Shown here: positions 1 through 64,000 of the stretch, one piece after another
Numbering within the stretch: position 1 is the first letter of the stretch
Layout of the letters: every line of letters starts with the position of its first letter
Sequence record: OZ346187.1
Source of the DNA: a phage
DNA length: 64,000 nucleotides
Strand: one strand, 5' to 3'
Notes under the pieces: generated by a model
What the model was told of the DNA's origin: nothing
Seen by the model: only the letters and a program-made list of their open reading frames with translations
Database searches by the model: none
Program-made: the position numbers and the translations under genes

Positions 1-332
1 ATGAAGGCGGCGTTAGTTTCAAAAATGGGAAAAAACCAGAAGCGCTTTTGAAGCGAATTTTCGAAATGTGTACGCGAGAAGGCGATTTGGTATTGGATTC
101 ATTCGGTGGTTCGGGAACTACTGCTGCTGTAGCTCACAAGATGAAAAGACGTTGGATCTCAATCGAGCTAGGTGATCATTGTCATACCCATATTATTCCG
201 CGCTTGGAAAAAGTGATCGATGGTGAAGATCAAGGTGGTATTTCTAAGTCTGTAAACTGGGAAGGTGGTGGTGGCTTCCGCTATTACAAACTTACCCCGA
301 CCTTAATTGCGAAAGATAAGTCTGACCAATAA
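1..332 (+). CDS. DNA methyltransferase, C-terminal fragment (5' end lies outside window)
   Basis: Frame is open from position 3 with no upstream stop; translation contains DSFGGSGTT, a SAM-binding motif I typical of beta-class N6A/N4C methyltransferases; stop at 330-332. Confidence 0.6.
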   Translation, partial: EGGVSFKNGKKPEALLKRIFEMCTREGDLVLDSFGGSGTTAAVAHKMKRRWISIELGDHCHTHIIPRLEKVIDGEDQGGISKSVNWEGGGGFRYYKLTPTLIAKDKSDQ

Positions 333-345
333 AGAGTACAATCAA

Positions 346-651
346 ATGATGAAACGTTATAAACCATACACTTTTGAAATCGATTTCGAACTTGACGATA
401 TGTTCACTGTGGAAGCTCAGGCAGTTGTCCAGTTGCCAGACCCAGAGTGCCGTGATTCTGATGTTGACTATTACGGATTTAGACAAATTACCGATGTGCA
501 TGTTTACCACAACGGTGAAGAGGTGGACTTCCACCAACTGCCAAACGATTTGCGACACTCAATTTACAAACGTGCAGCCCGTGAACTAGAGTCCTATCTG
601 GATGCAGCGACGACAGCAGCTGCATTTGCTGAAGAAGTGGGAGGTTTCTGA
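346..651 (+). CDS. hypothetical protein
   Basis: ORF track 307-651; first ATG after upstream stop at ~346; no recognisable motif. Confidence 0.35.
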   Translation: MMKRYKPYTFEIDFELDDMFTVEAQAVVQLPDPECRDSDVDYYGFRQITDVHVYHNGEEVDFHQLPNDLRHSIYKRAARELESYLDAATTAAAFAEEVGGF

Positions 652-1046
652 TGATTACAGGTGTGAAGGTTATCCAATACCACTTAACCAAATTGGAAGA
701 TGCTGAAAAAGAGCTTGCAGAAGTTCTGAATAGTGGATATACTTTGCTATCATGCGCCTGCTCAGACACCTACGCTGTGTGGACACTTATCCGGAAGGAG
801 GAGCCTGCAGGGATCTTGGTGCCAAACCCTAAGATTATCAGTGAAGTGGATGACTGCTCTCAGGACGGCCTGTCAGAAGGCTGGGAAGTATGGGAAGGTG
901 GTGAAAACCCTGCACCAGGTAAGTGGGTAAAATACAAACTACGTAGCGGTGCACAGCACGCTGGATACTCTGATAACCTGGACTGGAGTCATTCTTCACC
1001 GGAATCATTGGTAAGTGCATATGATATCGTTGCTTTTCAGGAATAA
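651..1046 (+). CDS. hypothetical protein
   Basis: 131-aa ORF; ATG overlaps upstream stop (TGATGA coupling). Confidence 0.4.
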   Translation: MITGVKVIQYHLTKLEDAEKELAEVLNSGYTLLSCACSDTYAVWTLIRKEEPAGILVPNPKIISEVDDCSQDGLSEGWEVWEGGENPAPGKWVKYKLRSGAQHAGYSDNLDWSHSSPESLVSAYDIVAFQE

Positions 1047-1058
1047 GGAGAGAGTGTT

Positions 1059-1541
1059 ATGTCAGATTTTATGTGGAAAGTAGGTTATGCCTCTCCTGAA
1101 ATGTGCGAGGCTTGCTTTGTAAAAATAGGCCGCGAGGATATTGACAAAGTGATCTTTAAGTTTCGTGATGTATCTGTGATCGGCAACCGAGTGCTTAAGC
1201 ACTTAAAGAATCTGAAGCTCACCAAAAAGAAGTTCTTCGGACTTTTCGAAGAGAAAGTTGATGCTTGGACCCATTGCATTCAGGAAGCTAAATCTCACTA
1301 CAGTGCTATCGTTACCCCAGAACGGGTAGCCAAGATGGAAGGATTCATCAACAGCACAGAGTTTGAGTGCCTAAAGGCTGCCCTTAATAGTTATCCAAAG
1401 TGCCTCAAACACCTTGACAAGTATGTAGAAAAGGATGGGGAAATGTACCTAACCCTGGACGCATATTATGAGATGCAAGAAATTTTAAATTTAGATTTGA
1501 CATTGGTATCCACCGAGTATACAATAGGTATCCGGGTTTAA
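1059..1541 (+). CDS. hypothetical protein
   Basis: 160-aa ORF preceded by AAGGAGAGAG RBS; followed by terminator hairpin. Confidence 0.5.
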   Translation: MSDFMWKVGYASPEMCEACFVKIGREDIDKVIFKFRDVSVIGNRVLKHLKNLKLTKKKFFGLFEEKVDAWTHCIQEAKSHYSAIVTPERVAKMEGFINSTEFECLKAALNSYPKCLKHLDKYVEKDGEMYLTLDAYYEMQEILNLDLTLVSTEYTIGIRV

Positions 1542-1546
1542 CACTA

Positions 1547-1575
1547 GGCCCTGCCCGAAAGGGTGGGGCTTTTTG
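1547..1575 (+). terminator. rho-independent terminator
   Basis: GCCCTGCCC-GAAA-GGGTGGGGC hairpin followed by TTTTT; same hairpin recurs at 12926. Confidence 0.6.
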
Positions 1576-1592
1576 CATTAGGAGACAGCAAA

Positions 1593-2357
1593 TTGAAATT
1601 CATCTACAAAGAACACTACCACAAAGGTGTTGTGTGGAGTCTATTTGACGGGTCTGGTGGTGCAGTTATTGACTGGGCAAAAGCTGGGTACCTGTGCCTG
1701 TGCTTTAATGCAGAAGGTGCTGACCACGGCAGTTATGCAGAGGTGATAACCGATCATCCTAACATTCACTATGTGGATTATTGGATTGACCCATGGTTCC
1801 CTCAGGAAACTTTTTGCATGTATCCAGCTCCAGACTTTATTCTTGCATTTCCTCCGTGCACGCATTTAGCGGTATCAGGTGCTGCACATTTTAAGAAAAA
1901 GCTGGCTAAGGATCCTTTGATCCAAATTAATGCTGTAAAGGATGCTCGGGTTGCGGAAGAGTTGGGAGAGATTTACGATTGCCCGTGGCATGTAGAGAAT
2001 CCTGTAGGGGTTATGTCCACACTGTGGCGAAAACCTGATTACCGTTTTCATCCTTCGGATTATGGTGGGTATTTACCGGAGGATGATGTAAACCCCTGGT
2101 TTCCTGAATTTATAGCTCCACGTGATGCCTACCCAAAAATAACTTGCGGCTGGATAGGCAATGGATTTATAATCCCGGCCACAAAACCTGTCCCGCAAAT
2201 AGTTGACGCGGTTAGCGGGTATTCCATGCAACACGCCAAGCTGGGTGGAAAGAGTGCAAGAACGAAGATGATCCGAAGCCTCACGCCACGTGGCTGGGCA
2301 AAAGCCGTATTCTTAGCAAACGAGCCTGTAGTAAGGAGCAGAATTAATGGGAAGTAA
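1593..2357 (+). CDS. putative cytosine-5 DNA methyltransferase-like protein
   Basis: LFDGSGG (motif I-like), FPPCTHLAVSG (PC motif IV-like), WHVENPVG (ENV motif VI); probable TTG start after GGAGA RBS; start uncertain. Confidence 0.4.
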   Translation: MKFIYKEHYHKGVVWSLFDGSGGAVIDWAKAGYLCLCFNAEGADHGSYAEVITDHPNIHYVDYWIDPWFPQETFCMYPAPDFILAFPPCTHLAVSGAAHFKKKLAKDPLIQINAVKDARVAEELGEIYDCPWHVENPVGVMSTLWRKPDYRFHPSDYGGYLPEDDVNPWFPEFIAPRDAYPKITCGWIGNGFIIPATKPVPQIVDAVSGYSMQHAKLGGKSARTKMIRSLTPRGWAKAVFLANEPVVRSRINGK

Positions 2358-4425
2358 ATTTATGGCATCTGCATACAACCGTTTCGGTGAGCCAAACCCG
2401 AAAGCAATTAAGTATAAAAGTGGGGGAAGTGTGAAACGAGACTATCGTGATGAAAAAGAGGTTGAAACTGTAGAGACTGTTTTAGAAAATACTAAAATCG
2501 TCCCTGTCCCACAACAAAATATCGGTCTGATGGCTGCACAATATTTTGGTGTGCGATCAGCATTGTCCCAAGAAGACGGTGTGACAGTCACTGCAACATA
2601 TTTCCCATATTACGACCGATACGGAAATCTGTCCGGTTTCAAAAAGCGTGACTGGACTATTCCTAAAGAACAAAGGGGCCACTTCTCCGTTGTTGGCATA
2701 GTAAAGGCCAACTCCCAGATGTTTGGTCAAAAGCTGTGTGCATCTTCCAACAACCGTAAGCAGATTAACGTTTGTGAGGGAGAAGGTGATGTTATTGCAG
2801 CATGGCAGGCTGCATATCAGATACAAGTAAAAGGGATTCTCACCAACGCTAAAGCCCCGGCAAAGGTGAAGCAGTGGGCTAAAGAGGTCCAGGACGGGAT
2901 CGACGCAGTTATCAACGGTGGTGATCTGGCAGGAAAACCCTGCCTGCCTTTTGTTGGAATTAACTGTGGATGTGCAAACGCAGTAGATACTTTTGCAAAC
3001 AATGAGAAGTTTATCCGTAGCTATGGAACAGTTGTGCTGGCAATGGATAACGATGCAGCTAACGAGGTAGAGAAGCAAAAACACGTCATTAAAGGTGTTG
3101 AGGCCACGCACAATATCGCAGCATTTTTGATGGCTGATAACGTTTACCACGTAGAATACCCTGGTGAAGTAAATGACCCTGACGGGGTAAAAGATATCCG
3201 TGACATGCTGAAGGCTAAAAAGCTGGAAGATATTGTCAACATGTTCCGGCACCCTGTTAAATATGTGCCTGATGCTGTGTCGGATTTAGAAGACTTCTCT
3301 ATCGAGTCTTTGCGGAAAAAGACTTCCAACGGGGTAGATATCAGCGCAGAGTTCCCAAAACTGCAAAAAATGCTAAAAGGCTTGCACAAAGGGACACTCG
3401 TAATGCTTACAGGGCCATCAGGGGGCGGTAAAACAACTGTAGCTAAAAAACTGGAACATTGTATTGCAAGATACCTAATGGACCCGACATGCCCGAAGGC
3501 TGATGACTATGAAGAGGATGATCGTCTATGTATGATCCATCTTGAGGAGGACCCAGAGGAAGCAATTAACTCCTTGTATGCAAACCAGTTAGGGTTTGAT
3601 GTTAAAGAGTTTGTTGAAGATCCTAGCCAGTTTTTAACTGATCAAGAACACGCAGAGATTCACCAATCATGGGCAAAAGCTGGAAAAATCAAAGTGTTCA
3701 AACATTTCGGATCTATTCCGGTGGACGAGTTGATTACCAAGCTTAAGCAAATGGTTTGCCTGTACCATTGCCGTTATATTGTGCTGGATCACCTATCCAT
3801 GGTAATTTCAGGGCTTAATGTTAAGGATGAGCGAAAAGAACTGGACATGGCTATGACTCAGCTGGCTGCGTTTTGTAAGCAGTTTAACGTGTTTATCTTG
3901 GTGATCGCTCACCTCAAACGTACAGAGATTGTGCCTCCTAAGGACAAGGATGGTAACCCGTTACCTTTCTGGTATCCTGTGCGAAAAGAGAATTTGCGAG
4001 GATCGGCGGGGCTTGAACAGTTGAGTTGGGTAGTCATAGGTGTCGAGGCCGAAGAAATGGTGGATCGTTCTCGTGGACGTGTCCGTCTGGTAGGTCTTAA
4101 AAACCGTCCAGCAAAAACTCTAGGTATTGCTGACACTTTGGTTATGGACCCGCACACAGGTAAGTTCCATGATGCCAGTAATTGGTACTGGGACAAAGAA
4201 ATGCAAATGTTTACAGACGGAGAAGGTGGGGAGGTTGTTTGGAGACCTCAGGCTATGTTTGAGGATCAGGAGCATGCAGTTGTAGAAACACCTATGGGCA
4301 AGGTTGTGGCTGATAAGGTTGTAACTCCTACTGTTAAGCCTGTTGACACGCAGGAAGACCTCCAGTACGATGATCCATCCTCTGACCCGGTCCCTGGTTT
4401 TGAGGATGATGAAACGCCTTTTTAA
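2347..4425 (+). CDS. primase-helicase (TOPRIM primase fused to DnaB-like helicase)
   Basis: TOPRIM-like CEGEGD and VLAMDNDAANE; Walker A GPSGGGKTT; Walker B IVLDHLS; 692 aa. Confidence 0.7.
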   Translation: MGSKFMASAYNRFGEPNPKAIKYKSGGSVKRDYRDEKEVETVETVLENTKIVPVPQQNIGLMAAQYFGVRSALSQEDGVTVTATYFPYYDRYGNLSGFKKRDWTIPKEQRGHFSVVGIVKANSQMFGQKLCASSNNRKQINVCEGEGDVIAAWQAAYQIQVKGILTNAKAPAKVKQWAKEVQDGIDAVINGGDLAGKPCLPFVGINCGCANAVDTFANNEKFIRSYGTVVLAMDNDAANEVEKQKHVIKGVEATHNIAAFLMADNVYHVEYPGEVNDPDGVKDIRDMLKAKKLEDIVNMFRHPVKYVPDAVSDLEDFSIESLRKKTSNGVDISAEFPKLQKMLKGLHKGTLVMLTGPSGGGKTTVAKKLEHCIARYLMDPTCPKADDYEEDDRLCMIHLEEDPEEAINSLYANQLGFDVKEFVEDPSQFLTDQEHAEIHQSWAKAGKIKVFKHFGSIPVDELITKLKQMVCLYHCRYIVLDHLSMVISGLNVKDERKELDMAMTQLAAFCKQFNVFILVIAHLKRTEIVPPKDKDGNPLPFWYPVRKENLRGSAGLEQLSWVVIGVEAEEMVDRSRGRVRLVGLKNRPAKTLGIADTLVMDPHTGKFHDASNWYWDKEMQMFTDGEGGEVVWRPQAMFEDQEHAVVETPMGKVVADKVVTPTVKPVDTQEDLQYDDPSSDPVPGFEDDETPF

Positions 4426-4487
4426 TGTTTAACAAAGAGTGGGAGGGGTAGTACAACCGCCTCCCCTTTAAGGAGAACGTTTATACT

Positions 4488-7400
4488 ATGAGTATGTGGA
4501 ATTTTGACTTTGAGGCCTCAGGTCTTCTGGACGAGGAAGATCTTTACTACCATTGTGGCCTGTTTAAAGAGTTGAATAAAAATAATTTTATGTTGTTTTT
4601 GCCTATCAATGATAGATCTCATTACAGTGAAGAGGAGGTTGAAAAAGCAAAACAATTTATGCTGGCAAAGCAAGATATCTATCCTAGCTGCTCTGTCCGT
4701 ATTGCGGATTTCAGCCAGCTTGAATGGTGGTTAACCGGGAACTCCGATTGGTCACCCACATCATTAAGTTGTCACAACTGTTTTAGTTATGACTTTATCT
4801 TGATGGAGAAGCTGTCTGGTATTCATTTTGATATGTTCCGTGATCCCAAGTGTATGGGGACAATCAATAATCATCAGGTGAACCTGTTCGACACTCTGCC
4901 AATGAGTCGTATACTATGGCCCGACAGACCGTTACCTAAAGGATGCCCTGATTCTGTATACAATCCTGTTACAAAACGTATGCAGCAGGTAGGTCCTCAT
5001 GGCCTAATGGCGTGGGGGTACGCTTTAGGAAACCAGAAGGTTAAAATTGATGACTGGAGAAATTTACCTCTGTGGAAGTATGTTGATCGTGTATTCGAGG
5101 ACGTTATCATCCAGGAGCTGCTCTGGAAAGAGCTGGTAGCGGAATCAAAAGGTGTATTCTACGGCAAATCTGACATGCAGAACTTTATGTACGATCCAGC
5201 CAAAGAGAAGCCGAAAGGGTTCAAGAAGATTACCTGGAAGAATGCATTACGCCGAGGCATGCTGCAGCACTTCCTGATGGAGCTGCAGGCCCGTCAGGGT
5301 GTATACTTCGACATAGATGGAGCTATTGCTTTACGTGACCGTTGCGATGCGTGGATGAAAGAAATCGCTGATCGTGTTGAACCACAACTACCTTTAAAAG
5401 AGCTGTCAATGTCTCAGCGGCCCAAGTTCCCTGAAAAGCCGTTTAACCAAGACGGGACAATCTCTAATAATGGTTGGAAATGGTTAAAAGATAAGCTTGG
5501 CTATCCTGTAGACATGAGTGCTTTAGAGTTCAAAGCCCCGCCTAAGCGAGCATTTACCTCTACAGGAGATGTCAGCAAGATGGGGATAAAATGGTGTGAA
5601 GAGATGGGCTGCAAAGACCCCGATAAGATGGCTGATTTCTTGAGAGGCTATATTAAGGGCACCTCCACACCACAACCCTTACCTAAAGAGCTGATGGATC
5701 AGGCAATAAGTGATCTGCAGCAGAAGCGAATGCCTGACTGCAAGATACCTATGAAAATCAGCAATCAGGACGACATCAAGCGATACCTAATCAGTGCTGG
5801 TTGGCTCCCAACAATGTGGAGAACTAAAGATGTAACTAAAGACAGCAAGAAGAAAGCTTTACCTGATGCAGATGTTGATGCACGAGTATATGCATATATG
5901 GACGAGCTTTTGGAGTCAGAGTATTGTGACCTAATTATCAACTTCTGGAACAAAACTGATGCTAAGTTCCAGACAACCGTGCACAAGTTCCGAAGCTTTC
6001 CTAACTCCGAAAGGATTAAAAAGGAAGTATTCGGGAAAATACGTAGAAAAGCCAGGGCACTTATTACTTCTCCGCAACTGAAAGATACGTTTGGACACCT
6101 ATGCCCAAATCTTGAAAAATTGAACGGAGAGATGGCTAAAGATATCGTCTTGTGGTTATCATTGCGAAACCGCAGATCGGTCCTTGATCCAATCAAGGAG
6201 GATAAGGTTGATACTGGTCTTCTTAATCACCCACGTTTGAAGATTGACCATAAGCTTCCTGCTAAAAGCTCTGGATTAACAAACACTTCCAGACAGAAAC
6301 ACAGTATTTGTGCAAACATGCCTAAACCATCTCCTAAAGTGGTTATGGGTAAAGAGATGCGTAGTCTGTGGGGTGTTCCTCCGGGATACTTTGAGATCGG
6401 TATTGACGGGTCCAACTTAGAGCAGCTTATCGGGGCTTGGGGTGCCTTTGAGTTCGACAACGGCCTGTATTATGATGTTGTAAGTAATGGCGATGCACAC
6501 TGTTATTCAGGAGATACACAAATTCTCACGGAGAAAGGGTGGGTGAGGTTTGAAGATCTTGATCCGGGAACACAAGTGTTCCAGTACGATCACAACACCT
6601 CGTCAATGAACCTTGTTACTCCATTAAATTACGTTAAGCGTAGTTATTGTGGGGATATGTATCATTTCCACAACAGTAGTGTGGATTTTATGGTTACAGA
6701 TCAACACAGGATGCTGACTGTGGATCACAGAAGCAATAAATTGTTTGAAGATTTGGCAAAAGACCTGAAAGCAGGTAAAGGGTCTAATTCAGGAAGAAGG
6801 TTTATCCATGCGGCAGAGTTTTATGGGAATACAACCTTATCTCCTGCCCAGGTTAATTTGCTTATTGCTATTCACGATGATGGGCACTTGCATACAAATA
6901 AGGACGGCAGCATCGTGTGCAGGATTCAGGTCGGAAAGGGAAGAAAAGTTGCAACGCTTTTAGATACTTTTTCTGCTCTAAGCCTTAGTTATGTAGAGCA
7001 GAGCGGGAAAACCACAAAAGGGGGCTTACTGGCGAGAAGGTTCCAATTCCACGTTCCGTCCTGGGTATTTGAGTTTTTGGACAACAATAAGGATTTCACC
7101 TATAACCTGATGAACCTTGATAAAGAATCTAAAAACCTGTTTATAGCTTCTTTATCTAACTGGGACGGGTGGGTATCTTCCGAAGGTGGAAAGGTTGCTT
7201 ACTACTCCCAGGCCGAGTGCAGGAAGAAATCTGTAGAGGTGGTGTCTGCGCTGGCTACTCAGTGTGGTTTACGGAATAATACGGTGGCGATTCACAAAAA
7301 AGGTCGTGCCGTGCAGCACAGAATCACAATTGGTAGCAAACAGAGAGCAGGGTTGCTGACACTATCTAAAGAGTCTGTCGAGGTGAGCGGTTCTTTGGTT

Positions 7401-7880
7401 TATTGCGTTACCGTCCCTTCTGGAGCAATCATTGTGAGAAGGAATGGTAAAGTGGCAGTGTGCGGTAACTGTAATAACGCCAAAGCTTACTCTTCTGTAG
7501 CAGGCAAGGAGATTTCCCGTAACGATGGTAAACCTATCACGTATGGGGTTATGTATGGGGCACAAAAAGATAAAGTTGCAGATATGCTGGACATCTCCCC
7601 AGAGTTGGGACAAAGGGTAATCGATGCACTCTGGGATGCCAACCCAGGTCTTAAGGGGCGCAAAGAGGATCTGGAGAAATTCTGGGAAGCAACAGGTAAG
7701 AAGTTTATCTACTCTTTTGATGGTCATGCTATCTGGACCCGATCTAAACACTCTTTACTTAATGCATACCAACAAAATGGCGGTGCATCGTTGTGTGACT
7801 TAGTTGGAATACTCATGCACCACCAGATGGTGAAGCGTGGGTGGTACGATGAAGGTGTTCGTCGTATTATTTATTACCAT
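4488..7880 (+). CDS. DNA polymerase, family A (T7 gp5-like), exon 1, containing an intein
   Basis: N-terminal FDFEASGL...YHCG exonuclease motif; motif A-like IDGSNLEQL; motif B-like RNDGKPITYGVMYGAQ; ORF stop at 7884-7886 is assigned to the intron. Confidence 0.8.
6501..7469 (+). mobile_element. intein with LAGLIDADG-type homing endonuclease, in-frame between polymerase motifs A and B
   Basis: Starts CYSGDTQILTEKG (intein block A); two LAGLIDADG-like motifs (LLIAIHDDGHL, FIASLSNWDGWV); ends ...VAVCGN followed by Cys at 7470; 969 nt, frame preserved. Confidence 0.65.
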
Positions 7881-8132
7881 AAATAACATTGTGGCTTCAT
7901 AGAGTAATCTATGTCGAATAACCTCTTTAACTGCGGGAAGCCTAAACCTTATGGCAAGGTAATCCGCAACGAAGCGCTCAAAAGAGCGAACGCTCAGAGG
8001 CCATTCCGAAAGGAAGTAGACCAGCAAGTGCGGTCGAAATGGGAGGATTCCTGTGGTTGCTTATCATAGGAATATGAGATGGTCCGATCCTACGTGAAAA
8101 CGTATGGCTATGCACGTAATGGTGCGGGGTAG
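7881..8132 (+). mobile_element. ORF-less group I intron in the DNA polymerase gene
   Basis: P-like CTGCGGGAAGCC and Q-like AATCCGCAACG elements; exon ends in U (7880) that can pair with GUGG 11 nt downstream (P1); ACGU-GAAA-ACGU hairpin near 3' end; last nt G (8132); joining 7880 to 8133 keeps frame. Confidence 0.55.
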
Positions 8133-8510
8133 CTTAACGACCTACCTGAACTATTGGATGAGTACCAACTTCAAGTGCCTGACACACCGAAGTATAAGAC
8201 TGTGTACACCTTCGACACAATTGAAGAACTGGAAGCATTTAAGGCAGAGCAGGAAGCCAAACTTCATGTGTTCGACGGTCATAAGTACAAAAAGGCACGC
8301 AAGGATGAGGACGGAAACGAAGTGGTTGACAGAGACGGAAACACGGTGTACGATCCTATCCTGAACGATGACGGAAAGCTTGAACTTATCTGGAGCCCTG
8401 TGGGTGAAATGGTGGTACATTGCTTCTGGCAAGCTTCTAAAATGATGGGAGTCCCGTTCCAGATCACAGGTGAATACTTGTGTGGTCGTAATTGGGGTGA
8501 TTGTCACTAA
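8133..8510 (+). CDS. DNA polymerase, family A, exon 2 (C-terminal)
   Basis: Frame open from 8133; C-terminus ...CGRNWGDCH resembles the Pol I-family terminus (GENWDQAH-like). Confidence 0.55.
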   Translation, partial: LNDLPELLDEYQLQVPDTPKYKTVYTFDTIEELEAFKAEQEAKLHVFDGHKYKKARKDEDGNEVVDRDGNTVYDPILNDDGKLELIWSPVGEMVVHCFWQASKMMGVPFQITGEYLCGRNWGDCH

Positions 8511-8559
8511 TGTAAACTATCAACACATGGAAGTGTTGTTGAGCAAAGAGGAGACTTTT

Positions 8560-8844
8560 ATGGTAGTAGAACCAACAAAAACATTTACATCCATGACTAT
8601 CCCTGTTATTATGCAGGTGGAGTGTGTTCAGGTATCTCAAGTGTGGCCTGGCACCAAAATCCCAACAGGGCCTGATTTCTTTCAGGTTGGGAAAGTGTAC
8701 AATGTCTGGAAGGCACCAGATTGTTACCCTTTCATTAAAGATGACCGTGGGATGCTGTGGTATCTTGGAAATGACTTGACACTGCACCTTGGGAATGCTA
8801 TTATTGCAGTATTCAGACTTAACAAGAAGGAGACCGATCAATGA
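8560..8844 (+). CDS. hypothetical protein
   Basis: ORF track 8470-8844; internal ATG at 8560 follows AGGAGAC RBS and lies after the polymerase stop. Confidence 0.35.
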   Translation: MVVEPTKTFTSMTIPVIMQVECVQVSQVWPGTKIPTGPDFFQVGKVYNVWKAPDCYPFIKDDRGMLWYLGNDLTLHLGNAIIAVFRLNKKETDQ

Positions 8845-9068
8845 CGACTTTGGTTAAAGCCACCTTTGTAGAAGAAAAGATGACAGACATGTCATTCTTT
8901 AAAGAAGGAAAGACCTACGAGGTTTATTCCGATAAAGCTCGTGCAAACAAAATGATTAAAGACGAGGAAGGGGTTGACTGGTATATCTCTCACCTGGCAA
9001 ACGGTGAGTATCATATCTACGGAACCACTTTGCTTGCCAAGTTTGTAGTTGTTGAAGAGGACCTATGA
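8841..9068 (+). CDS. hypothetical protein
   Basis: 75-aa ORF; start overlaps upstream stop. Confidence 0.4.
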   Translation: MTTLVKATFVEEKMTDMSFFKEGKTYEVYSDKARANKMIKDEEGVDWYISHLANGEYHIYGTTLLAKFVVVEEDL

Positions 9069-9259
9069 AAGTAAAGTATCTTGCTGAAGGTATGAATAGG
9101 TATTTTACCCTTGGTGAAGAATATTGGCCCTTTACAAACAACGGCGATGTCTACGTGAAAGATAATTTCGGCACGCCGTGGTTTCTGCACTCTAATGGGC
9201 TGGGATACTCCATTTACTGCGGTGCAGTGAACAACACAACTCTTGCAGAGTTCGTTTAG
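9065..9259 (+). CDS. hypothetical protein
   Basis: 64-aa ORF; start overlaps upstream stop. Confidence 0.35.
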   Translation: MKVKYLAEGMNRYFTLGEEYWPFTNNGDVYVKDNFGTPWFLHSNGLGYSIYCGAVNNTTLAEFV

Positions 9260-9269
9260 AGGAGGTAGG

Positions 9270-9641
9270 ATGTTAGTAAAAGGTACCCACACAGTCAAAC
9301 AACGTATTGAAGTTGAGATTGATGATTGTGAGCTGAAGCATATTTTACGGTCATGCTCCAACGTTTTGCTCCTTAGTATTCTTCAGGAGCGAGCGGAGAA
9401 CGAGTTCTTAAATGCATTGGCAGGCCGTCCCGGTGACTTCTGTGTGCGTAAGCGTGGTGACAACAAGTCGTGGTTGTGGGAGATCGATGCCGACTGGGAT
9501 TACCACAAAAATGAGGGTATAGATGAGCCTATTCGTGAACTGACGGACAAAGAGATTCAGATGTACAATGAAGTTTGTCATTGGGCAACACGCCAACAAA
9601 TTTACCTAGACCCTGTGTGGCTGATTGAAAATAGTCGTTGA
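9270..9641 (+). CDS. hypothetical protein
   Basis: ATG at 9270 preceded by GGAGG RBS; in frame with ORF 9243-9641. Confidence 0.4.
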   Translation: MLVKGTHTVKQRIEVEIDDCELKHILRSCSNVLLLSILQERAENEFLNALAGRPGDFCVRKRGDNKSWLWEIDADWDYHKNEGIDEPIRELTDKEIQMYNEVCHWATRQQIYLDPVWLIENSR

Positions 9642-9666
9642 CAAGAAGTAAGGTTAGATGTAAGAT
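9638..9666 (+). promoter_or_regulatory. sigma70-type promoter
   Basis: TTGACA, 17-bp spacer, TAAGAT. Confidence 0.5.
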
Positions 9667-9717
9667 ACTCCTCACAAACAGAGTATTGATTGTTAAATAA
9701 TTAAGGAGACCTCTAAG

Positions 9718-9945
9718 ATGAAAATCATGTTGAAACCAGAATGCGTTGCAAACGACCGAGCTTTTAAAGATTGCACACTTGGCGCTACTTATGAAGCAGA
9801 GTTTTGTGAGAACCCTTTGGTAAAAGCCCTTTTGGAAGAAGTACTTTATCACAAGAAGAGCTTGATGAGCTGGAAAACTCAGCACAGTGCCTTACCTTTA
9901 AAGATGATGAAGGAGACTCTGTCTGGTGCACTGTTAACGAAGTAG
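9718..9945 (+). CDS. hypothetical protein
   Basis: 75-aa ORF with AAGGAGAC RBS. Confidence 0.4.
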   Translation: MKIMLKPECVANDRAFKDCTLGATYEAEFCENPLVKALLEEVLYHKKSLMSWKTQHSALPLKMMKETLSGALLTK

Positions 9946-9971
9946 TTTTTGTAAAAACTGAACATTAATAC

Positions 9972-10000
9972 TTGACAACAGCGATAGGACCTAATACAAT
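9972..10000 (+). promoter_or_regulatory. sigma70-type promoter overlapped by a palindrome
   Basis: TTGACA, 17-bp spacer, TACAAT; inverted repeat GATAGGACC / GGTCCTATC brackets the -10. Confidence 0.5.
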
Positions 10001-10031
10001 GGTCCTATCAAAACGAAAGGGGACCACAGCA

Positions 10032-10292
10032 ATGACCAAACAATATCAACGAATTAAAGCCAAGGTTAAGCCAGACTATCTAGAGAAGGACTCTGCTTTT
10101 CGGGACTGCACAGCTGACAAAGTTTACACAGGGGCCGTCCTGTTGAACGATAAACTTGAAGTAGATGTGCTGGGTAAAGAGGCCGTTATCGAGGATGACA
10201 ACGGTGACTGTGTTTTCTGCACCACACGAGAGCTAGAAGTCTTAGAATATTTCGGTGAAATCTTCAACTCCTTAGACGACGAGGAAGCGTGA
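10032..10292 (+). CDS. hypothetical protein
   Basis: ORF track 9972-10292; ATG at 10032 follows AAAGGGGA RBS. Confidence 0.35.
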   Translation: MTKQYQRIKAKVKPDYLEKDSAFRDCTADKVYTGAVLLNDKLEVDVLGKEAVIEDDNGDCVFCTTRELEVLEYFGEIFNSLDDEEA

Positions 10293-10681
10293 TGAAAAAT
10301 ATTTGGGATATCGATATCTTTGAAGCCTCTAAGCTTGACGGTGCTGATGGAGTGATTATGGTGTCTGATGGCAAGGCAACACTAACTTCCGGAGATATCA
10401 TCTATGCCTTGGACGAGCTGGCGCTTCTGAAATCTACCGGTAACACTTTGGAGGAGCGTCTTCAAGGATTCGCTTTCAAAGAAGGTACAAATACAGCCAT
10501 GATGTGCACCACACGGACAGTTCAGGTTGGTAACGGTGTCTATATGATTATTGCTGTGTGTCCTAAATTCAGCAACGTCAACAAAGATGATGCTGACGCG
10601 GTCAACGATGTGGTTGTTCTCTTCGTGGGTGACGCTATGGCAGATCTGATGAATGCAGGAGAAGCAGCAAATGAAGACTGA
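10289..10681 (+). CDS. hypothetical protein
   Basis: 130-aa ORF, start overlaps upstream stop. Confidence 0.4.
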   Translation: MMKNIWDIDIFEASKLDGADGVIMVSDGKATLTSGDIIYALDELALLKSTGNTLEERLQGFAFKEGTNTAMMCTTRTVQVGNGVYMIIAVCPKFSNVNKDDADAVNDVVVLFVGDAMADLMNAGEAANED

Positions 10682-10973
10682 AAACATCACCCCAGCAGGG
10701 TTCTTAAAAGTATACCGTGAACTGCTATATACTACAGAGGACAGTGTTCTAGAGTATCCAGAATATCTTTTGCTGTATAAGTATCTGCAGGAGGCTGGTG
10801 AAAATCTGCCAGTTAGTGCAGAAGGTGGTCCAAACTGGATATACAGCGCATGGAGAAAGGTTGACATTCTCCCAGACCCAGGTAAAGATATGGTAGTTTG
10901 GCAGCTTATCAACAACATCGGGATTCCAATCTTTGATGAAGCTGTTAAAATCTATTTTGAACTTGACGATTAA
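10671..10973 (+). CDS. hypothetical protein
   Basis: ORF track 10653-10973; ATG at 10671 after GGAGAAG. Confidence 0.35.
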   Translation: MKTENITPAGFLKVYRELLYTTEDSVLEYPEYLLLYKYLQEAGENLPVSAEGGPNWIYSAWRKVDILPDPGKDMVVWQLINNIGIPIFDEAVKIYFELDD

Positions 10974-10990
10974 TATCAGGAGACCTTAAG

Positions 10991-11236
10991 ATGACTGAAG
11001 CAGTTGCTCGCGCAGGACAGAAAGTACGTTGTGTTGAAGTAGGTTTTGGTGGCAAAGGGTGTCAAAACTTGACTCAAGGCAAGGAATATGCTGTTATCTC
11101 TGGTGGTGGCGACGAAAGTATTGTGTTCGAGGGCCACATCCTGGATGCTGAAAACTTTGAAATCTTTGACGACGATGGGGATCCGATCACCTGCCTGCTG
11201 GACGGGAATTGGGGAACTTTCGAAGTGATTGGCTAA
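10991..11236 (+). CDS. hypothetical protein
   Basis: 81-aa ORF after AGGAGAC RBS. Confidence 0.4.
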   Translation: MTEAVARAGQKVRCVEVGFGGKGCQNLTQGKEYAVISGGGDESIVFEGHILDAENFEIFDDDGDPITCLLDGNWGTFEVIG

Positions 11237-11319
11237 CAAATACCTATTGTAATTTACAGAAGGGGATGCTAAAATAGTGTCTCCTTCTATGTTGTTCAAA
11301 TAAAATCGGAGATTCCATA

Positions 11320-11688
11320 ATGGAACAAATGAACGATCAAGAGTCGGTTGCGATGAACGAGCAAGAACAACCTCAAGAATTTTTCTTAGGGTTAAGTAAA
11401 GATCAAGTGTCTCTTTTGCTAGTGCTTTCTTCTTTCATGGGAAGACTTCAGGAGCTCACACAACAACCGGAGGCTGAACAATTATTTCAGGCTCTGCGTG
11501 AAGAAGAAAAATATCGTCGTTTGGACTATGCCTTAGGTTGGGTAGCTCAACAACGAGATATGCTGATGGCCCTCTCTGGGACCACAAGTTTTGCAATGGG
11601 CCTGTTGGCTCAAGTTCAGGACAAATTAATTCAAGCAGGGTTTGCACACACGGCAAACACTAACGAAGAACAAGGAGACAAAGAATGA
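11320..11688 (+). CDS. hypothetical protein
   Basis: 122-aa ORF after GGAGA RBS. Confidence 0.4.
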   Translation: MEQMNDQESVAMNEQEQPQEFFLGLSKDQVSLLLVLSSFMGRLQELTQQPEAEQLFQALREEEKYRRLDYALGWVAQQRDMLMALSGTTSFAMGLLAQVQDKLIQAGFAHTANTNEEQGDKE

Positions 11689-12911
11689 GCGTTATTCAAC
11701 AATTCGCTAACCCGATGAATCCGCGTGAAACTGTTTTACTGGCTCACGGCATGATTAAACGCGTCAGCATCAAGCCTATCAAAGGTGCTGATCCTACAAC
11801 AGGTATTAAAACCACTGTGTGGCAAGGTAAGAAAATTGAATCCAGCCACACCATCTCTTTACTGATTTCTGAACTGGATTCCTCTGATAACCTACTTCAA
11901 GGTGGTGAAGAAGTTTGGATCAGTATGGGCGATAAGCTGCTTAAACCGGGTCATCAAGACTCTGTCTCTGTTAAAATTGATGACAAGTGGGAAACCGTAA
12001 CGCCAGGATGGATCGTAAATATCCCTTTGAAGGCAAACGAGCATAACGGTAAGACCTACTACAAAGGCTCACTGGCTAAGATGGTTAAGCTGGGTGCAGG
12101 AGAGGCTCCAGCAGCGACTCAGCAGCAAAAACAGCAACAAGGTGCACAATCACAAGGCCAGAAGCAGAAACCTCAGCAGAATGCCAATCAGGACGTTTTA
12201 CGCATCTATGGTGATGTGACTCAGATTGTTGGCAACGTGGTTACTGTAAATGACCACAAGATTGGCGAAGGTGCTATGGTTGTAACTGATGAGCAGCTTA
12301 AAGACCTGGTGGTAGGTGGTCGTGTTGCAGCCATTGTTGACAAAGACACTGGAAACATTATCAGTGGTTTCAAGGCCTATCCTCCTAAGGCAGAGAACGG
12401 CACTCAAGGCTCCGGTGGCAAGCGTAAATCCTCTTACGACCCTATCGGTGTGGAAACGGGGCATAGCATCAATGCGTTGCAGATCATCCTGGATCGCGGG
12501 TTTAAGGTAGACGACCCACTGGGCGTGGCTAAAACACTGCACGTAGTCACCATTGAGCTTAAGAAAGAGTATGCTCAAGCCACCAACCGAACTGAAGATG
12601 AAGTAGGTGCCAGTGTCGGTAATGCGGTGTTGAACGCTTGTCGCCGTATTGACAAGAAAACGAAAGTTGATGATTTTGCAGCGGCAATTACTGCAGAAGC
12701 AAAAGATGTCTTGACTAATCTGGCTGAGCCGTTGTACGATTGGATCAAGAACGGTGCTGGGTCAACTGACCATCAAGAACCTCAGGCTGCCAAACAGGAA
12801 GCAGCTCCACAGCAAAACACTGTAGACGCTCCTCCTGTAAATGATGGGGAAGATGACCCGATGGATCAGAATCCAGCACAGTACGCCTTTGATGATGACA
12901 TCCCTTTTTAA
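11685..12911 (+). CDS. putative single-stranded DNA-binding-like protein with SSB-type acidic C-terminal tail
   Basis: 408 aa; Q-rich low-complexity linker (QQQKQQQGAQSQGQKQKPQQ); terminates ...FDDDIPF, the canonical bacterial SSB tail. Confidence 0.4.
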   Translation: MSVIQQFANPMNPRETVLLAHGMIKRVSIKPIKGADPTTGIKTTVWQGKKIESSHTISLLISELDSSDNLLQGGEEVWISMGDKLLKPGHQDSVSVKIDDKWETVTPGWIVNIPLKANEHNGKTYYKGSLAKMVKLGAGEAPAATQQQKQQQGAQSQGQKQKPQQNANQDVLRIYGDVTQIVGNVVTVNDHKIGEGAMVVTDEQLKDLVVGGRVAAIVDKDTGNIISGFKAYPPKAENGTQGSGGKRKSSYDPIGVETGHSINALQIILDRGFKVDDPLGVAKTLHVVTIELKKEYAQATNRTEDEVGASVGNAVLNACRRIDKKTKVDDFAAAITAEAKDVLTNLAEPLYDWIKNGAGSTDHQEPQAAKQEAAPQQNTVDAPPVNDGEDDPMDQNPAQYAFDDDIPF

Positions 12912-12925
12912 CAATTAGTTAACAT

Positions 12926-12954
12926 AGCCCTGCCCGAAAGGGTGGGGCATTTTT
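12926..12954 (+). terminator. rho-independent terminator
   Basis: Same GCCCTGCCC-GAAA-GGGTGGGGC hairpin as at 1547, followed by T-run. Confidence 0.6.
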
Positions 12955-12973
12955 GTATAAGGAGATCTGAAAA

Positions 12974-13390
12974 ATGACATTAGAAGATATCATTGTTAAA
13001 CCTGAGAACTATGACCAATACAACCTGTCAACTCAATCTGTAGACCTTGGATGCGCCACAGTTAGTGCGTGGCTGGTTAATGGAAAAGAGCTGGACAAGT
13101 GCTTAGAAGCTCACATGTCTGTTAACAAGTTTCTGGATGAAAATACTCACTGGCTTGAGGGTGCTGGAGTATATGCTTCATGGTTGGAGAGCATGGGCTT
13201 TGACTATCAATCTGATGAAGGGTGGTGGAGCTATCTGGCTATCTGTCCAGAAACACTGCAATGCTTCATGAAATACTCTGAAGATCTTGAGTACCGAGCG
13301 GTGGTTGATAGTGCTATTGCCCGTTATAGCCGTAAACCTTTTTCCCATGACATTAAAACTGTGGAAGAATTTGTTGAAGTTTTCTGTTGA
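12974..13390 (+). CDS. hypothetical protein
   Basis: 138-aa ORF after AAGGAGA RBS. Confidence 0.4.
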   Translation: MTLEDIIVKPENYDQYNLSTQSVDLGCATVSAWLVNGKELDKCLEAHMSVNKFLDENTHWLEGAGVYASWLESMGFDYQSDEGWWSYLAICPETLQCFMKYSEDLEYRAVVDSAIARYSRKPFSHDIKTVEEFVEVFC

Positions 13391-13416
13391 CACAGGTTGA
13401 AAGGTGTGCAATTATA
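13387..13416 (+). promoter_or_regulatory. sigma70-type promoter
   Basis: TTGACA, ~17-18 bp spacer, ATTATA. Confidence 0.4.
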
Positions 13417-13486
13417 ACTTCATAAAACGGGAGGACGCGATGAACGAAGAAAACTGGGATGTATAACTAACAGGAGACCACTGCCC

Positions 13487-13684
13487 ATGATTTATCGAAT
13501 CCGTGTAAGAGAAGATGCACCAGGCTGTTACTTTGACTGGCGTGGGTGGTGGTTTCTCCACCCAATGGATGGACTCACAGATAGAATGCTGGATGCTGCC
13601 CTTTATACAGATACCGACATAGAATATAATCTCTATCTGAAGGACGGTATAGATAACGGTCTATTTGAAGCAATTCCTGTGTAA
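13487..13684 (+). CDS. hypothetical protein
   Basis: 65-aa ORF after AGGAGAC RBS. Confidence 0.35.
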   Translation: MIYRIRVREDAPGCYFDWRGWWFLHPMDGLTDRMLDAALYTDTDIEYNLYLKDGIDNGLFEAIPV

Positions 13685-13752
13685 GAGACTGTGATAGCCA
13701 TGTTTTATGATCTTCCTGTAGCACCACCACCTGTTGAACCTGGAGAACTAAG

Positions 13753-14172
13753 ATGATCTATGAAATGCCAAAACTGATTCGTGACGATGCCCAAAACCAC
13801 ACCATTATTATGGGTAAACGCATGAATATCCTTTGCCGTAACGATTTCTGTGGTGTAGAATACGTTGCAGACTACTTCGGTGAGAATGGTAAACACCCTG
13901 TTCAGTTCTTCCTTGACCATGAGGATAACATTATCTGGGAGTTTGAAACTGAAGATATCCGCAACCTCTTCATCTTCCTCGGTGTCAAGGTTAAGGCCAA
14001 TTTCGCGGAAGGTGAGTGCGACGATTGTGGATTTTATGAGGTGACAGACTTCTATCTCCCGAGTGGCAAGAACATTTACTATGAGAGTCACTTCGGAAAC
14101 ACCAACATGCCTCAAAGCTGGGAAGAATTTTTCAGTATCGTAGAAGAGGAGCTGGCATACCGTGATTATTGA
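13753..14172 (+). CDS. hypothetical protein
   Basis: 139-aa ORF. Confidence 0.4.
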   Translation: MIYEMPKLIRDDAQNHTIIMGKRMNILCRNDFCGVEYVADYFGENGKHPVQFFLDHEDNIIWEFETEDIRNLFIFLGVKVKANFAEGECDDCGFYEVTDFYLPSGKNIYYESHFGNTNMPQSWEEFFSIVEEELAYRDY

Positions 14173-14620
14173 TACTGTAAAGGGAGATTTAATCTCCCTT
14201 TTTAAGAGCGGTGCTGGTCACCTAATCCACGGTTGTAACTGCTTCCACACAATGGGTAAGGGCATAGCAAAACAGATTGCCCGTGAGTTTCCTCAAGCAT
14301 TGTCAGCCGACAAAGAGACCAGACACGGTTGCCTAAGTAAACTGGGTGCGTTCTCCCGATGGGAGCACTTATCTCCGAGAGGTATTGTCTACGGAATCAA
14401 TCTGTATACTCAGTTCTACCCAGGGCCTAATGCTGAATATTTCTCAATCCTGAAAGGCTTTGAGCTAGTCAATGAGGTATTCGAGGGATCGACTTTACCA
14501 TTCTACATCCCTAAGATCGGATGCGGCATAGGCGGTTTGAAGTGGGAGCACGTAGAGGACGTTATTAACCTCGCCACTTTTGATATAGATATTATCGTGG
14601 TGGAGTACAAAGAGTGTTGA
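14162..14620 (+). CDS. macro-domain-like (ADP-ribose binding/processing) protein
   Basis: HGCNCFHTMGKGIAKQIAREFP and IPKIGCGIGG resemble the conserved core of one macro-domain subfamily. Confidence 0.45.
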   Translation: MIIDTVKGDLISLFKSGAGHLIHGCNCFHTMGKGIAKQIAREFPQALSADKETRHGCLSKLGAFSRWEHLSPRGIVYGINLYTQFYPGPNAEYFSILKGFELVNEVFEGSTLPFYIPKIGCGIGGLKWEHVEDVINLATFDIDIIVVEYKEC

Positions 14621-14645
14621 CAGCTGACTTTTGAGATGGTATAGT
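14617..14645 (+). promoter_or_regulatory. sigma70-type promoter
   Basis: TTGACA, 17-bp spacer, TATAGT. Confidence 0.5.
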
Positions 14646-14676
14646 CACCACAACGATTGAGAGAGGGAGCACCACT

Positions 14677-14877
14677 ATGGAGACTAAAATCTTAATTCTG
14701 GCTGTGATAGATACGACCGAAGGGGCCGTGTTCGAATCTGCAGGAGGGTATTTCTACCTGCCCTACGGAAAAATAACTTCCGAACCGAGTAAAGATTCAA
14801 TCCTTAAAGTGTTCCCTTGTGCTTTCTGGCTGGAGATTCTGGTAGAAGATTGCAGAGGATTGGGGAGAGAATTATGA
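14677..14877 (+). CDS. hypothetical protein
   Basis: 66-aa ORF after GAGAGGGAG RBS. Confidence 0.35.
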   Translation: METKILILAVIDTTEGAVFESAGGYFYLPYGKITSEPSKDSILKVFPCAFWLEILVEDCRGLGREL

Positions 14878-15068
14878 GAAACAAGAAAGAGCTTTACTCT
14901 GGCGAGTGGATCAACGATCAACAGGTCGGAGAGGTAACCTGCTTCCGGTGTTTTACTCGGTACAATCTTAAAACTGCACCAAAAAGTGTTCCAAAGACTG
15001 ACGGTTATTACATAAAAGAACCTCATTGCCCAAAATGTAAATGCCGATTGTACTGGAGCAATCTATAA
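14874..15068 (+). CDS. small zinc-ribbon protein
   Basis: ORF track 14817-15068; ATG at 14874 after GGGGAGAG; CFRC ... CPKCKC cysteine pairs. Confidence 0.35.
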   Translation: MRNKKELYSGEWINDQQVGEVTCFRCFTRYNLKTAPKSVPKTDGYYIKEPHCPKCKCRLYWSNL

Positions 15069-15072
15069 GAGG

Positions 15073-15100
15073 TTGACATCTGAAAACTGCAGTGTATAGT
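15073..15100 (+). promoter_or_regulatory. sigma70-type promoter
   Basis: TTGACA, 16-bp spacer, TATAGT. Confidence 0.5.
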
Positions 15101-15131
15101 ATACACATAAACTAACAGAGAGCGATGTATT

Positions 15132-15323
15132 ATGGTAATTTTTAACCGGGATGGTATCATAGTTAGACAGCACCCGTTCCTTGAATACTATCAAATTGAG
15201 CAATGGTGCTACGGGGATTGCAGTCACTCCTATGGGCAAAGTTGGGGATATCGTACAGTTTTTGAATCAACAGACCTTGACAAAGTAAGACAGAAAGTTT
15301 TAGAACTTATTAACAACAAGTGA
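15132..15323 (+). CDS. hypothetical protein
   Basis: 63-aa ORF downstream of promoter. Confidence 0.35.
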   Translation: MVIFNRDGIIVRQHPFLEYYQIEQWCYGDCSHSYGQSWGYRTVFESTDLDKVRQKVLELINNK

Positions 15324-15332
15324 GTATGATAT

Positions 15333-15665
15333 ATGGTAACATTAGAAAGACGTAAAGCTATCGCCGCCACACTGGCAGACATCTTTTGGGATTGCAACTT
15401 AAAAGATACCAGAAATTGTGGCGCATCTGTAGATGTATTATTCCCACGGCCCACCATTGTTGCAATGGGAAACCTGTTAAACGTAGTGTACGGAGCATGG
15501 GACAAAGAAGGTGGATTCTATATCTGGCAACCTGACTACAGAGCCTGGAAAGAGGTAAGGGGTGCGGTTGACTTTGGGCCTGCAAGTGCTAAGATGGATG
15601 GCTGGGAAATTTATGTTGGAAACGACATGAAGCTGAAAGGCGAGATTGTTTACTGGTTACCTTAA
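15333..15665 (+). CDS. hypothetical protein
   Basis: 110-aa ORF. Confidence 0.4.
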   Translation: MVTLERRKAIAATLADIFWDCNLKDTRNCGASVDVLFPRPTIVAMGNLLNVVYGAWDKEGGFYIWQPDYRAWKEVRGAVDFGPASAKMDGWEIYVGNDMKLKGEIVYWLP

Positions 15666-15685
15666 GAGAATGCAGGAGATAAAGT

Positions 15686-15931
15686 ATGAACAAAGGGTGG
15701 ACATTTGTAGACGGCGTTGAAAACATGCCTCTAGGAAAGTATATTGTAGCCATGGCAGATGAGAATGGCAAGGTTGATTTCGGAGCTTGCGAGGTTGTTC
15801 TTGCAGGATCTGGTGACTATGCTCACAAAACTGGGATAATTAACGGTCATTTCTACTTTGATTACAACCCTGTTGTGGCGTATATGGCTATGCCAGAGTT
15901 CGAGCTCCCAAAGGAGGGTGCGGATGTTTAA
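15686..15931 (+). CDS. hypothetical protein
   Basis: 81-aa ORF after GCAGGAGA RBS. Confidence 0.4.
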   Translation: MNKGWTFVDGVENMPLGKYIVAMADENGKVDFGACEVVLAGSGDYAHKTGIINGHFYFDYNPVVAYMAMPEFELPKEGADV

Positions 15932-16121
15932 GCTTAAATCTGCATGGAACATCGCTGTGGGGGACGAGATCCGCATCCCAGGTGGAAAGACCATTATGAA
16001 GATATCTCGTATCGAGTACGAAGGTGATCGTGTATTTCATATCTTTGCAGAAGATGGTCGAGAAATTTATATACAGGCAGGCTCTCACATCTATATTCGT
16101 AAGAAAGGGGACGACAAATGA
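15924..16121 (+). CDS. hypothetical protein
   Basis: ORF track 15858-16121; ATG at 15924 after AAGGAGGG. Confidence 0.35.
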   Translation: MFKLKSAWNIAVGDEIRIPGGKTIMKISRIEYEGDRVFHIFAEDGREIYIQAGSHIYIRKKGDDK

Positions 16122-16447
16122 CAGAGATCATCATTTCAACTGCAGGGTATGTGTTCCTGACAATCATTGCACTGACCATTTTGGTGGTGGTATATGGAAT
16201 TGTTATTCTCCCTATTCTTGAGACAATTAGTTTGTGTCGGTGTTGGAGAAAGGCTTACGGTCCACAGCCGTGGAAGGACTGGCCCCACCTGGTGCACATA
16301 GCGTTCTCTTATGCTTATGATCACGCCAGCAGTGCATGCATAACCGGGTATCACGCCCACAACTGGAGCTGGGAAGGGTTGAGGAAATGGAATGTTACAA
16401 AGACCATACCTCTGCGCATGTACAAACCTAAAAACAAAGACAGCTGA
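16118..16447 (+). CDS. small membrane protein
   Basis: N-terminal hydrophobic stretch YVFLTIIALTILVVVYGIVILPIL; last plus-strand gene before the junction. Confidence 0.4.
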   Translation: MTEIIISTAGYVFLTIIALTILVVVYGIVILPILETISLCRCWRKAYGPQPWKDWPHLVHIAFSYAYDHASSACITGYHAHNWSWEGLRKWNVTKTIPLRMYKPKNKDS

Positions 16448-16758
16448 TACTTGAAAATCCCTGGCATATCAAGTGTAAGGAGGATTTCTAAAATGGATTT
16501 CCTCCTTTTGATATTTCACCGGGCCAGATATTTTAAAATTCTTAGAAAATCAGGTCTTTGAAATGAAAAACAGATCGAGTACCGAAAGAGGATGTACAAA
16601 TTTTCTGATAATAATGGACTTATTGTTATAAAAGGTCAGAGGTAAGCTGGGAAAGTTCTGGTAGAAGGGTGAGAGTATGTGCGGAAAAATCTGGAATAGT
16701 GACTTAAAGTACGGTGCGAACGATAAGGAATTGAGCAGCACATCTTATCGTGCCTGTA

Positions 16759-17149
16759 TTTTGTGTGGATGAATGAGAATACCTATCATTGTGAGAACCA
16801 TTATCATTACGGGCAATTTAACAGTACCGATTATGCGCACCACTGGCGATACATACAGGGATTGATAACATGGGTTACTGTTTACGCACATAACAATTGT
16901 ATTTCTTACTATTTGTGTGGGCGTTTAGACGTTGACGGTCAGAAGTCTGCAGGTTAATATCTAATCTATTGGCTGCTAACTATATCCCACACAAATAGTA
17001 AGAAATACAATTGTTATGTGCGTAAACAGTAACCCATGTTATCAATCCCTGTATGCATGCCAGTGGTGCGCATAATGGGTATTATGTTAAATTGCCCGTA
17101 ATGATAATGGTTCTCACAATGATAGGTATTCTCATTCATCCACACAAAA
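16759..17149. repeat. large imperfect inverted repeat (two ~163-bp arms, 16759-16921 and 16986-17149, 64-bp spacer)
   Basis: Right arm is the reverse complement of the left with a few substitutions; mirror ORFs 16763-16957(+) and 17014-17205(-) give the same peptide; spacer holds TTGACG, 17 bp, TAATAT. Confidence 0.85.
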
Positions 17150-17379
17150 TAGATTGCAAATGTTGTGCCACTGTGTGAACGGCCTGGCCTATTAATTTGC
17201 CTCACTGCCTTGATATTTGAGAATTATTATAAGAATGAGAAGTATTCCCATTTCGTCCGCCTGGCAGCACTCCTGTAGGTCCTGCAAGGACTCTAGCTGA
17301 AAGCTAGACCCTTCGGGCCTCCCTGCAGGTCAGGTCAAAATCGTGGTAGAATTGGGCCTGTTCAGATATTTCTGGCTGA

Positions 17380-18590
17380 CTCTTCAGGTCTGTGTGGGAA
17401 AAGCCAACCTCTCCGGCGGGGCATGGGGTCATGACGGGAAAATTGCAGGTCAATTAAAAAATTTACGTGGTGTATGAAGCGCTCTTCAGGTAAGGCAGGT
17501 ATTATGGGATGAAACCCTCTTCAGGCAATGATATTTGTGGGTGTGATATTTGCTGGAAAGCCAGATATGACGGGACTCCCGGCGGGGCAGGGGTAGTACA
17601 GACAGGGAAAATATGGAGGATGTGGTTGGGTAAATTGATCAGGCAGGTAGAGTATGGAATATGTTACAGGTATGTTAAATAGGGAGGCTGAATATCTGTA
17701 GGATTTGTGTGTAAAATCAAAGACTTAAGTGGTGTTGTGGTATTTTCTATAAATAATTCAAGTTTAATAGGTAATATTTGTCTCTATTCGCTTTGTGTGG
17801 TAAACAGATTCAGATGAGATTGGTTTACAAGTGTATACATAATATACAAATTAAAGATACAAGAAACCCCCCTCCCCCTTCGGCTACCATTCACCTTTTC
17901 CTCTGACTGGTACTTAAACACTTATTCAGACTCTTCAGGTTATCACCCATATATCATATGGCAGTGACTGGTGTCCTCCGGCCCCTCTTTCGTCACCCGT
18001 CCGCTTCGCCATGCTAATGCCATAGCCAATGGTTCGGTTGTTCACCCTGTTCACTCAGGTGTATCTCCATACCCCTTCAAACCGAAGAGAACAGAAAACC
18101 CGAATTACTCGGTAAAAGAAAAGAGAAGAACTTAATTTTATCAGGATAGGCAAGAATGTCAAGGCATGACTGCTCACTAAACAAGCAAACAGTCATGTGT
18201 GGAAGGTAAGTGATTGTGGTGGTAGGAAATTTAGTTGAAAGATGTGTTATAGGTGCTTCCAGCACTTTAGCCGGGCAGCTAATTGTGTGTCAGTCCAGCG
18301 GTTCATCCTCTACTTCACTGAAATCAATGTTCATGGTCTCTTCCCAACCATCGATCTCAGCACAAGAGTGGAGTTCTTTAGGGTTTACTCCCAAAGCCTC
18401 AGCAACAGAGTCTATATTTAACACCTCTGGCAGGTATGATTCATCGAATTCAAGGTAAATCAGGCCACGAGTGTTGTCAGCTCCACCAAATATCTCTATC
18501 TTCATGAAATCTCCTCTGGAAATGAGAGTGTGAACAGGGTTTTATACGTTCTAATGCACAGGAATTATACACGTTTGCCTCTTCAGGCCA
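17380..18590. repeat. repeat-rich non-coding junction with recurring CTCTTCAGG 9-mer
   Basis: CTCTTCAGG at ~17380, 17482, 17516, 17931, 18579; related blocks CCGGCGGGGCA(T/G)GGGT at 17412 and 17578 and GGCAGGTA at 17493 and 17643; several short hairpins. Confidence 0.6.
18290..18505 (-). CDS. small acidic protein
   Basis: 71 aa, strongly acidic (D/E-rich); RBS-like AGAGGAGA upstream. Confidence 0.4.
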   Translation of the reverse strand: MKIEIFGGADNTRGLIYLEFDESYLPEVLNIDSVAEALGVNPKELHSCAEIDGWEETMNIDFSEVEDEPLD

Positions 18591-18626
18591 TGCTTTAGCA
18601 TGAGGAACCTGTGTGGGCTCGGTGCT

Positions 18627-18839
18627 TCATAGTCTACCACCTCTGAACTCTTCGTGCTCAGGCATAATAGAGAACCAGATATCTACGATGTCCTCCCACG
18701 TCAGGTCATCAGCCTCAGGATCTGTCTGGGACGAAGATGAAGAGTCCTCAGAATCTAAGTTTTCCTCTTTAACTGGCTCATCCAAGGGACATATGGTCAC
18801 TCCTTCGGATGTCTCTTCAGATGCATGTGTGTTGATCAT
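18627..18839 (-). CDS. small acidic protein
   Basis: 70 aa, very acidic with a poly-Ser stretch. Confidence 0.35.
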   Translation of the reverse strand: MINTHASEETSEGVTICPLDEPVKEENLDSEDSSSSSQTDPEADDLTWEDIVDIWFSIMPEHEEFRGGRL

Positions 18840-19199
18840 GTTCCCCCCGTGAGTATTCCGGCAACAGCCGCTATGGAAGTAATGATCATCAGGATCACCA
18901 CTAAAACTTCAGACAATGTTCTCATTGTGTATTCCATATTCTCCAAACTGTGTGTGGATACTATCACGGGAGCGGTAATGTGTCAACAGCAACGCCGCGA
19001 GGGTTTGGTTAAAATCCGAGCGTATGGTGATTTGGGTCAAAACGGACGTGCGTTCTCGCTACGCTCGAAATATGGAGTTGTTTGTAGGGAGCTCTTAAAC
19101 GCTCTGTAATGAGATTAACTGCCCAAGGTATGCAATCGTGCACCAGATAAAGAAAAGGACGCCACAGAGCGTCCTAGGTGTCTTAAATTTGATATTTTG

Positions 19200-19511
19200 C
19201 TATACCCACGAGGGCTTATCAAGGTTGGAGTAGCTGAAAGGTGTCAAAAGGTGACTGTCAAAATCTCTCAAACTATCCAAATCTTTTTCCTCGTCCTGAC
19301 ACCATCTGTGCCTACATTTGTTGTTGTAGTGCATGGAATGCATAGCGTTCTGCAACTTAACAGGCACAAGTGATTCAGGAGTAGATAGTATTGTTGGGTA
19401 TGCCAGAACCACCTCAAACAGTGGAAACACATCGAAACTAAAGTCTACCTCTGCAGAGGTTGATGGCATGTAGGAGTATTTAGCCGCCTTTGTAGACATA
19501 ATCCACCTCAC
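19200..19511 (-). CDS. hypothetical protein
   Basis: 103-aa ORF. Confidence 0.4.
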   Translation of the reverse strand: MRWIMSTKAAKYSYMPSTSAEVDFSFDVFPLFEVVLAYPTILSTPESLVPVKLQNAMHSMHYNNKCRHRWCQDEEKDLDSLRDFDSHLLTPFSYSNLDKPSWV

Positions 19512-19834
19512 ACAGGTTTGATAATACCTTCACCGAATAGCTCTTCGTATCTAATCTTGTCCGGATCCCACTCTTGGATAATTTCGAAGACAATATCCAA
19601 CCCAGGGATAATCACTTCTCCAGTGTCAAGTTTGGCAAGAACAAAACCAGAAGGCTGAATGGTTTCCCAGTTGCGCCGATTGGAATAGAAGACCTCGAAA
19701 ATATCGCCGACCTTTATCTGTTGATCAAGATGTTCAAGATTCTCTTTCATATAGACGCAGCGGATTTTTCGTGCAGGCCATAGACCACCTGCATCACGTT
19801 CATTTAGCTCTTTTACAGTAATCGGTATACCCAT
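19508..19834 (-). CDS. hypothetical protein
   Basis: 108-aa ORF, overlaps downstream start. Confidence 0.4.
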   Translation of the reverse strand: MGIPITVKELNERDAGGLWPARKIRCVYMKENLEHLDQQIKVGDIFEVFYSNRRNWETIQPSGFVLAKLDTGEVIIPGLDIVFEIIQEWDPDKIRYEELFGEGIIKPV

Positions 19835-19857
19835 CTCAAATCTCCTTCATAGATAGT

Positions 19858-19888
19858 AAAAAGAGGGGCCCAAGCCCCCCTCTTTGTC
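19858..19888 (-). terminator. hairpin terminator (possibly bidirectional)
   Basis: AGAGGGG-CCCAAGC-CCCCTCT hairpin flanked by T/A runs on both strands. Confidence 0.5.
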
Positions 19889-19889
19889 A

Positions 19890-20195
19890 TTATTCTACAG
19901 AGCGTTTGAACAGAATGTCTGCCTCAGACATGTGCTCAACCTCTTCTTCGATTTTAGCGCGACGTTTTTCAGCCTCATAGCGAATATCGAACTCGGTAGC
20001 CACCAGAGATTTGATGAATTTAGGAGAATACAGGTGATCCTGCTTCTCAACGAGAATGATATCCTTAATGGCATCTTTCAGATCTTTAATCTGAAGTTGG
20101 AGTTCTACCAGTTCTTCGATTGTTTTGCGAAGGCGATCACGCTCTGCAGTGTCAGAAGGAAGAGAGGTGAACAGTTCAACTTTAGATTTAGCCAT
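19890..20195 (-). CDS. hypothetical coiled-coil protein
   Basis: 101 aa, charged heptad-like sequence. Confidence 0.4.
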   Translation of the reverse strand: MAKSKVELFTSLPSDTAERDRLRKTIEELVELQLQIKDLKDAIKDIILVEKQDHLYSPKFIKSLVATEFDIRYEAEKRRAKIEEEVEHMSEADILFKRSVE

Positions 20196-20223
20196 AGTAA
20201 GAGTCTCCTTATGTTGTTTTAAA

Positions 20224-20541
20224 TTAACGTTCTACAAAAATACCGTTCAGTTCAATAACCAGGAATTTCTGGTCTTCACTATCGTCTCGTGCCAGCACCT
20301 CACAGACGTATCGGTCATCCCCATCATCATCGCAGTAAAATACAAGACTGAGGACTTTATCATGGTAAACCTTCGCAACTACCGCCTCGTAAGTATTGCC
20401 GATTGTGAATCCAAGATAATCTCCGATGCATTTGACAACAACATGGTCTCCAGCATTTAAGTCAATCTTCGTCATTACTGCGCTCCTTGGGTAATAATAC
20501 TGTATGTAAAACTTTAACCAGAGATGTGAATAACGCCCCAA
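20224..20541 (-). CDS. hypothetical protein
   Basis: 105-aa ORF. Confidence 0.4.
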   Translation of the reverse strand: MGRYSHLWLKFYIQYYYPRSAVMTKIDLNAGDHVVVKCIGDYLGFTIGNTYEAVVAKVYHDKVLSLVFYCDDDGDDRYVCEVLARDDSEDQKFLVIELNGIFVER

Positions 20542-20630
20542 AACACACCGATAGCGCTAAAACAGACAAGGCCATCATTAAAGCTTCAGTAAAATCAGTC
20601 ATTCCTCACCTCTTGTTAGTCACTATACTA

Positions 20631-20894
20631 TCATTTATCCTTGTCGTCAAGAACTTTTTTAAATCTTTCAGGGATATCTCCCGTTCTTAGATAGTTCATG
20701 ACCTCGCAAGGTTCCCACTTGAATTTCTTACAGAGCAGGGCGGCTGAGATTGTTTCATTGCGAAAAGAAAGGATATTAATATCCCACTCTGAGAACCCCA
20801 ACTTCCGAAGGGTAGCTACAGAAATCCTCACCGCAACCCAGCAGCAAAAACATGCAACAAACGCCACTGCTACAACCCACATCAGGATGTTCAT
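20631..20894 (-). CDS. small membrane protein
   Basis: N-terminal hydrophobic segment ILMWVVAVAFVACFCCWVAV. Confidence 0.35.
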   Translation of the reverse strand: MNILMWVVAVAFVACFCCWVAVRISVATLRKLGFSEWDINILSFRNETISAALLCKKFKWEPCEVMNYLRTGDIPERFKKVLDDKDK

Positions 20895-20983
20895 ATAAGC
20901 ACCTTACTGAAATACAAGACACAGTGTTAAGGTTACTGACCAGCAAATAATTAACAGTGCCGTTGCAACCTTGGCAAGATTTA

Positions 20984-21271
20984 TCATAGTGCCTCTAAGA
21001 TTTCATATCCTTCGGGTCGGAATACAAGCCACTCCGTGGCTCCGTTTGGTCGATACGCTTTATACAGAACAACCTGGTCTCGGCACATGCACATGGCTAC
21101 ATAGTTTTCATCCACACCTGCAGCCTGCATTGCATCTTCTTCTCCGGCAACTGCTTTGCTTACAACTTCCTTGGTAGGCAGGTGTGCGATCAGCTCGTCA
21201 CCATCATTAATTCCAAAATGGCTGAGTTCGCCGTTGGTATCTTTAATCTTAATCTTAACCAGATCTTTCAT
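20984..21271 (-). CDS. hypothetical protein (small-protein paralog group)
   Basis: 95 aa; MK-hydrophobic N-terminus and acidic C-terminus as in neighbouring ORFs. Confidence 0.4.
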   Translation of the reverse strand: MKDLVKIKIKDTNGELSHFGINDGDELIAHLPTKEVVSKAVAGEEDAMQAAGVDENYVAMCMCRDQVVLYKAYRPNGATEWLVFRPEGYEILEAL

Positions 21272-21600
21272 TAGTCTTCCCCCAGGTTCAAAGGTCCTAA
21301 GATTTCATATGCCAGATTAGAAGTTACAAGAGGGTCTTCTGCGTCTTTAGTATTATACCACCCGTGAATAACCAGAGTCCCACTTTGTTTCATGTCCAAC
21401 TGGAACTCTTCTGCCGTTTCCTCATCCAGCTCCAAGATTTCCATAAGGTATTTGATGTTAGGGAGGTATGCAGCTGTTACAGTCCCCTCTACCAGACCTT
21501 CAGGCCAACCTACATCTGGATGACAAGTAGGAACCAGATTGGTCAGCTTAATGGTGTACGCTTTTTCTGCACGAGCCTTCAGTAACGGGTCAATCTTCAT
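21271..21600 (-). CDS. hypothetical protein
   Basis: 109-aa ORF. Confidence 0.4.
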   Translation of the reverse strand: MKIDPLLKARAEKAYTIKLTNLVPTCHPDVGWPEGLVEGTVTAAYLPNIKYLMEILELDEETAEEFQLDMKQSGTLVIHGWYNTKDAEDPLVTSNLAYEILGPLNLGED

Positions 21601-21950
21601 TATTCGTCCTCCTCTTCGGTACCTGCTTCCAGTAATAAGTTAAGAATATCTTCTGCACAAGGCTCATAGAACTCTTGGCCTTCATTATCGATGATTTTGT
21701 AGTCATCTCCGCGAATAATCAGAGGATCACTCTCAAAATTATCGAGACCTTTAACAACGACAACACGATCGATTGCCATCATTGTAAGAACTTTATCGAC
21801 ATCTTCCTCTGCTACACCATACTGCAGCAGAATGTCTTTGGTAGGAGGAACAGCATCCACCACAACACCGTTACCAAAACCTTCCGGTAAGTTAGCTAAA
21901 ATATCTTCCGGAACCACACTAACATCAAAACCAGTAATTTCTACTTTCAT
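21600..21950 (-). CDS. hypothetical protein (small-protein paralog group)
   Basis: 116 aa; MKVEITG start, acidic tail. Confidence 0.4.
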   Translation of the reverse strand: MKVEITGFDVSVVPEDILANLPEGFGNGVVVDAVPPTKDILLQYGVAEEDVDKVLTMMAIDRVVVVKGLDNFESDPLIIRGDDYKIIDNEGQEFYEPCAEDILNLLLEAGTEEEDE

Positions 21951-22211
21951 TTACAGCACCTCTTCGTCAACTACTTCATAAAAATGGCCTGGGATTGCAA
22001 TAGCGTTCTCACCTTCACCTACAAACACAGTTCCGTCAAGAATCAACATCATAAGAGTTTCTGGAATATCCTCTTCCTGAACGTTGCCAAAACCTTTAAT
22101 CAGCTCGTAGGTTGGAAGATTTACCTCTAAGATGTCACCATCTTTAGAGCGGAAATCAACACCATCCTGAATCTCTGCCATTTCAAGGTTTTTCAGTTTA
22201 ATCTTCATCAA
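21951..22211 (-). CDS. hypothetical protein (small-protein paralog group)
   Basis: 86 aa; MMKIKLKNL start, acidic tail ...VVDEEVL. Confidence 0.4.
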   Translation of the reverse strand: MMKIKLKNLEMAEIQDGVDFRSKDGDILEVNLPTYELIKGFGNVQEEDIPETLMMLILDGTVFVGEGENAIAIPGHFYEVVDEEVL

Positions 22212-22240
22212 TCAGTCTCCCGTCTTGTTAAGATGAAGGT

Positions 22241-22269
22241 ATTATTTCACACAGGGTTGGCGTTGTCAA
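22241..22269 (-). promoter_or_regulatory. sigma70-type promoter (minus strand)
   Basis: Reverse complement reads TTGACA, 17-bp spacer, AATAAT. Confidence 0.4.
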
Positions 22270-22287
22270 CACCTGTGTGCAAGAAAA

Positions 22288-22683
22288 TTACTGAAACAGT
22301 GCGGATAAATTACCTTCTGGTGGGAACTTATCTGCCAAAAACGGTGTTAGCACAGTAGCCTTCTGAAGATCTGGGGTCCACTCGTTGTTCAGAACATCCC
22401 AGTAGTACGCAATGTTGCTGTGTGGGTGCCGCATTACGAACTTTTTCCCTTCGTAGTCATCTGAAACCTCTACAGAAGAAATAACAACAGAATCTTCAAG
22501 GGTTTCTTCATAGAAAGATCCACCTTCAAATTTCCAACGAGATGCAAGAGCTCCTGCCTTGAACGCTGCAGATAACGGACTGTCTGCAAGAACATACATT
22601 TCTTGCACTCTGTCGCTGCGATCTTTGCTTCTTACGTTGTATACAGTATCTGAGCTATACTCAACACGGTATAGGCTTACCAT
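22288..22683 (-). CDS. hypothetical protein (paralog of 24490-24888)
   Basis: Shared motifs with 24490-24888: HP(H/D)S...(Y/H)YW(D/N)...(E/T)WTP. Confidence 0.45.
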   Translation of the reverse strand: MVSLYRVEYSSDTVYNVRSKDRSDRVQEMYVLADSPLSAAFKAGALASRWKFEGGSFYEETLEDSVVISSVEVSDDYEGKKFVMRHPHSNIAYYWDVLNNEWTPDLQKATVLTPFLADKFPPEGNLSALFQ

Positions 22684-23042
22684 TACCGCACCTCCTCAAT
22701 AACTTCCACATCTGAGCCCACCACAAATGCAAAAGGACAGGTTTCATGAAAGACATCCGGATCGCCGCCAAGCTTGCTAACAATCTCTCCACCACTAATA
22801 AACACAAGCTCACCGATATTCATCAGATTGCTGAAATAGTACCCATAATGATTAAAGAATGCAGCAGGGTCAGGTAGACTAGTAGCCTCAAGCACTACAT
22901 CAGTTGAGGTTACTTTCTTATCATAACCTCTCGCCTTTTGAGATGCAAGATCTGCAGAATCCTCAGGCGACCGGAGATGCACAGGAATTGTTTCACCAAT
23001 AAAGCGTACTTTCATATTATCACCCAACAACCATAGCTTCAA
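22683..23042 (-). CDS. hypothetical protein (small-protein paralog group)
   Basis: Internal MKVRFIGE... to ...SDVEVIEE matches the family; true start may be at 23015. Confidence 0.4.
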   Translation of the reverse strand: MKLWLLGDNMKVRFIGETIPVHLRSPEDSADLASQKARGYDKKVTSTDVVLEATSLPDPAAFFNHYGYYFSNLMNIGELVFISGGEIVSKLGGDPDVFHETCPFAFVVGSDVEVIEEVR

Positions 23043-23283
23043 AAGGGGTCATGAACGAATAAACGGCATCATCATCTGCTTCAGGGAATGCTCCCAAAGA
23101 CTTCATGTCTGAGCCCTTGACAAATACAAGGTTTTGATCAAAAGCTTCTTGAGGATCAATCCGATACATATTTCGTAGAATATCGCCTACCTCCTCATCA
23201 AGAGGTGAGTATGCTGTGCACGTTTTTCCGATCAAGCTTTGAGAATCAGGGTATCCACCTGAAGTTTTAAAATAAACAATCAT
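23020..23283 (-). CDS. hypothetical protein (small-protein paralog group)
   Basis: 87 aa; contains VFVKGSDMKSLGA. Confidence 0.4.
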   Translation of the reverse strand: MIVYFKTSGGYPDSQSLIGKTCTAYSPLDEEVGDILRNMYRIDPQEAFDQNLVFVKGSDMKSLGAFPEADDDAVYSFMTPFEAMVVG

Positions 23284-23374
23284 ATAGTATCACCTCTGGT
23301 AAGAGATTGGGATTCCTTTCCCACAAATAATTACAAACCTTCCTTATCGAGGAAGTATGCTAATCCAAGCAGGA

Positions 23375-23644
23375 TTATTCCTCTACAATCTCATACACAT
23401 CCGGAGTTACAATCAACTCTTCTCCGTTACCCGGTGCAACAAACACCACCATGCCTTCAGGTGTGTGCTTTTTAGCCATCTCGATAACATCTTCTCGCAG
23501 AGCTGGCTCCATCAGATCAAAACCTTCACCCAGGGCATCACGAACCACCTTCATATAGTCAACTGGTTGTGCTTCGACAATCATACCTTCAACCAGTCCA
23601 CAGTTTTTGTCTGCCAGCTCAGTTTTGAATAATTTAATTTTCAT
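23375..23644 (-). CDS. hypothetical protein (small-protein paralog group)
   Basis: 89 aa; MKIKLFK start, ends ...YEIVEE. Confidence 0.4.
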   Translation of the reverse strand: MKIKLFKTELADKNCGLVEGMIVEAQPVDYMKVVRDALGEGFDLMEPALREDVIEMAKKHTPEGMVVFVAPGNGEELIVTPDVYEIVEE

Positions 23645-23781
23645 TTAGAGGTCTCCTCAATTATTTGATATTAATAGCCGTAACCTAACACATTAACTAC
23701 AACTGCGATTGCAAACATAATTTCAAAGCATGCAATCTCTACATTTGGAACTAATTTCTTGATCACACCCATTGTAGCACC

Positions 23782-24099
23782 TCATTCTCTAAAGTCAATC
23801 TTTACTTTGCCTTTCCCCTTACCTTTCTTTCCACCGCATTTAGCCAGTTGACGTGCTGCAACATCTACCATACGGTCAGTTGCCTCGTAAGCATCACTGC
23901 CTTTAGCTTTGGCAATAACTTCTTTTCCAGAATTGTCAAAAATGAACGCCATAACTTCCTGGTGATCATTTTCAACTTTTACACTCACACGTGCATAGTT
24001 GGCAGAGGGATGCAAACGCTCCAGCTTAGACATTTTGTGGGAAATGAAAGACACCATACCTTCAGTGATTTCTACGTTGCCAGTGATTTCAATTTGCAT
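23782..24099 (-). CDS. hpf: ribosome hibernation promoting factor / RaiA-like protein
   Basis: MQIEITGNVEITEG...KLERL...VKVE...DAYEA.D...RQLAK with basic tail follows the bacterial HPF/YfiA pattern (MQLNITGNNVEITEAL...KL...). Confidence 0.6.
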   Translation of the reverse strand: MQIEITGNVEITEGMVSFISHKMSKLERLHPSANYARVSVKVENDHQEVMAFIFDNSGKEVIAKAKGSDAYEATDRMVDVAARQLAKCGGKKGKGKGKVKIDFRE

Positions 24100-24146
24100 A
24101 ACGTGTTCCTTTTAAAGAAGAGGGAACCAAACCCTCTTTGAAAACA

Positions 24147-24175
24147 ATGATACTAAATCTGAAGCGTTGTGTCAA
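24147..24175 (-). promoter_or_regulatory. sigma70-type promoter (minus strand)
   Basis: Reverse complement reads TTGACA, 17-bp spacer, TATCAT; lies upstream of the HPF-like gene. Confidence 0.45.
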
Positions 24176-24181
24176 CAGTTT

Positions 24182-24472
24182 TTACAGATTGTTGTCGATA
24201 GTTTTTAAAATATCCACAGCAAGATCTGCCATTTTTCGAACATACTCTGCAAACTCAACAGGATCCTTGATCAAAGAATTCACAGGGTCGTACCCTAGAG
24301 CGTTCAAAATGGCTGCAGCATCTACAACCTTCTCATCATTTGCGAAGATCTCTCCATCAAACTTGTAGGTCCATTTTGAGTCAATCTTGGCAGGGAATGA
24401 TTGGTCAACGCTTGTTACACCATCCTTTTTAAACGCTCCGGTGTTATCAGTGTCTAGAACTAAATCCATCAT
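24182..24472 (-). CDS. hypothetical protein
   Basis: 96-aa ORF. Confidence 0.4.
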   Translation of the reverse strand: MMDLVLDTDNTGAFKKDGVTSVDQSFPAKIDSKWTYKFDGEIFANDEKVVDAAAILNALGYDPVNSLIKDPVEFAEYVRKMADLAVDILKTIDNNL

Positions 24473-24489
24473 GTTAGTACCTCACCGTT

Positions 24490-24888
24490 TCAGTTTAGCT
24501 TTTCTTCAACAACCCCATAGCTCGGGACAGAGTCAAGAGCTTTCTGGTTTAAAAGTGGTGTAGCAGAATCTGCAAACGGTGTCCAAGTTTTTGTTCTGGC
24601 ATTCCAGTAATGCTTCACTCTGGAATCTGGATGCACTATAACAAAAACTTTTTCACTTGTCAACACATTAATTTCTTCTACACCCTTGCTGATAATTTCT
24701 CCGTCATAGCCACCAGTCTGGTATCCTTCGTACCAGGTTCTTGCATATGCATAGCCAGCCTGCCAGCATGCAGCCTCCTCCGAGGTGGAGACTACGTAGA
24801 AGTCTTTCTCAAATTCTGGGATACGCCCTTGCTTTACGCTCCAAGCTCCGCGAATTTTCATTGTAACTTTGAACAGTTTATTTTTCAC
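24490..24888 (-). CDS. hypothetical protein (paralog of 22288-22683)
   Basis: Shared motifs VIVHPDSRVKHYWNARTKTWTP. Confidence 0.45.
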   Translation of the reverse strand: MKNKLFKVTMKIRGAWSVKQGRIPEFEKDFYVVSTSEEAACWQAGYAYARTWYEGYQTGGYDGEIISKGVEEINVLTSEKVFVIVHPDSRVKHYWNARTKTWTPFADSATPLLNQKALDSVPSYGVVEEKLN

Positions 24889-24900
24889 AACGGTTACCCA

Positions 24901-25155
24901 TCACAGCTCTACAATCTCTGCATCTGACCCTGCCCCAAAGGCATAATAGGATTCTTCCCCGAAATAATATTCCGGTGCACCAGCAGCGATCAGGTCTGAT
25001 CCCAAGATAAACACCACGTTGTGGCCTACATAACTGTGATGTTGCCGCACAGGATCATCCCACGGCAACCCTTCAAAGTATACCGCAGGAACGACCTTTC
25101 CCTTCAGGAAGGATTGTCCCAAGTAGACGTTAGAATCAAGAATTTTAACCTTCAT
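24901..25155 (-). CDS. hypothetical protein (small-protein paralog group)
   Basis: MKVKILDS...GSDLIAAGA...EIVEL. Confidence 0.45.
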   Translation of the reverse strand: MKVKILDSNVYLGQSFLKGKVVPAVYFEGLPWDDPVRQHHSYVGHNVVFILGSDLIAAGAPEYYFGEESYYAFGAGSDAEIVEL

Positions 25156-25372
25156 TCTCGTCCTCCACTATCTCTACATCCTCACCAAGGGCAAAGTTGT
25201 AGGTCCACTGGCTGTCAAAGCAGTCCTGAGATGCACCAGCGGAAATAAGATCTGCACCTTTTATTTTTAAAAGGTCAGGATAATCTTCGTTAGGGATAGC
25301 GGTAAACACTTTCCCCACTAAGGGCTCCTGACCAATATAGAAGCTTGAATCTAAAACTTTAACTTTCATCAA
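25145..25372 (-). CDS. hypothetical protein (small-protein paralog group)
   Basis: MMKVKVLDS...GADLISAGA...EIVEDENEG. Confidence 0.45.
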   Translation of the reverse strand: MMKVKVLDSSFYIGQEPLVGKVFTAIPNEDYPDLLKIKGADLISAGASQDCFDSQWTYNFALGEDVEIVEDENEG

Positions 25373-25656
25373 CGGTCTCCCTCAGGCGGTTGTGGGACGT
25401 AAACACTGTTACGAATATCGTCAGCAGTGTAGTAATAAGTGGTTCCAACCCTATCTCGGGCTGCAATGTACTCTGCTATACCAATAAGTGCCATTGATTT
25501 GGTGGCGTATCTTCCCCACTCGTTAGCTCCCCAGTAGAATTTAGACCAGTAGGGAATAATACCGAACAAATATACCTTTTGACGAACTTCCCAGTAAGTG
25601 CCTTTTCCGACAAGTTTAAACTCTACTTCACTACTGTTAATCTTTTTCATTATCAA
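25369..25656 (-). CDS. hypothetical protein
   Basis: 95-aa ORF. Confidence 0.4.
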   Translation of the reverse strand: MIMKKINSSEVEFKLVGKGTYWEVRQKVYLFGIIPYWSKFYWGANEWGRYATKSMALIGIAEYIAARDRVGTTYYYTADDIRNSVYVPQPPEGDR

Positions 25657-25949
25657 TCTCCCTCTACCGTGGTCGGATTGTCAGTAAGAAATTGAGCATT
25701 GGCTGGAGGCACGCCTGACATTTTCCACACAACCATAAGTTTGTAACCAGGAACTCTATTAAGTGCAGATCGAGTAGAGTTTGTGCACGTATACTTTCGC
25801 TTTCCAAACCCGTTCTCCATCATAATCCAGTACCCAGTATCTTTGTCACCAGGTATCGGTAGACCACCTTCATCAACCCACTGAATGGACCACGGCACGA
25901 TGGCTACAGCTTTATATTTAAACTTTTTAAACCACTCAAAAAGTTTCAT
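25653..25949 (-). CDS. hypothetical protein
   Basis: 98-aa ORF. Confidence 0.4.
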   Translation of the reverse strand: MKLFEWFKKFKYKAVAIVPWSIQWVDEGGLPIPGDKDTGYWIMMENGFGKRKYTCTNSTRSALNRVPGYKLMVVWKMSGVPPANAQFLTDNPTTVEGD

Positions 25950-26044
25950 AATTCAGCCTCGCATAGACATAATCACTATAAACAGGCAAACAATGAATCC
26001 GAATGCCACGCCACCCATAAACGTTAATATTGATGCAATCATAG

Positions 26045-26230
26045 TCAATCAGCCTCGCTTGGCAACTCTTCTACCTTAACATGCCGAAAAGTGTTACCGT
26101 AATGGTTGATCCATGACATCAGCTCGCTTTCTTGCTCTTCCTCTGGGATGAACTCTCGAATGCTGACAAGTTTTAAGAAAACCCAATCACAATCTGCACC
26201 CATTCTACCAGACAGGCAATAGTGCTTCAT
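26045..26230 (-). CDS. hypothetical protein
   Basis: 61-aa ORF. Confidence 0.3.
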   Translation of the reverse strand: MKHYCLSGRMGADCDWVFLKLVSIREFIPEEEQESELMSWINHYGNTFRHVKVEELPSEAD

Positions 26231-26248
26231 AAAACCCCCCCACCTGGT

Positions 26249-26443
26249 TTAGAATATTGCTTCTTCCATTGCACCTGAGAGCAACAAAGAGGTGATCTGG
26301 CTAACATTCATCTCAGACTCTACTTCCTCCCCTTTGAAAGGTTCGCGGCAGAATAGGACTGTTTCAGGACTTTTACTTCGAACAATATAATACAAATCAT
26401 TCAATGTGTTGTAGTAATAAGTGTTAAAACGTAAGTTTTTCAT
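26249..26443 (-). CDS. hypothetical protein
   Basis: 64-aa ORF. Confidence 0.3.
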   Translation of the reverse strand: MKNLRFNTYYYNTLNDLYYIVRSKSPETVLFCREPFKGEEVESEMNVSQITSLLLSGAMEEAIF

Positions 26444-26727
26444 TTTCTAGTCCCCTTCTTAGATTTTTGTGTAGAAACGCTTTCTGCAATACGAGACAAA
26501 CGTTCTTCTGAAGCCTTGCCTATTCCAGGTTTTTTGAGTGGGTTATCTTTATGACCACAATCCAATTGGATATTGGATACCTCTCCAACCTTGTAAGTCA
26601 ATTCTAGCAAAAGGTTGTCGTCCTTGTCAAATGTTCTTACGATAAATTTTTTATCGTTCTCCTGAACTTCGTATCGGGTACCCGCAGTATACAACATGGT
26701 GCCATCCGCATAGGATATCCAGATCAT
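26440..26727 (-). CDS. hypothetical protein
   Basis: 95-aa ORF. Confidence 0.35.
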   Translation of the reverse strand: MIWISYADGTMLYTAGTRYEVQENDKKFIVRTFDKDDNLLLELTYKVGEVSNIQLDCGHKDNPLKKPGIGKASEERLSRIAESVSTQKSKKGTRK

Positions 26728-27071
26728 TGAACCTCCTTCTGCTGCAACAGCATTAACTCTTTGTTGGAGATTTTTACTGCTGTTTTTATTGTTCCATCTT
26801 CACGAAACCACGACCAGAACTCTACAGTGTCCCCACTGTCAAGCAAAGCATACCCGTGGTAGAAGTCTTTGTCCTTAGACAGTTTCTCATCTATGTCTGC
26901 ATCGACACATTCGTGATCCATAGCATTTTGCCTGAATGCATCGGTTATACCAATGCACGCCTTGCTCTCAAGACTGGTATATCCGATATCTTTTAATTCA
27001 GTTTCCCAAGTCCAGTACCCTATAAAAGCTAAAACAGCTACCCACATTAATAACGTTTTAATCTTTGGCAT
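26724..27071 (-). CDS. putative secreted or membrane-anchored protein
   Basis: N-terminal hydrophobic segment LLMWVAVLAFIGYW. Confidence 0.35.
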   Translation of the reverse strand: MPKIKTLLMWVAVLAFIGYWTWETELKDIGYTSLESKACIGITDAFRQNAMDHECVDADIDEKLSKDKDFYHGYALLDSGDTVEFWSWFREDGTIKTAVKISNKELMLLQQKEVQ

Positions 27072-27133
27072 TCTCTCTACCTCTTTCTTAGTTTATTTCA
27101 CTATGGCACATCCTTTGTGCCATATCTCAACCA

Positions 27134-27595
27134 CTACTTAAATAGTAGTCCAAAATAGTGCAAAATTAACAGAAGTTGAACTACACCTAGTGCAACGGCG
27201 AGTATGTTAATCTTAGAATCGAAAAACTTCTTAACTTTTACTCTAAAAGGTTCCTTAATGTCCTTTACGATCCTATTTATAGATGATTTCATATCCCTGA
27301 TTACCATCCTAAACATTAGAGACGGATCTTCCTTCTCTGTAATAGAATCGAAAACATACTCTCTTCGGTCATAAGGACCTCCAGATCTGCGTATTAACCT
27401 CTCCACAGAGACCTCGTACGACACACCTGTAACGTAATCATCTATGATAAGTAGTGACGGGTCTTTATCGTCCAAGGGTATTAAAGTTATCTTTCCAGAT
27501 TTTGTTAAAATTTCTCCTTTTTCAAGCAAGGTGTACCAATGCTCTCTACCAAGATTGTTGAGGCACGTTTTTACATATTTAACAAACATCGTCAC
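27134..27595 (-). CDS. hypothetical protein with C-terminal transmembrane segment
   Basis: Ends ...ILAVALGVVQLLLILHYFGLLFK. Confidence 0.4.
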   Translation of the reverse strand: MTMFVKYVKTCLNNLGREHWYTLLEKGEILTKSGKITLIPLDDKDPSLLIIDDYVTGVSYEVSVERLIRRSGGPYDRREYVFDSITEKEDPSLMFRMVIRDMKSSINRIVKDIKEPFRVKVKKFFDSKINILAVALGVVQLLLILHYFGLLFK

Positions 27596-27795
27596 CCCTC
27601 ATAGCACGTCTGATATAACCACTCTATGAAATCTTGATACCATTCGCCCTCTGAGCGCTCCGTAGGCCAATAATCTTCACCCTCTCGTGCATTAAAATCT
27701 GAGTATTCAACTTTCCACTCCTTTACCAGCTCGTGGAGAAGGTTTTCAGCCTGCTCTAAAGATTTATTTTTTGCCATTGCTGTCTCCTTTTTCAA
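27592..27795 (-). CDS. hypothetical protein
   Basis: 67-aa ORF. Confidence 0.35.
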   Translation of the reverse strand: MKKETAMAKNKSLEQAENLLHELVKEWKVEYSDFNAREGEDYWPTERSEGEWYQDFIEWLYQTCYEG

Positions 27796-27996
27796 GATAG
27801 TTATACATCAGAACTGCACCACCTAAGATGGCTACCAGTAACAATATCCCAGATAGCATCTCAATAAACATGGCTTGAAACACTGGAAGGTCTCCCTAAA
27901 TTAACGCACCATTTTAAATACATGCTCTTTTCCCATAAAGGTGCCTGGCTAAGATCTGCGTAGAACGCAATCTCTTTAAGAACAGTATAGATAGTT

Positions 27997-28314
27997 TTAG
28001 GTGCGGTCTCCATCCCTACTCTCCTTCCTGATATTCTTGTAGTAATCAACTAGGCACATTATTACGATGAAGATAACAACAGGCCAAAAAGGTGCAGCAG
28101 TGATGATGGTGATAAAATCATCAAACTTCACCCTTCGTCTGGACACGATGCATACACCTGTCAAGAATACCGCTGTTATAACGGACATTACCAGGTAACC
28201 TATTAGCACAACATTTATACTCATTGGTCCTCCCCTTTGTAGGTTAAATTGTATACTACAAATGGTCGCTGAGGGTGTCAAGAAAATTATCCCGTTCTTT
28301 CTCAGAGTTTTCAT
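27997..28314 (-). CDS. small membrane protein
   Basis: Two hydrophobic segments. Confidence 0.35.
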   Translation of the reverse strand: MKTLRKNGIIFLTPSATICSIQFNLQRGGPMSINVVLIGYLVMSVITAVFLTGVCIVSRRRVKFDDFITIITAAPFWPVVIFIVIMCLVDYYKNIRKESRDGDRT

Positions 28315-28789
28315 GTGTGTAGCTGAAAAACATATCGAGAATAACCTTATTGATATATTCCAGCTCCTCTGTGTTCAGATGCTTAGCAGGATCTACAATG
28401 ACATCCCAAATATCATACAGACCACACTCATGATACCCATAACGCCACTCAATTGTCAAGCTGAGCGGCAAATCTTTACCGTCACAAACAACCTTCCATC
28501 TACATATGTTGGTATCTGGTCGTACCTGTGCACGGTACACCTGTACAAAATCCAATTTGAATTTGAGGTACTCGTCATACAATTTAAGCACAAAGCTCTC
28601 GATTTGTGGAGACACTTTTGCAGCAAACTGTGCGTATTTGTACTTGCACTGGATGATCTTTCTGCGTTTTGCAGTTAAATTTTTTGCCGCCAGTTGTTCT
28701 TCAGTGTATCTCCACCTACGATCAACAAACGCAACAGGGTCTTTGTCCCCATAGAGGTCTTCCCAGTTAATCAGAAGCATACCTGTCAC
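28256..28789 (-). CDS. hypothetical protein
   Basis: 177-aa ORF. Confidence 0.4.
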   Translation of the reverse strand: MTGMLLINWEDLYGDKDPVAFVDRRWRYTEEQLAAKNLTAKRRKIIQCKYKYAQFAAKVSPQIESFVLKLYDEYLKFKLDFVQVYRAQVRPDTNICRWKVVCDGKDLPLSLTIEWRYGYHECGLYDIWDVIVDPAKHLNTEELEYINKVILDMFFSYTHENSEKERDNFLDTLSDHL

Positions 28790-29019
28790 TCCTCCACAAC
28801 TTCAAGGCCTTTACCGCCTCGCTCTGGCAGATTACTTAAAGATAGGTAATACATATAATCAGGAGAGATCCTGCCAGACTCTGCACCTGCAGCTAGTAAA
28901 TCCTTCCCTTTAACCAGGACAACATTCTCGTTTGCAGATAGCCGTTTTGCTTCCACAATTTTACCAACACAGTCAACCAAGGAAGGGTACCCTAAATCTG
29001 TAAGAAATTTAACTTTCAT
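28786..29019 (-). CDS. hypothetical protein (small-protein paralog group)
   Basis: MKVKFLTD...GKDLLAAGA...LEVVEE. Confidence 0.45.
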   Translation of the reverse strand: MKVKFLTDLGYPSLVDCVGKIVEAKRLSANENVVLVKGKDLLAAGAESGRISPDYMYYLSLSNLPERGGKGLEVVEE

Positions 29020-29056
29020 GCTACCTCCTACCTACCATCCCTGGTAAGATAAATTA

Positions 29057-29455
29057 TTACTGAACAGAGCGCGGTGCTGGGAAGGATAACTCTTCTAAAG
29101 AGAAGATTTCATTTCCTACCACCCAAGTTGCTGGGTCATCTGGATCAACAGGTTGGATAATCATTACCTCATCAGCCTCGCACACACGTTTCCCACCCAT
29201 AGTAGCGTCAGCCACTAACATACGCGGCTCTTCAGAAATGCACAGGTAGCCACCTCGGCCCACTGTTCCTTCCACGGGATCCTGCCCTTTGACCACAATG
29301 AATACCTTCTCTCCTGTGGCGATATTACTTTTCACACTAACAGTTTGACCAACTTTAGATGTACCGATCTTGGTGGCTTCAAACATTAAATCCCGAATTA
29401 CTGTTGCATAGTTGCCGGACACTTTCTTACCTTCTTTAGTAATCTCAATCTTCAT
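29057..29455 (-). CDS. hypothetical protein (extended member of small-protein paralog group)
   Basis: MKIEITK start; internal VFIVVKGQDPVEG resembles the family core. Confidence 0.4.
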   Translation of the reverse strand: MKIEITKEGKKVSGNYATVIRDLMFEATKIGTSKVGQTVSVKSNIATGEKVFIVVKGQDPVEGTVGRGGYLCISEEPRMLVADATMGGKRVCEADEVMIIQPVDPDDPATWVVGNEIFSLEELSFPAPRSVQ

Positions 29456-29727
29456 AATCTAGGCTCCTTAAATGAATCTATGTAATCAATTAAATCCCAA
29501 GCATCGCGATGGGCTGTCAGAGGGTATACTTCTCCGAGAGGGATCATAGCAATAAGTCTATCAAAAACCCAGTCTGGACGCAACATTTTATGGTGATATT
29601 CCCACTCACCTTCCACAGATTTTTTCTGAGTTATCAGGATCTCTGTGTAGTGTTTCTCCTGTCTTGAGTAGATTGAAAATGACTTGTACATAAATGACCC
29701 CCTCTTGTTGAAAACAACAATACACAA
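29452..29727 (-). CDS. hypothetical protein
   Basis: 91-aa ORF. Confidence 0.35.
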   Translation of the reverse strand: MCIVVFNKRGSFMYKSFSIYSRQEKHYTEILITQKKSVEGEWEYHHKMLRPDWVFDRLIAMIPLGEVYPLTAHRDAWDLIDYIDSFKEPRL

Positions 29728-30042
29728 CTACCAGGTTACTGTCAAGTAGGCAACCGTATTATTTTTCTCTGGGGAGATGCCAACAACATCTACCTGCAGA
29801 CCTCCTGCCCTTAAATCTCCAACAATGTGAGGGAAGTAATCTGAGAGATGCGAGGGTAGATTTATCGAAAATCCGCACCCCAGAAAGCCTGCTAACGCTT
29901 TATTTTGTATCTCCCCCACAATCGCATCATAAATGGAGTTAAGCTCGTCAGGGAGCGTTACAGGACGTTTTAGCGCTAACTGGTGTAATTTGTCCTTAGC
30001 ACTCATTTTCATTTCAGGTCTACCTCTGGAGGTGCCAACCAC
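29728..30042 (-). CDS. hypothetical protein
   Basis: 104-aa ORF. Confidence 0.35.
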   Translation of the reverse strand: MVGTSRGRPEMKMSAKDKLHQLALKRPVTLPDELNSIYDAIVGEIQNKALAGFLGCGFSINLPSHLSDYFPHIVGDLRAGGLQVDVVGISPEKNNTVAYLTVTW

Positions 30043-30542
30043 ATAAACGGCGGCAAGTCTAAACGGTTTTTCTTATCCCACACAAAATATGCATATGCTT
30101 GCCCGTCAGTTCTGCCGTTTGATTGAAATGATGGACGCTTAGATATTGTGATCACAGTAGTAGGTGCATTATCAAGCCACCATTCAAATCTGGCTTTGCT
30201 TTCCAGAAAATTAAGACGCAAAAGCATAATAACTACGTCAGCATCTTTCAACGCCTTGTCTACAAACTCACGAGCCAGGCTGTATGGTGGGTTGGTGATA
30301 ATACAGTCAACATGGTTGTATTCTGTATTCAGATAGTCAACACCTTCTTGTATTTCTCCCCATGCAGATCCTAACGGCATACGGGAGTAGAACACACCTG
30401 AGGCACTATTCCTGCAAGGCTCTAAGTAGGTCCAGTCTTCTGGGAACGGAATAAGGTCATACAGCCCTTCTGCACACCACTCCGGTGTCACATACTCATC
30501 GTAGGCGTTACGTTGTTCATCAGGTTTTCGAGCACAAGTCAT
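30009..30542 (-). CDS. phage-type N6-adenine DNA methyltransferase (short form)
   Basis: DCIITNPPY catalytic motif (NPPY); YLEPC..SASG upstream; 177 aa. Confidence 0.5.
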   Translation of the reverse strand: MTCARKPDEQRNAYDEYVTPEWCAEGLYDLIPFPEDWTYLEPCRNSASGVFYSRMPLGSAWGEIQEGVDYLNTEYNHVDCIITNPPYSLAREFVDKALKDADVVIMLLRLNFLESKARFEWWLDNAPTTVITISKRPSFQSNGRTDGQAYAYFVWDKKNRLDLPPFMWLAPPEVDLK

Positions 30543-30593
30543 GCAAATCTCCAGATCATAAAAGCCCTCCGAAGAGGGCTTTAGAATTAATGT

Positions 30594-31643
30594 TTAAGCT
30601 TCTTCGACAATTCCTGCACCCAGGATTTTTTCATTGAGCTCTTTTGCTGTTTTAATAATATTGTCCACCAGACGCTTGCGAGTCTTATCTTTTACCTTAA
30701 CCTCTTCACCGCCGTTTAGGGTTGTCTTCAATTGGGACAAAATGTCTTGAAGTTCAACGACAGAGAATCGCTGCAGATCTTCTGAGGTAATCTCACCTAA
30801 GGCAATCTTAACGGTCTCACCACTTTCCATCTGCAGGTTCAGGAACACAGTGTGAACATCACCTTTCGAACCACCAGCTTTTGCAGATTCAACAGCATGA
30901 ACTAACTCATCTAAAGAGGTACACTGGTGAATCTCCGGGAGACCTGCTTCACCTAACACACCTTCTTCATCACCTTTTGCCAGAAGCTTTTTCGGTTTTT
31001 GTCCGTTCTGGATGCGTTGTATGTTACCTTCATCCAGAATGATAGCTCCAGTTCGAGCTGCCAGCTCCTCTCCGTCCAACCACACTTCACCACCAGCTGT
31101 GATGGATGCGATCTCATCTTCTGTCAGCACCCAACCGTAGTATTTTTCGATCAGGCGTTCGAAACGCTTTTTCCAGTAGCTGACCTGAGTATTCATGTTC
31201 ACACCGTTACCATAAGTGCCACCTTGATAGTAGTGGAACATAAATTCTGTGTCCGGAGCCACAGTACGTTCTTTGCAACCCAGCCATAAGATTGTTCCCG
31301 CAGAGCAGCACATCCCTTCCGCATGTGCAACAACGCTTGCCTGAGACTCGCGGAATGCCTGCAGATAAGCCATCGCAATGTGCACGCAACCACCAGGGCT
31401 GTTAATGATCACTCGAATGCTTTCTTCAGGCTGAGCCATACGGATCGTCTGCAGGCGAGACATATGATCCTGCAGGTCTTCCAAATCGTCGATATAAAGA
31501 ACGTGGTCAACAACAGGTGTTGGGTAGCTGTATGTCTCCATAATACCACCCGGCATACCGAACATTTTATTACTCATAGGTTCGAAACCGTTCTGTTTTT
31601 CTTTCATGCCGTGTACCATGGTGCTGCGAGGTGTTAAATTCAT
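30594..31643 (-). CDS. ClpP-like serine peptidase with C-terminal extension
   Basis: INSPGG and GMCCSAG motifs resemble the ClpP/S14 core; 349 aa. Confidence 0.45.
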   Translation of the reverse strand: MNLTPRSTMVHGMKEKQNGFEPMSNKMFGMPGGIMETYSYPTPVVDHVLYIDDLEDLQDHMSRLQTIRMAQPEESIRVIINSPGGCVHIAMAYLQAFRESQASVVAHAEGMCCSAGTILWLGCKERTVAPDTEFMFHYYQGGTYGNGVNMNTQVSYWKKRFERLIEKYYGWVLTEDEIASITAGGEVWLDGEELAARTGAIILDEGNIQRIQNGQKPKKLLAKGDEEGVLGEAGLPEIHQCTSLDELVHAVESAKAGGSKGDVHTVFLNLQMESGETVKIALGEITSEDLQRFSVVELQDILSQLKTTLNGGEEVKVKDKTRKRLVDNIIKTAKELNEKILGAGIVEEA

Positions 31644-31703
31644 GAGAAATCCTTAATATTGGAAGTTGAAAGCTATTTATTTAAACCTGATTCACATTTA
31701 CCT

Positions 31704-32015
31704 TTATTTAGCAATCACTAGTGAATACTTACGATTGTCAGAAGCATCACAGCTCAATGATTGCCAGTCTACCACATACCACGTATCATTGTCAACAATT
31801 ACTTTATCGCCTGTTCTGTAGCAGGTACTGCTTTCAATAATCCGAGACTCGATAAAGAATCTGTGTCGGCGCTCACGTAGCAACGCTAAGTTGATTATAT
31901 TACCACCGCTGTCCTTGATCCACACATTCTTGGATCCTTTATTTGCCAAAATTGTCTCGCCGTTGTAGACAAACAGGCAGTATATTTTATTCAGTTTCTC
32001 TTGTATTGTAGCCAT
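31704..32015 (-). CDS. hypothetical protein
   Basis: 103-aa ORF. Confidence 0.4.
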   Translation of the reverse strand: MATIQEKLNKIYCLFVYNGETILANKGSKNVWIKDSGGNIINLALLRERRHRFFIESRIIESSTCYRTGDKVIVDNDTWYVVDWQSLSCDASDNRKYSLVIAK

Positions 32016-32116
32016 ACTGTCCTTCTCTCTGTTTTGTCCGATAATAATATCTAAAGCTTACCTATTTGTCAACAACTGTTTTAGATATTTAAGGGTGGAA
32101 TAACCACCCTTCTGTA

Positions 32117-32905
32117 TTACTCGGAAACAGGGGTCCAAATATGGTTTGCACGATCCTCAATAAGATTGAGTGCGATCTGACGACCCAACCCGGAACGAAC
32201 GACATCGTCTGGACTATCAAAGCTGATCATTCCAACCTCAGGATCTGGATGACGAGTAAAGAAATCCGTCACCCATGCAAGGCCAGATTTACCAGGGATG
32301 TCACGTTGGCTATTATCACCCATAATTACAAGGGTGGCCTGATCAGAGATCCTTGTGATAATTGACAACATTTCTTCAGGGTTAGTTTGCTGTGCCTCGT
32401 CAATCAGGACAAAGCATCGCTCATCGAAACTACGACCACGAATGCTTTCAACTTCACAAATCTCGATACGACTGTTCTGACCGTCTCCCAGCATTGCGGC
32501 AAAAGCACCTTTGCCAACACGACGACAAATCGTGTCCATCATGCTTCGAAGATAGGGCCACAGTTTCTGCATTGCATTTCCGGGTTTAAATCCTGAAGTC
32601 TTTCCTGTCTGGACGTAAGGACGTGCAACAATGATCTTATCAATCTCGTTCTTACGCAGAAGATCACCTGCATATGCAGATGCCATAAATGTCTTACCGG
32701 ATCCAAACACACCGTTTACAATAATAATCTTACGTGACCCCAGATAATCAAGATACTTTTGCTGCTTCTTATTCATTGGTCGGAGAGCTGGAGCGGTGTG
32801 CTCTCTTTCGTCAGCAAATTTCTCAGCAGCCTTACGCAGGCGATCAGATTTGCGAGCCTCTCTAGCTTCATCACGCATGCGTTTTGTTTCTTTAGCTCGA
32901 CCCAT
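32117..32905 (-). CDS. phoH: PhoH-like ATPase
   Basis: Walker A GVFGSGKT; overall PhoH-like organisation. Confidence 0.7.
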   Translation of the reverse strand: MGRAKETKRMRDEAREARKSDRLRKAAEKFADEREHTAPALRPMNKKQQKYLDYLGSRKIIIVNGVFGSGKTFMASAYAGDLLRKNEIDKIIVARPYVQTGKTSGFKPGNAMQKLWPYLRSMMDTICRRVGKGAFAAMLGDGQNSRIEICEVESIRGRSFDERCFVLIDEAQQTNPEEMLSIITRISDQATLVIMGDNSQRDIPGKSGLAWVTDFFTRHPDPEVGMISFDSPDDVVRSGLGRQIALNLIEDRANHIWTPVSE

Positions 32906-32943
32906 GTTGGGACTCCTTTCAGATTGAGATGTGCCAAGTACTT

Positions 32944-33294
32944 TTACTGCAACAGTTTTTCAATAGCCGCTTCCATGCTGCTTGCAACAGCCTGAACTCG
33001 GATATTCATCTCTTCTTGGTGGATCAGCTCCTTAAGCTCTTTAATGGTAAATTCTTTAGAGAAACCTTCCACCATAATCTTGTGCAAGGCTTCTTGCGTG
33101 TCTACTTGCAAGAACTTTTCCAGTTTGTTGGCAGAGGCTTCTAAATCAGCCCGAATACGAGGGTCATCTGTGCGATTCAGCATTAGGCGTAAGCCATCAA
33201 GATTAGTAGAAATAGCATCTGCATGTTGAGTAACTAACCGTGGCAAAATGAGGTCTACAAACTTATTAGCCAAATCGATACGTTCTTGTGTCAC
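32944..33294 (-). CDS. hypothetical protein
   Basis: 116-aa ORF. Confidence 0.4.
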   Translation of the reverse strand: MTQERIDLANKFVDLILPRLVTQHADAISTNLDGLRLMLNRTDDPRIRADLEASANKLEKFLQVDTQEALHKIMVEGFSKEFTIKELKELIHQEEMNIRVQAVASSMEAAIEKLLQ

Positions 33295-33434
33295 TGTTGC
33301 ACCCCCTCTTCATCTTCATGATGTTTCTTTTCACGCTTGTGTTTTTTCTTAAGCTCAAGCGCAATCTCTTTTCTTGTACGCCTTCTTCAAGGCTTTTTTA
33401 GCCATTTGGCACCTCCTCTGCTTTCATTACGCTA

Positions 33435-33464
33435 ATTATAACCAACTTAACAAAACTTTGTCAA
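33435..33464 (-). promoter_or_regulatory. sigma70-type promoter (minus strand)
   Basis: Reverse complement reads TTGACA, ~18-bp spacer, TATAAT. Confidence 0.4.
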
Positions 33465-33467
33465 CAA

Positions 33468-33941
33468 TTAGTCAACCTGAACCCAACCACCTGCTGCCTT
33501 TTTAAACATTCTTTGGTTATCACTACCTCTGAAGGGTTTTTTGGTTGGGTTATCTTTTTCGTACTTACCATCCATAATGTAATCGACACTATCTTTAATG
33601 TAATCGGGAACCTCTTCAAACAAATACCCTGTGTACACCCAGATAGTTTTTGTGTTGCCGAAGTGTTCACGGATAGCGCTAATGATCGAGTACATACCCT
33701 CAATATTGTAAGGCGCTAAAGGTTCGCCACCGCATAATGTAACGCCAGTAATGTGTTTCGGCTCTATAGAGTGAAGTATACTCTCAATAGTGTCATTTGT
33801 TAACGGTTCCCCTTTAGCTGGTGACCAAACACTTTTGTTTTGGCAACCGACGCAGTGATGTGGGCAACCAGAACAGAACACCGTTGTCCTAATGCCTGGG
33901 CCGTCAACCATGCTACACTCTATAATATTAACAACATTCAT
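33468..33941 (-). CDS. nrdG: anaerobic ribonucleotide reductase activating protein (radical SAM)
   Basis: Cys cluster CPHHCVGC with preceding CSG; ~157 aa; adjacent to nrdD. Confidence 0.7.
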   Translation of the reverse strand: MNVVNIIECSMVDGPGIRTTVFCSGCPHHCVGCQNKSVWSPAKGEPLTNDTIESILHSIEPKHITGVTLCGGEPLAPYNIEGMYSIISAIREHFGNTKTIWVYTGYLFEEVPDYIKDSVDYIMDGKYEKDNPTKKPFRGSDNQRMFKKAAGGWVQVD

Positions 33942-34174
33942 TCCTTATCCTCTTTTAGGTAAGGATATTCAGGCCCACAATAAGCTCTATCCAAGAAAAC
34001 AGCTTCTTCCCCTCTGGAATCAGTAGATCTATAATACCCATCACCATGGTAACTAACGAACCAGTGGCACCCATCATCGCTTTCTACTGTTGTGGCTCTG
34101 TCCGAATGAAAGATAATTTCGTAATCCTTACCGAATGTAAACCATCTGTTAGCTTTTACACAGACACCTATCAT
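33938..34174 (-). CDS. hypothetical protein
   Basis: 78-aa ORF. Confidence 0.35.
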   Translation of the reverse strand: MIGVCVKANRWFTFGKDYEIIFHSDRATTVESDDGCHWFVSYHGDGYYRSTDSRGEEAVFLDRAYCGPEYPYLKEDKE

Positions 34175-34505
34175 AAGGAACCTCTCTTCTGTGGTGTGCT
34201 TCTATTCAAGATAAACCTATAAAAGTCCATTTGATGAAGCCGTATAACTTTTTATACTTACGCTTCAGTGCTAACAATTTTATCTTGATTTTCTTGATAG
34301 ATTCCCGCATTTCGACCCCTTATGCTTATAAGTACTCCGCATCGCATTCAGGGCAATGCCAAATAAAATCGTCCAGTGCCTTGCACCAACGAAGATTGCA
34401 ACGACAACCACACTTGCAAATTTTATAAATACCTTTAGACATACTGTACCCCCCAGCTCACTGTGTGTCAATAATATGCCACATCCTTGTGGCTTTTGTC
34501 AAGTA

Positions 34506-35768
34506 TCAGCAACTACAACTTCCATAGTGCTTAACTCGCTCGATAACTTCCGCTTGCTTACCTTTATTGTAAGGACGGGAGTTAGGACTGGAAAGGTATC
34601 CAGACACACGTCGAATTACACTGATCGTTCCCTCTTCATGGTTTCCACACTCTGGGCATACAAAGCCTTTAGCTGTTGCACTGAACTCACCAGAGAAACC
34701 ACACTTGAGACATTTATCCACAGGTTGGTTAATACCAAAATACATAATATGTTTATACCCGAAGTCAACAAGAGCCTCTAAAGCATCCAGGTTGTTTTTC
34801 AGGTTAGGTGTCTCTACGTATCCAATGTTGCCACCAGAGGAGATCATAGCAAAACCTTCCTCATACTCCCACTTATCAAAAGGAGAGCTATTTATCCACA
34901 CTGGCTGATGGAAACTGTTGGTGAGATATTCATGCTCGTGCTTTAACACTTCTGGATATTCACGATCCAGACAGGTTGCAGCTTTATAGCATAGACTCTC
35001 AGAAGGAGTGCCGTACAAGCTAAATGCTAGTCTACTTTCCTTCTTGTATCGCTCACAAGCATCTCTCATGTGCTGAAGGATTCCAAGAGCTAAAGCCTTG
35101 TCACCTTCTCTGCCCAAAATCTGACAGGTTTCATACACACCAATATACCCAATACTGATGGAAGCGTACCCGTCATAGAAGAGTTTATCAATACTTTCTT
35201 CGGGATCCAGGCGAGCAAGAGCGCCTTCACACCACATGATGGGGTTCTGCCCTGCCTTTGTTCCTTTTAGACGGTTAACCCTTACAAGGTGAGCCTCGTA
35301 TGCAAGATCCAAGTATTCGTCAAGAACTGCAAAGAAATCAACACATTCCGTCTTAGCTTTTGCCGCAATCATTGGCAGGTTAAGGCTAACAACACCCAAG
35401 TTGAATCTGCCGAGGTATTTCTCCTCACCTGTTTCCAAGTCATTGTATTTGCTAAGAAAACTCCGGCAACCCATACTCGTTACTTTGCCATCTGTCGAGC
35501 CTGTCACTTTACGATTTAGTGGAACAGAAACAAAGTCAGGATAAATCCGCTCTGCAGAGCATTCCAGAGCTAATCGTTTCAAATCATAGTTAGGATCTCC
35601 GGGGTTCATGTTGACACCCTCTTCTAGGAAGAACAGCACTTTAGGGAACACAGGTGTGATACGTTCTTCACCAAGACCCATTTTGTGGACTTTCAAGTAA
35701 TTTTTGGTAATCATTCTACCAAAGACCGAGGTATCCAGTCCTAAACTTAATGTGATGAATGGAGTCTG
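34506..35768 (-). CDS. nrdD: anaerobic ribonucleotide reductase NrdD, exon 2
   Basis: Frame is open upstream of the ATG to 35768; starts QTPFITLSLG...; C-terminal glycyl-radical-like RRVSGYL and Cys pairs. Confidence 0.7.
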   Translation of the reverse strand, partial: QTPFITLSLGLDTSVFGRMITKNYLKVHKMGLGEERITPVFPKVLFFLEEGVNMNPGDPNYDLKRLALECSAERIYPDFVSVPLNRKVTGSTDGKVTSMGCRSFLSKYNDLETGEEKYLGRFNLGVVSLNLPMIAAKAKTECVDFFAVLDEYLDLAYEAHLVRVNRLKGTKAGQNPIMWCEGALARLDPEESIDKLFYDGYASISIGYIGVYETCQILGREGDKALALGILQHMRDACERYKKESRLAFSLYGTPSESLCYKAATCLDREYPEVLKHEHEYLTNSFHQPVWINSSPFDKWEYEEGFAMISSGGNIGYVETPNLKNNLDALEALVDFGYKHIMYFGINQPVDKCLKCGFSGEFSATAKGFVCPECGNHEEGTISVIRRVSGYLSSPNSRPYNKGKQAEVIERVKHYGSCSC

Positions 35769-36565
35769 CTGTCTCCTCCCTGTGTTTCCACAGGGCCAGA
35801 CTATCTATTACTCTACTTCAATAAGATAATAACCCTTTATTGTGAGATGCTTACCTTCGGCATTTCCTTCGATAGCCCTGTGAACGTTACCTACGTTCAA
35901 ATTTAAGGCTTTTGCACAGGCGTAGAGTGAAGGATATTCACCCACCAAGATTTTCCCTTTGTATGCCTGCACTTTCCTATAGCACTTACCTGGACAAAGT
36001 CCTGTTCGGAAAGCATGTCTCTTATTATCTTCCGGCAAAACCCACTCTAGGTTAGACGGATGATCATTCAATGTATTGCCATCTTTATGATTCACTTCCC
36101 AGTTTTCAGGGTCTTCTGGGACATCTGGCAAACAATACAAGGCAACAACCCTTGAGGTTTGGATTCGAATCTTTTTACCTTTGTGGTTGAAAGAGTACAT
36201 ATAACGGCGTTTAACATGCTTATTACCTTTTCCATAACCTCCCCACAATATTGGGTGCAGCATTCCACGTTTTCCGTATACGTTTCCAACTTCATCAATC
36301 ACATAGTTTGATTCTTCACCATTAAGAATGATCTTTTTCATAGAGCCTCTCCATTTCGAAGTTAGTATTTCAACTAACCCCTACACTACTTGGTTCAGAA
36401 ATGTTTGTCAAGCATCTCTGCCTTTCGTTAGTCGTTACAACCGTTCCAACTCCTGTAAGAACTAGTCACGGGATTGGCATAGCTTTCGCCTTAGCGTTCC
36501 CCGTTAGCCGGATTTACCGACCCCTCTTATGAGGTTAGGAGAGTTTTACAACGGCCAGTTTGTTA
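35769..36565 (-). mobile_element. group I intron in nrdD carrying an HNH homing endonuclease gene
   Basis: On minus-strand RNA the exon 1 end AACGGU pairs with GCCGUU 8-13 nt into the intron (P1, U.G at the splice site); Q-like AAUCCGGCU, R-like GUUGUAACGACUAAC, S-like AUAGAUAGUCU overlapping the HEG stop; CCCUGUGG-AAAC-ACAGGG hairpin; intron ends in G; splicing gives ...SVNG|QTPF... in frame. Confidence 0.7.
35808..36341 (-). CDS. HNH homing endonuclease (intron-encoded)
   Basis: NHKDGNTLNDHPSNLEW HNH motif; 177 aa; lies inside the nrdD intron. Confidence 0.7.
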   Translation of the reverse strand: MKKIILNGEESNYVIDEVGNVYGKRGMLHPILWGGYGKGNKHVKRRYMYSFNHKGKKIRIQTSRVVALYCLPDVPEDPENWEVNHKDGNTLNDHPSNLEWVLPEDNKRHAFRTGLCPGKCYRKVQAYKGKILVGEYPSLYACAKALNLNVGNVHRAIEGNAEGKHLTIKGYYLIEVE

Positions 36566-37426
36566 ACCGTTGACAGAAGTTAACGTATTGATTTGATAGA
36601 GCAAAGTCTGCATGCTGTCAAATACGTCTTTATCTGTCATTTGCATTGCAACAGTCTCAGCATCTGGCAACCAATGTTCCTGGCAAAATTTAAGGTTCTT
36701 CTCATAAGTCGCCTCAGCATACTGTGCCAAATAATGGTCAATATGGCTCATAGTCTGACCCCCATATTGAGCACTAGCTACTGCACTAGAGATTTGGCTA
36801 AGGATTGTTGTTGCAACCCCTATTGACTTCGGCTTACTGACATGGGCGTTACCAATGTTGAATCCGTTTTCCAACATATCTGGATAATTTACCAAACAAC
36901 AGTTTGTTAACGGACTGATCAAGTAGTCAAGATCATGCACATGGATGAAGCCTTTATTGTGCTCTTCTGAGACACGGTCTGGCAGGATCTGTGTTGATGC
37001 AAGGTGTTTGCTAAGGATGCCTGCAAGCAGGTCACGATGAGTGTGTACATGATTGGTAGGCTTATTTGCGTTTTCTTTTGTAAATTCATCACAAGTTCGA
37101 TCCAAGAAGCCACTAATATCTGCAAGCAGTTTTCCACCTGCCTCTCTGTTATTATCTCTTGTCTGTCTATACTGGATGTATTCTCTGGCTGCACATTTTA
37201 AACCCATATCCATAAGAGCATCTTCAACAAGGATATGGATATTTTTTACAGAGATCGTGCACTGGTCGGTTGGTAGATTGTTAGCAACAACTTCATTAAC
37301 CGCACAAGCGATCCGGTAAGCTTCTTCTTCAGTATGTCCAGACTCAAGTAAGGCGGACTCTGCCGCCTTGATCACCTTAATTCCGTTATAGACCTCTTCT
37401 CTACCGTCCCGTTTTACAACTTTCAC
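36566..37426 (-). CDS. nrdD: anaerobic ribonucleotide reductase NrdD, exon 1 (ATP-cone, N-terminal)
   Basis: N-terminal ATP-cone-like MKVVKRDGREEVYNGIKV; ends ...SVNG at the proposed 5' splice site; ORF stop 36563-36565 is intronic. Confidence 0.7.
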
Positions 37427-37701
37427 TTTTTCTCTCCAAAACCATTCTTAACAAAAGAGATGAAATCGTCGGCACCGCCTATATGGACACTTTCAAGATT
37501 GCTTTCTAAGAAGATCTGCGGCAACGTTCTGGGGACAATTGGACTACACTTCTCAATAAGCTCTTCTTTTGTGTAGCCCTCGCCAAGTGTCTTATATACA
37601 AAAGGCAGACCTTTGCTGATTGCAAATTCTTTTGCTCTGACACAGTGTGGGCAGTTATCCTTACCGTAAATGATGATGAAAAAAGATTTTTCGCAGCTCA
37701 T
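37423..37701 (-). CDS. glutaredoxin-like protein
   Basis: CPHC active-site motif in IYGKDNCPHCVRAKEF; 92 aa. Confidence 0.65.
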   Translation of the reverse strand: MSCEKSFFIIIYGKDNCPHCVRAKEFAISKGLPFVYKTLGEGYTKEELIEKCSPIVPRTLPQIFLESNLESVHIGGADDFISFVKNGFGEKK

Positions 37702-37704
37702 ATA

Positions 37705-38793
37705 TTAAAACTCCCAAATTTCTTCTTCAGCGTCGTTAACAGTTGTGTTGACGCGGTAGTCAGTGTTCGACATTTCTTGGTTCGCCGTCTGTTGCAATGA
37801 AGGTTTCATCCACACCTGCATAAACGGTAGCGGGTCCTTTGTTGGCGGCACAAAGTCTTTGTCGATGTCGTAGTAATCATAAATCGGTGAGCAGTTATAG
37901 TCAACCCATTCTTTAAGCAACGGTGAGTTAAGACCTATAATCGCTCTTCCTTCGCTGAAAATATAGTCACTCCAACCGTACTCTTTGGTTCGCACTTCAT
38001 CAAGAATCTCTTTTAACTCCCCTTTTATCTCAAGGAAGCTTTTCTCCCATGCGGGATCATTAAGCAGGATATCAATGATGGCAAAATCACCTTTCGAATG
38101 TAGCATTTCGTCAAGCATGATTTTTTGAACAAGCTGCGCCACCTGAACAAAGATACCCTGTTCAGCTACTGCGAAAGTGCATGCAAAACTTGCAATAAAC
38201 TCAATACTTTCCAGAGCTAAAAGTGCAAAAAGCGCTCTAAGAATGCATTTCCGCACAACATCTTCTTCAACACTAGAAGGATCCAGTCGGTATTTTGCAC
38301 CAATAACCTCAAGCTCTTGCATGTATTTGACAATAACGCCGGATCTGCTCAGAACGTTTTGGTTTTCCTGAATCTCTTCTATAATCTCACGGGCATTGGG
38401 GAGGCATTGTCTAACAATCTCTGAGTAAGTTAGTGCGTGAAGAACTTCAATCTCCGACTGTTTCATCAATAGAGTGAAAAGCTCACTATTAGTGATGAAT
38501 GGTGAAAAGAGGCAGATGATCGATCTTGCCGCAACGCTATCAGCCTCCCATTGCCACATCAAGGTCTGAACCATCACATCATAAGTTGACTTTGAGCATG
38601 TTACAAAATCTGAAATAGATTGCGACAAATCCACTTCATCCTCTGCCCAGTCTTGTTCTTTTTGTTTTTTGTACAGTTCGAACAGTTGTGGATATTTTTT
38701 GTTGATAGAGTCGTACATACCCATTTGCTGTCCCAGAAACAGCGGATAGTCACCAGTTTTATGAGCGGTGTTCTCAGCATTAAATACAGCCAT
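37705..38793 (-). CDS. nrdB: ribonucleotide reductase small subunit (class I)
   Basis: Ferritin-like RNR beta pattern; start taken at MAVFNAENT (ATG 38793) after GAGGTAG RBS; ORF track extends to 38853. Confidence 0.75.
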   Translation of the reverse strand: MAVFNAENTAHKTGDYPLFLGQQMGMYDSINKKYPQLFELYKKQKEQDWAEDEVDLSQSISDFVTCSKSTYDVMVQTLMWQWEADSVAARSIICLFSPFITNSELFTLLMKQSEIEVLHALTYSEIVRQCLPNAREIIEEIQENQNVLSRSGVIVKYMQELEVIGAKYRLDPSSVEEDVVRKCILRALFALLALESIEFIASFACTFAVAEQGIFVQVAQLVQKIMLDEMLHSKGDFAIIDILLNDPAWEKSFLEIKGELKEILDEVRTKEYGWSDYIFSEGRAIIGLNSPLLKEWVDYNCSPIYDYYDIDKDFVPPTKDPLPFMQVWMKPSLQQTANQEMSNTDYRVNTTVNDAEEEIWEF

Positions 38794-38805
38794 TATTCTA
38801 CCTCT

Positions 38806-38830
38806 AAAATGGGGCCGAAGCCCCTTTAAA
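38806..38830 (-). terminator. intergenic hairpin between nrdA and nrdB
   Basis: GGGGC-TTCG-GCCCC hairpin followed by ATTTT on the minus strand. Confidence 0.45.
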
Positions 38831-38831
38831 A

Positions 38832-48506: not shown

Positions 48507-49645
48507 CAGATTGCTCCAACATTTCTAAGAACGTTAACAAGTTTTGTCTGGTCATTAAATGTCCGCTTCATATACAAACAGTCAAAAATTATACTCATCC
48601 ATTGACCTACGGAAATTCTACGATCAATACCATTGAAGTCAGTATACTTAACAACACCTTTCGGGAACCACTTCTTGTACTGATCAATAATAGCCACCCA
48701 CATCTCCTTTGGAGTGCTGCACTGAGACAGTAGGTAGAATGCTGAGGCATCCCCGAACTTACCCTTACCGATAAGTCCTTGATACGGCTTGATGTTGTCA
48801 GCAGAGTCACCACACAGCATTTGGTATCCGAAGAACAGCATCCCGTAACCGCCAACCTCTCCATTAGGCTTCATGAAGATGTTCCCCATACCGTTATCGA
48901 TCAGCATAGGGGTTTCCCTTACAAAATCTCCCTTATCGTTTCGCATGGGATCGAACACAAGCCCCGGTAGTGTTCTTTGGTCCTTATCAATAGAGATAAT
49001 AAACTTGTTGAACTTACCTGTTTTTTGGTAGTGGTTCCAACCTTCAAATTGCTGGATAGCTAACCAGTCGTCAGCCTCGATACCGTTGATCACTTGAGCA
49101 TTATACTGCTTTTGGAGATACTGTCTTGCATCTCCAAGCAGCAGTGGTCTAAGAGTATTGTTACGGTTGGCTTTATATCTTTCCGGCATGGGAAGATCTA
49201 GTCTGAAATTACCTGTGCCTCCAAGTACCCCCACGCACCGATCTTCCGGAATACCGAGATAATTAAGGACTGCATTAGCTTTACACTTAATTGTGTGCAA
49301 GCAGTTCTCTACAGGATCAGGGGTTTGGATATCCAAGACATCGAAATCTTCTCGTGTCCACGGAATAAACTCCTTGCCAGCCTTTTTACATGCAGCTTCA
49401 CGGTTGGTATTCTCAGCTTTTAACCAACCACCAACGGTGTTCTTCTGCCGCCCCCAGAACTCTGTTCGTGTTTTAAACATCTTCTTACGTCCGGAGGCTT
49501 TGTGTGTTACCTCAATTGTCCTTTTTTCACAACTTGCTGCAGCTTGATATGCAACCTGATCGAAGTCATAATAAACTATAGCGTCAGGTTCAAGAAGATC
49601 AGCTAGACAATCTATGGACTCAATAAGTGGATATTCTCTACTCAA
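48506..49645 (-). CDS. 5'-3' exonuclease / flap endonuclease
   Basis: YKANR motif and H3TH-like GDSADNIKPYQGLIGKGKFGD. Confidence 0.65.
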   Translation of the reverse strand: MSREYPLIESIDCLADLLEPDAIVYYDFDQVAYQAAASCEKRTIEVTHKASGRKKMFKTRTEFWGRQKNTVGGWLKAENTNREAACKKAGKEFIPWTREDFDVLDIQTPDPVENCLHTIKCKANAVLNYLGIPEDRCVGVLGGTGNFRLDLPMPERYKANRNNTLRPLLLGDARQYLQKQYNAQVINGIEADDWLAIQQFEGWNHYQKTGKFNKFIISIDKDQRTLPGLVFDPMRNDKGDFVRETPMLIDNGMGNIFMKPNGEVGGYGMLFFGYQMLCGDSADNIKPYQGLIGKGKFGDASAFYLLSQCSTPKEMWVAIIDQYKKWFPKGVVKYTDFNGIDRRISVGQWMSIIFDCLYMKRTFNDQTKLVNVLRNVGAI

Positions 49646-49946
49646 AGACCCTCCTGTTAGTTATTCTGCAAGATGGTTGGATGCTGTAATGAAATGCATC
49701 ATCACTCTCTGCAATAAGTGACTCAACATCCCAATACTTTTCAAAAAGGAACGGATTAGACCCCCAGTGGTGGGTTATTTTCATCAATGAGTCTGGTAGC
49801 AGATAGCCACAGATCTTAATTACATCACCAGGTTGAATTGTGTTTTCATAGAGGTTGCTTTCCTTCTTCAGAATAATACCTTTATGATTCTCGTTTGCAT
49901 ACAACTGGACAATATCTTTATCTTCAACAATAAAAATTTTAAGCAT
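49638..49946 (-). CDS. hypothetical protein
   Basis: 102-aa ORF. Confidence 0.4.
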   Translation of the reverse strand: MLKIFIVEDKDIVQLYANENHKGIILKKESNLYENTIQPGDVIKICGYLLPDSLMKITHHWGSNPFLFEKYWDVESLIAESDDAFHYSIQPSCRITNRRVFE

Positions 49947-50005
49947 GTCTAGTTCTCCTAGTTTATAAATATCTGACTGATAATATCAGATTAATAACAC
50001 TTTTG

Positions 50006-50302
50006 TCAAGACTTTTTAGTCTTTCTTGGAGAGCTTTTTGTTGATCTTTTCCTTTTGTGGTAGATTCCAAGTGCAGCGTTTTCTTGGGCGCACGTTTTAA
50101 CAGTTCTCAGAGAAGAACTTTCAGCTTTAGGCAGGTTTAACTCCCACCAACCGAGCCAGTAAAGTTCTGATTCCGACAGCTGCTCAGATTCAGCCTTCCG
50201 ATACAATGATTGCATACCTCTAATGATGTCGTCCAGAGGTGTATCGAATACAAAAGCTGTCTTATCAAATTTCTCTTTTACAGGTTTCTTAGCCATGCTC
50301 AC
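50006..50302 (-). CDS. hypothetical protein
   Basis: 98-aa ORF, basic C-terminus. Confidence 0.4.
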   Translation of the reverse strand: MSMAKKPVKEKFDKTAFVFDTPLDDIIRGMQSLYRKAESEQLSESELYWLGWWELNLPKAESSSLRTVKTCAQENAALGIYHKRKRSTKSSPRKTKKS

Positions 50303-51173
50303 CTCTCACACAATCATCCACTGACTTCATAAACTCTTGCACCCAAAGTGCCCCTATTTGAGGAACTATGGCGTTACCGAAGCCTTTGTGGCGAGACAAT
50401 CCCATTGGGGTGGATAGCCCATCAACCAACAAGGGAATGCCGGGTTCAGGAAGTTTACGCCATTTTCCGTCTCGGCATAGATACTGTCTTGTATGCTCCC
50501 ACACCCGTAATACATCCTCACCTGCTCCCACAGATTCCCAGGACTTAATGACTTCCTGCCAGTTGCTAAGCGTTGTTGCTTGCGCCTTTCCATCGCTTCC
50601 TGAGATCTGCACCCTACCTGAGTTACCGTAGGGGTTAACCACGTTGCTAACTGCCCCGAAGTAAAGTCGTTCGCGGCGGTGCGGGGCGTTGAGGATTGCA
50701 GCATTAAGTATGGAAGCCCCGAAGCTGTAACCAGCGTTTTCCATTTCATTCTGCATATCGTCGAGCCATCCGGATTCAATCGCTTTTGCAACCTGCTCTC
50801 CAAACATGAACTCAGGTTTAAGCTGTTTAACGAGCCGGAGGTATGTTGGTGCAAGATGTCTTGGGTCAAATTTTCCACGTTGCTTACCTGCTTGAGAGAA
50901 AGGTTGGCAGCACGGAGATCCTGTGCATACCGACCAAGTTTCTGGAATGCCAGCAAGTTTCAAGGCCAAAGGCCATCCACCTATACCAGCGAAGAAGTGC
51001 CACTGTGTGAAACCTCTAAGATCTTCTACAGTAACCTCTGTAATAGAACGATCATCCACCTCGCCTTGAGGAAGTAGTCCTAAAGATATTAGATTCTTCA
51101 ACCAAGCAACTGCATCTTTATCATTGTCATTGTAGTATACCACACTTAATTCTCCAAATACTGATGTATCCAA
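50289..51173 (-). CDS. cytosine-5 DNA methyltransferase
   Basis: Motif I FAGIGG, motif IV GSPCCQPFSQAG, motif VI-like FGEQV, motif VIII-like HRRERL, motif X-like GFGNAIV. Confidence 0.7.
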   Translation of the reverse strand: MDTSVFGELSVVYYNDNDKDAVAWLKNLISLGLLPQGEVDDRSITEVTVEDLRGFTQWHFFAGIGGWPLALKLAGIPETWSVCTGSPCCQPFSQAGKQRGKFDPRHLAPTYLRLVKQLKPEFMFGEQVAKAIESGWLDDMQNEMENAGYSFGASILNAAILNAPHRRERLYFGAVSNVVNPYGNSGRVQISGSDGKAQATTLSNWQEVIKSWESVGAGEDVLRVWEHTRQYLCRDGKWRKLPEPGIPLLVDGLSTPMGLSRHKGFGNAIVPQIGALWVQEFMKSVDDCVRGEHG

Positions 51174-51661
51174 GAAAAGTCAGTCTTCCATTCCGGAACC
51201 TTGCTAAGCTCCCGCCACTCTGCAAAGCAGTCTCGATAATAAGCCTCTGCCATGCCCTTGGTGATCTTATTCACCTTAGCCAACTGATTAACTGCCTGAG
51301 CATACTTTCCACGGATATTTGCTAACCCAGGGTGCACCGATGTGTGACAATCCGGGCACAACGCTATCAGTCCGACAAGACGGATCACTCCATCTTCGAA
51401 AGTGTAAAGTTCATGACACTCCACTGGGTGTTTGCTGCCCTTACCGCCGCACACCTCACAAGTGTAGTTGGCTTCTCTGTAGCACTTCTTACGGATCTTA
51501 TCCCACTCACTCTTCTTCACAGCGTTTCGGAGGTTATTATACCAAGCTGTTTCTGGGATCAGTTGCACAATAAGCCTGCGTTCAGACTTCATTAAACGTC
51601 CGTCTTCCACGTGTTCTCCCTCATTCAAAGAAATGGGTGCGAGGGCAGGAACCTGCCTCAC
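51146..51661 (-). CDS. zinc-binding protein, possibly HNH-like nuclease
   Basis: CEVCGG...ECHELY...LCPDCHTSVH cysteine/histidine pattern. Confidence 0.3.
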   Translation of the reverse strand: MRQVPALAPISLNEGEHVEDGRLMKSERRLIVQLIPETAWYNNLRNAVKKSEWDKIRKKCYREANYTCEVCGGKGSKHPVECHELYTFEDGVIRLVGLIALCPDCHTSVHPGLANIRGKYAQAVNQLAKVNKITKGMAEAYYRDCFAEWRELSKVPEWKTDFSWIHQYLEN

Positions 51662-51827
51662 CTTGTTTCACAAGCTCGTAGAGCTCACCTTGGCCTGTCT
51701 CATAAAGGCAAATACGTTTACCATTGTCCCGATATACATCGACAAGATACGCTGTTTCACCTGCAAACACGACACCACAGGCCAGACATGCTGTCATGAA
51801 CAAAATTGCCAACAGAAAATCTTTCAT
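51621..51827 (-). CDS. small putative lipoprotein
   Basis: Signal-like N-terminus with LAC lipobox-like motif (MKDFLLAILFMTACLACG); directly downstream of endolysin. Confidence 0.35.
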   Translation of the reverse strand: MKDFLLAILFMTACLACGVVFAGETAYLVDVYRDNGKRICLYETGQGELYELVKQGEAGSCPRTHFFE

Positions 51828-51890
51828 GGTTAAACCCTCCTAAACATTTTATGAGGTAACAATACCACGTCCGTGTGGTTATGTCAATGA

Positions 51891-52361
51891 TCAATCCAGG
51901 ACAACGCCACCTGCTTTTTTAAACACATCGATCAACTTCTCGATCTTCTGTTCATGCTGACCATATCCAGCACCAGGTAGCGAAGCCCAGCGGGAACGGC
52001 ATTTGTGGATAGCTTCGTGGATACGCCCTTCGTCAATGTCAGCGAGAGCCTTGCACTCACGGATCAGTTGCAACGCAATCTTGTCCTGACTGGCAGGGCC
52101 AAAATCTGGTAATCCTAGCTGCTTCATATAGTGTTTAGCGAACTTCTCCAAAACCTGGTAACGCCCAGCAGCGGAGGAGGTAAGTTTAGCATTTAGCTTA
52201 ACGTAAACACCGGGATGCTTGCTGTAATCGCTGAACAGCTTGCCACCGACTATGACATCGTATCCACGATCCTTGGTAGGTTGTCTACCATTATCTGTGC
52301 CTTCCGAATATGCGATCATATCCAAGAAAGCTTTTCGTTGAACATTTTTATCAAGTTTCAT
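51891..52361 (-). CDS. endolysin, lambda R-type lytic transglycosylase
   Basis: Near-collinear with lambda R: AFLDMIAYSEGTDNGRQPTKDRGYDVIVGG ... RYQVLEKF ... ASLPGAGYGQHE. Confidence 0.85.
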   Translation of the reverse strand: MKLDKNVQRKAFLDMIAYSEGTDNGRQPTKDRGYDVIVGGKLFSDYSKHPGVYVKLNAKLTSSAAGRYQVLEKFAKHYMKQLGLPDFGPASQDKIALQLIRECKALADIDEGRIHEAIHKCRSRWASLPGAGYGQHEQKIEKLIDVFKKAGGVVLD

Positions 52362-52485
52362 TTTTCATACTCTCCAGTTTACTCATAACTAACCCGATCA
52401 ACAACACTGCATAGTGTGGTTATGTAGGTGCCAATTGAAAAACCATCATTCAATTGACTACCGTTGCCTACTAAACCTTCCTACA

Positions 52486-53769
52486 TCATTCCAGCACCTC
52501 CCAAGTGTCTGGGTTAACATTCCGGACGCAGATACCGACAGGGAATTGGTAGTTGTTGTCTTCTGTCCTTGCTTGATATTTGAAGGTGACAAACTTGCCG
52601 ATCATTTCCTGCATTCTGTCATAGCTACGCTCCTCGTGCGTACCTTTCATCTTCATTTTAACAACAACACCTTCCTTGTCAACACAGATAAGAACACCTT
52701 CATCATTCTTATCTTTCTCAACGTCAATAACTTTCACCTCTGCGTCGTTGAACTTTTTCCATTTCAATGCTTCAGATGTTCGCTGACCATACTCATATTT
52801 ACCGCAGAAATTACGCATGATAGTACCTTCATATCCTTCGGACATGAATATACCAACAGATTCTTCGCAATGATCAACTGTGTACGCAAGCTCTGCGTCA
52901 ACAACCTTGATATGATCAAGCATCAGAGTGGTAACGGTATCCTCTGCATCCATAAGATCCTTGCAGCGTCCAGACTCTGTTTCTGGATCCCACCACACCT
53001 TGTCGCTAGGAATATCAAAAATGTGATACTCCAGATCGTAGCTACAGTATCCACCGTAACGCAAATCATCACGAACAGGCTCAACATCGACAGGAATATC
53101 TACCTTGTTGAAGTTTTTGTATGTTGATAAGCCTGCCTTAATTGCTGCATGACGGCGTTTTTTATCTGCCTCATAGTCTTTATCGATCTCGGCCTGAATC
53201 TCTTCCTGTGTGCGCCACCGTTTAGCAAGAGACACTATTTTCTGCAAAGGAAGACCATGAATGTATAGTTCCCCATCAAGTTGTTTAATCCCAGTGGTAG
53301 AATGGAAAGAACGAAGTTGCTCTAAAAGCTTTCCTTGAATAGGGTAGGACTTATTACCACGGGAAATAAATTTAGGCTCACCATTTTGGAAAACAACAAG
53401 CAGACGAAGGCCATCTAACTTACGCAAGATCCAGCAAGGTAATTTAAGTGCCTTGCCACGCTTCAGGTAGTCATGCACCAGCATAGGTAAAAGATCAACA
53501 CCCTGCTCGCAATCTTCCATGTTTTCAACATACCCCAGACGGACTTGTTTTTCCCACTTGCTGATAGCCTCAAGCTCGGCCTGTTGCTCAGCTGTAGTCT
53601 CGTTGGCACGACCTACGTTTTTAGGTGTGCATACCGTCTCTTTGTACTGCAATTTACCGTCAAGCTTGCCAAACTCTACGATAACCTTTTCGCCATCAGT
53701 GAATACTTTCCACTGTTGGTAGCTGCCATCTTTGTTCAGTGCGTACAGTGTTGTTTTGATTTGATGCAT
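52486..53769 (-). CDS. ATP-dependent DNA ligase
   Basis: Nucleotidyltransferase motif I KLDGLR (KxDGxR); 427 aa. Confidence 0.65.
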   Translation of the reverse strand: MHQIKTTLYALNKDGSYQQWKVFTDGEKVIVEFGKLDGKLQYKETVCTPKNVGRANETTAEQQAELEAISKWEKQVRLGYVENMEDCEQGVDLLPMLVHDYLKRGKALKLPCWILRKLDGLRLLVVFQNGEPKFISRGNKSYPIQGKLLEQLRSFHSTTGIKQLDGELYIHGLPLQKIVSLAKRWRTQEEIQAEIDKDYEADKKRRHAAIKAGLSTYKNFNKVDIPVDVEPVRDDLRYGGYCSYDLEYHIFDIPSDKVWWDPETESGRCKDLMDAEDTVTTLMLDHIKVVDAELAYTVDHCEESVGIFMSEGYEGTIMRNFCGKYEYGQRTSEALKWKKFNDAEVKVIDVEKDKNDEGVLICVDKEGVVVKMKMKGTHEERSYDRMQEMIGKFVTFKYQARTEDNNYQFPVGICVRNVNPDTWEVLE

Positions 53770-54038
53770 TACTCGGCCTCTTCCTTAAAAATTTTAAACA
53801 TCTCTTCTTTACTCATTACCAACCAGTCTCCCATAAAGTCAACTAACCAATCTCCCTGGTACAAAACCAAGTTGCCAAACGGCTCAACAAGCTCACACAT
53901 GCGACGAATATCTCTGGTCCGAACAGGTGACGATGTAAACACACCTGTATCAATCCACCGTTGCAGATCAGATACTGATGAAGAGCTTCCATCAAACTGG
54001 TGTGCTTCTACAGGTTTAGCAAGATTAAATAACGGCAT
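53769..54038 (-). CDS. hypothetical protein
   Basis: 89-aa ORF. Confidence 0.4.
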   Translation of the reverse strand: MPLFNLAKPVEAHQFDGSSSSVSDLQRWIDTGVFTSSPVRTRDIRRMCELVEPFGNLVLYQGDWLVDFMGDWLVMSKEEMFKIFKEEAE

Positions 54039-54333
54039 TGCAGTCCTCCTTCTGTAGTAGGTCTTTTATAGGATAAACAAGTAAGTGTGGATCGGAATAA
54101 CGTATAGTCCTATTCTGCCATACTATGAACTTTATTACAACCAAATTTACAATATCTTTATCACCATGTAGCCCAACACACACATTTGTCCATATTTTGT
54201 GGTTGAAGATCTTGCTATCGATGTAGATTTTAGTGTCAAACTTATCTTCCATTCTACCTATAAGTTTGATCAGCTCCTTCATCTGGTCGCCAAACACAGC
54301 ATCTTTTTCAAGATCTCTGGAATGCTTGTACAT
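54025..54333 (-). CDS. hypothetical protein
   Basis: 102-aa ORF. Confidence 0.4.
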   Translation of the reverse strand: MYKHSRDLEKDAVFGDQMKELIKLIGRMEDKFDTKIYIDSKIFNHKIWTNVCVGLHGDKDIVNLVVIKFIVWQNRTIRYSDPHLLVYPIKDLLQKEDCNAVI

Positions 54334-54395
54334 AACTAACTACCTCACTGCATACTTTCCATAATAAGTAAAGCCGGGTAATCCCGGCTATGTTG

Positions 54396-55109
54396 TTAAA
54401 TATACTCTGTTACATCCTTGAAGCTCGAAGGCTTCATAATCTTACCTTTACTGTCAAGGAATATAATAGCTTTATTACCGTTGTAGAACTCCTCTTTAGC
54501 AACGAAACCTTCGTAGCGACCACCAAAACGACGCTCAAGATCTTCAATCTCTAACTCTATGAGCAATTCAGTAGACATATCTGCACTGGCACCGTGAGAA
54601 TATCGTAGATGGTTGATCCGTGCAAACTTGCTGTCATTAGATTTGAGAACCTTCCGCATCATCCCACACACATCGCCGCGAAGCTGGAACAGCAAAGCTG
54701 TTGACAACTCCGCTAAGCGGTAAGCTGACGCTCTTTGCTTGGATGTGTTTTTCGCAGCGATCAGTGTATCATAGAACTCACCGATCTTGAACTTAAGACC
54801 TCGTGGATTATCAAACAGGTTTGACCACTTTTCGTGATTATCATTAACAAGATAAGCGGCATAACTTGTGACAACGTGAAGATCGCAGGCCTCTTTTAGC
54901 AGGTGATCTCCACCATCACCTTTCTCCAGCTCTTCCAAAACCTCATTGAACTCTTCCTCAATGAAGCTAAGCTGTAATTCGAATGGTGTGTATGATTTTT
55001 TCACTTTAGCTGCCACACGGTTCCAGTTTTCCACCCAGTTGGCAGACCAAAGGTAGTTTTCAGGCTGAGACAGTTTTTCCAGGTTGTCGATCAGTTTAGT
55101 ATTCAGCAT
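54396..55109 (-). CDS. putative MazG-like nucleotide pyrophosphohydrolase
   Basis: EEEFNEVLEELEKGDGGDHLLKEACDLHVV resembles the MazG EExxE...E..D metal-binding helix pair. Confidence 0.35.
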   Translation of the reverse strand: MLNTKLIDNLEKLSQPENYLWSANWVENWNRVAAKVKKSYTPFELQLSFIEEEFNEVLEELEKGDGGDHLLKEACDLHVVTSYAAYLVNDNHEKWSNLFDNPRGLKFKIGEFYDTLIAAKNTSKQRASAYRLAELSTALLFQLRGDVCGMMRKVLKSNDSKFARINHLRYSHGASADMSTELLIELEIEDLERRFGGRYEGFVAKEEFYNGNKAIIFLDSKGKIMKPSSFKDVTEYI

Positions 55110-55122
55110 TGAAGGTCTCCTT

Positions 55123-55884
55123 TTAAAGTTCCATAAAGTTTTCTACAGTTTCAATAAATGCTTTATCAGAGAAAGCGTCAACAGCACCGTTAAACCATAC
55201 AGGGATCCCGCGATCCTCATATTGATAAAGGTCGCTACGTGAAATGCCACTTCCATCTGCACTCTGCGAGTCATACTTGTTTACAATCAGCAGTTTTGTG
55301 CCTTTACAAGTAGCAGGAAACAATTCCCAGTTAAAATTAATAACTGTGTTAGAACAACCTACTAGGATCACCATATCATTGCTTGTGAGAGATGTCAACA
55401 GGTCATACATGTCTGTATACTTAGGAGCAACCTCACCGAAGAACACTACATTGGGCTTAACCCAGGTATACTTGCCTGTATCTACCTCCGTGTATCCGAT
55501 ATTTTTAATTACATCATTACCTTCAGCATCTTCGTAGGTGATTTCAGGCAAATACCCGTGGACATGTAAAATATCTTCATGTTTTACACCAGCACGCTCC
55601 AGCAAATCATCTACATTGGTGGTAAGGTTGATCACACGACCAGACCAGCGGGAATACCACTCAGCGATCCGAAGATGTGCAAGGTTAGGATCAACACTGC
55701 CCAGAGCTACACGACGTGCATTGTAAAAGTCATGCACCTTATAGTAATTCTTGGCAAAGGTGTGAATGTTGCACACCTCATCGATGCTGAAATTCTCCCA
55801 CATTGCAGTGCTACCAGATCGGAAAGTGGGAATACCAGATTCAGCGCTCAAACCAGCACCGGAGATAATAATCAGTCGTCGCAT
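55123..55884 (-). CDS. Sir2-like NAD-dependent enzyme lacking the zinc ribbon
   Basis: GAGLSAESGIPTFRSG, TTNVDDLLERAG, HVHGY sirtuin motifs; no CxxC...CxxC zinc module. Confidence 0.7.
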   Translation of the reverse strand: MRRLIIISGAGLSAESGIPTFRSGSTAMWENFSIDEVCNIHTFAKNYYKVHDFYNARRVALGSVDPNLAHLRIAEWYSRWSGRVINLTTNVDDLLERAGVKHEDILHVHGYLPEITYEDAEGNDVIKNIGYTEVDTGKYTWVKPNVVFFGEVAPKYTDMYDLLTSLTSNDMVILVGCSNTVINFNWELFPATCKGTKLLIVNKYDSQSADGSGISRSDLYQYEDRGIPVWFNGAVDAFSDKAFIETVENFMEL

Positions 55885-55892
55885 AAGTGTCC

Positions 55893-56243
55893 TCAGTAGA
55901 TGTTTTGTTTAATCTCTATTCCAAACTTCTTGAATGAGTCAGCAGCAAGCATAAATTTACGAGCTGCCGATGGATTAGAAGTATGCACGAAAATAATCAC
56001 GTTGTCAATAAGTGGTGGCTTTCCGAATACAAGTTTCTCCTCTAGCGCAGAGAAGCAGTCGTACCCTTCAAGCACTTCACCTAGATCATTGTCAAAATAC
56101 CACTCAGATACGCGTCTGTAGAGCTTTCTCTTATCATTAAGAAAATCCATAAACTCAGAAGAATTCTTTAGCCACAGAGCGTCTGGGAGTCCATAATCTG
56201 ACGGATCTCTAAAATCATCAAGCCACACAATCCACTTCTTCAT
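55893..56243 (-). CDS. hypothetical protein
   Basis: 116-aa ORF between Sir2-like and RNA-ligase-like genes. Confidence 0.4.
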   Translation of the reverse strand: MKKWIVWLDDFRDPSDYGLPDALWLKNSSEFMDFLNDKRKLYRRVSEWYFDNDLGEVLEGYDCFSALEEKLVFGKPPLIDNVIIFVHTSNPSAARKFMLAADSFKKFGIEIKQNIY

Positions 56244-57175
56244 TGCATATAGTCCTCGTTGTGGAAATAGTAGTCCAGTATCTCACGACGCTCCTGCTCT
56301 AATAAGCAATTCCACACATCTTCTGTATAGTTGCTACGAATAAATTTTACCATACCGTAAAACTCTTCGTCAACACGTTTAAAGATATCATCATCCCAAA
56401 TCTTCCAAGCTTTACCCCTCATTACTGCCTTCTGTGCCAGATAGTATGGAGACTTGATCTTCAGCTGCAGATCATAAGGGTAGTAAGGCTTACGAATCAT
56501 ATACCCTTCACCTCTTGTTTCTGCAGCTAATTCTTTTGCATAGCTGAACGGAATTTCACGCACAGTGTTAGGACGTTTTGCACCAAGGTATTTGGCAATC
56601 CCATCTAAAGCTGCTTCTGGTAGCATTATTCCAGAATCATTATATCTGCAACCTATCAAATATGCGCCATGGTCTTCTTGAACAATATGCGGATCTGAAG
56701 GGTGACAAATTTCAAACATGAATGTCATGTTTTCATTGCCCATAACCTTCTTGATAAGATCTAAATTACCACATTGCTCTTGGATGGTTTCCTTTGCAAG
56801 GTTACAATATGGAGAATCAAGAGACCCGGTTGTTGAGAACAATAGGTCACCTTTATGAGATGATACCACACCAAGGAATCCGTTCTTTTTCTCTACCGCA
56901 GTCACAAGCTTATTGTCAGGCAGGTTGGTGGAGTTTTCTCCCAAGTTAAACACTTTTGTGAAGGGCCATGCCACAACATTTCCTTCATTACCTACAACAA
57001 TGCCTCGGCACTCCAGTAAACGAGGGGACAAATGCCATAAATTGTTGTAAAATACTTTTCTAGCATATTTATAGATCTTTAACCCGAGATCTGGGTAATA
57101 CCTACTGGTTGCAAGACCTTTGTCAACTAGGTCGTCTGCATTAAAATACTTCATTATATGTTCCTCATTTGTCAT
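56240..57175 (-). CDS. putative RNA ligase (Rnl1-like nucleotidyltransferase)
   Basis: Motif I-like EKKNG, motif IV-like EGYMIR, motif V-like LKIKSP; likely start is the second Met (57154) after a GAGGAA RBS. Confidence 0.45.
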   Translation of the reverse strand: MTNEEHIMKYFNADDLVDKGLATSRYYPDLGLKIYKYARKVFYNNLWHLSPRLLECRGIVVGNEGNVVAWPFTKVFNLGENSTNLPDNKLVTAVEKKNGFLGVVSSHKGDLLFSTTGSLDSPYCNLAKETIQEQCGNLDLIKKVMGNENMTFMFEICHPSDPHIVQEDHGAYLIGCRYNDSGIMLPEAALDGIAKYLGAKRPNTVREIPFSYAKELAAETRGEGYMIRKPYYPYDLQLKIKSPYYLAQKAVMRGKAWKIWDDDIFKRVDEEFYGMVKFIRSNYTEDVWNCLLEQERREILDYYFHNEDYMQ

Positions 57176-57218
57176 TTTGTCAGTCTATCCTGCCACACAA
57201 ATAACTTAGTGTCAACAC

Positions 57219-57247
57219 TTGAAATTAACAAAACAGTTAGGTATACT
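57219..57247 (+). promoter_or_regulatory. sigma70-type promoter
   Basis: TTGAAA, 17-bp spacer, TATACT. Confidence 0.45.
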
Positions 57248-57275
57248 ACCGTTGAAATTAAAACGGAGGGTCGCT

Positions 57276-57686
57276 ATGTCTAAAATGCTATATATCGTGC
57301 GTGGTCTACCAGGGTCTGGCAAATCAACACTGGCAAATGCGCTATCTTTAGAGGGTCTGTATCCACATTTTGAGAACGACATGTTCTGGTATGACGATGA
57401 CGGCAATTACAACTGGGATGCAAGTAAAGTAACACTCGCAGCAAAATGGTGCAAAGATAACGTAGAAGATATGATGCGTATGGGATACGACCGTATCGTG
57501 GTAAGTAATACGTTTACAAAAGAAAAACATGTGCAGGAATATGTTGACATGGCAATCACTCATGGGTATAGTTATACCGTGATCGTGGTTGAAAACCGCC
57601 ACGGCAATAAAAGCATTCATGATGTTCCAGACAAGGTTGTGGATCGTATGGAACGCCAGCTTAAAAACTGCATTAAACTTAAATGA
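57276..57686 (+). CDS. P-loop kinase, polynucleotide-kinase-like
   Basis: Walker A GLPGSGKST; ATG at 57276 after ACGGAGGG; ORF track 57219-57686. Confidence 0.5.
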   Translation: MSKMLYIVRGLPGSGKSTLANALSLEGLYPHFENDMFWYDDDGNYNWDASKVTLAAKWCKDNVEDMMRMGYDRIVVSNTFTKEKHVQEYVDMAITHGYSYTVIVVENRHGNKSIHDVPDKVVDRMERQLKNCIKLK

Positions 57687-57693
57687 GGAATGT

Positions 57694-58248
57694 ATGAAAT
57701 ACTTTGTAACAAGCGACACACACTTTCTCCACCAGCGGGTCATGGAGTTTGATTCATGTCAAAAACACAGATCTCAGTATGATCACAATCTTGACAGTAT
57801 GAATGCGGGAATCATCACCAAGTGGAACTCTGTTGTGTCACCTGCAGACACTGTGTTCCACTTGGGAGATATTGCATGCACTAATGATAAGAATATCAAC
57901 AAATTGCTCCCAGATATTCTAAATATGTTGAACGGACATATTATTCTTGTTCGTGGCAACCATGACACAAGGACGACTGTCAAAATTATGAAAGAGTTCG
58001 GTCATGAGGTTGTAGATTATTACGAGCTTCGCCACAACAAGAATTTGATCTGTATGAGCCATTACCAGTTTGCAAAGTGGAACAGAAAGCCTCACGGATC
58101 AGTCCAACTGTTCGGTCATGCTCACGGAACCACACAACAGTTGTTTGGCAGGCAGCTTGATGTCGGTTGGGATGTGTGGGGGAGACTCTTACCATTAGAA
58201 GAGGCATACCGTATTGCAATGAGTTTTGATATTGACAGCAGGGAGTAA
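57694..58248 (+). CDS. calcineurin-like metallophosphoesterase
   Basis: SDTHF, GDI, GNHD metallophosphatase motifs; ATG at 57694 after GAGGAA; ORF track 57589-58248. Confidence 0.6.
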   Translation: MKYFVTSDTHFLHQRVMEFDSCQKHRSQYDHNLDSMNAGIITKWNSVVSPADTVFHLGDIACTNDKNINKLLPDILNMLNGHIILVRGNHDTRTTVKIMKEFGHEVVDYYELRHNKNLICMSHYQFAKWNRKPHGSVQLFGHAHGTTQQLFGRQLDVGWDVWGRLLPLEEAYRIAMSFDIDSRE

Positions 58249-58295
58249 TCCCTGCTATTTTAAAGAAAATTGCCACACAAGGAGAATCAGGAGAT

Positions 58296-58646
58296 ATGAA
58301 AGATGGGGATAAGCTGCTATATCTTAAAGTCCCCCTTGAAATACTATCTATGTCAAAAGTTTTGAATGACACAACTGGGGAGGTTGTTGTTCTTGACTTG
58401 TATGACAAGATCGTATACTGCTACCTGCACAACTGGTATAAGCTTGGAGGAAATTCACGCTTCACACCAAGCACAAGGAAAATTGCAGCAGATGTTGGGA
58501 TAAAGAAAACAAAAGCAGCAGCGTGCGTTAAAACTTTAGAATGTGCAGGAGTGGTTGAAACATCCACACAAGGGAGAGGTAAAAGATGCACATTTTCCAA
58601 AGTTTTGCCACCAGAAGAAGTTATTCGGATGTCAACAACTGGTTAG
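58296..58646 (+). CDS. hypothetical protein, possibly DNA-binding
   Basis: 116-aa ORF directly upstream of the iteron-like repeats. Confidence 0.35.
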   Translation: MKDGDKLLYLKVPLEILSMSKVLNDTTGEVVVLDLYDKIVYCYLHNWYKLGGNSRFTPSTRKIAADVGIKKTKAAACVKTLECAGVVETSTQGRGKRCTFSKVLPPEEVIRMSTTG

Positions 58647-58717
58647 ACCAGTAAAAACTTAAATATCTGTACTATAAGGATTCGTATGTTTTATGTTCGC
58701 CATGGAACGGATACTAT

Positions 58718-58783
58718 TAACTGTCCGTGATACGGACACATCTGCCCGTAATACGGACACTAACTGTCCGTGATACGGACACA
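58718..58783. repeat. three tandem ~21-bp iteron-like repeats, each an inverted repeat
   Basis: TAACTGTCCGTGATACGGACACA at 58718 and 58761 (identical) and TCTGCCCGTAATACGGACAC between; each is GTCCGT-N3-ACGGAC; followed by an AT-rich segment with GGTACTAAGTAC / CTAAGTACC palindromes (58790-58920). Confidence 0.8.
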
Positions 58784-58920
58784 TAAAGAATATAACTAAA
58801 ATAACTAAATAATAAAAAATAAAAGATCTAGTACTTATGGTACTAAGTACATATACTTAACTTATGTAGAATATACTAGATCCTAAGTACCATGTTTTAA
58901 ATTTATTACTTACTATGGGC

Positions 58921-59170
58921 AGTGTCGGCCCTTCATTGGCACTCGCCTACGAGGGGCGAGATGCCGGGCCTCCTTGGTGCACACAATAACAGAAGTTCAT
59001 ACATGCAGGTCTGTTAACATGTGTGGGAGCGAAGCGATAGCGCAGGCCAAAGGCCGAGCACTGATGTGGGCCACCGACGAAAGCTTGCCAGCGCCGTAAG
59101 GAGTCGGTTGAGAGTCTCCCGCACGAGCTTGGATGAAGTTTATGTGTGGAAACTGACAAGAAGGCCCCTA
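58921..59170 (+). ncRNA. candidate structured non-coding RNA (unclassified)
   Basis: ~250 bp GC-rich block in AT-rich surroundings; several hairpins (CTCGCC-TACGAGG-GGCGAG, GGCC-AAA-GGCC); only a weak overlapping minus-strand ORF. Confidence 0.25.
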
Positions 59171-59285
59171 AATCGCTCCACAGCTATATAAACTATACCA
59201 GGTAATGCAATCGCACCAGTTTGATAGAAAAGCTCGTTACAAAGCGATACAGTGAGTTTTTCTATAACTTGAAGAGGAGGCAGCT

Positions 59286-59864
59286 ATGGGTTCACGCAAA
59301 GATGACCGTGAAAAGATTGCAAAACGTTATCAGAATGAAGAACAGATGGAGAAAACTTTCAAGTGGAAGCCAGGTTTCCAGCGTAATCATTCTAACGCTC
59401 GTGATCGTAAGCATCCGGATAAGTGGTTAACACCGCCAAATGATGGCATGCAGGTTGGGGATGAGAAGGAGCTGTCACCTGGAAAAGATGGCAACTACAT
59501 TCGCACTAAGGAAGCAGGTCCAAAGGATGACAGCTATCTTGTAGATAAGGTTCTTGACGGTGTTGATGTAGGTGTTGACACTGTACGAAACCTTTTTCTT
59601 GGTTGGTATCGCACAGGGTTTTTCGACATCAAGGCTATTCGTCGTGTTTGTGATATTAAAAAGTCTGCCTACGATGATGATTCCCTACATCGCACTCTGA
59701 GACAATACTCAGAGAGGTACGGTCATCCAGTTATCACTCTTGACGATATTAACGAAGTTATGTATCATGTAGAGGTTGTTGCAGGTAGGTTCGGTGATGC
59801 ATATCTCGGTATTCTTTCTGCAAAGGATGAGGTAATGTTAAATAAGATTTACTATGAACGCTGA
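59286..59864 (+). CDS. hypothetical protein
   Basis: 192-aa ORF after AGGAGG RBS. Confidence 0.5.
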   Translation: MGSRKDDREKIAKRYQNEEQMEKTFKWKPGFQRNHSNARDRKHPDKWLTPPNDGMQVGDEKELSPGKDGNYIRTKEAGPKDDSYLVDKVLDGVDVGVDTVRNLFLGWYRTGFFDIKAIRRVCDIKKSAYDDDSLHRTLRQYSERYGHPVITLDDINEVMYHVEVVAGRFGDAYLGILSAKDEVMLNKIYYER

Positions 59865-59874
59865 GGGGCGATTA

Positions 59875-60063
59875 ATGAACAATCCGGTAGCAAAGAACTG
59901 TAATAAATTCAACAAGTCTGCGATTCACACTGACAGGAAAAAGAGTTGGTTTCCTGACATTGACGAGGAGCTTGAGAGTTACTTTGAAGATTTAGTCACC
60001 AATGCAGATGAGGTTGCGATTAAAGAATACGCAGACAGGAGGGATAAGGCCGGAATCTGTTGA
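59875..60063 (+). CDS. hypothetical protein
   Basis: ORF track 59854-60063; ATG at 59875. Confidence 0.35.
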   Translation: MNNPVAKNCNKFNKSAIHTDRKKSWFPDIDEELESYFEDLVTNADEVAIKEYADRRDKAGIC

Positions 60064-60088
60064 CAAAAATAATGTTACCTGATAAGAT
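60060..60088 (+). promoter_or_regulatory. sigma70-type promoter
   Basis: TTGACA, 17-bp spacer, TAAGAT. Confidence 0.5.
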
Positions 60089-60139
60089 CTGCAATATGAT
60101 GTGATACAATTTTAACTTACGAGGTCTACAGGTAATGCT

Positions 60140-60382
60140 ATGTTTAAGGTTAAGCTCGTTTTTCGTTCCATGAATGAGGATTATTTAGAAGATGAAGGTG
60201 AATTTCGTGCACTGGATGATGCAATAGATTTTGCCAACGACTTAGCTTGTATGAATACGGGTTATGGGCTATGCTGTTGGGATGGTGGTGTTCAGATCGG
60301 TGATAGCAAGATCTTCTACTTCTACCCTGAGCCTGATAACAAACAAATTAAGTATGTTTTATTTATTTGTGCTTTACAATGA
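60140..60382 (+). CDS. hypothetical protein
   Basis: 80-aa ORF downstream of promoter. Confidence 0.4.
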   Translation: MFKVKLVFRSMNEDYLEDEGEFRALDDAIDFANDLACMNTGYGLCCWDGGVQIGDSKIFYFYPEPDNKQIKYVLFICALQ

Positions 60383-60669
60383 GGTTGTTTTCGTGTATCA
60401 TGATGAATATCCAATTTAAAGATGAATTTGATGGCTTTATCTCCGGATGCTTTGAAACAGGGTTCGGAGAAGGCTGAGTTCCCCTTAGAGGGCTTGATAG
60501 TGCACCACACTTAAAATGGTAGGGGCAGCCAGCACATGACGATGTGACCCCAGCCAACCTGTAATAAGGTCGAGCCAAAGTGCGGTAATGGGCTCTGGTA
60601 ACCCACTTGTTGGGTCTTGCTGGTCCAGGACGCTGGACAAGTCGCAGGGAATACCACCCTGCGGCGAAC

Positions 60670-60698
60670 TTGACAATCAGTATTTGCTATGATAAAAT
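60670..60698 (+). promoter_or_regulatory. sigma70-type promoter
   Basis: TTGACA, 17-bp spacer, TAAAAT. Confidence 0.5.
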
Positions 60699-60726
60699 CC
60701 ACCTATCACGTGATAATGGAGGAAAC

Positions 60727-61065
60727 ATGGCGGATACAACTAAAAAGCGTCGCCGTAGAGGCAGACCTCTGAAAGAGGAGTCCAACGCCATTCAGCTAGA
60801 GAAGAACATCCTTGATATGAAGGAATCTTTTATAGCGATGGTTCCAGAAGCTCACAAAGTTTTAAGAGAGCTGATGTTGGACCCGAAAACCAAACAAAAT
60901 ATTCGTCAAAGCATTGCAGAGTATGTTCTTGATAAGGCAGACCGAATGCAGGAAGAATATGATGAGATGTTTGGTGAAGAGGAAGAGGTGGTAGTGGAAG
61001 AGGCTGAAAAACCAGCACCTTTTATGCCATTTACTACAGAAATACAGCCTGTTAGCAATAGCTAA
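60727..61065 (+). CDS. AT-hook-containing small acidic protein
   Basis: ATG at 60727 after GGAGGAAAC; N-terminal KKRRRRGRPLK (AT-hook-like RGRP); acidic C-terminus; ORF track 60607-61065. Confidence 0.4.
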   Translation: MADTTKKRRRRGRPLKEESNAIQLEKNILDMKESFIAMVPEAHKVLRELMLDPKTKQNIRQSIAEYVLDKADRMQEEYDEMFGEEEEVVVEEAEKPAPFMPFTTEIQPVSNS

Positions 61066-61074
61066 AATATTTTC

Positions 61075-61103
61075 TTGACAAACTTTGCTTAACAGTGTAA
61101 TAT
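61075..61103 (+). promoter_or_regulatory. sigma70-type promoter upstream of tRNA cluster
   Basis: TTGACA, 17-bp spacer, TAATAT. Confidence 0.5.
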
Positions 61104-61162
61104 TGTAAACATGGTCTCCCACCTTTTCTGGCGGCTAAGGTGTAAAAGAAAGCCACCCAGTG

Positions 61163-61237
61163 CCCTGTTAGCTTAGTGGATAAAGCAGCGGCCTTCTAAG
61201 CCGTTGACACTGGTTCGAGTCCAGTACGGGGTGCCAA
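61163..61237 (+). tRNA. tRNA-Arg (anticodon TCT)
   Basis: Hand-folded cloverleaf: acceptor GCCCTGT/ACGGGGT (with G.U pairs), anticodon loop CTTCTAA, T-loop GGTTCGAGTCC, CCA encoded. Confidence 0.65.
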
Positions 61238-61241
61238 ATTG

Positions 61242-61327
61242 GGGAGTTATCCCGTAGAGGTAGCGGTGTAGACTGTAAATCTATTGTCATTGCGACTCGG
61301 GTGGTTCGACTCCACCACTCCCCACCA
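61242..61327 (+). tRNA. tRNA-Tyr (anticodon GTA), long variable arm
   Basis: Acceptor GGGGAGT/ACTCCCC, anticodon loop CTGTAAA, T-arm GGTGG-TTCGACT-CCACC, CCA encoded. Confidence 0.65.
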
Positions 61328-61441
61328 AATTTATATTTTTAGATGCATAAATAATACAGATAATGGCATTGATATTTATCGTCGTTTATACTAGTCACTA
61401 ACTGCTCGAAAATCAGTGTCATTATCAGTATAATTTATAAA

Positions 61442-61532
61442 GGAGGGTAGGGAGCAATGGTGCTCAAGCGGTCTTGAAAACCGTCCCGTTGAGGATGACT
61501 CGATGATGGTTCGATTCCATTACTCTCCGCCA
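61442..61532 (+). tRNA. tRNA-Ser (anticodon TGA), long variable arm
   Basis: Acceptor GGAGGGT/ACTCTCC, D-stem GAGC/GCTC, anticodon loop CTTGAAA, T-loop GGTTCGATTCC, CCA encoded. Confidence 0.6.
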
Positions 61533-61630
61533 CATTGTTGACCTTGTAATTAAGCGAAAGCCGGAAGCAGAACCGGATTATCAAATGTTACAGTCGTCAT
61601 CGCCGACTAGCAACATGGTCAACATACTGA

Positions 61631-61729
61631 GCTAGGTAAGCCCTTTGGCAAGGGCGAGGATTTTTAATCCTGAAAATAGACGAGGTAGTCGTTGAATACA
61701 TAGGTGGTTCGATTCCATCACCTAGCACC
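61631..61729 (+). tRNA. atypical tRNA-like gene (~99 nt), anticodon ambiguous (most consistent with TTT)
   Basis: Perfect 7-bp acceptor GCTAGGT/ACCTAGC, D-arm GCCC-TTTGGCAA-GGGC, T-arm GGTGG-TTCGATT-CCATC; anticodon stem imperfect with loop TTTTTAA; ~29-nt extra region before the T-arm; 3' end ACC then T (CCA not fully encoded). Confidence 0.35.
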
Positions 61730-61734
61730 TTTTT

Positions 61735-61810
61735 GCTGATGTAGCACAATCGGTAGTGCAATTGATTTGTAATCAATAGGTTGTAGGTTCAAGTCCTGCC
61801 ATCAGCACCA
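61735..61810 (+). tRNA. tRNA-Thr (anticodon TGT)
   Basis: Acceptor GCTGATG/CATCAGC, D-arm GCAC-AATCGGTA-GTGC, anticodon stem ATTGA/TCAAT with loop TTTGTAA, CCA encoded. Confidence 0.7.
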
Positions 61811-61811
61811 A

Positions 61812-61886
61812 GGCCCTGTAGCTGGAAGGTTCAAGCAAGCGACTCATAATCGCCAGACGGTGGTTCAATTCCACCCAGGGCCACCA
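61812..61886 (+). tRNA. tRNA-Met (anticodon CAT; initiator, elongator or Ile-lysidine type not resolved)
   Basis: Acceptor GGCCCTG/CAGGGCC, anticodon loop CTCATAA, T-arm GGTGG-TTCAATT-CCACC, CCA encoded. Confidence 0.65.
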
Positions 61887-61897
61887 AATAGTAAATA

Positions 61898-61974
61898 CTC
61901 CGCGTAGCTCAGCTTGGTAGAGCGCCTGATTTGGGATCAGGAGGTCGAGTGTTCGAATCACTCCGTGGAGACCA
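61898..61974 (+). tRNA. tRNA-Pro (anticodon TGG)
   Basis: Acceptor CTCCGCG/CGTGGAG, D-arm GCTC-AGCTTGGTA-GAGC, anticodon stem CCTGA/TCAGG with loop TTTGGGA, T-arm GAGTG-TTCGAAT-CACTC, CCA encoded. Confidence 0.7.
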
Positions 61975-62020
61975 CTTTCAGTTATACTTTAAACATATAT
62001 AAACAAAAGGAACCTTTAAA

Positions 62021-62290
62021 ATGTATACACTTAAAATTGTAGAGCGTGTAAATCCAACTCATACCGTAGATTTTCGTGACGATTTCAATCCTCTGGCTGT
62101 AAATCTTCGAGAGTCATATCATGAACTCAGCTGCGATGCAGTGGTGGTCTTTTTTGAAGACAACTCTGAAGGGGCGGTAGCTTGTGTTGTTGATAGTGAG
62201 CAGAAGTTTTATATTTACAGAGATGTAGATGCATACTTGATGAATGAAAATGCAGTTACTGTTAGAATCATCCACCGAGTGCCTCGATAA
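62021..62290 (+). CDS. hypothetical protein
   Basis: 89-aa ORF after AAAGGAAC; followed by terminator. Confidence 0.45.
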   Translation: MYTLKIVERVNPTHTVDFRDDFNPLAVNLRESYHELSCDAVVVFFEDNSEGAVACVVDSEQKFYIYRDVDAYLMNENAVTVRIIHRVPR

Positions 62291-62342
62291 GTATTAGTCT
62301 CCTTTTAGTTAGTTTCGATCTATTTAGGTTACTCAATTTTAA

Positions 62343-62377
62343 CCCGCCCCGTTAGCTGTATAGCTGCGGGGTTTTTT
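62343..62377 (+). terminator. rho-independent terminator
   Basis: GC-rich hairpin CCGCCCCG...CGGGG followed by TTTTTT. Confidence 0.55.
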
Positions 62378-62395
62378 CGTTTCTGGAGCCTTAAA

Positions 62396-62794
62396 ATGAT
62401 TTCAGTTTTAACATGGCTGAGCAGGTATAAAGGGATCATAAAAGGTTTAGTTTTTGCAGCTGCGATAGGTACAGCTTATCTTGGGGCCGTGTATTGGTTT
62501 AACTCTAAGCTTAATGATGCCTACCAAGAAGGTGTGTCAGCAACAGAGTTAAAGTGGGAACGGATCCTTGATCAGCAACAAAAGCAGGCCGACAAAATTA
62601 AAATGGGCCACGCAGAGGAGGTTAAAAACCTTGAAAAATCCCTTTCTGATCTGCAGGATAAATTAAATATAGCTGAGAAGGCAGGTAAAGAAAAGCAGAT
62701 TATCTACCTCCAGTCACCTGAAGGCAAGAAGTCAACACTTCCTGATCAGCTTATAGATATTTATAATGAGAGTATCAATCAGGAGGATCAATGA
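62396..62794 (+). CDS. inner-membrane spanin (i-spanin, Rz-like)
   Basis: N-terminal TM segment GLVFAAAIGTAYLGAVYWF followed by charged coiled-coil; followed directly by a lipoprotein gene. Confidence 0.6.
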   Translation: MISVLTWLSRYKGIIKGLVFAAAIGTAYLGAVYWFNSKLNDAYQEGVSATELKWERILDQQQKQADKIKMGHAEEVKNLEKSLSDLQDKLNIAEKAGKEKQIIYLQSPEGKKSTLPDQLIDIYNESINQEDQ

Positions 62795-63078
62795 GAGTTG
62801 CTACACTGTTTATTGTGTGCTTGTTATTATGTGGGTGTGCAACCAGCGTTGAGAGAGAATACAAGATTGACCCTCCTGATGTAGGAAGGTTGATTGTTAA
62901 ACCCCCGGAAGGTGCCATGAAACCACCTGCTAAAGCTATGCCTTTGAAGAAAGGTGCGCCAGATGCAGTGAATTCTGGCATTATGAGGGATAATAATCTG
63001 TCTTGTAGCAATGATAGAGCTAAATTGATCATTTTGCAAGACTATATTAGAACACTTTTTCCAAAGGAGAGAGGTTAA
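62791..63078 (+). CDS. outer-membrane spanin (o-spanin, Rz1-like lipoprotein)
   Basis: Signal peptide with lipobox LLCGC, proline-rich mature region; start overlaps the i-spanin stop. Confidence 0.6.
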   Translation: MRVATLFIVCLLLCGCATSVEREYKIDPPDVGRLIVKPPEGAMKPPAKAMPLKKGAPDAVNSGIMRDNNLSCSNDRAKLIILQDYIRTLFPKERG

Positions 63079-63503
63079 TGTCTAAGATTTACGGACCGTG
63101 TTCTGAAAAGCAGAAGATGATCCTAGAAAACGATGCAGATATTTTGGTAATCGGCGGTGCCGCAGGGTCTGGCAAGTCGTTCCTCTTGCAATTGATGCCA
63201 CTTAAAATTATTGATGACCCCCACAGCTCTGTGGTTATGTTCCGAAGAACAACCCCACAGTTGGAAGGTGAGGGTGGATTATGGCCTAAAGCAGTAGCTA
63301 TTTATAGTGATCTGCCTGAAAACATTAAGCCAAAGTTTAGAGAGAAGGATCATAAGTTCATTTTTCCACGGTTTGATCCGAACACTGGCAAGTGGGATAG
63401 AAGCAAAAAGGGAGCTGTTGTAAAATACTGCCACATGGAGTATGTACAAGATAAGCTTAACCATCAGGGGCTTGAGTACACCATGGTTTGCTTCGATGAG
63501 GGT
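63078..63503 (+). CDS. terL: terminase large subunit, exon 1 (ATPase N-terminus)
   Basis: Walker A GGAAGSGKS, Walker B MVCFDEG; ORF stop 63504-63506 falls immediately after the proposed 5' splice site (exon ends in U). Confidence 0.5.
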
Positions 63504-64000
63504 TAATTTGTAGCTCTCGTAAAACCTCCCTAATTGCGGGGAAATCTTTATTATTGACACCACCAACCTGTCATGGTAACATGACAGAGGCTTCGAAGAG
63601 AGATCGAAGGTATGGTAACAGTGTGTTAATTTAGATAATCCGCAGCGAAGCATCCGAGAGGATGAACGTTCAACGACTAGTCGAAAGACGTAGAATCAAG
63701 CGATTCGAAACGGGAGGGTGAATGTGTAATACTAAGAAATGTATGGATTGCCAAAGAGTTCTACCTATTGATGATTTCTTTTTATCATCTAAGAGCAAGG
63801 ATGGATACTCAGGTACATGCAAGGAATGCTATATGTACTACAGGAAGGGTGGATCTCGTAAAAACAAAAATATGGTTAAGAGAGATGATGCAGCATTGTT
63901 TATTCAAGACTTGCTGAAGAAAGGTGAACTTTTTGAATGCAAATCTTGTCATGAAAGTATGCTCGCTGATAGTTTTTACACAAAACGTGACTATGGTAAA
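63504..64000 (+). mobile_element. group I intron in terL (3' end beyond window)
   Basis: P element AATTGCGGGGAAA (63531), Q element AATCCGCAGC (63640), R element GTTCAACGACTAG (63682), followed by an RBS and ORF. Confidence 0.6.
63722..64000 (+). CDS. intron-encoded zinc-finger protein, probable homing endonuclease (3' partial)
   Basis: ATG after GGGAGGGTGA RBS inside the intron; CxxC ... CxxC and CKSCH cysteine pairs; continues past window end. Confidence 0.4.
   Translation, partial: MCNTKKCMDCQRVLPIDDFFLSSKSKDGYSGTCKECYMYYRKGGSRKNKNMVKRDDAALFIQDLLKKGELFECKSCHESMLADSFYTKRDYGK

What the first reader, a model, noticed from the sequence alone, without database searches (positions are those of the whole stretch)
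14162..14620. Macro-domain-like protein encoded far from the Sir2-like gene
HGCNCFHTMGKGIAKQ and IPKIGCGIGG resemble a macro-domain subfamily that binds or hydrolyses ADP-ribose derivatives. Macro domains are functional partners of sirtuin-type ADP-ribosyltransferases, so the phage may both write and erase ADP-ribosylation or process defence-generated ADP-ribose signals.
Basis: inference. Interest (0 to 1): 0.55.

Follow-up and report, generated by a model that had tools for sequence, protein, structure and literature searches.

The report
Phage macrodomain, likely anti-DarTG2 enzyme
This rV5-like coliphage gene encodes a small stand-alone macrodomain related to phage T4 Tk.4 (AdfM), so it most likely strips ADP-ribose off phage DNA to defeat the bacterial DarTG2 defence rather than partnering the phage's distant Sir2 gene; it is a new member of a known kind.

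Summary
ORF 14162..14620 (+) encodes a 152-aa macrodomain: Pfam Macro is above its gathering score, the AlphaFold model has pLDDT 96.7, and the best PDB folds are TARG1, Poa1p and DarG. A real Sir2 gene lies about 40 kb away at 55123..55884 (-).

The window is a Vequintavirus (rV5-like), 98.6% identical to BASEL phage Bas57. The protein is 40% identical over its full length to T4 Tk.4. A 2025 preprint renamed Tk.4 AdfM because deleting it makes T4 sensitive to DarTG2.

The active site is Gln-type. The invariant Q84 sits where DarG has K80 and TARG1 has K84, and it matches Gln85 of SCO6735. SCO6735 removes thymidine-linked ADP-ribose from DNA, and its Q85A mutant is inactive.

The proposed Sir2 partnership is not supported:
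- The Sir2 is a CobB/SIRT5-type deacylase on the other strand.
- T5 carries a 57%-identical Sir2 but no macro homolog, and T5 is the standard DarTG2-sensitive phage.
- At least 1715 macro-positive phage records have no Sir2 hit.

Relatives of this gene are already annotated as macro domain proteins. I rate it a new member of a known kind, with modest interest. One small twist is that this lineage is not a captured DarG2. Its nearest cellular relatives are stand-alone Gln-type macrodomains with no DarT neighbour.

The parts
14162..14620 (+). Coding sequence of the 152-aa stand-alone macrodomain protein (GTG start, TGA stop); related to T4 Tk.4/AdfM
   Evidence: ORF list. Pfam Macro above gathering score. 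PHROG 335 E 2.9e-60. 40% identity to T4 Tk.4 over the full length, E 8e-42. AF2 model pLDDT 96.7, pTM 0.91. Foldseek hits to TARG1, Poa1p and DarG.
14228..14263 (+). Codons 23-34, HGCNCFHTMGKG: first ADP-ribose-binding/catalytic loop. H23, N26 and K33 correspond to SCO6735 H24, N27 and K34. N26 corresponds to DarG N22 and PhiKZ AdfM N23.
   Evidence: Alignment A2. G24, N26 and G34 are invariant and H23 and G32 are >=90% conserved in 66 homologs. Residue roles come from PMC9411070 and PMC13309987.
14399..14413 (+). Codons 80-84, NLYTQ. Q84 (14411-14413) occupies the position of the catalytic Lys of DarG (K80) and TARG1 (K84), and of the essential Gln85 of SCO6735.
   Evidence: Alignments. N80 and Q84 are invariant in 66 homologs and in 80 of 80 bacterial relatives, where these positions were not part of the search pattern. 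SCO6735 Q85A is inactive.
14516..14536 (+). Codons 119-125, IGCGIGG: second glycine-rich phosphate/ribose-binding loop. G124 sits where TARG1 has D125.
   Evidence: Alignment A2. G120 is invariant and G122 and G125 are >=90% conserved.
14146..14151 (+). GAGGAG Shine-Dalgarno-like sequence, 10 nt upstream of the GTG start
   Evidence: Read directly from the sequence; function is inferred.
13753..14172 (+). Upstream 139-aa gene of unknown function (phrog_8157). Its stop overlaps the macro GTG start by 11 nt, so translational coupling is likely. The same arrangement is seen in rV5_ev146, Bas57 and Bas54.
   Evidence: No Pfam hit. Not related to T4 Vs, the gene upstream of tk.4.
13387..13415 (+). 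Sigma-70-like promoter (TTGACA-17-AATTAT, extended -10 TG), the nearest strong candidate upstream of the unit that contains the macro gene
   Evidence: Consensus scan; 19 sites found against 8.8 expected. Function is inferred.
14617..14645 (+). Near-consensus sigma-70-like promoter (TTGACA-17-TATAGT, 11/12, TG) that overlaps the macro stop codon and starts the next small-gene unit. It indicates a region transcribed by host RNA polymerase, i.e. early.
   Evidence: Consensus scan; early timing is inferred.

Best explanation
The gene encodes a stand-alone ADP-ribosyl-glycohydrolase macrodomain related to T4 Tk.4/AdfM. It appears to be expressed from host-type promoters in the early region next to the replication genes.

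Proposed mechanism: when the phage infects an E. coli strain carrying a DarTG2 toxin-antitoxin defence, the released DarT2 toxin ADP-ribosylates thymidines in TNTC motifs of single-stranded phage DNA and blocks replication. The phage macrodomain binds the ADP-ribose through its two glycine-rich loops. It then hydrolyses the thymidine-ribose bond using a Gln-based active site (N26 and Q84, as in SCO6735) rather than the Lys of DarG. This restores replicable DNA.

Shown here: the fold, the homology to T4 Tk.4, conservation of the active-site residues, dispensability in standard laboratory culture, and absence of the gene from DarTG2-sensitive T5.

Inferred: the substrate (thymidine-linked ADP-ribose on DNA) and the anti-DarTG2 phenotype for this particular protein.
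For: Homology. The protein is 40% identical to T4 Tk.4 end to end (E 8e-42) and shares HGCNCFHTMG and NLYTQFxPGPN. T4 tk.4 was the single significant hit in a DarTG2 transposon screen, a clean knockout sensitised T4 to DarTG2, and the gene was renamed adfM (preprint 10.1101/2025.11.20.689424).

Curated libraries. The only PADLOC and NCBIfam hits are to the macrodomain part of DarG, at 51.1 and 48.5 bits. The top PDB sequence hit is the Mtb DarG macrodomain 5m3i.

Structure. The model is confident (pLDDT 96.7) and matches TARG1, Poa1p, DarG, BT1257 and SCO6735 with TM 0.72-0.77. The family profile hits BT1257 at 4e-19 and SCO6735 at 3.5e-17.

Active site. Q84 aligns with SCO6735 Gln85. SCO6735 removes thymidine-linked ADP-ribose from DNA and rescues cells from DarT, and its Q85A mutant is inactive (PMC9411070; alignment). 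N26 and Q84 are invariant in 66 homologs.

Precedent. A separate phage macrodomain, PhiKZ AdfM, has been shown in vitro to remove DarT2 ADP-ribose from DNA (PMC13309987).

T5. T5 is strongly restricted by DarTG2 and has no homolog of this gene.

Accessory character. The Bas54 ortholog bas54_0092 is non-essential (31 of 31 TA sites hit), as is T4 tk.4 (45 of 46).

Expression. Sigma-70-type promoters flank the unit.
Against: No experiment exists for this protein or for any Vequintavirus ortholog. The T4 evidence is genetic only and comes from a preprint. Identity to T4 Tk.4 is only 40%.

The catalytic Lys of DarG is absent. The SCO6735-specific features proposed to aid DNA catalysis are also missing: Val25 is replaced by the invariant Gly24, and the long Lys-rich mobile loop is absent. 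The Gln-type mechanism on DNA is therefore an extrapolation.

Enzymes of this class (TARG1, SCO6735) also act on protein-linked ADP-ribose, and TARG1 also acts on O-acetyl-ADP-ribose, so DNA need not be the only or main substrate.

The nearest cellular relatives are stand-alone proteins with no DarT neighbour, so the ancestral role of the family is not antitoxin activity.
Confidence: 0.6

Rival explanations
1. It is a general de-ADP-ribosylase whose main substrates are proteins or RNA rather than DNA. It would reverse ADP-ribosylation installed by other host ADP-ribosyltransferase toxins or defences (for example mRNA-targeting ARTs). Anti-DarTG2 activity would be absent or secondary.
For: Class relatives TARG1 and SCO6735 hydrolyse Glu/Asp-linked protein ADP-ribose as well as DNA-linked ADP-ribose. 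The family is very widespread, with 2727 phage records across many host genera and 507 bacterial species without a DarT neighbour. That breadth suggests a substrate more general than DarT2 products.
Against: The only phenotype known for a family member is DarTG2-specific; tk.4 was the single hit in that screen. No ADP-ribosyltransferase was found among the 21 different window ORFs scanned against Pfam.
Confidence: 0.2
2. One reading: it works with the phage Sir2. It would either hydrolyse the O-acyl-ADP-ribose that the sirtuin produces or erase ADP-ribosylation that the sirtuin writes.
For: Both genes are conserved in essentially all Vequintavirus records: 119 records match the macro region by DNA, and 117 records carry Sir2 at >=90% identity. 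TARG1-class macrodomains can deacetylate O-acetyl-ADP-ribose.
Against: The genes are 40 kb apart on opposite strands. The Sir2 is a CobB/SIRT5-type deacylase, not a macro-linked SirTM. T5 has the Sir2 but no macro. At least 1715 macro-positive phage records have no Sir2 hit. Co-occurrence within a single genus is explained by common descent.
Confidence: 0.1
3. The legacy annotation: it is an ADP-ribose-1''-phosphate phosphatase like yeast Poa1p, clearing a by-product of 2'-phosphotransferase-dependent RNA ligation. This might tie in with the phage RNA ligase and tRNA genes.
For: PHROG 335 and many GenBank records call it 'phosphatase'. The HxCNC motif matches Poa1p (HSCNC), and Poa1p is among the top fold hits. 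An RNA ligase gene lies at 56240..57175.
Against: Poa1p has Ser where this family has the invariant Gln, and it carries a large insertion that is absent here. The 'phosphatase' label is inherited from the old A1pp domain name, not from an assay. No Tpt1/KptA-type enzyme was seen in the ORFs scanned.
Confidence: 0.05
4. It degrades or sequesters ADP-ribose-derived immune signals, such as Thoeris cyclic-ADPR isomers.
For: Macrodomains bind ADP-ribose.
Against: No similarity to known Thoeris anti-defence proteins was seen in the PHROG, Pfam or PADLOC results. The conserved catalytic residues match glycohydrolases of the TARG1/DarG/SCO6735 class.
Confidence: 0.03

Closest known systems
T4 Tk.4 = AdfM (anti-DarT factor Macrodomain; HIDEN-SEQ preprint 10.1101/2025.11.20.689424)
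   Same: Both are stand-alone phage macrodomains of about 150 aa. They are 40% identical end to end and share HGCNCFHTMG, NLYTQFxPGPN and the glycine loop. Both have Gln at the DarG catalytic-Lys position, both are dispensable in standard laboratory culture, and both overlap their upstream gene.
   Different: The phage subfamily differs (Vequintavirinae against Tevenvirinae) and so do the neighbouring genes; the upstream gene here is unrelated to T4 vs. No DarTG2 phenotype has been measured for the Vequintavirus protein.
PhiKZ gp104 AdfM (chimallivirus DarG2-like macrodomain; PMC13309987)
   Same: It is a phage-encoded stand-alone macrodomain that counters DarTG2 by removing ADP-ribose from DNA, and it has the conserved active-site Asn.
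   Different: PhiKZ AdfM keeps the DarG-type catalytic Lys (K78) and is imported into the phage nucleus. The window protein has Gln at that position and belongs to a different sequence lineage.
DarG2 antitoxin macrodomain (T. aquaticus and M. tuberculosis; PDB 5M31, 5M3E, 5M3I; NCBIfam NF048014)
   Same: Same fold and same ADP-ribose-binding loops. DarG is the only curated defence-related family hit.
   Different: The window protein has no C-terminal DarT-binding domain (it matches profile positions 2-143 of 338). It has Gln instead of the catalytic Lys80, no adjacent DarT gene, and only about 25% identity.
SCO6735 (Streptomyces coelicolor) and BT1257 (ALC1-like, Gln-type macrodomain hydrolases; PDB 5E3B, 2FG1)
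   Same: These are the best family-profile hits. The essential Gln (Q85 = Q84 here) and the H24, N27 and K34 equivalents are present. SCO6735 removes thymidine-linked ADP-ribose from ssDNA.
   Different: The window protein has the invariant Gly24 where SCO6735 has Val25. It lacks the 5-7-residue-longer, Lys-rich mobile loop (K89, K93), and identity is about 26%.
Human TARG1/OARD1 (PDB 4J5R/4J5S)
   Same: It is the top Foldseek hit (E 1e-9, TM 0.75), of similar size, with a short mobile loop and the PRIGCG loop.
   Different: The TARG1 catalytic dyad K84/D125 is replaced here by Q84/G124.

Membership tests
Macro domain superfamily (Pfam PF01661) | Profile match above the curated gathering score | tested here: met
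   28.5 bits against a gathering score of 22, E 1.6e-6.
Macro domain superfamily (Pfam PF01661) | Three-layer alpha/beta/alpha macro fold | tested here: met
   AF2 model pLDDT 96.7, pTM 0.91. 180 PDB matches at E<=1e-3; apart from a set of designed serine hydrolases (OSH55 variants) and one unrelated plant-protein complex, the 50 best listed are macrodomains, with TARG1 TM 0.75.
Macro domain superfamily (Pfam PF01661) | Binds ADP-ribose | not testable with these tools
   Only the conservation of the two glycine-rich binding loops can be shown.
T4 Tk.4 / AdfM lineage (Gln-type phage macrodomain) | Full-length homology to T4 Tk.4 with shared HGCNC and NLYTQ motifs, stand-alone and about 150 aa | tested here: met
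   40% identity over 150 of 152 aa, E 8e-42. Motifs aligned. Same PHROG 335.
T4 Tk.4 / AdfM lineage (Gln-type phage macrodomain) | Required for phage growth on DarTG2-carrying hosts | not testable with these tools
   Known only for T4. Indirect support: DarTG2-sensitive T5 lacks the gene.
DarG2 antitoxin (NCBIfam NF048014, PADLOC DarG) | Score above the equivalog cut-off, with two domains (macro plus C-terminal DarT-binding domain) | tested here: not met
   48.5 bits against a cut-off of 250. Only profile positions 2-143 of 338 are matched, and the protein is 152 aa.
DarG2 antitoxin (NCBIfam NF048014, PADLOC DarG) | Catalytic lysine (K80 in T. aquaticus DarG) | tested here: not met
   Gln84 is at that column; it is invariant in 66 homologs and in 80 bacterial relatives.
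DarG2 antitoxin (NCBIfam NF048014, PADLOC DarG) | Encoded next to a DarT toxin gene | tested here: not met
   The neighbours are small phage genes of unknown function. The 80 bacterial relatives have no recurrent neighbour.
SCO6735/BT1257 subclass of ALC1-like macrodomains | Essential Gln in place of the TARG1/DarG Lys, with His, Asn and Lys of the first loop | tested here: met
   Q84, H23, N26 and K33 align with Q85, H24, N27 and K34; roles are.
SCO6735/BT1257 subclass of ALC1-like macrodomains | Val/Ile25 and the extended Lys-rich mobile loop characteristic of the subclass | tested here: not met
   Gly24 is invariant at the Val25 column. The loop is 6-7 residues shorter and has no Lys.
TARG1/OARD1 | Lys84/Asp125 catalytic dyad | tested here: not met
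   Gln84 and Gly124 occupy the two columns.
Poa1p ADP-ribose-1''-phosphate phosphatase | Poa1p-type active site and phosphatase activity | tested here: inconclusive
   HxCNC is shared, including the equivalents of Poa1p His23 and Ser30 (Thr30 here). Poa1p has Ser at the Q84 column and a large insertion of about 22 aligned residues (26 once the neighbouring 4-residue insertion is counted) that is absent here. Activity is not testable.
SirTM-macrodomain pairs (sirtuin writer plus macro eraser operons) | Macro gene adjacent to and co-transcribed with a class M ADP-ribosylating sirtuin | tested here: not met
   The Sir2 is 40 kb away on the other strand and is CobB/SIRT5-like. The Sir2 occurs without a macro in T5.

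The most novel reading that the evidence does not exclude
The T4/rV5-type AdfM may not be a captured DarG2 antitoxin. It may instead belong to a separate, stand-alone Gln-type macrodomain family (HGCNC...NLYTQ) that is also present in hundreds of bacterial species with no DarT neighbour. If so, phages recruited anti-DarT2 macrodomains at least twice, once Lys-type (PhiKZ) and once Gln-type (T4, rV5). The Gln-type enzymes would use a SCO6735/ALC1-like, lysine-independent mechanism. That mechanism may give them a broader substrate range, covering DNA-, protein- or RNA-linked ADP-ribose and possibly the O-acyl-ADP-ribose made by the phage Sir2.
Probability: 0.35. Interest if true: 0.45.

Novelty: new member of a known kind. 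Interest (0 to 1): 0.3.

Why it matters
If the assignment holds, rV5-like phages, which are popular therapy and biocontrol candidates against pathogenic E. coli, carry a built-in enzymatic counter to DarTG2. That would help predict their host range on DarTG2-carrying strains.

More generally, the T4/rV5 AdfM lineage has Gln where DarG has its catalytic Lys. Its nearest cellular relatives are orphan macrodomains rather than antitoxins. This suggests a second, mechanistically distinct route by which phages acquired DNA de-ADP-ribosylation. It also gives a concrete residue (Q84) to test.

The gene itself is ordinary: it is widely annotated, conserved, and assigned by homology.

Tried and rejected
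1. Sir2 partnership. I tested it by distribution and rejected it as an obligate link. T5 has the Sir2 but no macro, and the record counts are 2727 for the macro against 1012 for the Sir2.
2. Upstream gene. I checked whether the overlapping upstream gene is a homolog of T4 vs, which precedes tk.4. It is not (E 0.057 over 15 residues), and it has no Pfam domain.
3. Other ADP-ribose genes. I looked for a NADAR (AdfN-type), an ADP-ribosyltransferase or other NAD/ADP-ribose genes among 21 different window ORFs. None turned up apart from the macro gene itself and the Sir2. The 'putative glycosidase' homolog at 28256..28789 has no Pfam hit. This was not an exhaustive scan of every small ORF.
4. DarT neighbours. 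I looked for DarT next to the bacterial relatives. No neighbour family recurs in more than 7 of 80 loci, and those that recur look like housekeeping genes shared by related taxa, judged from their sequences since no neighbour cluster was profiled.
5. Literature. A search for 'AdfM' was swamped by a journal abbreviation. The original DarTG phage-defence paper (LeRoux et al. 2022) is not in the searchable library, so I could not check whether any rV5-like phage was tested against DarTG2.
6. Model geometry. I could not inspect side-chain geometry because model coordinates are not exposed. Residue equivalences rest on sequence and profile alignments.

Full report
**Observation.**
Both quoted peptide strings are in its translation. 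A GAGGAG Shine-Dalgarno-like sequence lies 10 nt upstream. The GTG start overlaps the stop of the preceding 139-aa ORF (13753..14172) by 11 nt.

The macrodomain call is well beyond chance:
- Pfam Macro PF01661 scores 28.5 bits against a gathering score of 22.
- PHROG 335 ('phosphatase') matches over the whole length at E 2.9e-60.
- A plain sequence search of the PDB finds the M. tuberculosis DarG macrodomain (5m3i, 8e-8), yeast Poa1p and human TARG1/OARD1.

ORF 55123..55884 (-) matches Pfam SIR2 at 98 bits, about 40.5 kb away on the opposite strand.

**Source genome.**
The window is a Vequintavirus (rV5-like myovirus of E. coli). It is 98.6% identical over the 3-kb test stretch to Escherichia phage MaxTheCat, which is BASEL phage Bas57. 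The same CDS is annotated in relatives under several names: 'hypothetical protein', 'macro domain protein', 'O-acetyl-ADP-ribose deacetylase', and 'T4-like protein with Macro domain, Poa1p_like family'. The domain assignment is therefore already in public records.

**Family and fold.**
tblastn finds relatives in 2727 phage records. They include T4-like phages, where the gene is tk.4, next to vs and tk. The window protein is 40% identical to T4 Tk.4 over its full length (E 8e-42). The two share HGCNCFHTMG, NLYTQFxPGPN and the glycine loop.

An AlphaFold2 model built on a 66-sequence alignment is very confident (pLDDT 96.7, pTM 0.91). Foldseek against the PDB gives TARG1, Poa1p, T. aquaticus and M. 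tuberculosis DarG, BT1257 and SCO6735, at TM 0.72-0.77. The family profile hits BT1257 (4e-19), SCO6735 (3.5e-17), Poa1p, TARG1 and DarG, the last three at 1e-16 to 3e-16.

Among predicted viral structures the best matches are a Marseillevirus SNF2 (ALC1-like) protein's macrodomain (TM 0.94) and Acinetobacter phage 133 Tk.4. In PADLOC and NCBIfam the only hit is the macrodomain part of DarG (51.1 and 48.5 bits). That is far below the equivalog cut-off of 250, because the C-terminal DarT-binding domain is missing.

**What is known about relatives.**
A 2025 preprint screened a T4 transposon library on a DarTG2-expressing host. It found tk.4 as the single significant hit, showed that a clean tk.4 knockout sensitises T4 to DarTG2, and renamed the gene adfM.

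Independently, the chimallivirus macrodomain PhiKZ gp104, also named AdfM, was shown in vitro to remove DarT2-installed ADP-ribose from DNA. [quoted passage not shown]

SCO6735 of Streptomyces removes thymidine-linked ADP-ribose from ssDNA and rescues cells from DarT. It does this although it has Gln85 where DarG has K80 and TARG1 has K84, and its Q85A mutant is inactive.

**Active site.**
In a seven-sequence alignment the window's Q84 and the T4 Tk.4 Gln fall in the column of SCO6735 Q85 and the BT1257 Gln. TARG1 and DarG have Lys there and Poa1p has Ser (the same pairing appears). H23, N26 and K33 match SCO6735 H24, N27 and K34. G124 sits where TARG1 has D125.

The phage protein differs from SCO6735 in two ways. 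It has the invariant Gly24 where SCO6735 has Val25. It also has a mobile loop 6-7 residues shorter, without the Lys residues implicated in DNA binding.

N26, N80, Q84 and the loop glycines are invariant across the 66 homologs. The protein therefore looks like an active enzyme of the Gln type.

**Cellular relatives.**
A scan of one genome per bacterial species found 507 species with relatives at 37-45% identity. In the 80 fetched loci:
- every relative has N..YTQ, and those positions were not part of the search pattern;
- about three-quarters of the ORFs are 147-165 aa;
- no neighbour family recurs in more than 7 loci, and those that recur look like housekeeping genes shared by related taxa.

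There is thus no sign of a DarT partner or of the two-domain DarG architecture. One caveat applies: the scan pattern (HG[CA]NC...) could not have found DarG-type sequences. The statement is about the nearest relatives, not about all macrodomains.

**Testing the Sir2 partnership.**
Four points argue against it:
- The Sir2 protein's best solved relatives are E. coli CobB and human SIRT5, with the catalytic His and the YNARR motif aligned. Its NCBIfam hits are CobB-type deacylases and it has no PADLOC hit. It looks like a class III deacylase, not a macro-linked ADP-ribosylating sirtuin.
- Its homologs occur in 1012 phage records, many of them T5-like.
- I fetched the whole unique T5 genome and searched it. 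T5 has a 57%-identical Sir2 (E 1e-98) but nothing resembling the macrodomain. The best tblastn hit is E 3.5 and the best family-HMM hit is E 0.19, against 2.5e-60 and 8.8e-52 for the window and T4 controls.
- With 2727 macro-positive and 1012 Sir2-positive records, at least 1715 macro-positive records have no Sir2 hit.

Both genes are conserved across Vequintavirus, but within one genus that reflects shared descent. T5 is also the standard DarTG2-sensitive phage. Its lack of this gene fits the anti-DarTG2 reading.

**Context and expression.**
The gene sits among small + strand genes downstream of the helicase, primase and DNA polymerase genes. Near-consensus sigma-70-type promoters lie at 13387-13415, 14617-14645 and 15073-15100, and a terminator lies at 12927-12948. 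The scan found 19 promoter-like sites against 8.8 expected. This suggests early transcription by host RNA polymerase, which is an inference.

The overlapping upstream gene (phrog_8157) has no Pfam domain and is unrelated to T4 vs.

In the HIDEN-SEQ supplement, bas54_0092 is scored non-essential, with 31 of 31 TA sites hit. It can be recognised as the ortholog by the gene-size order 417/198/426/459 bp and the 11-nt overlap. T4 tk.4 is also non-essential, with 45 of 46 sites hit. This is what one expects of an accessory counter-defence gene.

**Conclusion.**
The best-supported reading (confidence about 0.6) is an AdfM-type counter-defence enzyme. It would remove DarT2-installed ADP-ribose from thymidines in phage ssDNA, using a Gln-based site as in SCO6735.

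The main rival (about 0.2) is a broader or different substrate range, meaning protein- or RNA-linked ADP-ribose from other toxins. The Sir2-partner idea (about 0.1), the legacy Appr-1''-p phosphatase label (about 0.05) and signal degradation (about 0.03) have little support.

The finding is a new member of a known kind, of modest interest. The one point not stated in the papers I read is that the T4/rV5 AdfM lineage is Gln-type. Its nearest cellular relatives are orphan macrodomains rather than DarG2 antitoxins, which hints that it was recruited independently of the Lys-type PhiKZ AdfM.

Noticed in passing
window 4488..7886 (+): The DNA polymerase ORF is 1132 aa, against 809 aa in rV5_ev146, and the MaxTheCat CDS is annotated as joined from two pieces. 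A weak Hint_2 match (E 8.8e-4, below the gathering score) at aa 672-706 suggests an intein inserted in the polymerase.
   Followed up: partly
window 34506..37426 (-): The anaerobic ribonucleotide reductase gene nrdD is split into two ORFs. ORF 36563..37426 carries ATP-cone plus NRDD positions 1-154, and ORF 34506..35714 carries NRDD positions 180-562 plus the glycyl-radical domain. An HNH homing-endonuclease ORF (35808..36341) lies between them. The gene is a single 1911-bp CDS in MaxTheCat.
   Followed up: partly
window 54396..57175 (-): The CobB/SIRT5-like Sir2 (55123..55884) is flanked by a 237-aa protein matching PHROG 671 'nucleotide pyrophosphohydrolase' (54396..55109) and by a T4 Rnl1-type RNA ligase (56240..57175). 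T5 has a 57%-identical Sir2. The function of phage sirtuins remains unexplained.
   Followed up: partly
window 61162..61974 (+): A cluster of seven tRNA genes (Arg, Tyr, Ser, Thr, Met, Pro), plus one ARAGORN call with a four-base anticodon (61631..61729) that may be a tRNA-like or frameshift-suppressor-type element.
   Followed up: no
window 13753..14172 (+): The 139-aa protein translationally coupled to the macro gene has no Pfam domain. It contains two Cys pairs (CRNDFC ... CDDC) that could form a zinc-binding site. It is conserved with the macro gene in rV5_ev146, Bas57 and Bas54, and whether it works with the macrodomain is unknown.
   Followed up: partly
loci L008-L087 (bacterial genomes): Stand-alone Gln-type macrodomains (HGCNC...YTQ, about 150 aa) at 37-45% identity to the phage protein occur in 507 bacterial species, including Desulfobacter, Ruegeria, Shewanella, Verrucomicrobiota and Bacteroidota. 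They lie in chromosomal contexts with no recurrent neighbour and no DarT, and their cellular role is unknown.
   Followed up: partly
window about 16000..30000 compared with MaxTheCat (L003/L004): The window is about 10.7 kb shorter than MaxTheCat between the macro region and the DNA ligase gene (offsets 61917 against 72664). Its tRNA cluster lies beyond the Sir2 and RNA ligase genes, so the accessory small-gene region differs between these otherwise 98%-identical phages.
   Followed up: no

What the first reader, a model, noticed from the sequence alone, without database searches (positions are those of the whole stretch)
16759..17149. Large imperfect inverted repeat with an internal promoter: potential long dsRNA hairpin
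Two ~163-bp arms separated by 64 bp are near-perfect reverse complements, producing mirror-image ORFs on opposite strands. The spacer contains TTGACG, 17 bp, TAATAT oriented into the right arm. A read-through plus-strand transcript would fold into a ~160-bp duplex, and a spacer-initiated transcript would be antisense to the left arm. This could be a regulatory RNA, a replication or packaging signal, or a recombination hotspot.
Basis: seen in the sequence. Interest (0 to 1): 0.6.

Follow-up and report, generated by a model that had tools for sequence, protein, structure and literature searches.

The report
Fold-back rearrangement scar in phage terminal repeat
The large inverted repeat is real, but it is a one-off scar of a DNA rearrangement (a 165-bp inverted duplication joined to a 12.4-kb deletion) inside the terminal repeat of an rV5-like coliphage, not a conserved regulatory RNA.

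Summary
Arms 16757-16921 and 16986-17151 (165/166 nt, 96.4% complementary) flank a 64-nt spacer, and the fold z-score is -34.

The window is an rV5-like Vequintavirus. In more than 120 phage records and 30 further contigs, only the spacer and right arm exist, as a single copy inside the 458-459-bp direct terminal repeat. The left arm is private to this genome.

It sits at the junction of a 12.4-kb deletion. That deletion removes about 28-32 small early ORFs, about 1 kb of non-coding DNA and the first 108 bp of the terminal repeat. A neighbouring 203-bp segment (16554-16756) is also inverted.

Two of the three junctions lie exactly on short inverted repeats that pre-exist in the relatives: TGTGTGGG/CCCACACA around the spacer, and an AGAAAATC core after the upstream gene. 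A single-copy spacer bounded by short inverted repeats next to a deletion is the classic signature of fold-back template switching.

The spacer "promoter" is a 9/12 consensus match, and its -35 hexamer comes from a private 2-bp deletion. No Rfam or PHROG family matches, and the mirror-image ORFs are by-products of the duplication.

A library or assembly chimera cannot be excluded without reads, but it is unlikely because 8-bp overlaps are too short for assemblers to join. Interest is low to moderate.

The parts
16118..16447 (+). Gene 'A' (109 aa), the last intact + strand early gene before the rearrangement
   Evidence: ORF list. The identical protein is found on 309 blocks of public contigs, and all 10 contigs inspected continue into the normal early-gene block. 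It is 99% identical in DNA to SophiaRose/Murica-type phages.
16461..16509 (+). Intrinsic-terminator-like hairpin followed by a U-run, downstream of gene A; native and conserved
   Evidence: RNA fold -27 kcal/mol, z = -3.5. The sequence is identical in ECP2309 and FV3.
16535..16553 (.). Junction J1: native short imperfect inverted repeat 'p' (AAAATTCTTAGAAAATCAG). Homology to every relative stops at 16553, and the perfect 8-bp core AGAAAATC is shared with the reverse complement of the far end of segment B
   Evidence: This 19-nt stretch aligns both to the end of A (plus strand) and to the far end of B (minus strand) in the relatives.
16554..16756 (-). Segment B': an inverted copy of the ~200-bp non-coding segment that directly follows gene A in relatives. 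It is FV3/ECP2303-type, 86-90% identical
   Evidence: All 75 phage records that contain it, and 20 further contigs, have it in the opposite orientation relative to A and D.
16756..16757 (.). Junction J2: B' joined to the outer end of the inverted arm, with 1 bp of perfect microhomology or an imperfect 4 bp (AATA/AAGA)
   Evidence: Sequence comparison. The junction string is absent from all public collections scanned.
16757..16921 (-). Left arm: a private 165-bp inverted duplicate of the terminal-repeat segment 16986-17151
   Evidence: It shares lineage-specific variants with the right arm. It is absent from 120 phage records and 16 aligned loci, which carry the segment only once per terminal-repeat copy.
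16914..16921 (.). Junction J3: native TGTGTGGG, complementary to CCCACACA at 16986-16993. This is the fold-back site, where homology to relatives resumes
   Evidence: TGTGTGGG is invariant in 16/16 relatives and CCCACACA is present in 12/16. BLAST homology to relatives starts at 16913/16914.
16922..16985 (+). Single-copy 64-nt spacer (the fold-back loop). It is native terminal-repeat sequence and contains the promoter-like TTGACG-17-TAATAT at 16932-16960, whose -35 arises from a private 2-bp deletion
16986..17151 (+). Right arm: the native copy, part of the Vequintavirus direct terminal repeat
   Evidence: 91-97% identical and collinear with relatives. It carries two private changes at 17056-17058.
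16914..17261 (+). The retained 348 bp (corresponding to 351 of 459 bp) of the direct terminal repeat. The right boundary is at 17261|17262. The first 108 bp and the left boundary are deleted
   Evidence: Alignment to the Gotham repeat_region 1-459. Terminal repeats of 458-459 bp are reported in PMC6563267 and PMC7471380. The left-boundary 22-mer is absent from the window.

Best explanation
The inverted repeat is a mutational scar, not an evolved element. In the lineage of this rV5-like phage, DNA synthesis running leftward through the terminal repeat folded back at a native 8-bp inverted repeat (TGTGTGGG ... 64 nt ... CCCACACA). It then copied 165 nt of the strand it had just made, which created the left arm and left the 64-nt loop as a single-copy spacer. 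Synthesis next jumped about 12 kb to the non-coding segment B with almost no microhomology, and copied it in the same, now inverted, sense for about 200 nt. It turned back onto the original strand at a second native short inverted repeat (core AGAAAATC) just after gene A. The net result is A - B(inverted) - arm(inverted) - spacer - arm. About 12.4 kb is lost: 28-32 small early ORFs, about 1 kb of non-coding DNA and the first 108 bp of the 459-bp terminal repeat. Shown directly: the three junctions, their microhomologies, the deletion, the single-copy ancestral state and the private origin of the left arm. Inferred: that one replicative template-switch series caused it. The alternatives are two successive events, or fold-back of a resected free genome end, which lies only 108 bp from the 8-bp repeat. 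As secondary, unselected consequences, the palindrome could extrude as a hairpin or cruciform (an SbcCD substrate) and could give an RNase III-sensitive duplex if transcribed.
For: (1) The window is collinear with SophiaRose except for homing-endonuclease/intron indels and this one junction, where 12,438 bp are replaced by 359 bp. The same gap of about 11.9-12.7 kb is seen against APECc02 and other relatives. (2) The missing block is nowhere else in the window. (3) The spacer and right arm are native and lie inside the annotated 459-bp terminal repeat. (4) The left arm is absent from 120+ phage records, 16 aligned loci and 30 contigs found by exact flanking proteins. (5) Both arms share variants that most relatives lack, so the copy was made within this lineage. 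(6) J3 and J1 coincide with short inverted repeats already present in the relatives; the chance of an 8-nt match at a fixed position is about 1.5e-5 for each. (7) A single-copy spacer bounded by short inverted sequences, next to a deletion, is the published fold-back signature (PMC3907307). Sequential template switches at short inverted repeats are documented (PMC10766183). (8) Private mutations cluster in the rearranged DNA: 5 of 5 private columns on the right side fall within 16914-17151 and none within 17152-18280, and there are further private changes in the left arm. This fits error-prone repair synthesis. (9) The early block is deletion-prone: rV5_ev146 keeps only 5.4 kb of it.
Against: No reads are available, so the junctions are not independently verified. 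No sibling genome with the same junctions was found in any collection. The deletion removes the left boundary of the terminal repeat, which might be expected to impair end formation and raises the question of whether this exact molecule is a viable phage. The clustered private indels could equally be consensus errors in a hard-to-sequence palindrome. The window's segment B' is only about 90% identical to its nearest relative, so its inversion could be an older, separate event.
Confidence: 0.72

Rival explanations
1. Sequencing-library or assembly artefact. Snap-back or chimeric molecules formed in vitro (for example by strand-displacing amplification or end repair of single-stranded ends) were built into the consensus at a real or apparent gap, so the palindrome does not exist in the phage.
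For: Template-switch chimeras made in vitro also join at short inverted repeats. The junction is unique to this sequence. It lies next to the physical genome end, where assemblies are often uncertain. Three private indels cluster in the palindrome. The lost terminal-repeat boundary makes viability questionable.
Against: Overlaps of 8 bp, 8 bp and 1-4 bp are far below any assembler's k-mer or overlap length, so junction-spanning molecules must have dominated the reads. Three coordinated chimeric junctions plus complete loss of 12.4 kb from an otherwise collinear, intact assembly would need several coincident errors. Both arms carry different derived changes while each keeps the ancestral state where the other is mutated, which is unlike a simple copy-paste chimera.
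Confidence: 0.15
2. The palindrome now has a role in genome end formation or replication. For example, a hairpin inside the terminal repeat primes duplication of the repeat, or the inverted copy of a terminase-binding site compensates for the lost left boundary.
For: It lies wholly inside the terminal repeat, and the native left boundary plus 108 bp are gone, so end formation must work differently if the phage is viable. In rhesus CMV, an inverted duplication next to a pac-like site replaced about 11.8 kb and changed genome isomerisation (PMC7864422).
Against: There is no conservation. The native 8-bp repeat with its loop folds no better than shuffled sequence (z = -1.6). Nothing in the sequence identifies a terminase site. 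The structure is fully explained as a by-product of the rearrangement.
Confidence: 0.06
3. An evolved regulatory RNA: a long dsRNA hairpin or an antisense pair driven by the spacer promoter.
For: The predicted RNA hairpin is extremely stable. A TTGACG-17-TAATAT site faces the right arm. A strong promoter-like site at 18162-18135 on the minus strand could also send transcripts towards the palindrome.
Against: The structure exists in one genome only. The -35 hexamer is private and the match is only 9/12, within chance expectation for the region. There is no meaningful Rfam hit. A terminator-like hairpin sits upstream on the + strand. No target or partner gene is evident.
Confidence: 0.03
4. A mobile element (MITE/IS-like) bounded by terminal inverted repeats that inserted here.
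For: Only the general shape: two inverted arms around a short core.
Against: The right arm and spacer are native, collinear terminal-repeat sequence in all relatives. There is no target-site duplication, no transposase, and no other copy in the window.
Confidence: 0.01

Closest known systems
Fold-back inverted duplication adjacent to a deletion ('inv-dup-del'), as characterised at human breakpoints (Hermetz et al. 2014, PMC3907307)
   Same: An inverted and a non-inverted copy are separated by a single-copy spacer. Short inverted sequences pre-exist at the spacer boundary. A deletion lies immediately next to the inverted copy.
   Different: The scale differs: 165-bp arms and a 64-bp spacer here, against kb-to-Mb arms and kb spacers there. 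This case is in a phage terminal repeat, and a second inverted segment (B') makes it a three-junction event. No dicentric or breakage-fusion-bridge stage applies.
[quoted passage not shown] 2024, PMC10766183); quasipalindrome template switching in E. coli (own knowledge: Ripley, Lovett)
   Same: Two strand switches occur at short pre-existing inverted repeats (8-bp cores), producing inverted junctions without long homology.
   Different: The outcome here is a net deletion with a small inverted duplication, not an interstitial triplication. No origin is involved. The middle switch (J2) uses almost no homology.
Inverted duplication replacing ~11.8 kb next to a pac1-like site in experimentally evolved rhesus cytomegalovirus (Child et al. 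2021, PMC7864422)
   Same: In both, a linear dsDNA virus copied sequence from the packaging or terminal region in inverted orientation, and this replaced about 12 kb of dispensable internal genes.
   Different: There the duplicate is 6.8 kb, includes a selected gene (rTRS1) and arose reproducibly under selection. Here it is 165 bp of non-coding DNA with no evident selected cargo, and its origin is unknown.
Long DNA palindromes as SbcCD/hairpin substrates in E. coli and lambda (PMC3315005, PMC4245961; own knowledge: Leach)
   Same: It is a >150-bp near-perfect interrupted palindrome replicating in E. coli, so it is expected to be prone to hairpin formation and cleavage.
   Different: The 64-nt spacer and six arm mismatch/indel columns should greatly reduce extrusion. 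No stability data exist for this phage.
Vequintavirus 458-459-bp direct terminal repeat (Korf et al. 2019, PMC6563267; Dias et al. 2020, PMC7471380)
   Same: Window 16914-17261 is 92-95% identical to the corresponding 351 bp of the repeat, including its right boundary.
   Different: The first 108 bp and the left boundary are missing, replaced by an inverted copy of an internal part of the repeat.

Membership tests
Fold-back inverted duplication with adjacent deletion | Inverted and direct copies separated by a single-copy spacer | tested here: met
   The 64-nt spacer 16922-16985 is single-copy and native.
Fold-back inverted duplication with adjacent deletion | A short inverted repeat pre-exists in the unrearranged sequence at the spacer boundary | tested here: met
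   TGTGTGGG is present in 16/16 relatives and CCCACACA in 12/16, at exactly the arm/spacer boundaries.
Fold-back inverted duplication with adjacent deletion | Deletion directly adjoining the inverted copy; derived state absent from relatives | tested here: met
   12,438 bp are missing relative to SophiaRose. The left arm is absent from 120+ records and 30 contigs.
Fold-back inverted duplication with adjacent deletion | Junctions verified in physical molecules (reads or PCR) | not testable with these tools
   No reads or samples are available, and the junction strings were found in no other public assembly.
Structured regulatory RNA (cis-antisense or long-hairpin RNA) | Structure conserved, ideally with covariation, among relatives | tested here: not met
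   The relatives have only one arm, so no hairpin is possible.
Structured regulatory RNA (cis-antisense or long-hairpin RNA) | Match to a described RNA family | tested here: not met
   The Rfam E-value scan of 16400-17500 gave only a 22-bit hit to a family with a gathering score of 120.
Structured regulatory RNA (cis-antisense or long-hairpin RNA) | A dedicated promoter and transcript | tested here: inconclusive
   The promoter-like site matches 9/12, is within chance expectation, and its -35 is private to this genome. Transcription itself is not testable here.
Vequintavirus direct terminal repeat | Homology to the mapped 458-459-bp repeat | tested here: met
   16914-17261 aligns to Gotham repeat positions 351-1 at 95% identity.
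Vequintavirus direct terminal repeat | A complete repeat with both boundaries | tested here: not met
   The first 108 bp and the left boundary are absent from the whole window.
Vequintavirus direct terminal repeat | Physical ends and two-fold read coverage | not testable with these tools
   This needs reads or virion DNA.
Transposable element with terminal inverted repeats (IS/MITE) | Target-site duplication, multiple copies, insertion relative to empty sites | tested here: not met
   There is no flanking direct repeat of 3-12 bp and no other copy in the window. The 'empty site' in relatives already contains one arm and the spacer.

The most novel reading that the evidence does not exclude
The phage is viable with a terminal repeat that has lost its native left boundary and 108 bp and now contains a 395-bp palindrome. 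That would mean Vequintavirus end formation needs only signals on the retained side, or that the new hairpin or inverted terminase-site copy takes part in generating the ends. It would be a natural experiment on how fixed-end terminal repeats are made in large myoviruses.
Probability: 0.07. Interest if true: 0.6.

Novelty: new member of a known kind. Interest (0 to 1): 0.25.

Why it matters
If the junctions are real, this is a cleanly resolved natural example, at base-pair level, of fold-back template switching in a virulent phage. It shows that about 12 kb of the rV5-type early-gene block (28-32 small ORFs of unknown function) and a quarter of the terminal repeat can be lost in one event. That is useful to anyone minimising or engineering Vequintaviruses for therapy, and to those studying how fixed terminal repeats are cut. 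For annotation, it warns that the mirror-image ORFs and the 'promoter' here should not be called as genes or regulatory elements. It opens no new class of biology.

Tried and rejected
(1) I looked for the same junctions elsewhere. Exact J2 and J3 strings were searched in viral contigs, metagenome contigs and genome contigs. A megablast of 16500-17200 was run against 5,426 E. coli genomes. The two junction-spanning ORF products were looked up by exact sequence. All were empty.

(2) I tried to find the source or a sibling genome through exact flanking proteins. The 30 contigs inspected all have the normal arrangement.

(3) Translocation of the 12-kb block within the window: rejected.

(4) A known RNA family: rejected.

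(5) Real genes in the arms: no PHROG hits, and most records annotate nothing there.

(6) A transposon or MITE: rejected, with no target-site duplication and a native arm.

(7) A simple inversion of the whole B-to-D interval followed by deletion: rejected, because the order in the window is B' then D', the opposite of what an inversion would give.

(8) The native 8-bp repeat and loop as a conserved structured element: not supported (z = -1.6).

(9) The arm-specific variants as natural polymorphisms acquired by recombination: rejected, because none of 120 records carries them.

(10) A literature search for rV5_ev146 found nothing. One search failed on a term that was too short.

Full report
OBSERVATION. 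The inverted repeat is real and far beyond chance. The repeat finder gives three collinear blocks: 16757-16823/17085-17151, 16825-16847/17059-17081 and 16849-16921/16986-17058. A global alignment gives arms of 165 and 166 nt with 161 identical columns of 167 (96.4%). The 3 mismatches and 3 gap columns are all clustered mid-arm, and the spacer is exactly 64 nt. As RNA, the region folds to -297 kcal/mol against -104 +/- 5.7 for shuffles (z = -34). The mirror-image ORFs are an automatic consequence of the repeat and match no PHROG family. TTGACG-17-TAATAT is at 16932-16960 and faces the right arm, but it is a 9/12 match in a region with no excess of promoter-like sites (7 found, 5.5 +/- 2.1 expected).

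CONTEXT. The window is an rV5-like Vequintavirus coliphage, with more than 120 related records at 90-99% identity. It is collinear, in reverse orientation, with phage SophiaRose over its whole length. The exceptions are homing-endonuclease/intron indels and one junction, where SophiaRose 108083-120521 (12,438 bp, 32 annotated small CDS) is replaced by window 16554-16912. The same gap is seen in other relatives: 11.9-12.7 kb in APECc02, OR062525 and several 'Campylobacter phage' records, and 5.4 kb in rV5_ev146. The missing block is not elsewhere in the window. GC skew and ORFs show that the locus is the roughly 1.8-kb non-coding gap between the + strand early genes, which end at 16447, and the - strand genes, which end at 18290.

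THE RIGHT ARM AND SPACER ARE NATIVE TERMINAL-REPEAT DNA. Phage Gotham is deposited as a linear molecule with a 459-bp repeat_region at position 1-459. Window 16914-17261 aligns to Gotham positions 351-1. EdH4, HdK5 and ECP2309 start at the same base, and ECP2303 ends exactly 108 bp beyond window-equivalent 16914. The literature reports 458-bp terminal redundancies for EdH4 and HdK5 and 459-bp terminal repeats with a fixed packaging start for Gotham (PMC6563267; PMC7471380). The window therefore retains the right boundary of the repeat (17261|17262) and the equivalent of 351 of its 459 bp. The first 108 bp and the left boundary are deleted, and that boundary sequence is absent from the whole window.

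THE LEFT ARM IS PRIVATE. In 16 aligned relatives the arm occurs once. In 120 phage records a 71-nt probe from either arm hits one place per terminal-repeat copy. I found thirty further public contigs through exact matches to three flanking proteins, and all have the normal arrangement. Junction-spanning strings and junction ORF products are absent from IMG/VR, JGI metagenomes, GTDB genomes, complete E. coli genomes and the exact-protein index. Both arms share variants that most relatives lack (for example AAATACAATTG), so the copy was made within this lineage.

ANATOMY OF THE JUNCTION. In window orientation, the relatives read A - p - g - B - p' - [about 12 kb early block C] - x - m - S - D - y - E. 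Here p/p' is an imperfect 16-19-bp inverted repeat (AAAATTCTTAGAAAAT / ATTTTCTGAAAATTTT). The pair m/m' is TGTGTGGG / CCCACACA, with m' being the first 8 nt of D. S is the 64-nt spacer, and x is the first 108 bp of the terminal repeat.

The window reads A - p - rc(B) - rc(D) - S - D - y - E. The three junctions are:
- J1 (16553/16554) lies on p/p', with a perfect 8-bp core AGAAAATC.
- J2 (16756/16757) has 1 bp of perfect microhomology, or an imperfect 4 bp.
- J3 (16921/16922) lies on m/m'. TGTGTGGG is invariant in 16/16 relatives and CCCACACA is present in 12/16.

Segment B is in the opposite orientation in all 75 phage records that contain it and in 20 further contigs. A simple inversion of the interval cannot give the observed order of B' before D'.

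MECHANISM. Read on the minus strand, the new DNA is rc(D), rc(S), then D forward, then B forward, then rc(A). This is what a polymerase moving leftward would produce with three switches. It folds back at m/m' and copies its own product for 165 nt. It then jumps about 12 kb with almost no homology while still moving in the inverted sense through B. Finally it turns back at p/p'.

A single-copy spacer bounded by pre-existing short inverted sequences, next to a deletion, is the published fold-back signature (PMC3907307). Sequential template switches at short inverted repeats are experimentally supported (PMC10766183). A viral analogue exists in rhesus CMV, where an inverted duplication from the terminal region replaced about 11.8 kb next to a pac-like site (PMC7864422).

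Two variants cannot be distinguished here. In the first, B inverted earlier by recombination at p/p' and a single fold-back-plus-deletion followed. In the second, a resected physical genome end folded back. The end lies only 108 bp from m, so x would be the trimmed 3' flap. That would be followed by replication of the hairpin-capped end and illegitimate recombination.

Private mutations are concentrated in the rearranged DNA. A 2-bp deletion in the spacer creates the TTGACG -35 hexamer. T>C plus a deleted C occur at 17056-17058 in the right arm. G>C, T>C and a 2-bp deletion occur in the left arm. On the right side, 5 of 5 private columns fall within 16914-17151 and none within the next 1,129 bp. 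This fits error-prone repair synthesis (own knowledge: break-induced and microhomology-mediated replication are mutagenic). It would equally fit consensus errors in a palindrome.

FUNCTION. I found no evidence of an evolved function:
- The structure is not conserved.
- No Rfam family matches; the only hit scores 22 bits against a gathering score of 120.
- The promoter's -35 is private to this genome.
- The native m-S-m' stem-loop is no more stable than shuffled sequence (z = -1.6).
- A conserved terminator-like hairpin (16461-16509, z = -3.5) separates the upstream operon from the palindrome.

Secondary consequences are plausible but untested. The palindrome could extrude as a hairpin or cruciform and be attacked by SbcCD (PMC3315005, PMC4245961). 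If read through from either side, it could give an RNase III-sensitive duplex; a strong promoter-like site at 18162-18135 on the minus strand points towards it. Loss of the left boundary may also alter how the terminal repeat is formed.

ARTEFACT? This cannot be excluded without reads. Overlaps of 8, 8 and 1-4 bp are too short for any assembler to join, so junction-spanning molecules must have dominated the data. Three coordinated junctions plus complete loss of 12.4 kb in an otherwise intact, collinear assembly are hard to obtain by error. The two arms also carry different derived changes, each keeping the ancestral state where the other is mutated. I put a real in-vivo rearrangement at about 0.72 and an artefact at about 0.15. 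A new role in end formation gets about 0.06, a regulatory RNA about 0.03 and a mobile element about 0.01.

VERDICT. The feature is a new instance of a known kind of event, a fold-back inverted duplication with an adjacent deletion, in an unusual place: a phage terminal repeat. Interest is 0.25. The most novel reading still open is that the phage is viable with a truncated, palindrome-bearing terminal repeat, which would be informative about Vequintavirus end formation (probability about 0.07).

Noticed in passing
window 7871-8106 (+): Group I intron (Rfam RF00028, 64.7 bits against a gathering score of 50). It lies in a stretch (about 6500-8015) where the window differs from SophiaRose, whose DNA polymerase gene region is interrupted by an HNH endonuclease gene. 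Intron and homing-endonuclease content is therefore polymorphic among these phages.
   Followed up: partly
window 61631-61729 (+): An unusual 99-nt tRNA-like gene within the 7-tRNA cluster. ARAGORN calls it 'tRNA-???' with a 4-base anticodon (atcc), and Rfam scores it 35.5 bits as a tRNA. The SophiaRose record annotates its homologue as 'tRNA-Stop(tta)'. It is a possible suppressor or frameshift-type tRNA, or a degenerate gene.
   Followed up: no
window 18162-18100 (-): A near-consensus sigma-70 promoter-like site (TTGACA, 16 nt, TAAAAT, with an upstream TG; 11/12) points towards the terminal repeat. It is followed within about 25 nt by a terminator-like hairpin (18112-18100). This could be a very short transcript or an attenuator in the non-coding region next to the genome end.
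   Followed up: no
window 16561-16587; ECP2309/FV3 loci L007/L008 (window orientation 1736-1762 and about 1665-1700): A 22-27-nt motif (AAATGAAAAACAGATCGAGTACCGAAA) occurs twice in the ~1-kb non-coding region between gene A and the early block in the relatives. It may be an operator or regulatory repeat. In the window the retained copy is inverted with segment B.
   Followed up: no
window 16553/16554: A sharp mosaic boundary. DNA to the left is 99% identical to SophiaRose/Murica-type phages, whose segment B is only 68-73% identical to the window's. The window's B' is closest (86-90%) to the FV3/ECP2303 type, whose gene A is only 92-93% identical. The short inverted repeat p may be a recurrent recombination point.
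   Followed up: partly
window 17262-17340 (+): Immediately outside the right boundary of the terminal repeat lies a highly conserved GC-rich stretch with small hairpins (for example CTAGCTGAAAGCTAG, flanked by CCTGTAGG/CCTGCAGG-like words). It is a candidate terminase or end-recognition region.
   Followed up: no
window 32085-32769, 33579-34477, 35809-36427, 50296-51167, 51897-52320: Presence/absence differences against SophiaRose. They coincide with GIY-YIG and HNH homing-endonuclease genes inserted in the nrd, PhoH and neighbouring genes of SophiaRose.
   Followed up: partly
GenBank MG0656xx records ('Campylobacter phage' C15, A12a, A142, D1 and others): About 18 records labelled as Campylobacter jejuni phages are 94-99% identical to rV5-like coliphages across this region. 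The host labels are probably wrong, or the records represent contaminating coliphages.
   Followed up: no
L006 (rV5_ev146, LR699804.1) 7072-12488: This 'evolved' rV5 derivative retains only 5.4 kb of the ~12-kb early block, so the block lost in the window is independently deletion-prone and at least partly dispensable.
   Followed up: partly
window 17474-17493 and 17509-17528 (+): A 20-nt direct repeat (ATGAAGCGCTCTTCAGGTAA / ATGAAACCCTCTTCAGGCAA, 85% identical) spaced 35 nt apart, in the non-coding region right of the terminal repeat. Some records annotate tandem repeats in the same non-coding neighbourhood.
   Followed up: no

What the first reader, a model, noticed from the sequence alone, without database searches (positions are those of the whole stretch)
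17200..18290. ORF-poor convergent junction with a recurring CTCTTCAGG 9-mer and related blocks
Between the 3' ends of the plus and minus gene blocks lies ~1.1 kb with no credible ORF, five copies of CTCTTCAGG, repeated CCGGCGGGGCA(T/G)GGGT and GGCAGGTA blocks, and multiple short hairpins. A repeated short motif in a large non-coding region suggests a protein-binding array (origin, packaging site, or nucleoid-protein sink) or a non-coding RNA locus.
Basis: seen in the sequence. Interest (0 to 1): 0.55.

Follow-up and report, generated by a model that had tools for sequence, protein, structure and literature searches.

The report
Conserved non-coding region beside phage genome end
The ORF-free kilobase is real and conserved in more than 100 rV5-like E. 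coli phages: it lies directly beside the physical end of the phage chromosome and holds a promoter-bounded, almost invariant 300-bp non-coding unit aimed at an AT-rich stretch, which most likely acts in DNA replication start and/or chromosome-end processing rather than being spacer DNA.

Summary
CTCTTCAGG occurs 7 times in 64 kb (0.48 expected). Five copies lie at 17380-18587, all on the + strand; four are inside the given coordinates. No ORF is conserved.

The window is an rV5-like Vequintavirus. This stretch is the unexplained "non-coding" box of the 2013 rV5 paper. Records with determined ends place the chromosome terminus at window 17261|17262, the right edge of a 458/459-bp direct terminal repeat. 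The finding is therefore the unique DNA beside a genome end, not just a convergent junction.

From the terminus inward there are four parts:
- a hypervariable 100-bp cassette;
- conserved G-rich repeat modules carrying three CTCTTCAGG copies and two of the window's three most G-quadruplex-prone sites;
- an AT-rich trough (27-29% GC);
- a 300-bp block (17867-18165) that is 97-99.8% identical even in genomes only 80-85% identical overall.

That block runs exactly from a consensus minus-strand sigma-70 promoter to a G5AG6 run. It is not protein-coding and matches no Rfam family.

Best reading (about 0.35): a transcription-primed replication origin. Rivals are T7-like concatemer-end processing/packaging signals and a trans-acting ncRNA. 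Nothing was tested experimentally.

The parts
16914..17261 (.). Retained right-hand 348 bp of the 458/459-bp direct terminal repeat (DTR) of Vequintavirus genomes. It contains an 18-bp tandem repeat at 17100-17134.
   Evidence: Aligns to ECP2309 record positions 351-1. ECP2309 positions 1-459 equal 136405-136863 at 100%. Gotham annotates repeat_region 1-459. EdH4 and HdK5 have a 458-bp terminal redundancy (PMC6563267).
17250..17275 (.). Terminus context ...TTCGTCCGCC|TGGCAGC, with the cut between 17261 and 17262. About 25 bp across the boundary are conserved.
   Evidence: Records Gotham, EdH4, HdK5, ECP2309, ECP2303 and bov10K2/bov25_3 start or end at this nucleotide. Conservation is shown.
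17264..17363 (.). Hypervariable cassette directly inside the terminus. It occurs in at least 4 alternative forms, including a 50-nt hairpin-rich insert and complete deletions.
   Evidence: Mean pairwise identity is 0.52-0.64. The alternative forms are listed.
17364..17613 (+). Conserved G-rich repeat modules. Two degenerate composite units (17365-17439 and 17517-17608) each carry GATATTT, CTCTTCAGG, TGTGGG, GGAAAGCCA, CCGGCGGGGCAKGGGG and GGGAAAAT. There is also a 20-nt repeat, ATGAAnCnCTCTTCAGGyAA, at 17474 and 17509.
   Evidence: Repeats. Identity of blocks 17364-17413 and 17464-17613 is 95-98%. GC skew is +0.2 to +0.7.
17380..17388 (+). CTCTTCAGG copy 1, 119 bp from the terminus.
   Evidence: Identical in 19/19 genomes.
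17482..17490 (+). CTCTTCAGG copy 2.
   Evidence: Identical in 16/19 genomes.
17517..17525 (+). CTCTTCAGG copy 3.
   Evidence: Identical in 19/19 genomes.
17415..17439 (+). G-quadruplex-prone tract GGCGGGGCATGGGGTCATGACGGGA.
   Evidence: G4Hunter score +1.68, second highest in 64 kb. Motif statistics.
17584..17608 (+). G-quadruplex-prone tract GGGGCAGGGGTAGTACAGACAGGGA.
   Evidence: G4Hunter score +1.60, third highest in 64 kb.
17690..17866 (.). AT-rich trough (27-29% GC). The left part, 17700-17781, is conserved; it contains an invariant TATAAATA at 17748-17755 (+) and an IHF-consensus match at 17715-17727. The right part, 17782-17866, is variable and is replaced in some genomes by unrelated sequence that is still AT-rich.
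   Evidence: Composition. It ranks 2nd-3rd lowest in GC in the window. Conservation. The replacement allele has 32-34% GC. IHF consensus: 8 matches against 4.6 expected in the window, which is weak.
17867..17878 (-). G5AG6 run on the minus strand (C6TC5 on the plus strand). It marks the exact left edge of the ultra-conserved block. Its length is polymorphic among genomes (G4AG6 to G6AG7).
   Evidence: It is the only such double run of five or more in the window and has the top G4Hunter score, -1.84. Variants.
17867..18128 (-). Ultra-conserved non-coding block, the predicted ~262-nt transcript of the promoter below. It contains CTCTTCAGG copy 4 (17931-17939), a hairpin CCATAT-ATC-ATATGG (17947-17961) whose loop varies, and a weak hairpin plus U-run at 18100-18112.
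   Evidence: Pairwise identity is 97-99.8%. Only 4 substitutions occur in the 85%-identical contig L030, against about 25 in the adjacent 216-nt gene. No conserved ORF. No Rfam hit. Alifold and variable-site analysis.
18135..18162 (-). Sigma-70 promoter TTGACA-16 nt-TGaTAAAAT reading toward the terminus. The predicted start is near 18128.
   Evidence: It matches 11/12 positions plus the TG extension and belongs to the window's top promoter class. In the 80%-identical genome both hexamers are kept while the spacer diverges and gains 2 nt.
18165..18197 (.). Inverted repeat CATGACTG / CAGTCATG immediately upstream of the -35 element. It could be an operator or the end of the upstream operon.
   Evidence: Read directly from the sequence. 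About 97% conserved.
18579..18587 (+). CTCTTCAGG copy 5, outside the given coordinates. On the minus strand it overlaps the -35 position of a putative promoter (CCTGAAGAG-N9-TATAAT) for the 71-aa gene 18290-18505.
   Evidence: Identical in 17/19 genomes.

Best explanation
The region is the cis-acting control DNA that flanks the right-hand chromosome end of an rV5-like phage. Its core is most likely a transcription-primed replication origin.

Proposed mechanism, step by step:
- Early in infection, host sigma-70 RNA polymerase starts at the consensus promoter at 18162-18135 (minus strand).
- It transcribes the ~262-nt invariant block.
- It reaches the G5AG6 run at 17878-17867. There the G-rich RNA and G-rich non-template strand favour a persistent RNA-DNA hybrid, or hybrid G-quadruplex, and stalling.
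- The hybrid sits at the edge of the easily melted AT-rich stretch (17690-17866).
- The phage's T7-like primase-helicase and DNA polymerase can then be loaded.
- The conserved G-rich modules with same-strand CTCTTCAGG copies on the far side of the AT stretch are binding or pausing sites that organise this event, and possibly the nearby terminal-repeat cut.

Shown: the location next to the terminus, motif enrichment and conservation, the promoter-to-G-run boundaries of the invariant block, its non-coding nature, and the composition extremes.

Inferred: transcription itself, R-loop formation, priming, and protein binding.
For: - The terminus maps to 17261|17262 in independently determined records (PMC6563267).
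- The invariant block spans exactly from the -35 hexamer to the G-run. Flanks diverge abruptly on both sides in the 80-85%-identical genomes.
- Promoter hexamers are conserved while the spacer diverges. The promoter is in the top class of the window; all the others of that class examined face genes.
- The block is non-coding.
- The G5AG6 run is unique in 64 kb. The three highest G4Hunter scores of the window all lie in this 500-bp neighbourhood, each on the strand that would be the RNA-like strand for transcription toward the AT trough.
- The AT trough is the 2nd-3rd lowest-GC stretch in the window. It stays AT-rich when its sequence is replaced.
- Wobble-type substitutions fit minus-strand RNA pairing only; this is weak evidence.
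- Precedent: promoter, then GxAGy run (CSBII), then R-loop primer in human mitochondria, whose replisome is T7-like (PMC6317783; PMC8780183).
- The phage encodes a gp4-type primase-helicase (PMC3606486).
Against: - There are no experimental data of any kind, and no transcriptome was found.
- Predicted RNA folding is no better than shuffled sequence (z = -0.94 on the minus strand, -0.16 on the plus strand). No compensatory base-pair changes exist because there is almost no variation.
- The GC-skew switch here has the polarity of converging transcription or a terminus, not of a bacterial-type origin. The rV5 authors could not assign an origin from skew.
- An origin 0.6-0.9 kb from a chromosome end, firing toward that end, is unusual.
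- The invariance of all 262 nt is more than known R-loop origins need.
- E. coli RNA polymerase has not been shown to stall at GxAGy runs.
- The 9-mers are not iteron-like in length or spacing.
- The same architecture also fits T7-style transcription-coupled end processing.
Confidence: 0.35

Rival explanations
1. Concatemer-end processing and packaging signal of the T7 type. Transcription from the 18162 promoter runs toward the terminal repeat. It pauses in the G-rich, template-strand G4-prone repeat modules 100-350 bp before the repeat boundary. The paused complex and/or proteins bound to the CTCTTCAGG copies recruit terminase to cut at 17261|17262 and duplicate the repeat.
For: - The region abuts the repeat boundary.
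- The layout (promoter, short repeats, terminal repeat, short repeats) parallels T7's phiOR-SRR-TR-SRL; that T7 layout is recalled from my own knowledge of Dunn & Studier 1983 and Chung & Hinkle 1990.
- T7 RNA polymerase pausing at the concatemer junction starts maturation and packaging (PMC3276506).
- The other boundary of the repeat in canonical genomes carries a clear periodic array, (NNNN)TGTCA x3-7 at a 9-10 bp period, ending ...TGTCA|GACAAG. So boundary-adjacent arrays are a feature of this system.
- The first CTCTTCAGG copy lies 119 bp from the cut and is invariant.
Against: - The 100 bp next to the cut are hypervariable or deletable.
- The most conserved part lies 600-900 bp from the cut, and its edges coincide with a promoter and a G-run rather than with anything at the terminus.
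- The obvious terminase-type array sits on the other side of the repeat.
- CTCTTCAGG is absent from the left flank.
Confidence: 0.25
2. A trans-acting early non-coding RNA gene of about 260 nt on the minus strand, 18128 to 17867. It would act on a conserved host or phage target, for example an anti-defence or host-takeover RNA. The rest of the region would be unrelated regulatory or terminal DNA.
For: - A promoter-bounded unit that is more conserved than neighbouring genes and is non-coding.
- Variable sites concentrate in predicted loops.
- G-U-type changes fit the minus-strand RNA.
Against: - No intrinsic terminator; only a weak 5-bp hairpin at +16.
- Folding energy is not better than shuffles.
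- No Rfam family even at E<=10.
- No similarity to E. coli DNA.
- No homologue outside the genus.
- This reading does not explain the repeats, the AT trough or the position at the terminus.
Confidence: 0.2
3. Ordinary transcription-termination spacer between converging operons. The repeats would be leftovers of old duplications, and the conservation would simply reflect the recent common ancestry of these phages.
For: - The junction is convergent.
- The genus is closely related, at 87-98% identity.
- The two composite modules look like an ancient duplication.
Against: - Terminator-like sites are not enriched: 2 found against 3.2 expected. The rV5 authors also found none here.
- Conservation is strongly patterned. 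Blocks at 97-99.8% sit next to segments at 52-64%, and the blocks exceed the flanking coding genes.
- The 9-mer copies are invariant where 89% of 9-mers are not.
Confidence: 0.07
4. Unannotated small protein genes. Several records annotate 35-65-aa ORFs here; one is even labelled 'structural protein'.
For: Deposited annotations in APCEc02, Murica, Alma, PMBT16 and JLBYU08.
Against: - All candidate ORFs are disrupted in some genomes by lost starts, stops or indels of 1-2 nt.
- They show no excess of synonymous change.
- A 2-nt insertion in the promoter spacer frameshifts the 62-aa ORF.
Confidence: 0.03

Closest known systems
Bacteriophage T7/T3 concatemer-junction region (phiOR promoter - SRR short repeats - 160-bp terminal repeat - SRL short repeats - phiOL). 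phiOR/phiOL also act as secondary replication origins.
   Same: - A short direct terminal repeat flanked on both sides by non-coding DNA with short repeated motifs.
- A promoter a few hundred bp inside the right end reading toward the repeat.
- Dual association with replication and end processing.
- RNA polymerase pausing at the junction starts packaging (PMC3276506). The remaining T7 details are from my own knowledge.
   Different: - The host sigma-70 promoter replaces a phage-RNAP promoter.
- The repeat is 459 bp rather than 160 bp, in a myovirus of about 137 kb.
- There is no sequence similarity.
- A 262-nt invariant transcribed block and a GxAGy run have no T7 counterpart.
- Function is untested.
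R-loop / transcript-primed origins: human mitochondrial LSP-CSBII-OH, ColE1 RNA II, T4 oriF/oriG, and the T7 primary origin (promoters plus an AT-rich region).
   Same: - A promoter, then a transcribed spacer, then a G-run of the CSBII form GxAGy on the RNA-like strand, then AT-rich DNA.
- The G-run length is polymorphic, as in CSBII (G5AG7, G6AG7, G6AG8; PMC8780183).
- CSBII terminates transcription and anchors the primer R-loop (PMC6317783).
- Both systems have a T7-like replisome.
   Different: - The polymerase would be bacterial RNAP, for which GxAGy stalling is not documented.
- The transcript is about 260 nt, against about 120 nt (mitochondria) or 555 nt (ColE1).
- No RNase H site, primer 3' end or initiation point is known.
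- The position is less than 1 kb from a linear chromosome end.
Lambda cos (cosQ-cosN-cosB, with gpNu1 R sites and an IHF site) and pac sites bound by small terminase.
   Same: Several short protein-binding repeats within a few hundred bp of the terminase cut, with an IHF-consensus match nearby.
   Different: - The ends are a direct repeat, not cohesive ends.
- The 9-mers all face the same way and are irregularly spaced.
- The periodic array that looks most like a terminase-binding site (TGTCA repeats) lies on the other side of the repeat and is missing from this window.
The 'non-coding' box of phage rV5 (Kropinski et al. 2013, Virol J 10:76).
   Same: It is the same locus: an ORF-free stretch between the converging genes 163 and 164, with a GC-skew shift at 104.4-105.5 kb.
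   Different: That paper treated the genome as circularly permuted and gave the box no function or internal anatomy. The terminus, motif arrays, promoter-bounded invariant block and G-runs were not described in any paper I could find.
T5 injection-stop-signal region and herpesvirus pac1/pac2 (recalled from memory, not checked here).
   Same: Large ORF-free, repeat- and palindrome-rich DNA associated with chromosome ends (T5). G/C runs flanking an A/T element next to direct terminal repeats (herpesvirus pac1).
   Different: The distances from the end and the motif sequences differ. There is no evidence for two-step DNA entry in rV5-like phages.

Membership tests
T7-type terminal-repeat / concatemer-junction processing region | Lies at the boundary of a short direct terminal repeat of a linear phage chromosome. 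| tested here: met
   Window 16914-17261 aligns to the 459-bp repeat found at both ends of ECP2309. The boundary is 17261|17262 in records from at least 4 laboratories (PMC6563267).
T7-type terminal-repeat / concatemer-junction processing region | Arrays of short repeats flank the terminal repeat. | tested here: met
   Right flank: CTCTTCAGG x3-4, GATATTT x3 and the composite modules. Left flank in canonical genomes: a TGTCA array with a 9-10 bp period.
T7-type terminal-repeat / concatemer-junction processing region | A promoter inside the right end reads toward the repeat, and transcription or pausing is needed for processing. | tested here: inconclusive
   A consensus, conserved sigma-70 promoter is correctly oriented. 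Activity and requirement are not testable here.
T7-type terminal-repeat / concatemer-junction processing region | The sequence is required in cis for packaging. | not testable with these tools
   This needs a plasmid transduction or deletion assay.
Transcript-primed (R-loop) replication origin | A promoter upstream of an easily unwound AT-rich element. | tested here: met
   The promoter is at 18162-18135. The AT trough at 17690-17866 has 27-29% GC and ranks 2nd-3rd lowest in 64 kb.
Transcript-primed (R-loop) replication origin | A G-rich RNA / C-rich template element that stabilises the hybrid at the transition point. | tested here: met
   The G5AG6 run lies at the block/AT boundary. It is unique in the window and has the top G4Hunter score.
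Transcript-primed (R-loop) replication origin | RNA-DNA transition points or an early copy-number peak at the site. | not testable with these tools
   No reads or experiments are available.
Transcript-primed (R-loop) replication origin | A strand-composition switch of origin polarity. | tested here: not met
   Cumulative GC skew peaks here, which is the polarity of a terminus or converging transcription, and it tracks gene orientation across the window.
Iteron-type origin (lambda ori, theta plasmids) | Three or more direct repeats of about 17-22 bp at regular spacing beside an AT-rich region, with an initiator gene at or next to the site. | tested here: not met
   The core is only 9-10 bp. Spacings are 102, 35, 414 and 648 bp. 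No initiator gene was identified; neighbouring genes are small proteins of unknown function.
Any described RNA family (Rfam 15) | A covariance-model match at or near the gathering score. | tested here: not met
   Nothing in 17200-18300 reaches the gathering score or E<=10. The only hits lie inside the palindrome/DTR and are far below threshold.
Structured ncRNA in general | Folding energy better than shuffled sequence and/or compensatory base changes. | tested here: inconclusive
   z = -0.94 on the minus strand and -0.16 on the plus strand. There are 17 variable columns of 267, mostly in predicted loops, with no double compensatory change. There is too little variation to decide.
Bidirectional intrinsic terminator region | GC-rich hairpins followed by a T-run on both strands. 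| tested here: not met
   Two weak sites in 4 kb against 3.2 expected. None were reported for rV5 either.
Protein-coding gene(s) | An ORF intact across relatives with mainly synonymous change. | tested here: not met

The most novel reading that the evidence does not exclude
rV5-like phages start replication with a mitochondria-style mechanism run by the host RNA polymerase. An early sigma-70 transcript of an invariant ~260-nt leader stalls at a CSBII-like G5AG6 run. It forms a hybrid G-quadruplex-anchored R-loop at the edge of an AT-rich element and primes the phage's T7-like replisome. The two template-strand G4-prone modules and the CTCTTCAGG sites between this origin and the terminal repeat then act as a programmed barrier that couples replication or transcription arrest to terminal-repeat cutting.
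Probability: 0.12. Interest if true: 0.8.

Novelty: new variant of a known kind. Interest (0 to 1): 0.55.

Why it matters
Vequintaviruses are common, therapeutically used E. coli phages (rV5, the BASEL collection, EdH4), yet neither their origin of replication nor their packaging signals are known. The 2.5-kb "non-coding box" has stood unexplained since 2013.

This work places the box at the chromosome end and resolves it into defined parts: a promoter, an invariant 262-nt unit, a G5AG6 run, an AT trough, conserved 9-mers and G4-prone tracts. That turns it into a short list of mutations and assays.

If the origin reading holds, it would be a bacterial-virus example of G-run/R-loop priming, known so far from mitochondria and ColE1-type plasmids. 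If the packaging reading holds, it would extend T7-like transcription-coupled end processing to a large myovirus that uses the host polymerase.

Either way, the elements are needed for engineering these phages: minimal genomes, phagemids, and safe deletion of the dispensable segments.

Tried and rejected
- **Rfam.** Scans at the gathering score and at E<=10 found nothing in the region.
- **RNA folding.** Single-sequence folding of the invariant block on both strands is not better than shuffles. Alifold and variable-site analysis gave no compensatory changes.
- **Small ORFs.** Tested across 19 genomes and rejected.
- **CTCTTCAGG as a promoter element.** On the minus strand only the 18579 copy has a good -10 at a sensible distance and a gene downstream. 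The other copies do not, so a general 'motif = promoter' reading was dropped (and reading).
- **The two distant copies (42626, 43493).** They are coding coincidences.
- **Equivalent locus in other Vequintavirinae genera.** I used the neighbouring 101-aa DNA-binding-like protein as a marker. It is found in Mydovirus, Seunavirus and Certrevirus, but there it sits in the middle of an operon with no adjacent non-coding gap. This was a dead end and cost 4 calls (63-66).
- **More divergent copies.** IMG/VR yielded 2-3 contigs and the metagenome scan 5. Only two (80% and 85% identity) were useful.
- **IHF consensus.** One match in the AT trough, but 8 in the window against 4.6 expected, so it is weak.
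- **E. coli Chi, Tus-Ter and DnaA boxes.** Checked by eye. There is no Chi and no convincing Ter; TCATCCACA-like near-matches to the DnaA box occur in the DTR only. None of these were pursued.
- **Literature.** No transcriptome and no origin or packaging study of a Vequintavirus was found.
- **Source of the window.** I did not identify the single record with >=99% identity reported, nor the source of the window.
Full report
**What the window is.** The region and its flanks match about 120 Vequintavirus (rV5-like) E. coli phage records at 87-98% identity and match nothing outside that genus. In rV5 itself this is the grey "non-coding" box between the converging genes 163 and 164. The authors expected bidirectional terminators there and found none. 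They noted only a GC-skew shift (PMC3606486).

**Checking the observation.**
- CTCTTCAGG occurs 7 times in 64 kb against 0.48 expected.
- Five copies lie within 1.2 kb (17380, 17482, 17517, 17931, 18579), all on the + strand. The fifth is just outside the stated coordinates.
- The other two copies are Pro-Glu-Glu codons inside minus-strand genes.
- CCGGCGGGGCAKGGG occurs twice against 0 expected. GGCAGGTA occurs 6 times against 1.35 expected.
- In a 19-genome alignment, three 9-mer copies are invariant and two are kept in 16-17 genomes, whereas only 11% of 9-mers in 17262-17860 are invariant.
- No ORF survives comparison across genomes.

**The key context: a chromosome end.**
- Several records start or stop inside this locus. 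ECP2309 carries the same 459 bp at both ends, and window 16914-17261 aligns to positions 351-1 of that repeat.
- Gotham annotates the same 459 bp as a repeat region.
- HdK5 and EdH4 are published with 458-bp terminal redundancies (PMC6563267).
- bov10K2 and bov25_3 end at the same nucleotide.

The boundary is ...CGTCCGCC|TGGCAGC, between window 17261 and 17262. The finding is therefore the unique sequence directly beside the direct terminal repeat. In canonical genomes the ORF-free gap is about 2.5 kb: a 1-kb left flank, the repeat, then this 1-kb right flank. The left edge of the repeat is preceded in every genome by 3-7 copies of TGTCA at a 9-10 bp period, ending TGTCA|GACAAG.

**Anatomy of the right flank.** This is based on alignments of 19 plus 5 genomes, including contigs only 80% and 85% identical overall.
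1. 17264-17363 is hypervariable, with at least four forms including full deletion.
2. 17364-17613 is conserved at 95-98%. It consists of two degenerate composite modules that carry CTCTTCAGG, GATATTT, TGTGGG, GGAAAGCCA and CCGGCGGGGCAKGGGG. GC skew reaches +0.7.
3. 17690-17866 is an AT-rich trough of 27-29% GC, the second or third lowest in the window.
   - Its left part is conserved and contains an invariant TATAAATA.
   - Its right part is variable. In three genomes it is replaced by unrelated DNA that is still AT-rich.
4. 17867-18165 is 97-99.8% identical in all genomes. The 85%-identical contig has 4 substitutions there, against about 25 in the neighbouring 216-nt gene.

**Edges of the invariant block.** The edges are sharp.
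- On the right the block ends at the -35 hexamer of a minus-strand promoter, TTGACA-16-TGaTAAAAT, which matches 11/12 positions. This promoter belongs to the window's best class. In the most divergent genome both hexamers are intact while the spacer has diverged and gained 2 nt. That pattern is expected of a working promoter.
- On the left the block ends at C6TC5, which reads G5AG6 on the transcribed sense. This is the only such run in 64 kb. Its length is polymorphic among genomes.

The three highest G4Hunter scores of the whole window are this run and the two CCGGCGGGGCA tracts.

**What the block is not.**
- It is not protein-coding.
- It is not a member of any Rfam family.
- It is not similar to E. 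coli DNA.
- It is not detectably more foldable than shuffled sequence.

The few variable sites cluster in predicted loops. For example, all three loop bases of the hairpin at 17947-17961 vary. Three wobble-type changes fit only a minus-strand RNA. There are no compensatory pairs, so the structural evidence is weak.

**Interpretation.** The coincidence of the conservation edges with a promoter and a G-run argues for a transcription unit, not just a protein-binding DNA site. A strong early promoter, a conserved leader, a GxAGy run and then an AT-rich element is the layout of transcript-primed origins. In human mitochondria, transcripts from LSP stop at CSBII (G5-6AG7-8) and form a hybrid G-quadruplex R-loop that primes DNA synthesis (PMC6317783, PMC8780183). 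That system uses a T7-like replisome, and so do these phages. I therefore rank a transcription-primed origin first, at about 0.35.

The same layout (promoter, short repeats, terminal repeat, short repeats) is also that of the T7 concatemer junction. There, polymerase pausing triggers packaging (PMC3276506). I rate that rival at about 0.25. A trans-acting early ncRNA is third, at about 0.2. The readings are not exclusive: T7's end-proximal promoters serve both replication and processing.

**Evidence against the origin reading.**
- The skew polarity is terminus-like.
- The site is close to the chromosome end.
- No data show that E. coli RNA polymerase stalls at such runs.
- The 9-mers do not qualify as iterons.

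**Role of CTCTTCAGG.** It is enriched, kept on one strand and conserved. Most likely it is a recognition site for an unidentified DNA-binding protein, or a pausing site. One copy lies inside the invariant block. One overlaps the -35 position of a putative promoter for the 71-aa gene. The motif is absent from the left flank of the repeat. I could not assign a binding protein.

**Novelty.** The locus and the terminal repeat are already on record. Their juxtaposition, the internal anatomy, the promoter-bounded invariant unit and the CSBII-like run appear undescribed in the papers I could search. I class this as a new variant of a known kind of element, namely terminal replication/packaging control DNA of phages with direct terminal repeats. 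Interest is moderate, and it gives clear, cheap experiments.

**A caveat about this particular window.** Between 16553 and 16914 it lacks 12.1 kb that all relatives have: about 33 small genes, the whole left flank, the TGTCA array and the first ~110 bp of the repeat. In their place are an inverted 200-bp segment and an inverted copy of 16986-17151. Together these create a 395-bp near-perfect palindrome whose joints lie at TGTGTGG microhomologies. No database record shares this junction. I could not decide whether it is a real deletion mutant or an assembly product. It does not affect the finding region, which is collinear with all relatives.

Noticed in passing
window 16554-17151 (junctions near 16553/16554, 16756/16757, 16914-16921): A 12.1-kb deletion relative to all relatives (Bas58 L004 19190-31286). 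It is replaced by an inverted ~200-bp segment (equivalent to ECP2309 12884-13106) plus an inverted copy of 16986-17151. The result is a 395-bp palindrome with ~165-nt arms at 96-100% complementarity and a 64-nt loop, lying inside the terminal repeat. The joints use TGTGTGG/CCACACA microhomology. The deletion removes the left repeat boundary and its TGTCA array. No public record has this junction. It is either a real mutant or an assembly artefact.
   Followed up: partly
Relatives only: L004 31128-31180 (Bas58) and the equivalent position in 16 other loci: An array of 3-7 TGTCA motifs at a 9-10 bp period directly abuts the left edge of the 459-bp terminal repeat (...TGTCA|GACAAGTTTTT). Spacers differ between genomes but the motif and its phase are kept. 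It looks like a terminase (small subunit) recognition array. It is absent from this window.
   Followed up: partly
window 16762-18957 and 56223-59149: TGTGTGG occurs 33 times in the window against 9.4 expected. There are clusters of 10 and 9 copies at the two strand-switch regions: the convergent junction/terminus and the divergent junction near 57 kb. No extended consensus was seen.
   Followed up: partly
window 17100-17134: An 18-bp tandem repeat (AATGATAATGGTTCTCA / AATGATAGGTATTCTCA) lies inside the terminal repeat. Other records annotate it as a repeat region. It is mirrored at 16774-16808 by the palindrome.
   Followed up: no
window 61631-61729: A 99-nt tRNA-like gene in the tRNA cluster, for which ARAGORN gives no amino acid and a 4-base anticodon (atcc). 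Rfam tRNA scores it at only 35.5 bits. It could be an intron-containing, frameshift-suppressor-like or degenerate tRNA.
   Followed up: no
window 7871-8106: A group I intron (Rfam RF00028, 64.7 bits) lies in the DNA polymerase region. Bas58 annotates the polymerase as a two-part join with a homing endonuclease inside.
   Followed up: no
window 19890-20195 (-): A 101-aa protein annotated elsewhere as 'transcriptional regulator / double-stranded DNA-binding protein' is 100% identical at the amino-acid level in 115 records. It has 42-58% identical homologues in Mydovirus, Seunavirus and Certrevirus. It is a candidate DNA-binding factor encoded 1.6 kb from the non-coding region.
   Followed up: partly
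window 17748-17755 (+): TATAAATA, the T4 late-promoter consensus, is invariant in all aligned genomes. rV5 late genes carry the related TggTAaAAtA. It points into the invariant block in the antisense direction, so a late antisense transcript is possible.
   Followed up: no
plasmid collection record CP057073.1 (137,565 bp): A record filed as a non-mobilizable E. coli plasmid from cattle faeces carries the invariant block at 99.7% identity and has the size of a Vequintavirus genome.
   Followed up: no

Follow-up and report, generated by a model that had tools for sequence, protein, structure and literature searches.

What is a phage doing with a whole set of small, acidic, similar-looking proteins encoded within one short region of its genome? 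The question is raised by a Vequintavirus (rV5-like phage) that infects E. coli, analyzed here over a stretch of 64,000 nucleotides (the window; sequence record OZ346187.1) with 99.6% identity to Escherichia phage AlexBoehm/Bas56. The rV5-like phages are common candidates for therapy and biocontrol, and most of their accessory genes are without known function. An initial annotation of the window described the locus as a tandem array of about 80-aa paralogs forming one family, placed it in an early region of the genome, and suggested diversifying selection of the kind seen in anti-defence or host-takeover proteins. In the analysis below, ten small acidic genes are sorted into two possibly related families of five members each (A and B), and a pair of genes interleaved with them into a third (C). 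A confident fold prediction was obtained for A and B, and the families could be linked to an existing, unexploited Tn-seq signal in the sister phage Bas54.

Genes of the locus

The ten ORFs named in the initial annotation are minus-strand genes, and the coordinates that serve as their names are the low ends, that is, the stop codons (Table 1). Each has an annotated CDS counterpart in AlexBoehm, in a region of 99.6% identity. That they are real genes follows from the Shine-Dalgarno motifs that precede them, together with pN/pS values of 0.35 or less in nine of the ten A and B genes. The expansion of small proteins is likewise real, and nine of the listed ORFs fit family A or B; one further member, 21271, had been missed. 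The array is not strictly tandem, being interleaved with the gene for a ribosome hibernation factor, the pair 22288/24490 and other genes. The remaining listed ORF, 29057, had been taken for a longer relative, a view we could not support: its profile matches neither A nor B, and its resemblance to them goes no further than MKIEI plus a patch of 11 columns, "VVKGQD" (hhalign probability 0.2-2%).

Table 1. Genes and promoter-like sites of the locus, with coordinates in the window
Feature	Coordinates	Strand	Correspondence and evidence
Family B, 95 aa	20984..21271	-	leave-one-out rank 1/120, probability 88%
Family B, 109 aa, absent from the initial list	21271..21600	-	leave-one-out rank 1/120, probability 52%
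Family B, 116 aa, acidic C-terminal extension	21600..21950	-	leave-one-out rank 1/120, probability 80%, hmmsearch E 3e-7
Family B, 85 aa	21951..22208	-	rV5 gp145 / bas54_0149 ortholog; phmmer vs 21600 E 3e-4
Sigma-70-like promoter, 11/12 matches, extended -10	22241..22269	-	upstream of four-gene B run; rV5 record: P150
Family C, 131 aa, closes second A-A-C triple	22288..22683	-	bas54_0150 ortholog
Family A, 110 aa, inserts in two loops	22683..23015	-	bas54_0151 ortholog, 99% identity; three-seed HMM E 4e-5
Family A, 87 aa, with insert	23020..23283	-	bas54_0152 ortholog, 99% identity; three-seed HMM E 1.4e-6
Family B, 89 aa	23375..23644	-	bas54_0153 ortholog; leave-one-out rank 1/120, hhalign probability 32%
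Sigma-70-like promoter	24147..24175	-	upstream of hibernation-factor gene and 23375-22288 genes; rV5 record: P144
Family C, 123 aa (132 aa from GTG at 24888), closes first A-A-C triple	24490..24861	-	bas54_0157 ortholog
Family A, 84 aa, insert between strands 2 and 3	24901..25155	-	rV5 gp136 / bas54_0158 ortholog
Family A, 74 aa, minimal domain form	25145..25369	-	rV5 gp135 / bas54_0159 ortholog; PHROG 5009 E 1e-36
Family A, 77 aa	28786..29019	-	rV5 gp122 / bas54_0166 ortholog; PHROG 5009 E 8e-36; family-A HMM match
132-aa gene, PHROG 5748	29057..29455	-	hhalign probability at most 2.4% vs A, B, C, even with ortholog alignment

Three protein families

Family A (22683, 23020, 24901, 25145 and 28786) carries the motif MKVK…KG.DL..AGA…EIVEE, and judged by its profiles the grouping is robust. 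An HMM built from three members recovers the remaining two with E values of 1e-6 and 4e-5 in a search of 963 ORFs, with no other ORF below E 0.1. The closest pair is 24901 and 25145 (phmmer E 1e-11, identity 47-49%), which are neighbors that overlap by 11 nt and which are replaced by a single 25145/24901 chimera in two other Vequintavirus contigs. The HMM of PHROG 5009 matches 24901, 25145 and 28786 strongly (E 1e-32 to 1e-36) and 23020 weakly (1.2e-4), with no match at E <=0.01 for 22683 or for any family-B gene. The "G.DL..AGA" core, which had been thought common to all of the paralogs, proved specific to family A.

Family B consists of 20984, 21271, 21600, 21951 and 23375, and as a grouping by profile it holds up in leave-one-out tests: every left-out subfamily ranks first among 120 gene-like ORFs, with hhalign probabilities of 32-88% and hmmsearch E values of 3e-7 to 0.046. 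In the rV5 reference, a frameshift divides the 20984 ortholog into gp148 and gp149. ORF 18290, considered as a possible sixth member, reached a probability of 11-22% in some runs and aligned by its N-terminus alone in another. The initial observation held in part: the similarity goes beyond chance for short acidic proteins by the statistics of each family, but two profiles are needed to describe it, and a single family is not supported.

Family C is the interleaved pair, 22288 and 24490 (phmmer E 1e-9), both of which belong to PHROG 7379. The gene order A-A-C occurs twice, as 25145-24901-24490 and as 23020-22683-22288. A segmental duplication of the triple was not evident from similarity; 25145 is closest to its neighbor 24901 and not to 23020. 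An E2/UEV-like fold for family C was set aside; with 22288 alone the top three PDB hits were E2 enzymes at E 0.4-0.8, and these hits were gone when the family profile was used.

Sequence searches of Pfam, NCBIfam, PADLOC and the PDB returned no entry for family A and no usable match for A, B, C or 29057. An exhaustive family-A profile search of 1.84 billion representative proteins, of the kind that the initial annotation had proposed, yielded 28 clusters, none of them annotated, and family A is rare. When the A and B profiles and 29057 were used as queries, a word-indexed search across 5.8 billion proteins returned essentially only Vequintavirus orthologs plus one family-A homolog from a lambdoid prophage. 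Outside the genus, family-A homologs occupy accessory positions in unrelated phages: in a lambdoid prophage of E. coli, one lies between the Q antiterminator and holin genes, and the family occurs twice in a 42-kb phage contig.

Predicted fold

Structure prediction, also proposed by the initial annotation, was informative for both families. The AlphaFold2 model of 25145 (family A, pLDDT 92) is an SH3-like barrel, and in that of 21951 (family B, pLDDT 89.7) the SH3-like barrel bears an insert of two helices. Five strands make up the barrel in both models, and it can be superposed on solved SH3, KOW or PsaE domains; families A and B are confidently predicted to be SH3-like five-strand barrels. 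The common N- and C-terminal motifs (MKVK… and …EIVEE) correspond to the outermost strands, 1 and 5, of the barrel as predicted, which we infer would lie side by side. The best-conserved parts of family A are strands 1 and 5, Y57/F59 and the G.[DE]L..GA helix; entropy and indels are greatest in the two loops that join strand 1 to strand 2 and strand 2 to strand 3. It is chiefly by insertions and substitutions in these two loops that the paralogs differ from one another. These are also the loops by which SH3-type domains bind their partners. Foldseek searches of predicted viral structures matched uncharacterised phage proteins only.

An SH3-like barrel might act in lysis or in cell-wall binding, as an auxiliary protein like the standalone SH3 (DUF7244) found near the T1-like lysis cassette. 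Standalone SH3 genes do adjoin lysis modules (PMC13164509), and holin genes have a family-A homolog upstream of them in the lambdoid prophage and in contig L021. We nevertheless regard such a role as very improbable. No Pfam SH3-clan model, DUF7244 included, matched any of the 10 window proteins (E up to 1) or any of the 28 family-A members (28/28 without a match, E up to 5). When the sequences were read by eye, no hydrophobic N-terminus, signal peptide or other hydrophobic segment was visible, and neither an export signal nor endolysin fusion or adjacency was evident. The genes also lie far from the lysis genes in this phage, in the accessory region behind sigma-70-like promoters, and for DUF7244, too, the suggested role is no more than a hypothesis.

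Nucleic acid-binding barrels of the KOW, Sm or OapB-like type, which would modulate transcription or translation, offer another reading of the fold. All ten proteins are acidic, with a pI of 4.1-5.4 and a negative net charge in every member, and there is no Pfam KOW match; we give RNA or DNA binding hardly any credence.

Are the two families related?

The ends of the proteins provide a case for a link between A and B. The initial annotation had noted a shared MK[VI]K N-terminus and E[IV]VE C-terminus, and this observation stands: among 124 gene-like ORFs, the strict motifs MK[VI]K[ILVF] (N-terminal) and E[IV][IV][ED] (C-terminal) are found in A and B members only, with 23375 and 21951 as the only B members that carry both. 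Position matrices for the first and last strands of family A rank 20984, 23375 and 21951 fifth, seventh and eighth of the 124, amid the A members themselves; 21271 and 21600 do not score with these matrices. This terminal-strand scoring links A to B with a chance probability of about 4e-5. The longest alignment of a B member to family A is that of 23375 (29 columns, E 0.005 with an extended family-A profile).

The comparison of whole profiles does not link the two families. With hhalign, A against B gave a probability of 1-17%, which is not above the background of real ORFs, and single-sequence cross matches are likewise not above that background. Runs with basic, extended and insert-bearing A profiles all gave colinear alignments that scored far better than column shuffles (z ~7). 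Because the scores do not exceed the real-ORF background, we do not claim homology from hhalign. It could be argued that all small barrels with Met-Lys at the start and an acidic strand at the end would resemble one another, so that the shared ends reflect convergence between two independent expansions. The low profile-profile probabilities and the lack of single-sequence signal fit such an account, as do the absence of the AGA helix from family B and of the helical hairpin from the two shortest window members of family A (25145 and 28786). Against it stand the terminal-strand probability, the restriction of the strict motifs to A and B, the colinear alignment, and the predicted fold, common insertion site and adjacent positions that the families share. 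Independent origin is a real possibility that we judge to be somewhat improbable, and A and B may share an ancestor.

Selection, age and expression

Diversifying selection was not supported among orthologs. In pairwise comparisons between the window and four other Vequintavirus genomes, pN/pS was 0.00-0.35 in nine of the ten A and B genes, equal to the values of neighboring genes. The exception is 21951 (0.34-1.09), where five substitutions underlie the value of 1.09. These pairwise values carry no signature of positive selection, and the A and B orthologs are under purifying selection. The paralogs show no similarity or repeats at the DNA level, which argues that the duplications are old. In three other Vequintavirinae genera the syntenic regions lack the A and B genes, which makes these genes accessory at the level of the genus.

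The promoter-like sites within the locus suggest that host RNA polymerase may express the genes from internal sigma-70-type promoters. The placement in an early region is unsupported as such, its basis being the sigma-70-like promoters only. A literature search for the rV5 paralogs, transcriptomes, PHROG 5009 and timing data found none.

Transposon insertions in Bas54

Data bearing on function come from the 2025 HIDEN-SEQ preprint (10.1101/2025.11.20.689424), Extended Data Table 8, here for genes 0080-0186 of Bas54 on CFE311, a uropathogenic clinical E. coli isolate. On K-12, all of the Bas54 orthologs are listed as non-essential or intermediate, with 0151-0153 scored "Intermediate" and hence not fully non-essential. 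On CFE311, counts fall to zero for bas54_0152, bas54_0151 and bas54_0150, the orthologs of 23020, 22683 and 22288 (log2FC -7.16, -6.17 and -6.77, respectively), the strongest CFE311 depletion within genes 0080-0186. The second family-C gene is partly depleted (bas54_0157, ortholog of 24490; log2FC -2.14, q = 0). Seven of the ten A and B orthologs are without phenotype in that comparison, among them bas54_0166 (28786), which is non-essential on K-12 and undepleted on CFE311; an eighth, that of 23375, is depleted non-significantly. In the preprint, bas54_0150-0152 are neither discussed nor knocked out.

Polarity has to be considered in reading these values. Insertions in 0141, which comes before 0140, and in 0158, which comes before 0157, are listed as undepleted, and this argues against strong polarity; within the tight triple, polarity might leave 22288, of family C, as the sole required gene. 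As the preprint table has it, then, three adjacent genes are depleted on CFE311, two of them in family A, which gives a testable host-range hypothesis: these values suggest that 23020 and 22683 matter on the clinical strain only, and make them candidate host-range or anti-defence factors. The anti-defence role proposed in the initial annotation gains from this, and from the presence of a validated anti-defence gene in the transcription unit (see below), in that a host-interaction or host-specific accessory role for the paralogs is plausible; its extension to the whole set does not, since 23020 and 22683 are the only A and B genes with full depletion in the Bas54 data.

Host takeover in the strict sense would have the proteins bind conserved machinery (RNA polymerase, ribosome, nucleoid or division proteins), with redundancy among the paralogs explaining their dispensability on K-12. 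Small acidic proteins behind sigma-70-like promoters are in keeping with such a role, as are the presence of the ribosome hibernation factor gene in the same gene run and the "Intermediate" scores of 0151-0153 in the K-12 data. Conserved targets would leave unexplained the complete loss on CFE311 with tolerance on K-12 in that table, and sister genera with related hosts lack the genes. We consider host takeover unlikely.

A proposed role

The reading we favor, at a little below even probability, is that old expansions of an SH3-like barrel have produced accessory host-range or counter-defence factors, each of which binds a distinct host protein. The paralogs would stem from two expansions, both old and perhaps related, of a small SH3-like barrel protein (74-116 aa) that is acidic and cytoplasmic, and each paralog would be a stoichiometric binder of its own host protein, with both the binding mechanism and the target conjectural. 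The proteins would act in accessory host-range or counter-defence roles; a laboratory strain poor in defences would not call for them, and particular natural hosts would. The operon 23020-22683-22288 (A-A-C), at least, would work as a single unit on CFE311.

A bolder version is possible, if doubtful. The triple 23020-22683-22288 would form a module of three components, for counter-defence or host adaptation, that rV5-like phages need on CFE311; 25145-24901-24490 would be its older, diverged duplicate directed at another target, and A plus B would constitute a new superfamily of SH3-like phage inhibitors of host immunity. If such proposals are confirmed, the known counter-defence repertoire of phages gains a new family of small barrels and perhaps a module of several genes, and the locus illustrates how such repertoires arise from old duplications and diverging loops.

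Comparison with known systems

The nearest superfold is the SH3-like small beta-barrel (SH3, KOW, PsaE and the integrase C-terminal domain). PHROG 5009 is the same MKVK…G.DL..AGA…EIVEE family as family A, and its entry carries no annotation of function or structure; the PHROGs split off 22683 and the family-B genes and miss the paralogy, the fold and the A-A-C order. The T1-like standalone SH3 (DUF7244; PMC13164509) is similar in being a small, single-domain, accessory SH3-like protein of coliphages with a hypothetical function, encoded near holins as are some family-A homologs. It belongs to another sequence family, with no HMM match, occurs as a single copy and goes with the lysis cassette; the genes here are multi-copy and lie in a sigma-70-driven accessory region. 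The closest functional parallel may be bas54_0140, an anti-defence gene against DS-28 validated by knock-out (10.1101/2025.11.20.689424), whose ortholog lies at window positions 19200-19499, 1.5 kb downstream of the paralogs in the same transcription unit. Its sequence is unrelated (PHROG 12072) and its target was validated by knock-out, whereas an anti-defence role for A, B and C is a candidate; according to the preprint table, it resembles the depleted A and C genes in phage genus, transcription unit, size, non-essentiality on K-12 and depletion on CFE311.

Two families of small proteins in a Vequintavirus region

The region at 20984-29455 shares 99.6% identity with Escherichia phage AlexBoehm (Bas56) and is matched by 122 phage records, nearly all from Vequintavirus (rV5-like myoviruses), with two of the 122 falling below 90% identity. 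Eighteen of the matching records are titled 'Campylobacter phage' (host C. jejuni), several of them unannotated, and probably reflect mislabelling or contamination in the assemblies. The minus strand carries every gene in this part of the window, so the coordinates by which the initial annotation identified the ORFs, retained here as gene names, are stop-codon ends. All of the ORFs listed there correspond to annotated hypothetical proteins (bas56_0141 to 0169, or rV5 gp121 to gp149), and a Shine-Dalgarno-like motif lies 5-12 nt upstream of every ATG.

The initial annotation had proposed a single tandem family of paralogs of about 80 residues. The similarity is real, but it divides into two families. 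All-against-all phmmer comparison of 469 six-frame window ORFs, followed by HMM iteration over 963 ORFs, those of two sister-genus phages among them, gave a clean family A (24901, 25145, 28786, 23020 and 22683): the 24901-25145 pair scores E 1e-11, and a three-seed HMM recovers the two remaining members at 1e-6 and 4e-5, with none of the rest of the 963 ORFs below 0.1. Family B is weaker in pairwise comparison (21600-21951, E 3e-4; 20984, E 0.02) and also takes in 23375 and 21271, the latter missed originally. Circularity was avoided by leave-one-out tests, in which a whole subfamily and its orthologs were omitted from the profile and 120 gene-like ORFs were scored; the omitted gene ranked first of the 120 in all five tests (hhalign probability 32-88%, hmmsearch E 3e-7 to 0.046). 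The claimed longer relative, 29057, is not supported as a member of either family: only MKIEI and an 11-column VVKGQD patch align, even with its ortholog alignment included. Interleaved among the A and B genes is a third pair, family C (22288 and 24490; phmmer E 1e-9, both PHROG 7379). The top three matches in a single-sequence PDB search with 22288 were E2 ubiquitin-conjugating enzymes, at E values of only 0.4-0.8, and these vanished when a profile was used.

Gene order

In order of transcription, the region reads 29057, 28786 (A), 3.4 kb of other genes, 25145 (A), 24901 (A), 24490 (C), 24182 and promoter P144; then the hibernation factor gene, 23375 (B), 23020 (A), 22683 (A), 22288 (C) and promoter P150; and finally 21951, 21600, 21271 and 20984 (all B). 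The arrangement of two family-A genes and then a PHROG 7379 gene is thus present twice, each time tightly packed. P144 and P150 are strong sigma-70 matches, and both are annotated in the rV5 record. The phage-encoded ribosome hibernation factor, which has its own strong sigma-70-like promoter, is non-essential in the sister phage Bas54 (10.1101/2025.11.20.689424). An indel-prone stretch separates family-A copies: six genes (o26045 to o27134) have no tblastn match in Bas54 and o25653 has a 19-residue match only, and all seven are found in rV5 and EcoIv14a_Aya.

Features of the region and additional observations in the window
Feature	Coordinates	Strand	Remarks
First A-A-C triple (25145-24901-24490)	24490-25369	minus	gaps -11 and 39 nt
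Second A-A-C triple (23020-22683-22288)	22288-23283	minus	gaps 4 and -1 nt
Ribosome hibernation factor gene	23782-24099	minus	Pfam Ribosomal_S30AE, E 2e-12
Promoter of hibernation factor gene (P144)	24147-24175
Indel-prone stretch	about 25653-27589
bas54_0140 ortholog	19200-19499	minus	99% identical; PHROG 12072, unrelated to A, B and C
71-aa ORF, MKIEIF start	18290-18505	minus	hhalign probability 11-22% in some runs with family-B profiles; perhaps a degenerate sixth B member
Possible paralog pair, small acidic proteins	20224-20475, 48174-48506	minus	phmmer E 2.8e-4; 48174 also gives a weak score with the family-A profile
27-nt direct repeat, 78% identity	24358-24384, 25192-25218		DSKWTYKF in 24182, DSQWTYNF in 25145; may be a remnant of family-A strand 4 within the unrelated-looking gene 24182
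Region without convincing ORF, ~2 kb	about 16450-18290		between plus- and minus-strand gene blocks that point towards each other
ARAGORN tRNA call	61631-61729	plus	in seven-gene tRNA cluster; four-base anticodon (atcc), identity undetermined

Are families A and B related?

The evidence that A and B form one family is mixed, and the competing explanation is that they are unrelated families that have converged. Profile-profile comparison (probability 1-17%) allows no more than a possible relationship, and individual cross-family matches do not rise above the background of real ORFs. The alignment of the two is colinear across 58-80 columns, with a score of 22 versus 9.2 ± 1.8 in column-shuffled controls. 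The terminal motifs noted in the initial annotation proved specific: among 124 gene-like ORFs, the strict start MK[VI]K[ILVF] occurs only in 21951, 23375, 24901, 25145 and 28786, and E[IV][IV][ED] within the final 12 residues only in these five and 22683. Position matrices for the first and last strands of family A, built mostly from distant homologs outside the window, place the B members 20984, 23375 and 21951 at ranks 5, 7 and 8 of the 124 (chance about 4e-5), and no unrelated ORF outranks them. On balance we favor a common ancestor for A and B, with moderate confidence.

Evolution of the paralogs

The paralogs are 21-47% identical and show no similarity at the DNA level, so the duplications are old. 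Diversifying selection, as proposed, finds no support among orthologs, which evolve under purifying selection: in comparison with four other Vequintavirus genomes, nine of the ten genes have pN/pS values of 0.00-0.35, the same range as in neighboring genes. The exception is 21951 (0.34-1.09), where the value of 1.09 comes from five substitutions. In two independent Vequintavirus contigs (L019 and L020, both 3001-3213), the 25145/24901 pair (window 24901-25369) is replaced by one chimera of 70 aa, whose N-terminus comes from 25145 and whose C-terminus comes from 24901, which indicates that unequal recombination between copies is still occurring. P0085 (98 aa), a chimera in which the C-terminal half of the 21271 ortholog follows a different N-terminus with Pfam PF24132, is evidence that fragments have been shuffled in family B as well. 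In the rV5 reference (L010 9526-9796), the 20984 ortholog is split into two overlapping ORFs, gp148/gp149, by either a frameshift or a sequencing error.

Distribution and predicted fold

When 1.84 billion representative proteins were searched exhaustively by HMM, family A proved rare, with 28 clusters reaching E 1e-3. The homologs are single domains of 63-107 aa, apart from two distant multi-copy proteins with three (P0101, 264 aa) and two (P0112, 219 aa) tandem domains; the domain can therefore be arrayed inside one polypeptide as well as across separate genes. In an E. coli lambdoid prophage, one homolog is flanked by the Q antiterminator and the holin, and a 42-kb phage contig carries two copies. 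The A and B genes are kept across about 120 Vequintavirus genomes and are missing from the syntenic 40-kb regions of Seunavirus, Mydovirus and Henunavirus phages, and are therefore Vequintavirus-specific accessory genes within the subfamily.

AlphaFold2 models were computed from alignments of paralogs and orthologs. The model of 25145 (pLDDT 92.0) has predicted strands at 2-5, 21-23, 33-37, 56-61 and 65-69, and the G.DL..AGA motif forms a short helix (38-43). That of 21951 (pLDDT 89.7) keeps all five strands and adds two helices between strands 2 and 3, the point at which three family-A members also have an insertion. In a 26-sequence alignment of family A, conservation peaks in strand 1, Y11, G19, A24, the helix, Y57/F59 and strand 5, and entropy and indels are maximal in the loops that join strands 1 and 2 and strands 2 and 3. 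SH3-type domains bind their partners through these same two loops, and by analogy the variable loops of family A may serve such a role.

Family-A members match nothing in Pfam, NCBIfam, PADLOC or PDB sequences, and Foldseek matches among viral predicted structures are all uncharacterised proteins. An SH3-type role in lysis and a role in nucleic-acid binding are both disfavored: the proteins lack family matches and an export signal and are strongly acidic, and the position of their genes in the genome also counts against these roles.

A possible host-specific requirement

Published transposon-insertion sequencing (HIDEN-SEQ) is available for Bas54 (Escherichia phage MaxBurger), in which the four proteins compared are 99% identical to their window counterparts. 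On K-12, every A, B and C gene, and 29057 too, has an ortholog classed as 'Non-essential' or 'Intermediate' (10.1101/2025.11.20.689424). The clinical-host evidence is the comparison of K-12 with CFE311, a uropathogenic E. coli isolate. In that comparison, bas54_0152, 0151 and 0150 (orthologs of 23020, 22683 and 22288) are at zero counts, with log2FC of -7.2, -6.2 and -6.8 (q = 0), the strongest CFE311 depletion among genes 0080-0186; 0157 (24490) is at -2.1 (q = 0), 0153 (23375) at -2.8 (not significant), and the remaining A and B orthologs are unaffected (10.1101/2025.11.20.689424). Polarity looks weak in this dataset, because insertions in 0141 and 0158, immediately upstream of 0140 and 0157, are not depleted there, and the authors, too, give arguments against polar effects being widespread. 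They validated two anti-defence genes only, 0063 and 0140, both against the predicted CFE311 defence system DS-28; 0150-0152 are neither mentioned nor deleted in the preprint (10.1101/2025.11.20.689424). In its Extended Data Table 8, the sheet 'resampling_K-12_vs_CFE303' has a command line identical to that of the CFE311 sheet (311 wig file), so the data for CFE303 may be absent or carry the wrong label. Elsewhere in Bas54, the region between bas54_0134 and 0135, the counterpart of window 16450-18290, tolerates no insertions, which suggests an essential non-coding element (10.1101/2025.11.20.689424).

The best-supported reading is that the A and B proteins would be small acidic SH3-like binders acting as accessory host-range or counter-defence factors, with both binding mechanism and target inferred, and that infection of one natural host would require at least the second A-A-C operon. 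Host takeover, also raised in the initial annotation, is a rival reading. Overall, the original observation is partly confirmed and its interpretation partly supported: the CFE311 depletion makes a host-specific role plausible, but diversifying selection among orthologs is unsupported. With respect to known systems, family-A members have no HMM match to DUF7244, an SH3-clan family described for T1-like phages, and the A and B genes, themselves uncharacterised, are of an already known kind, the accessory small proteins of phages.
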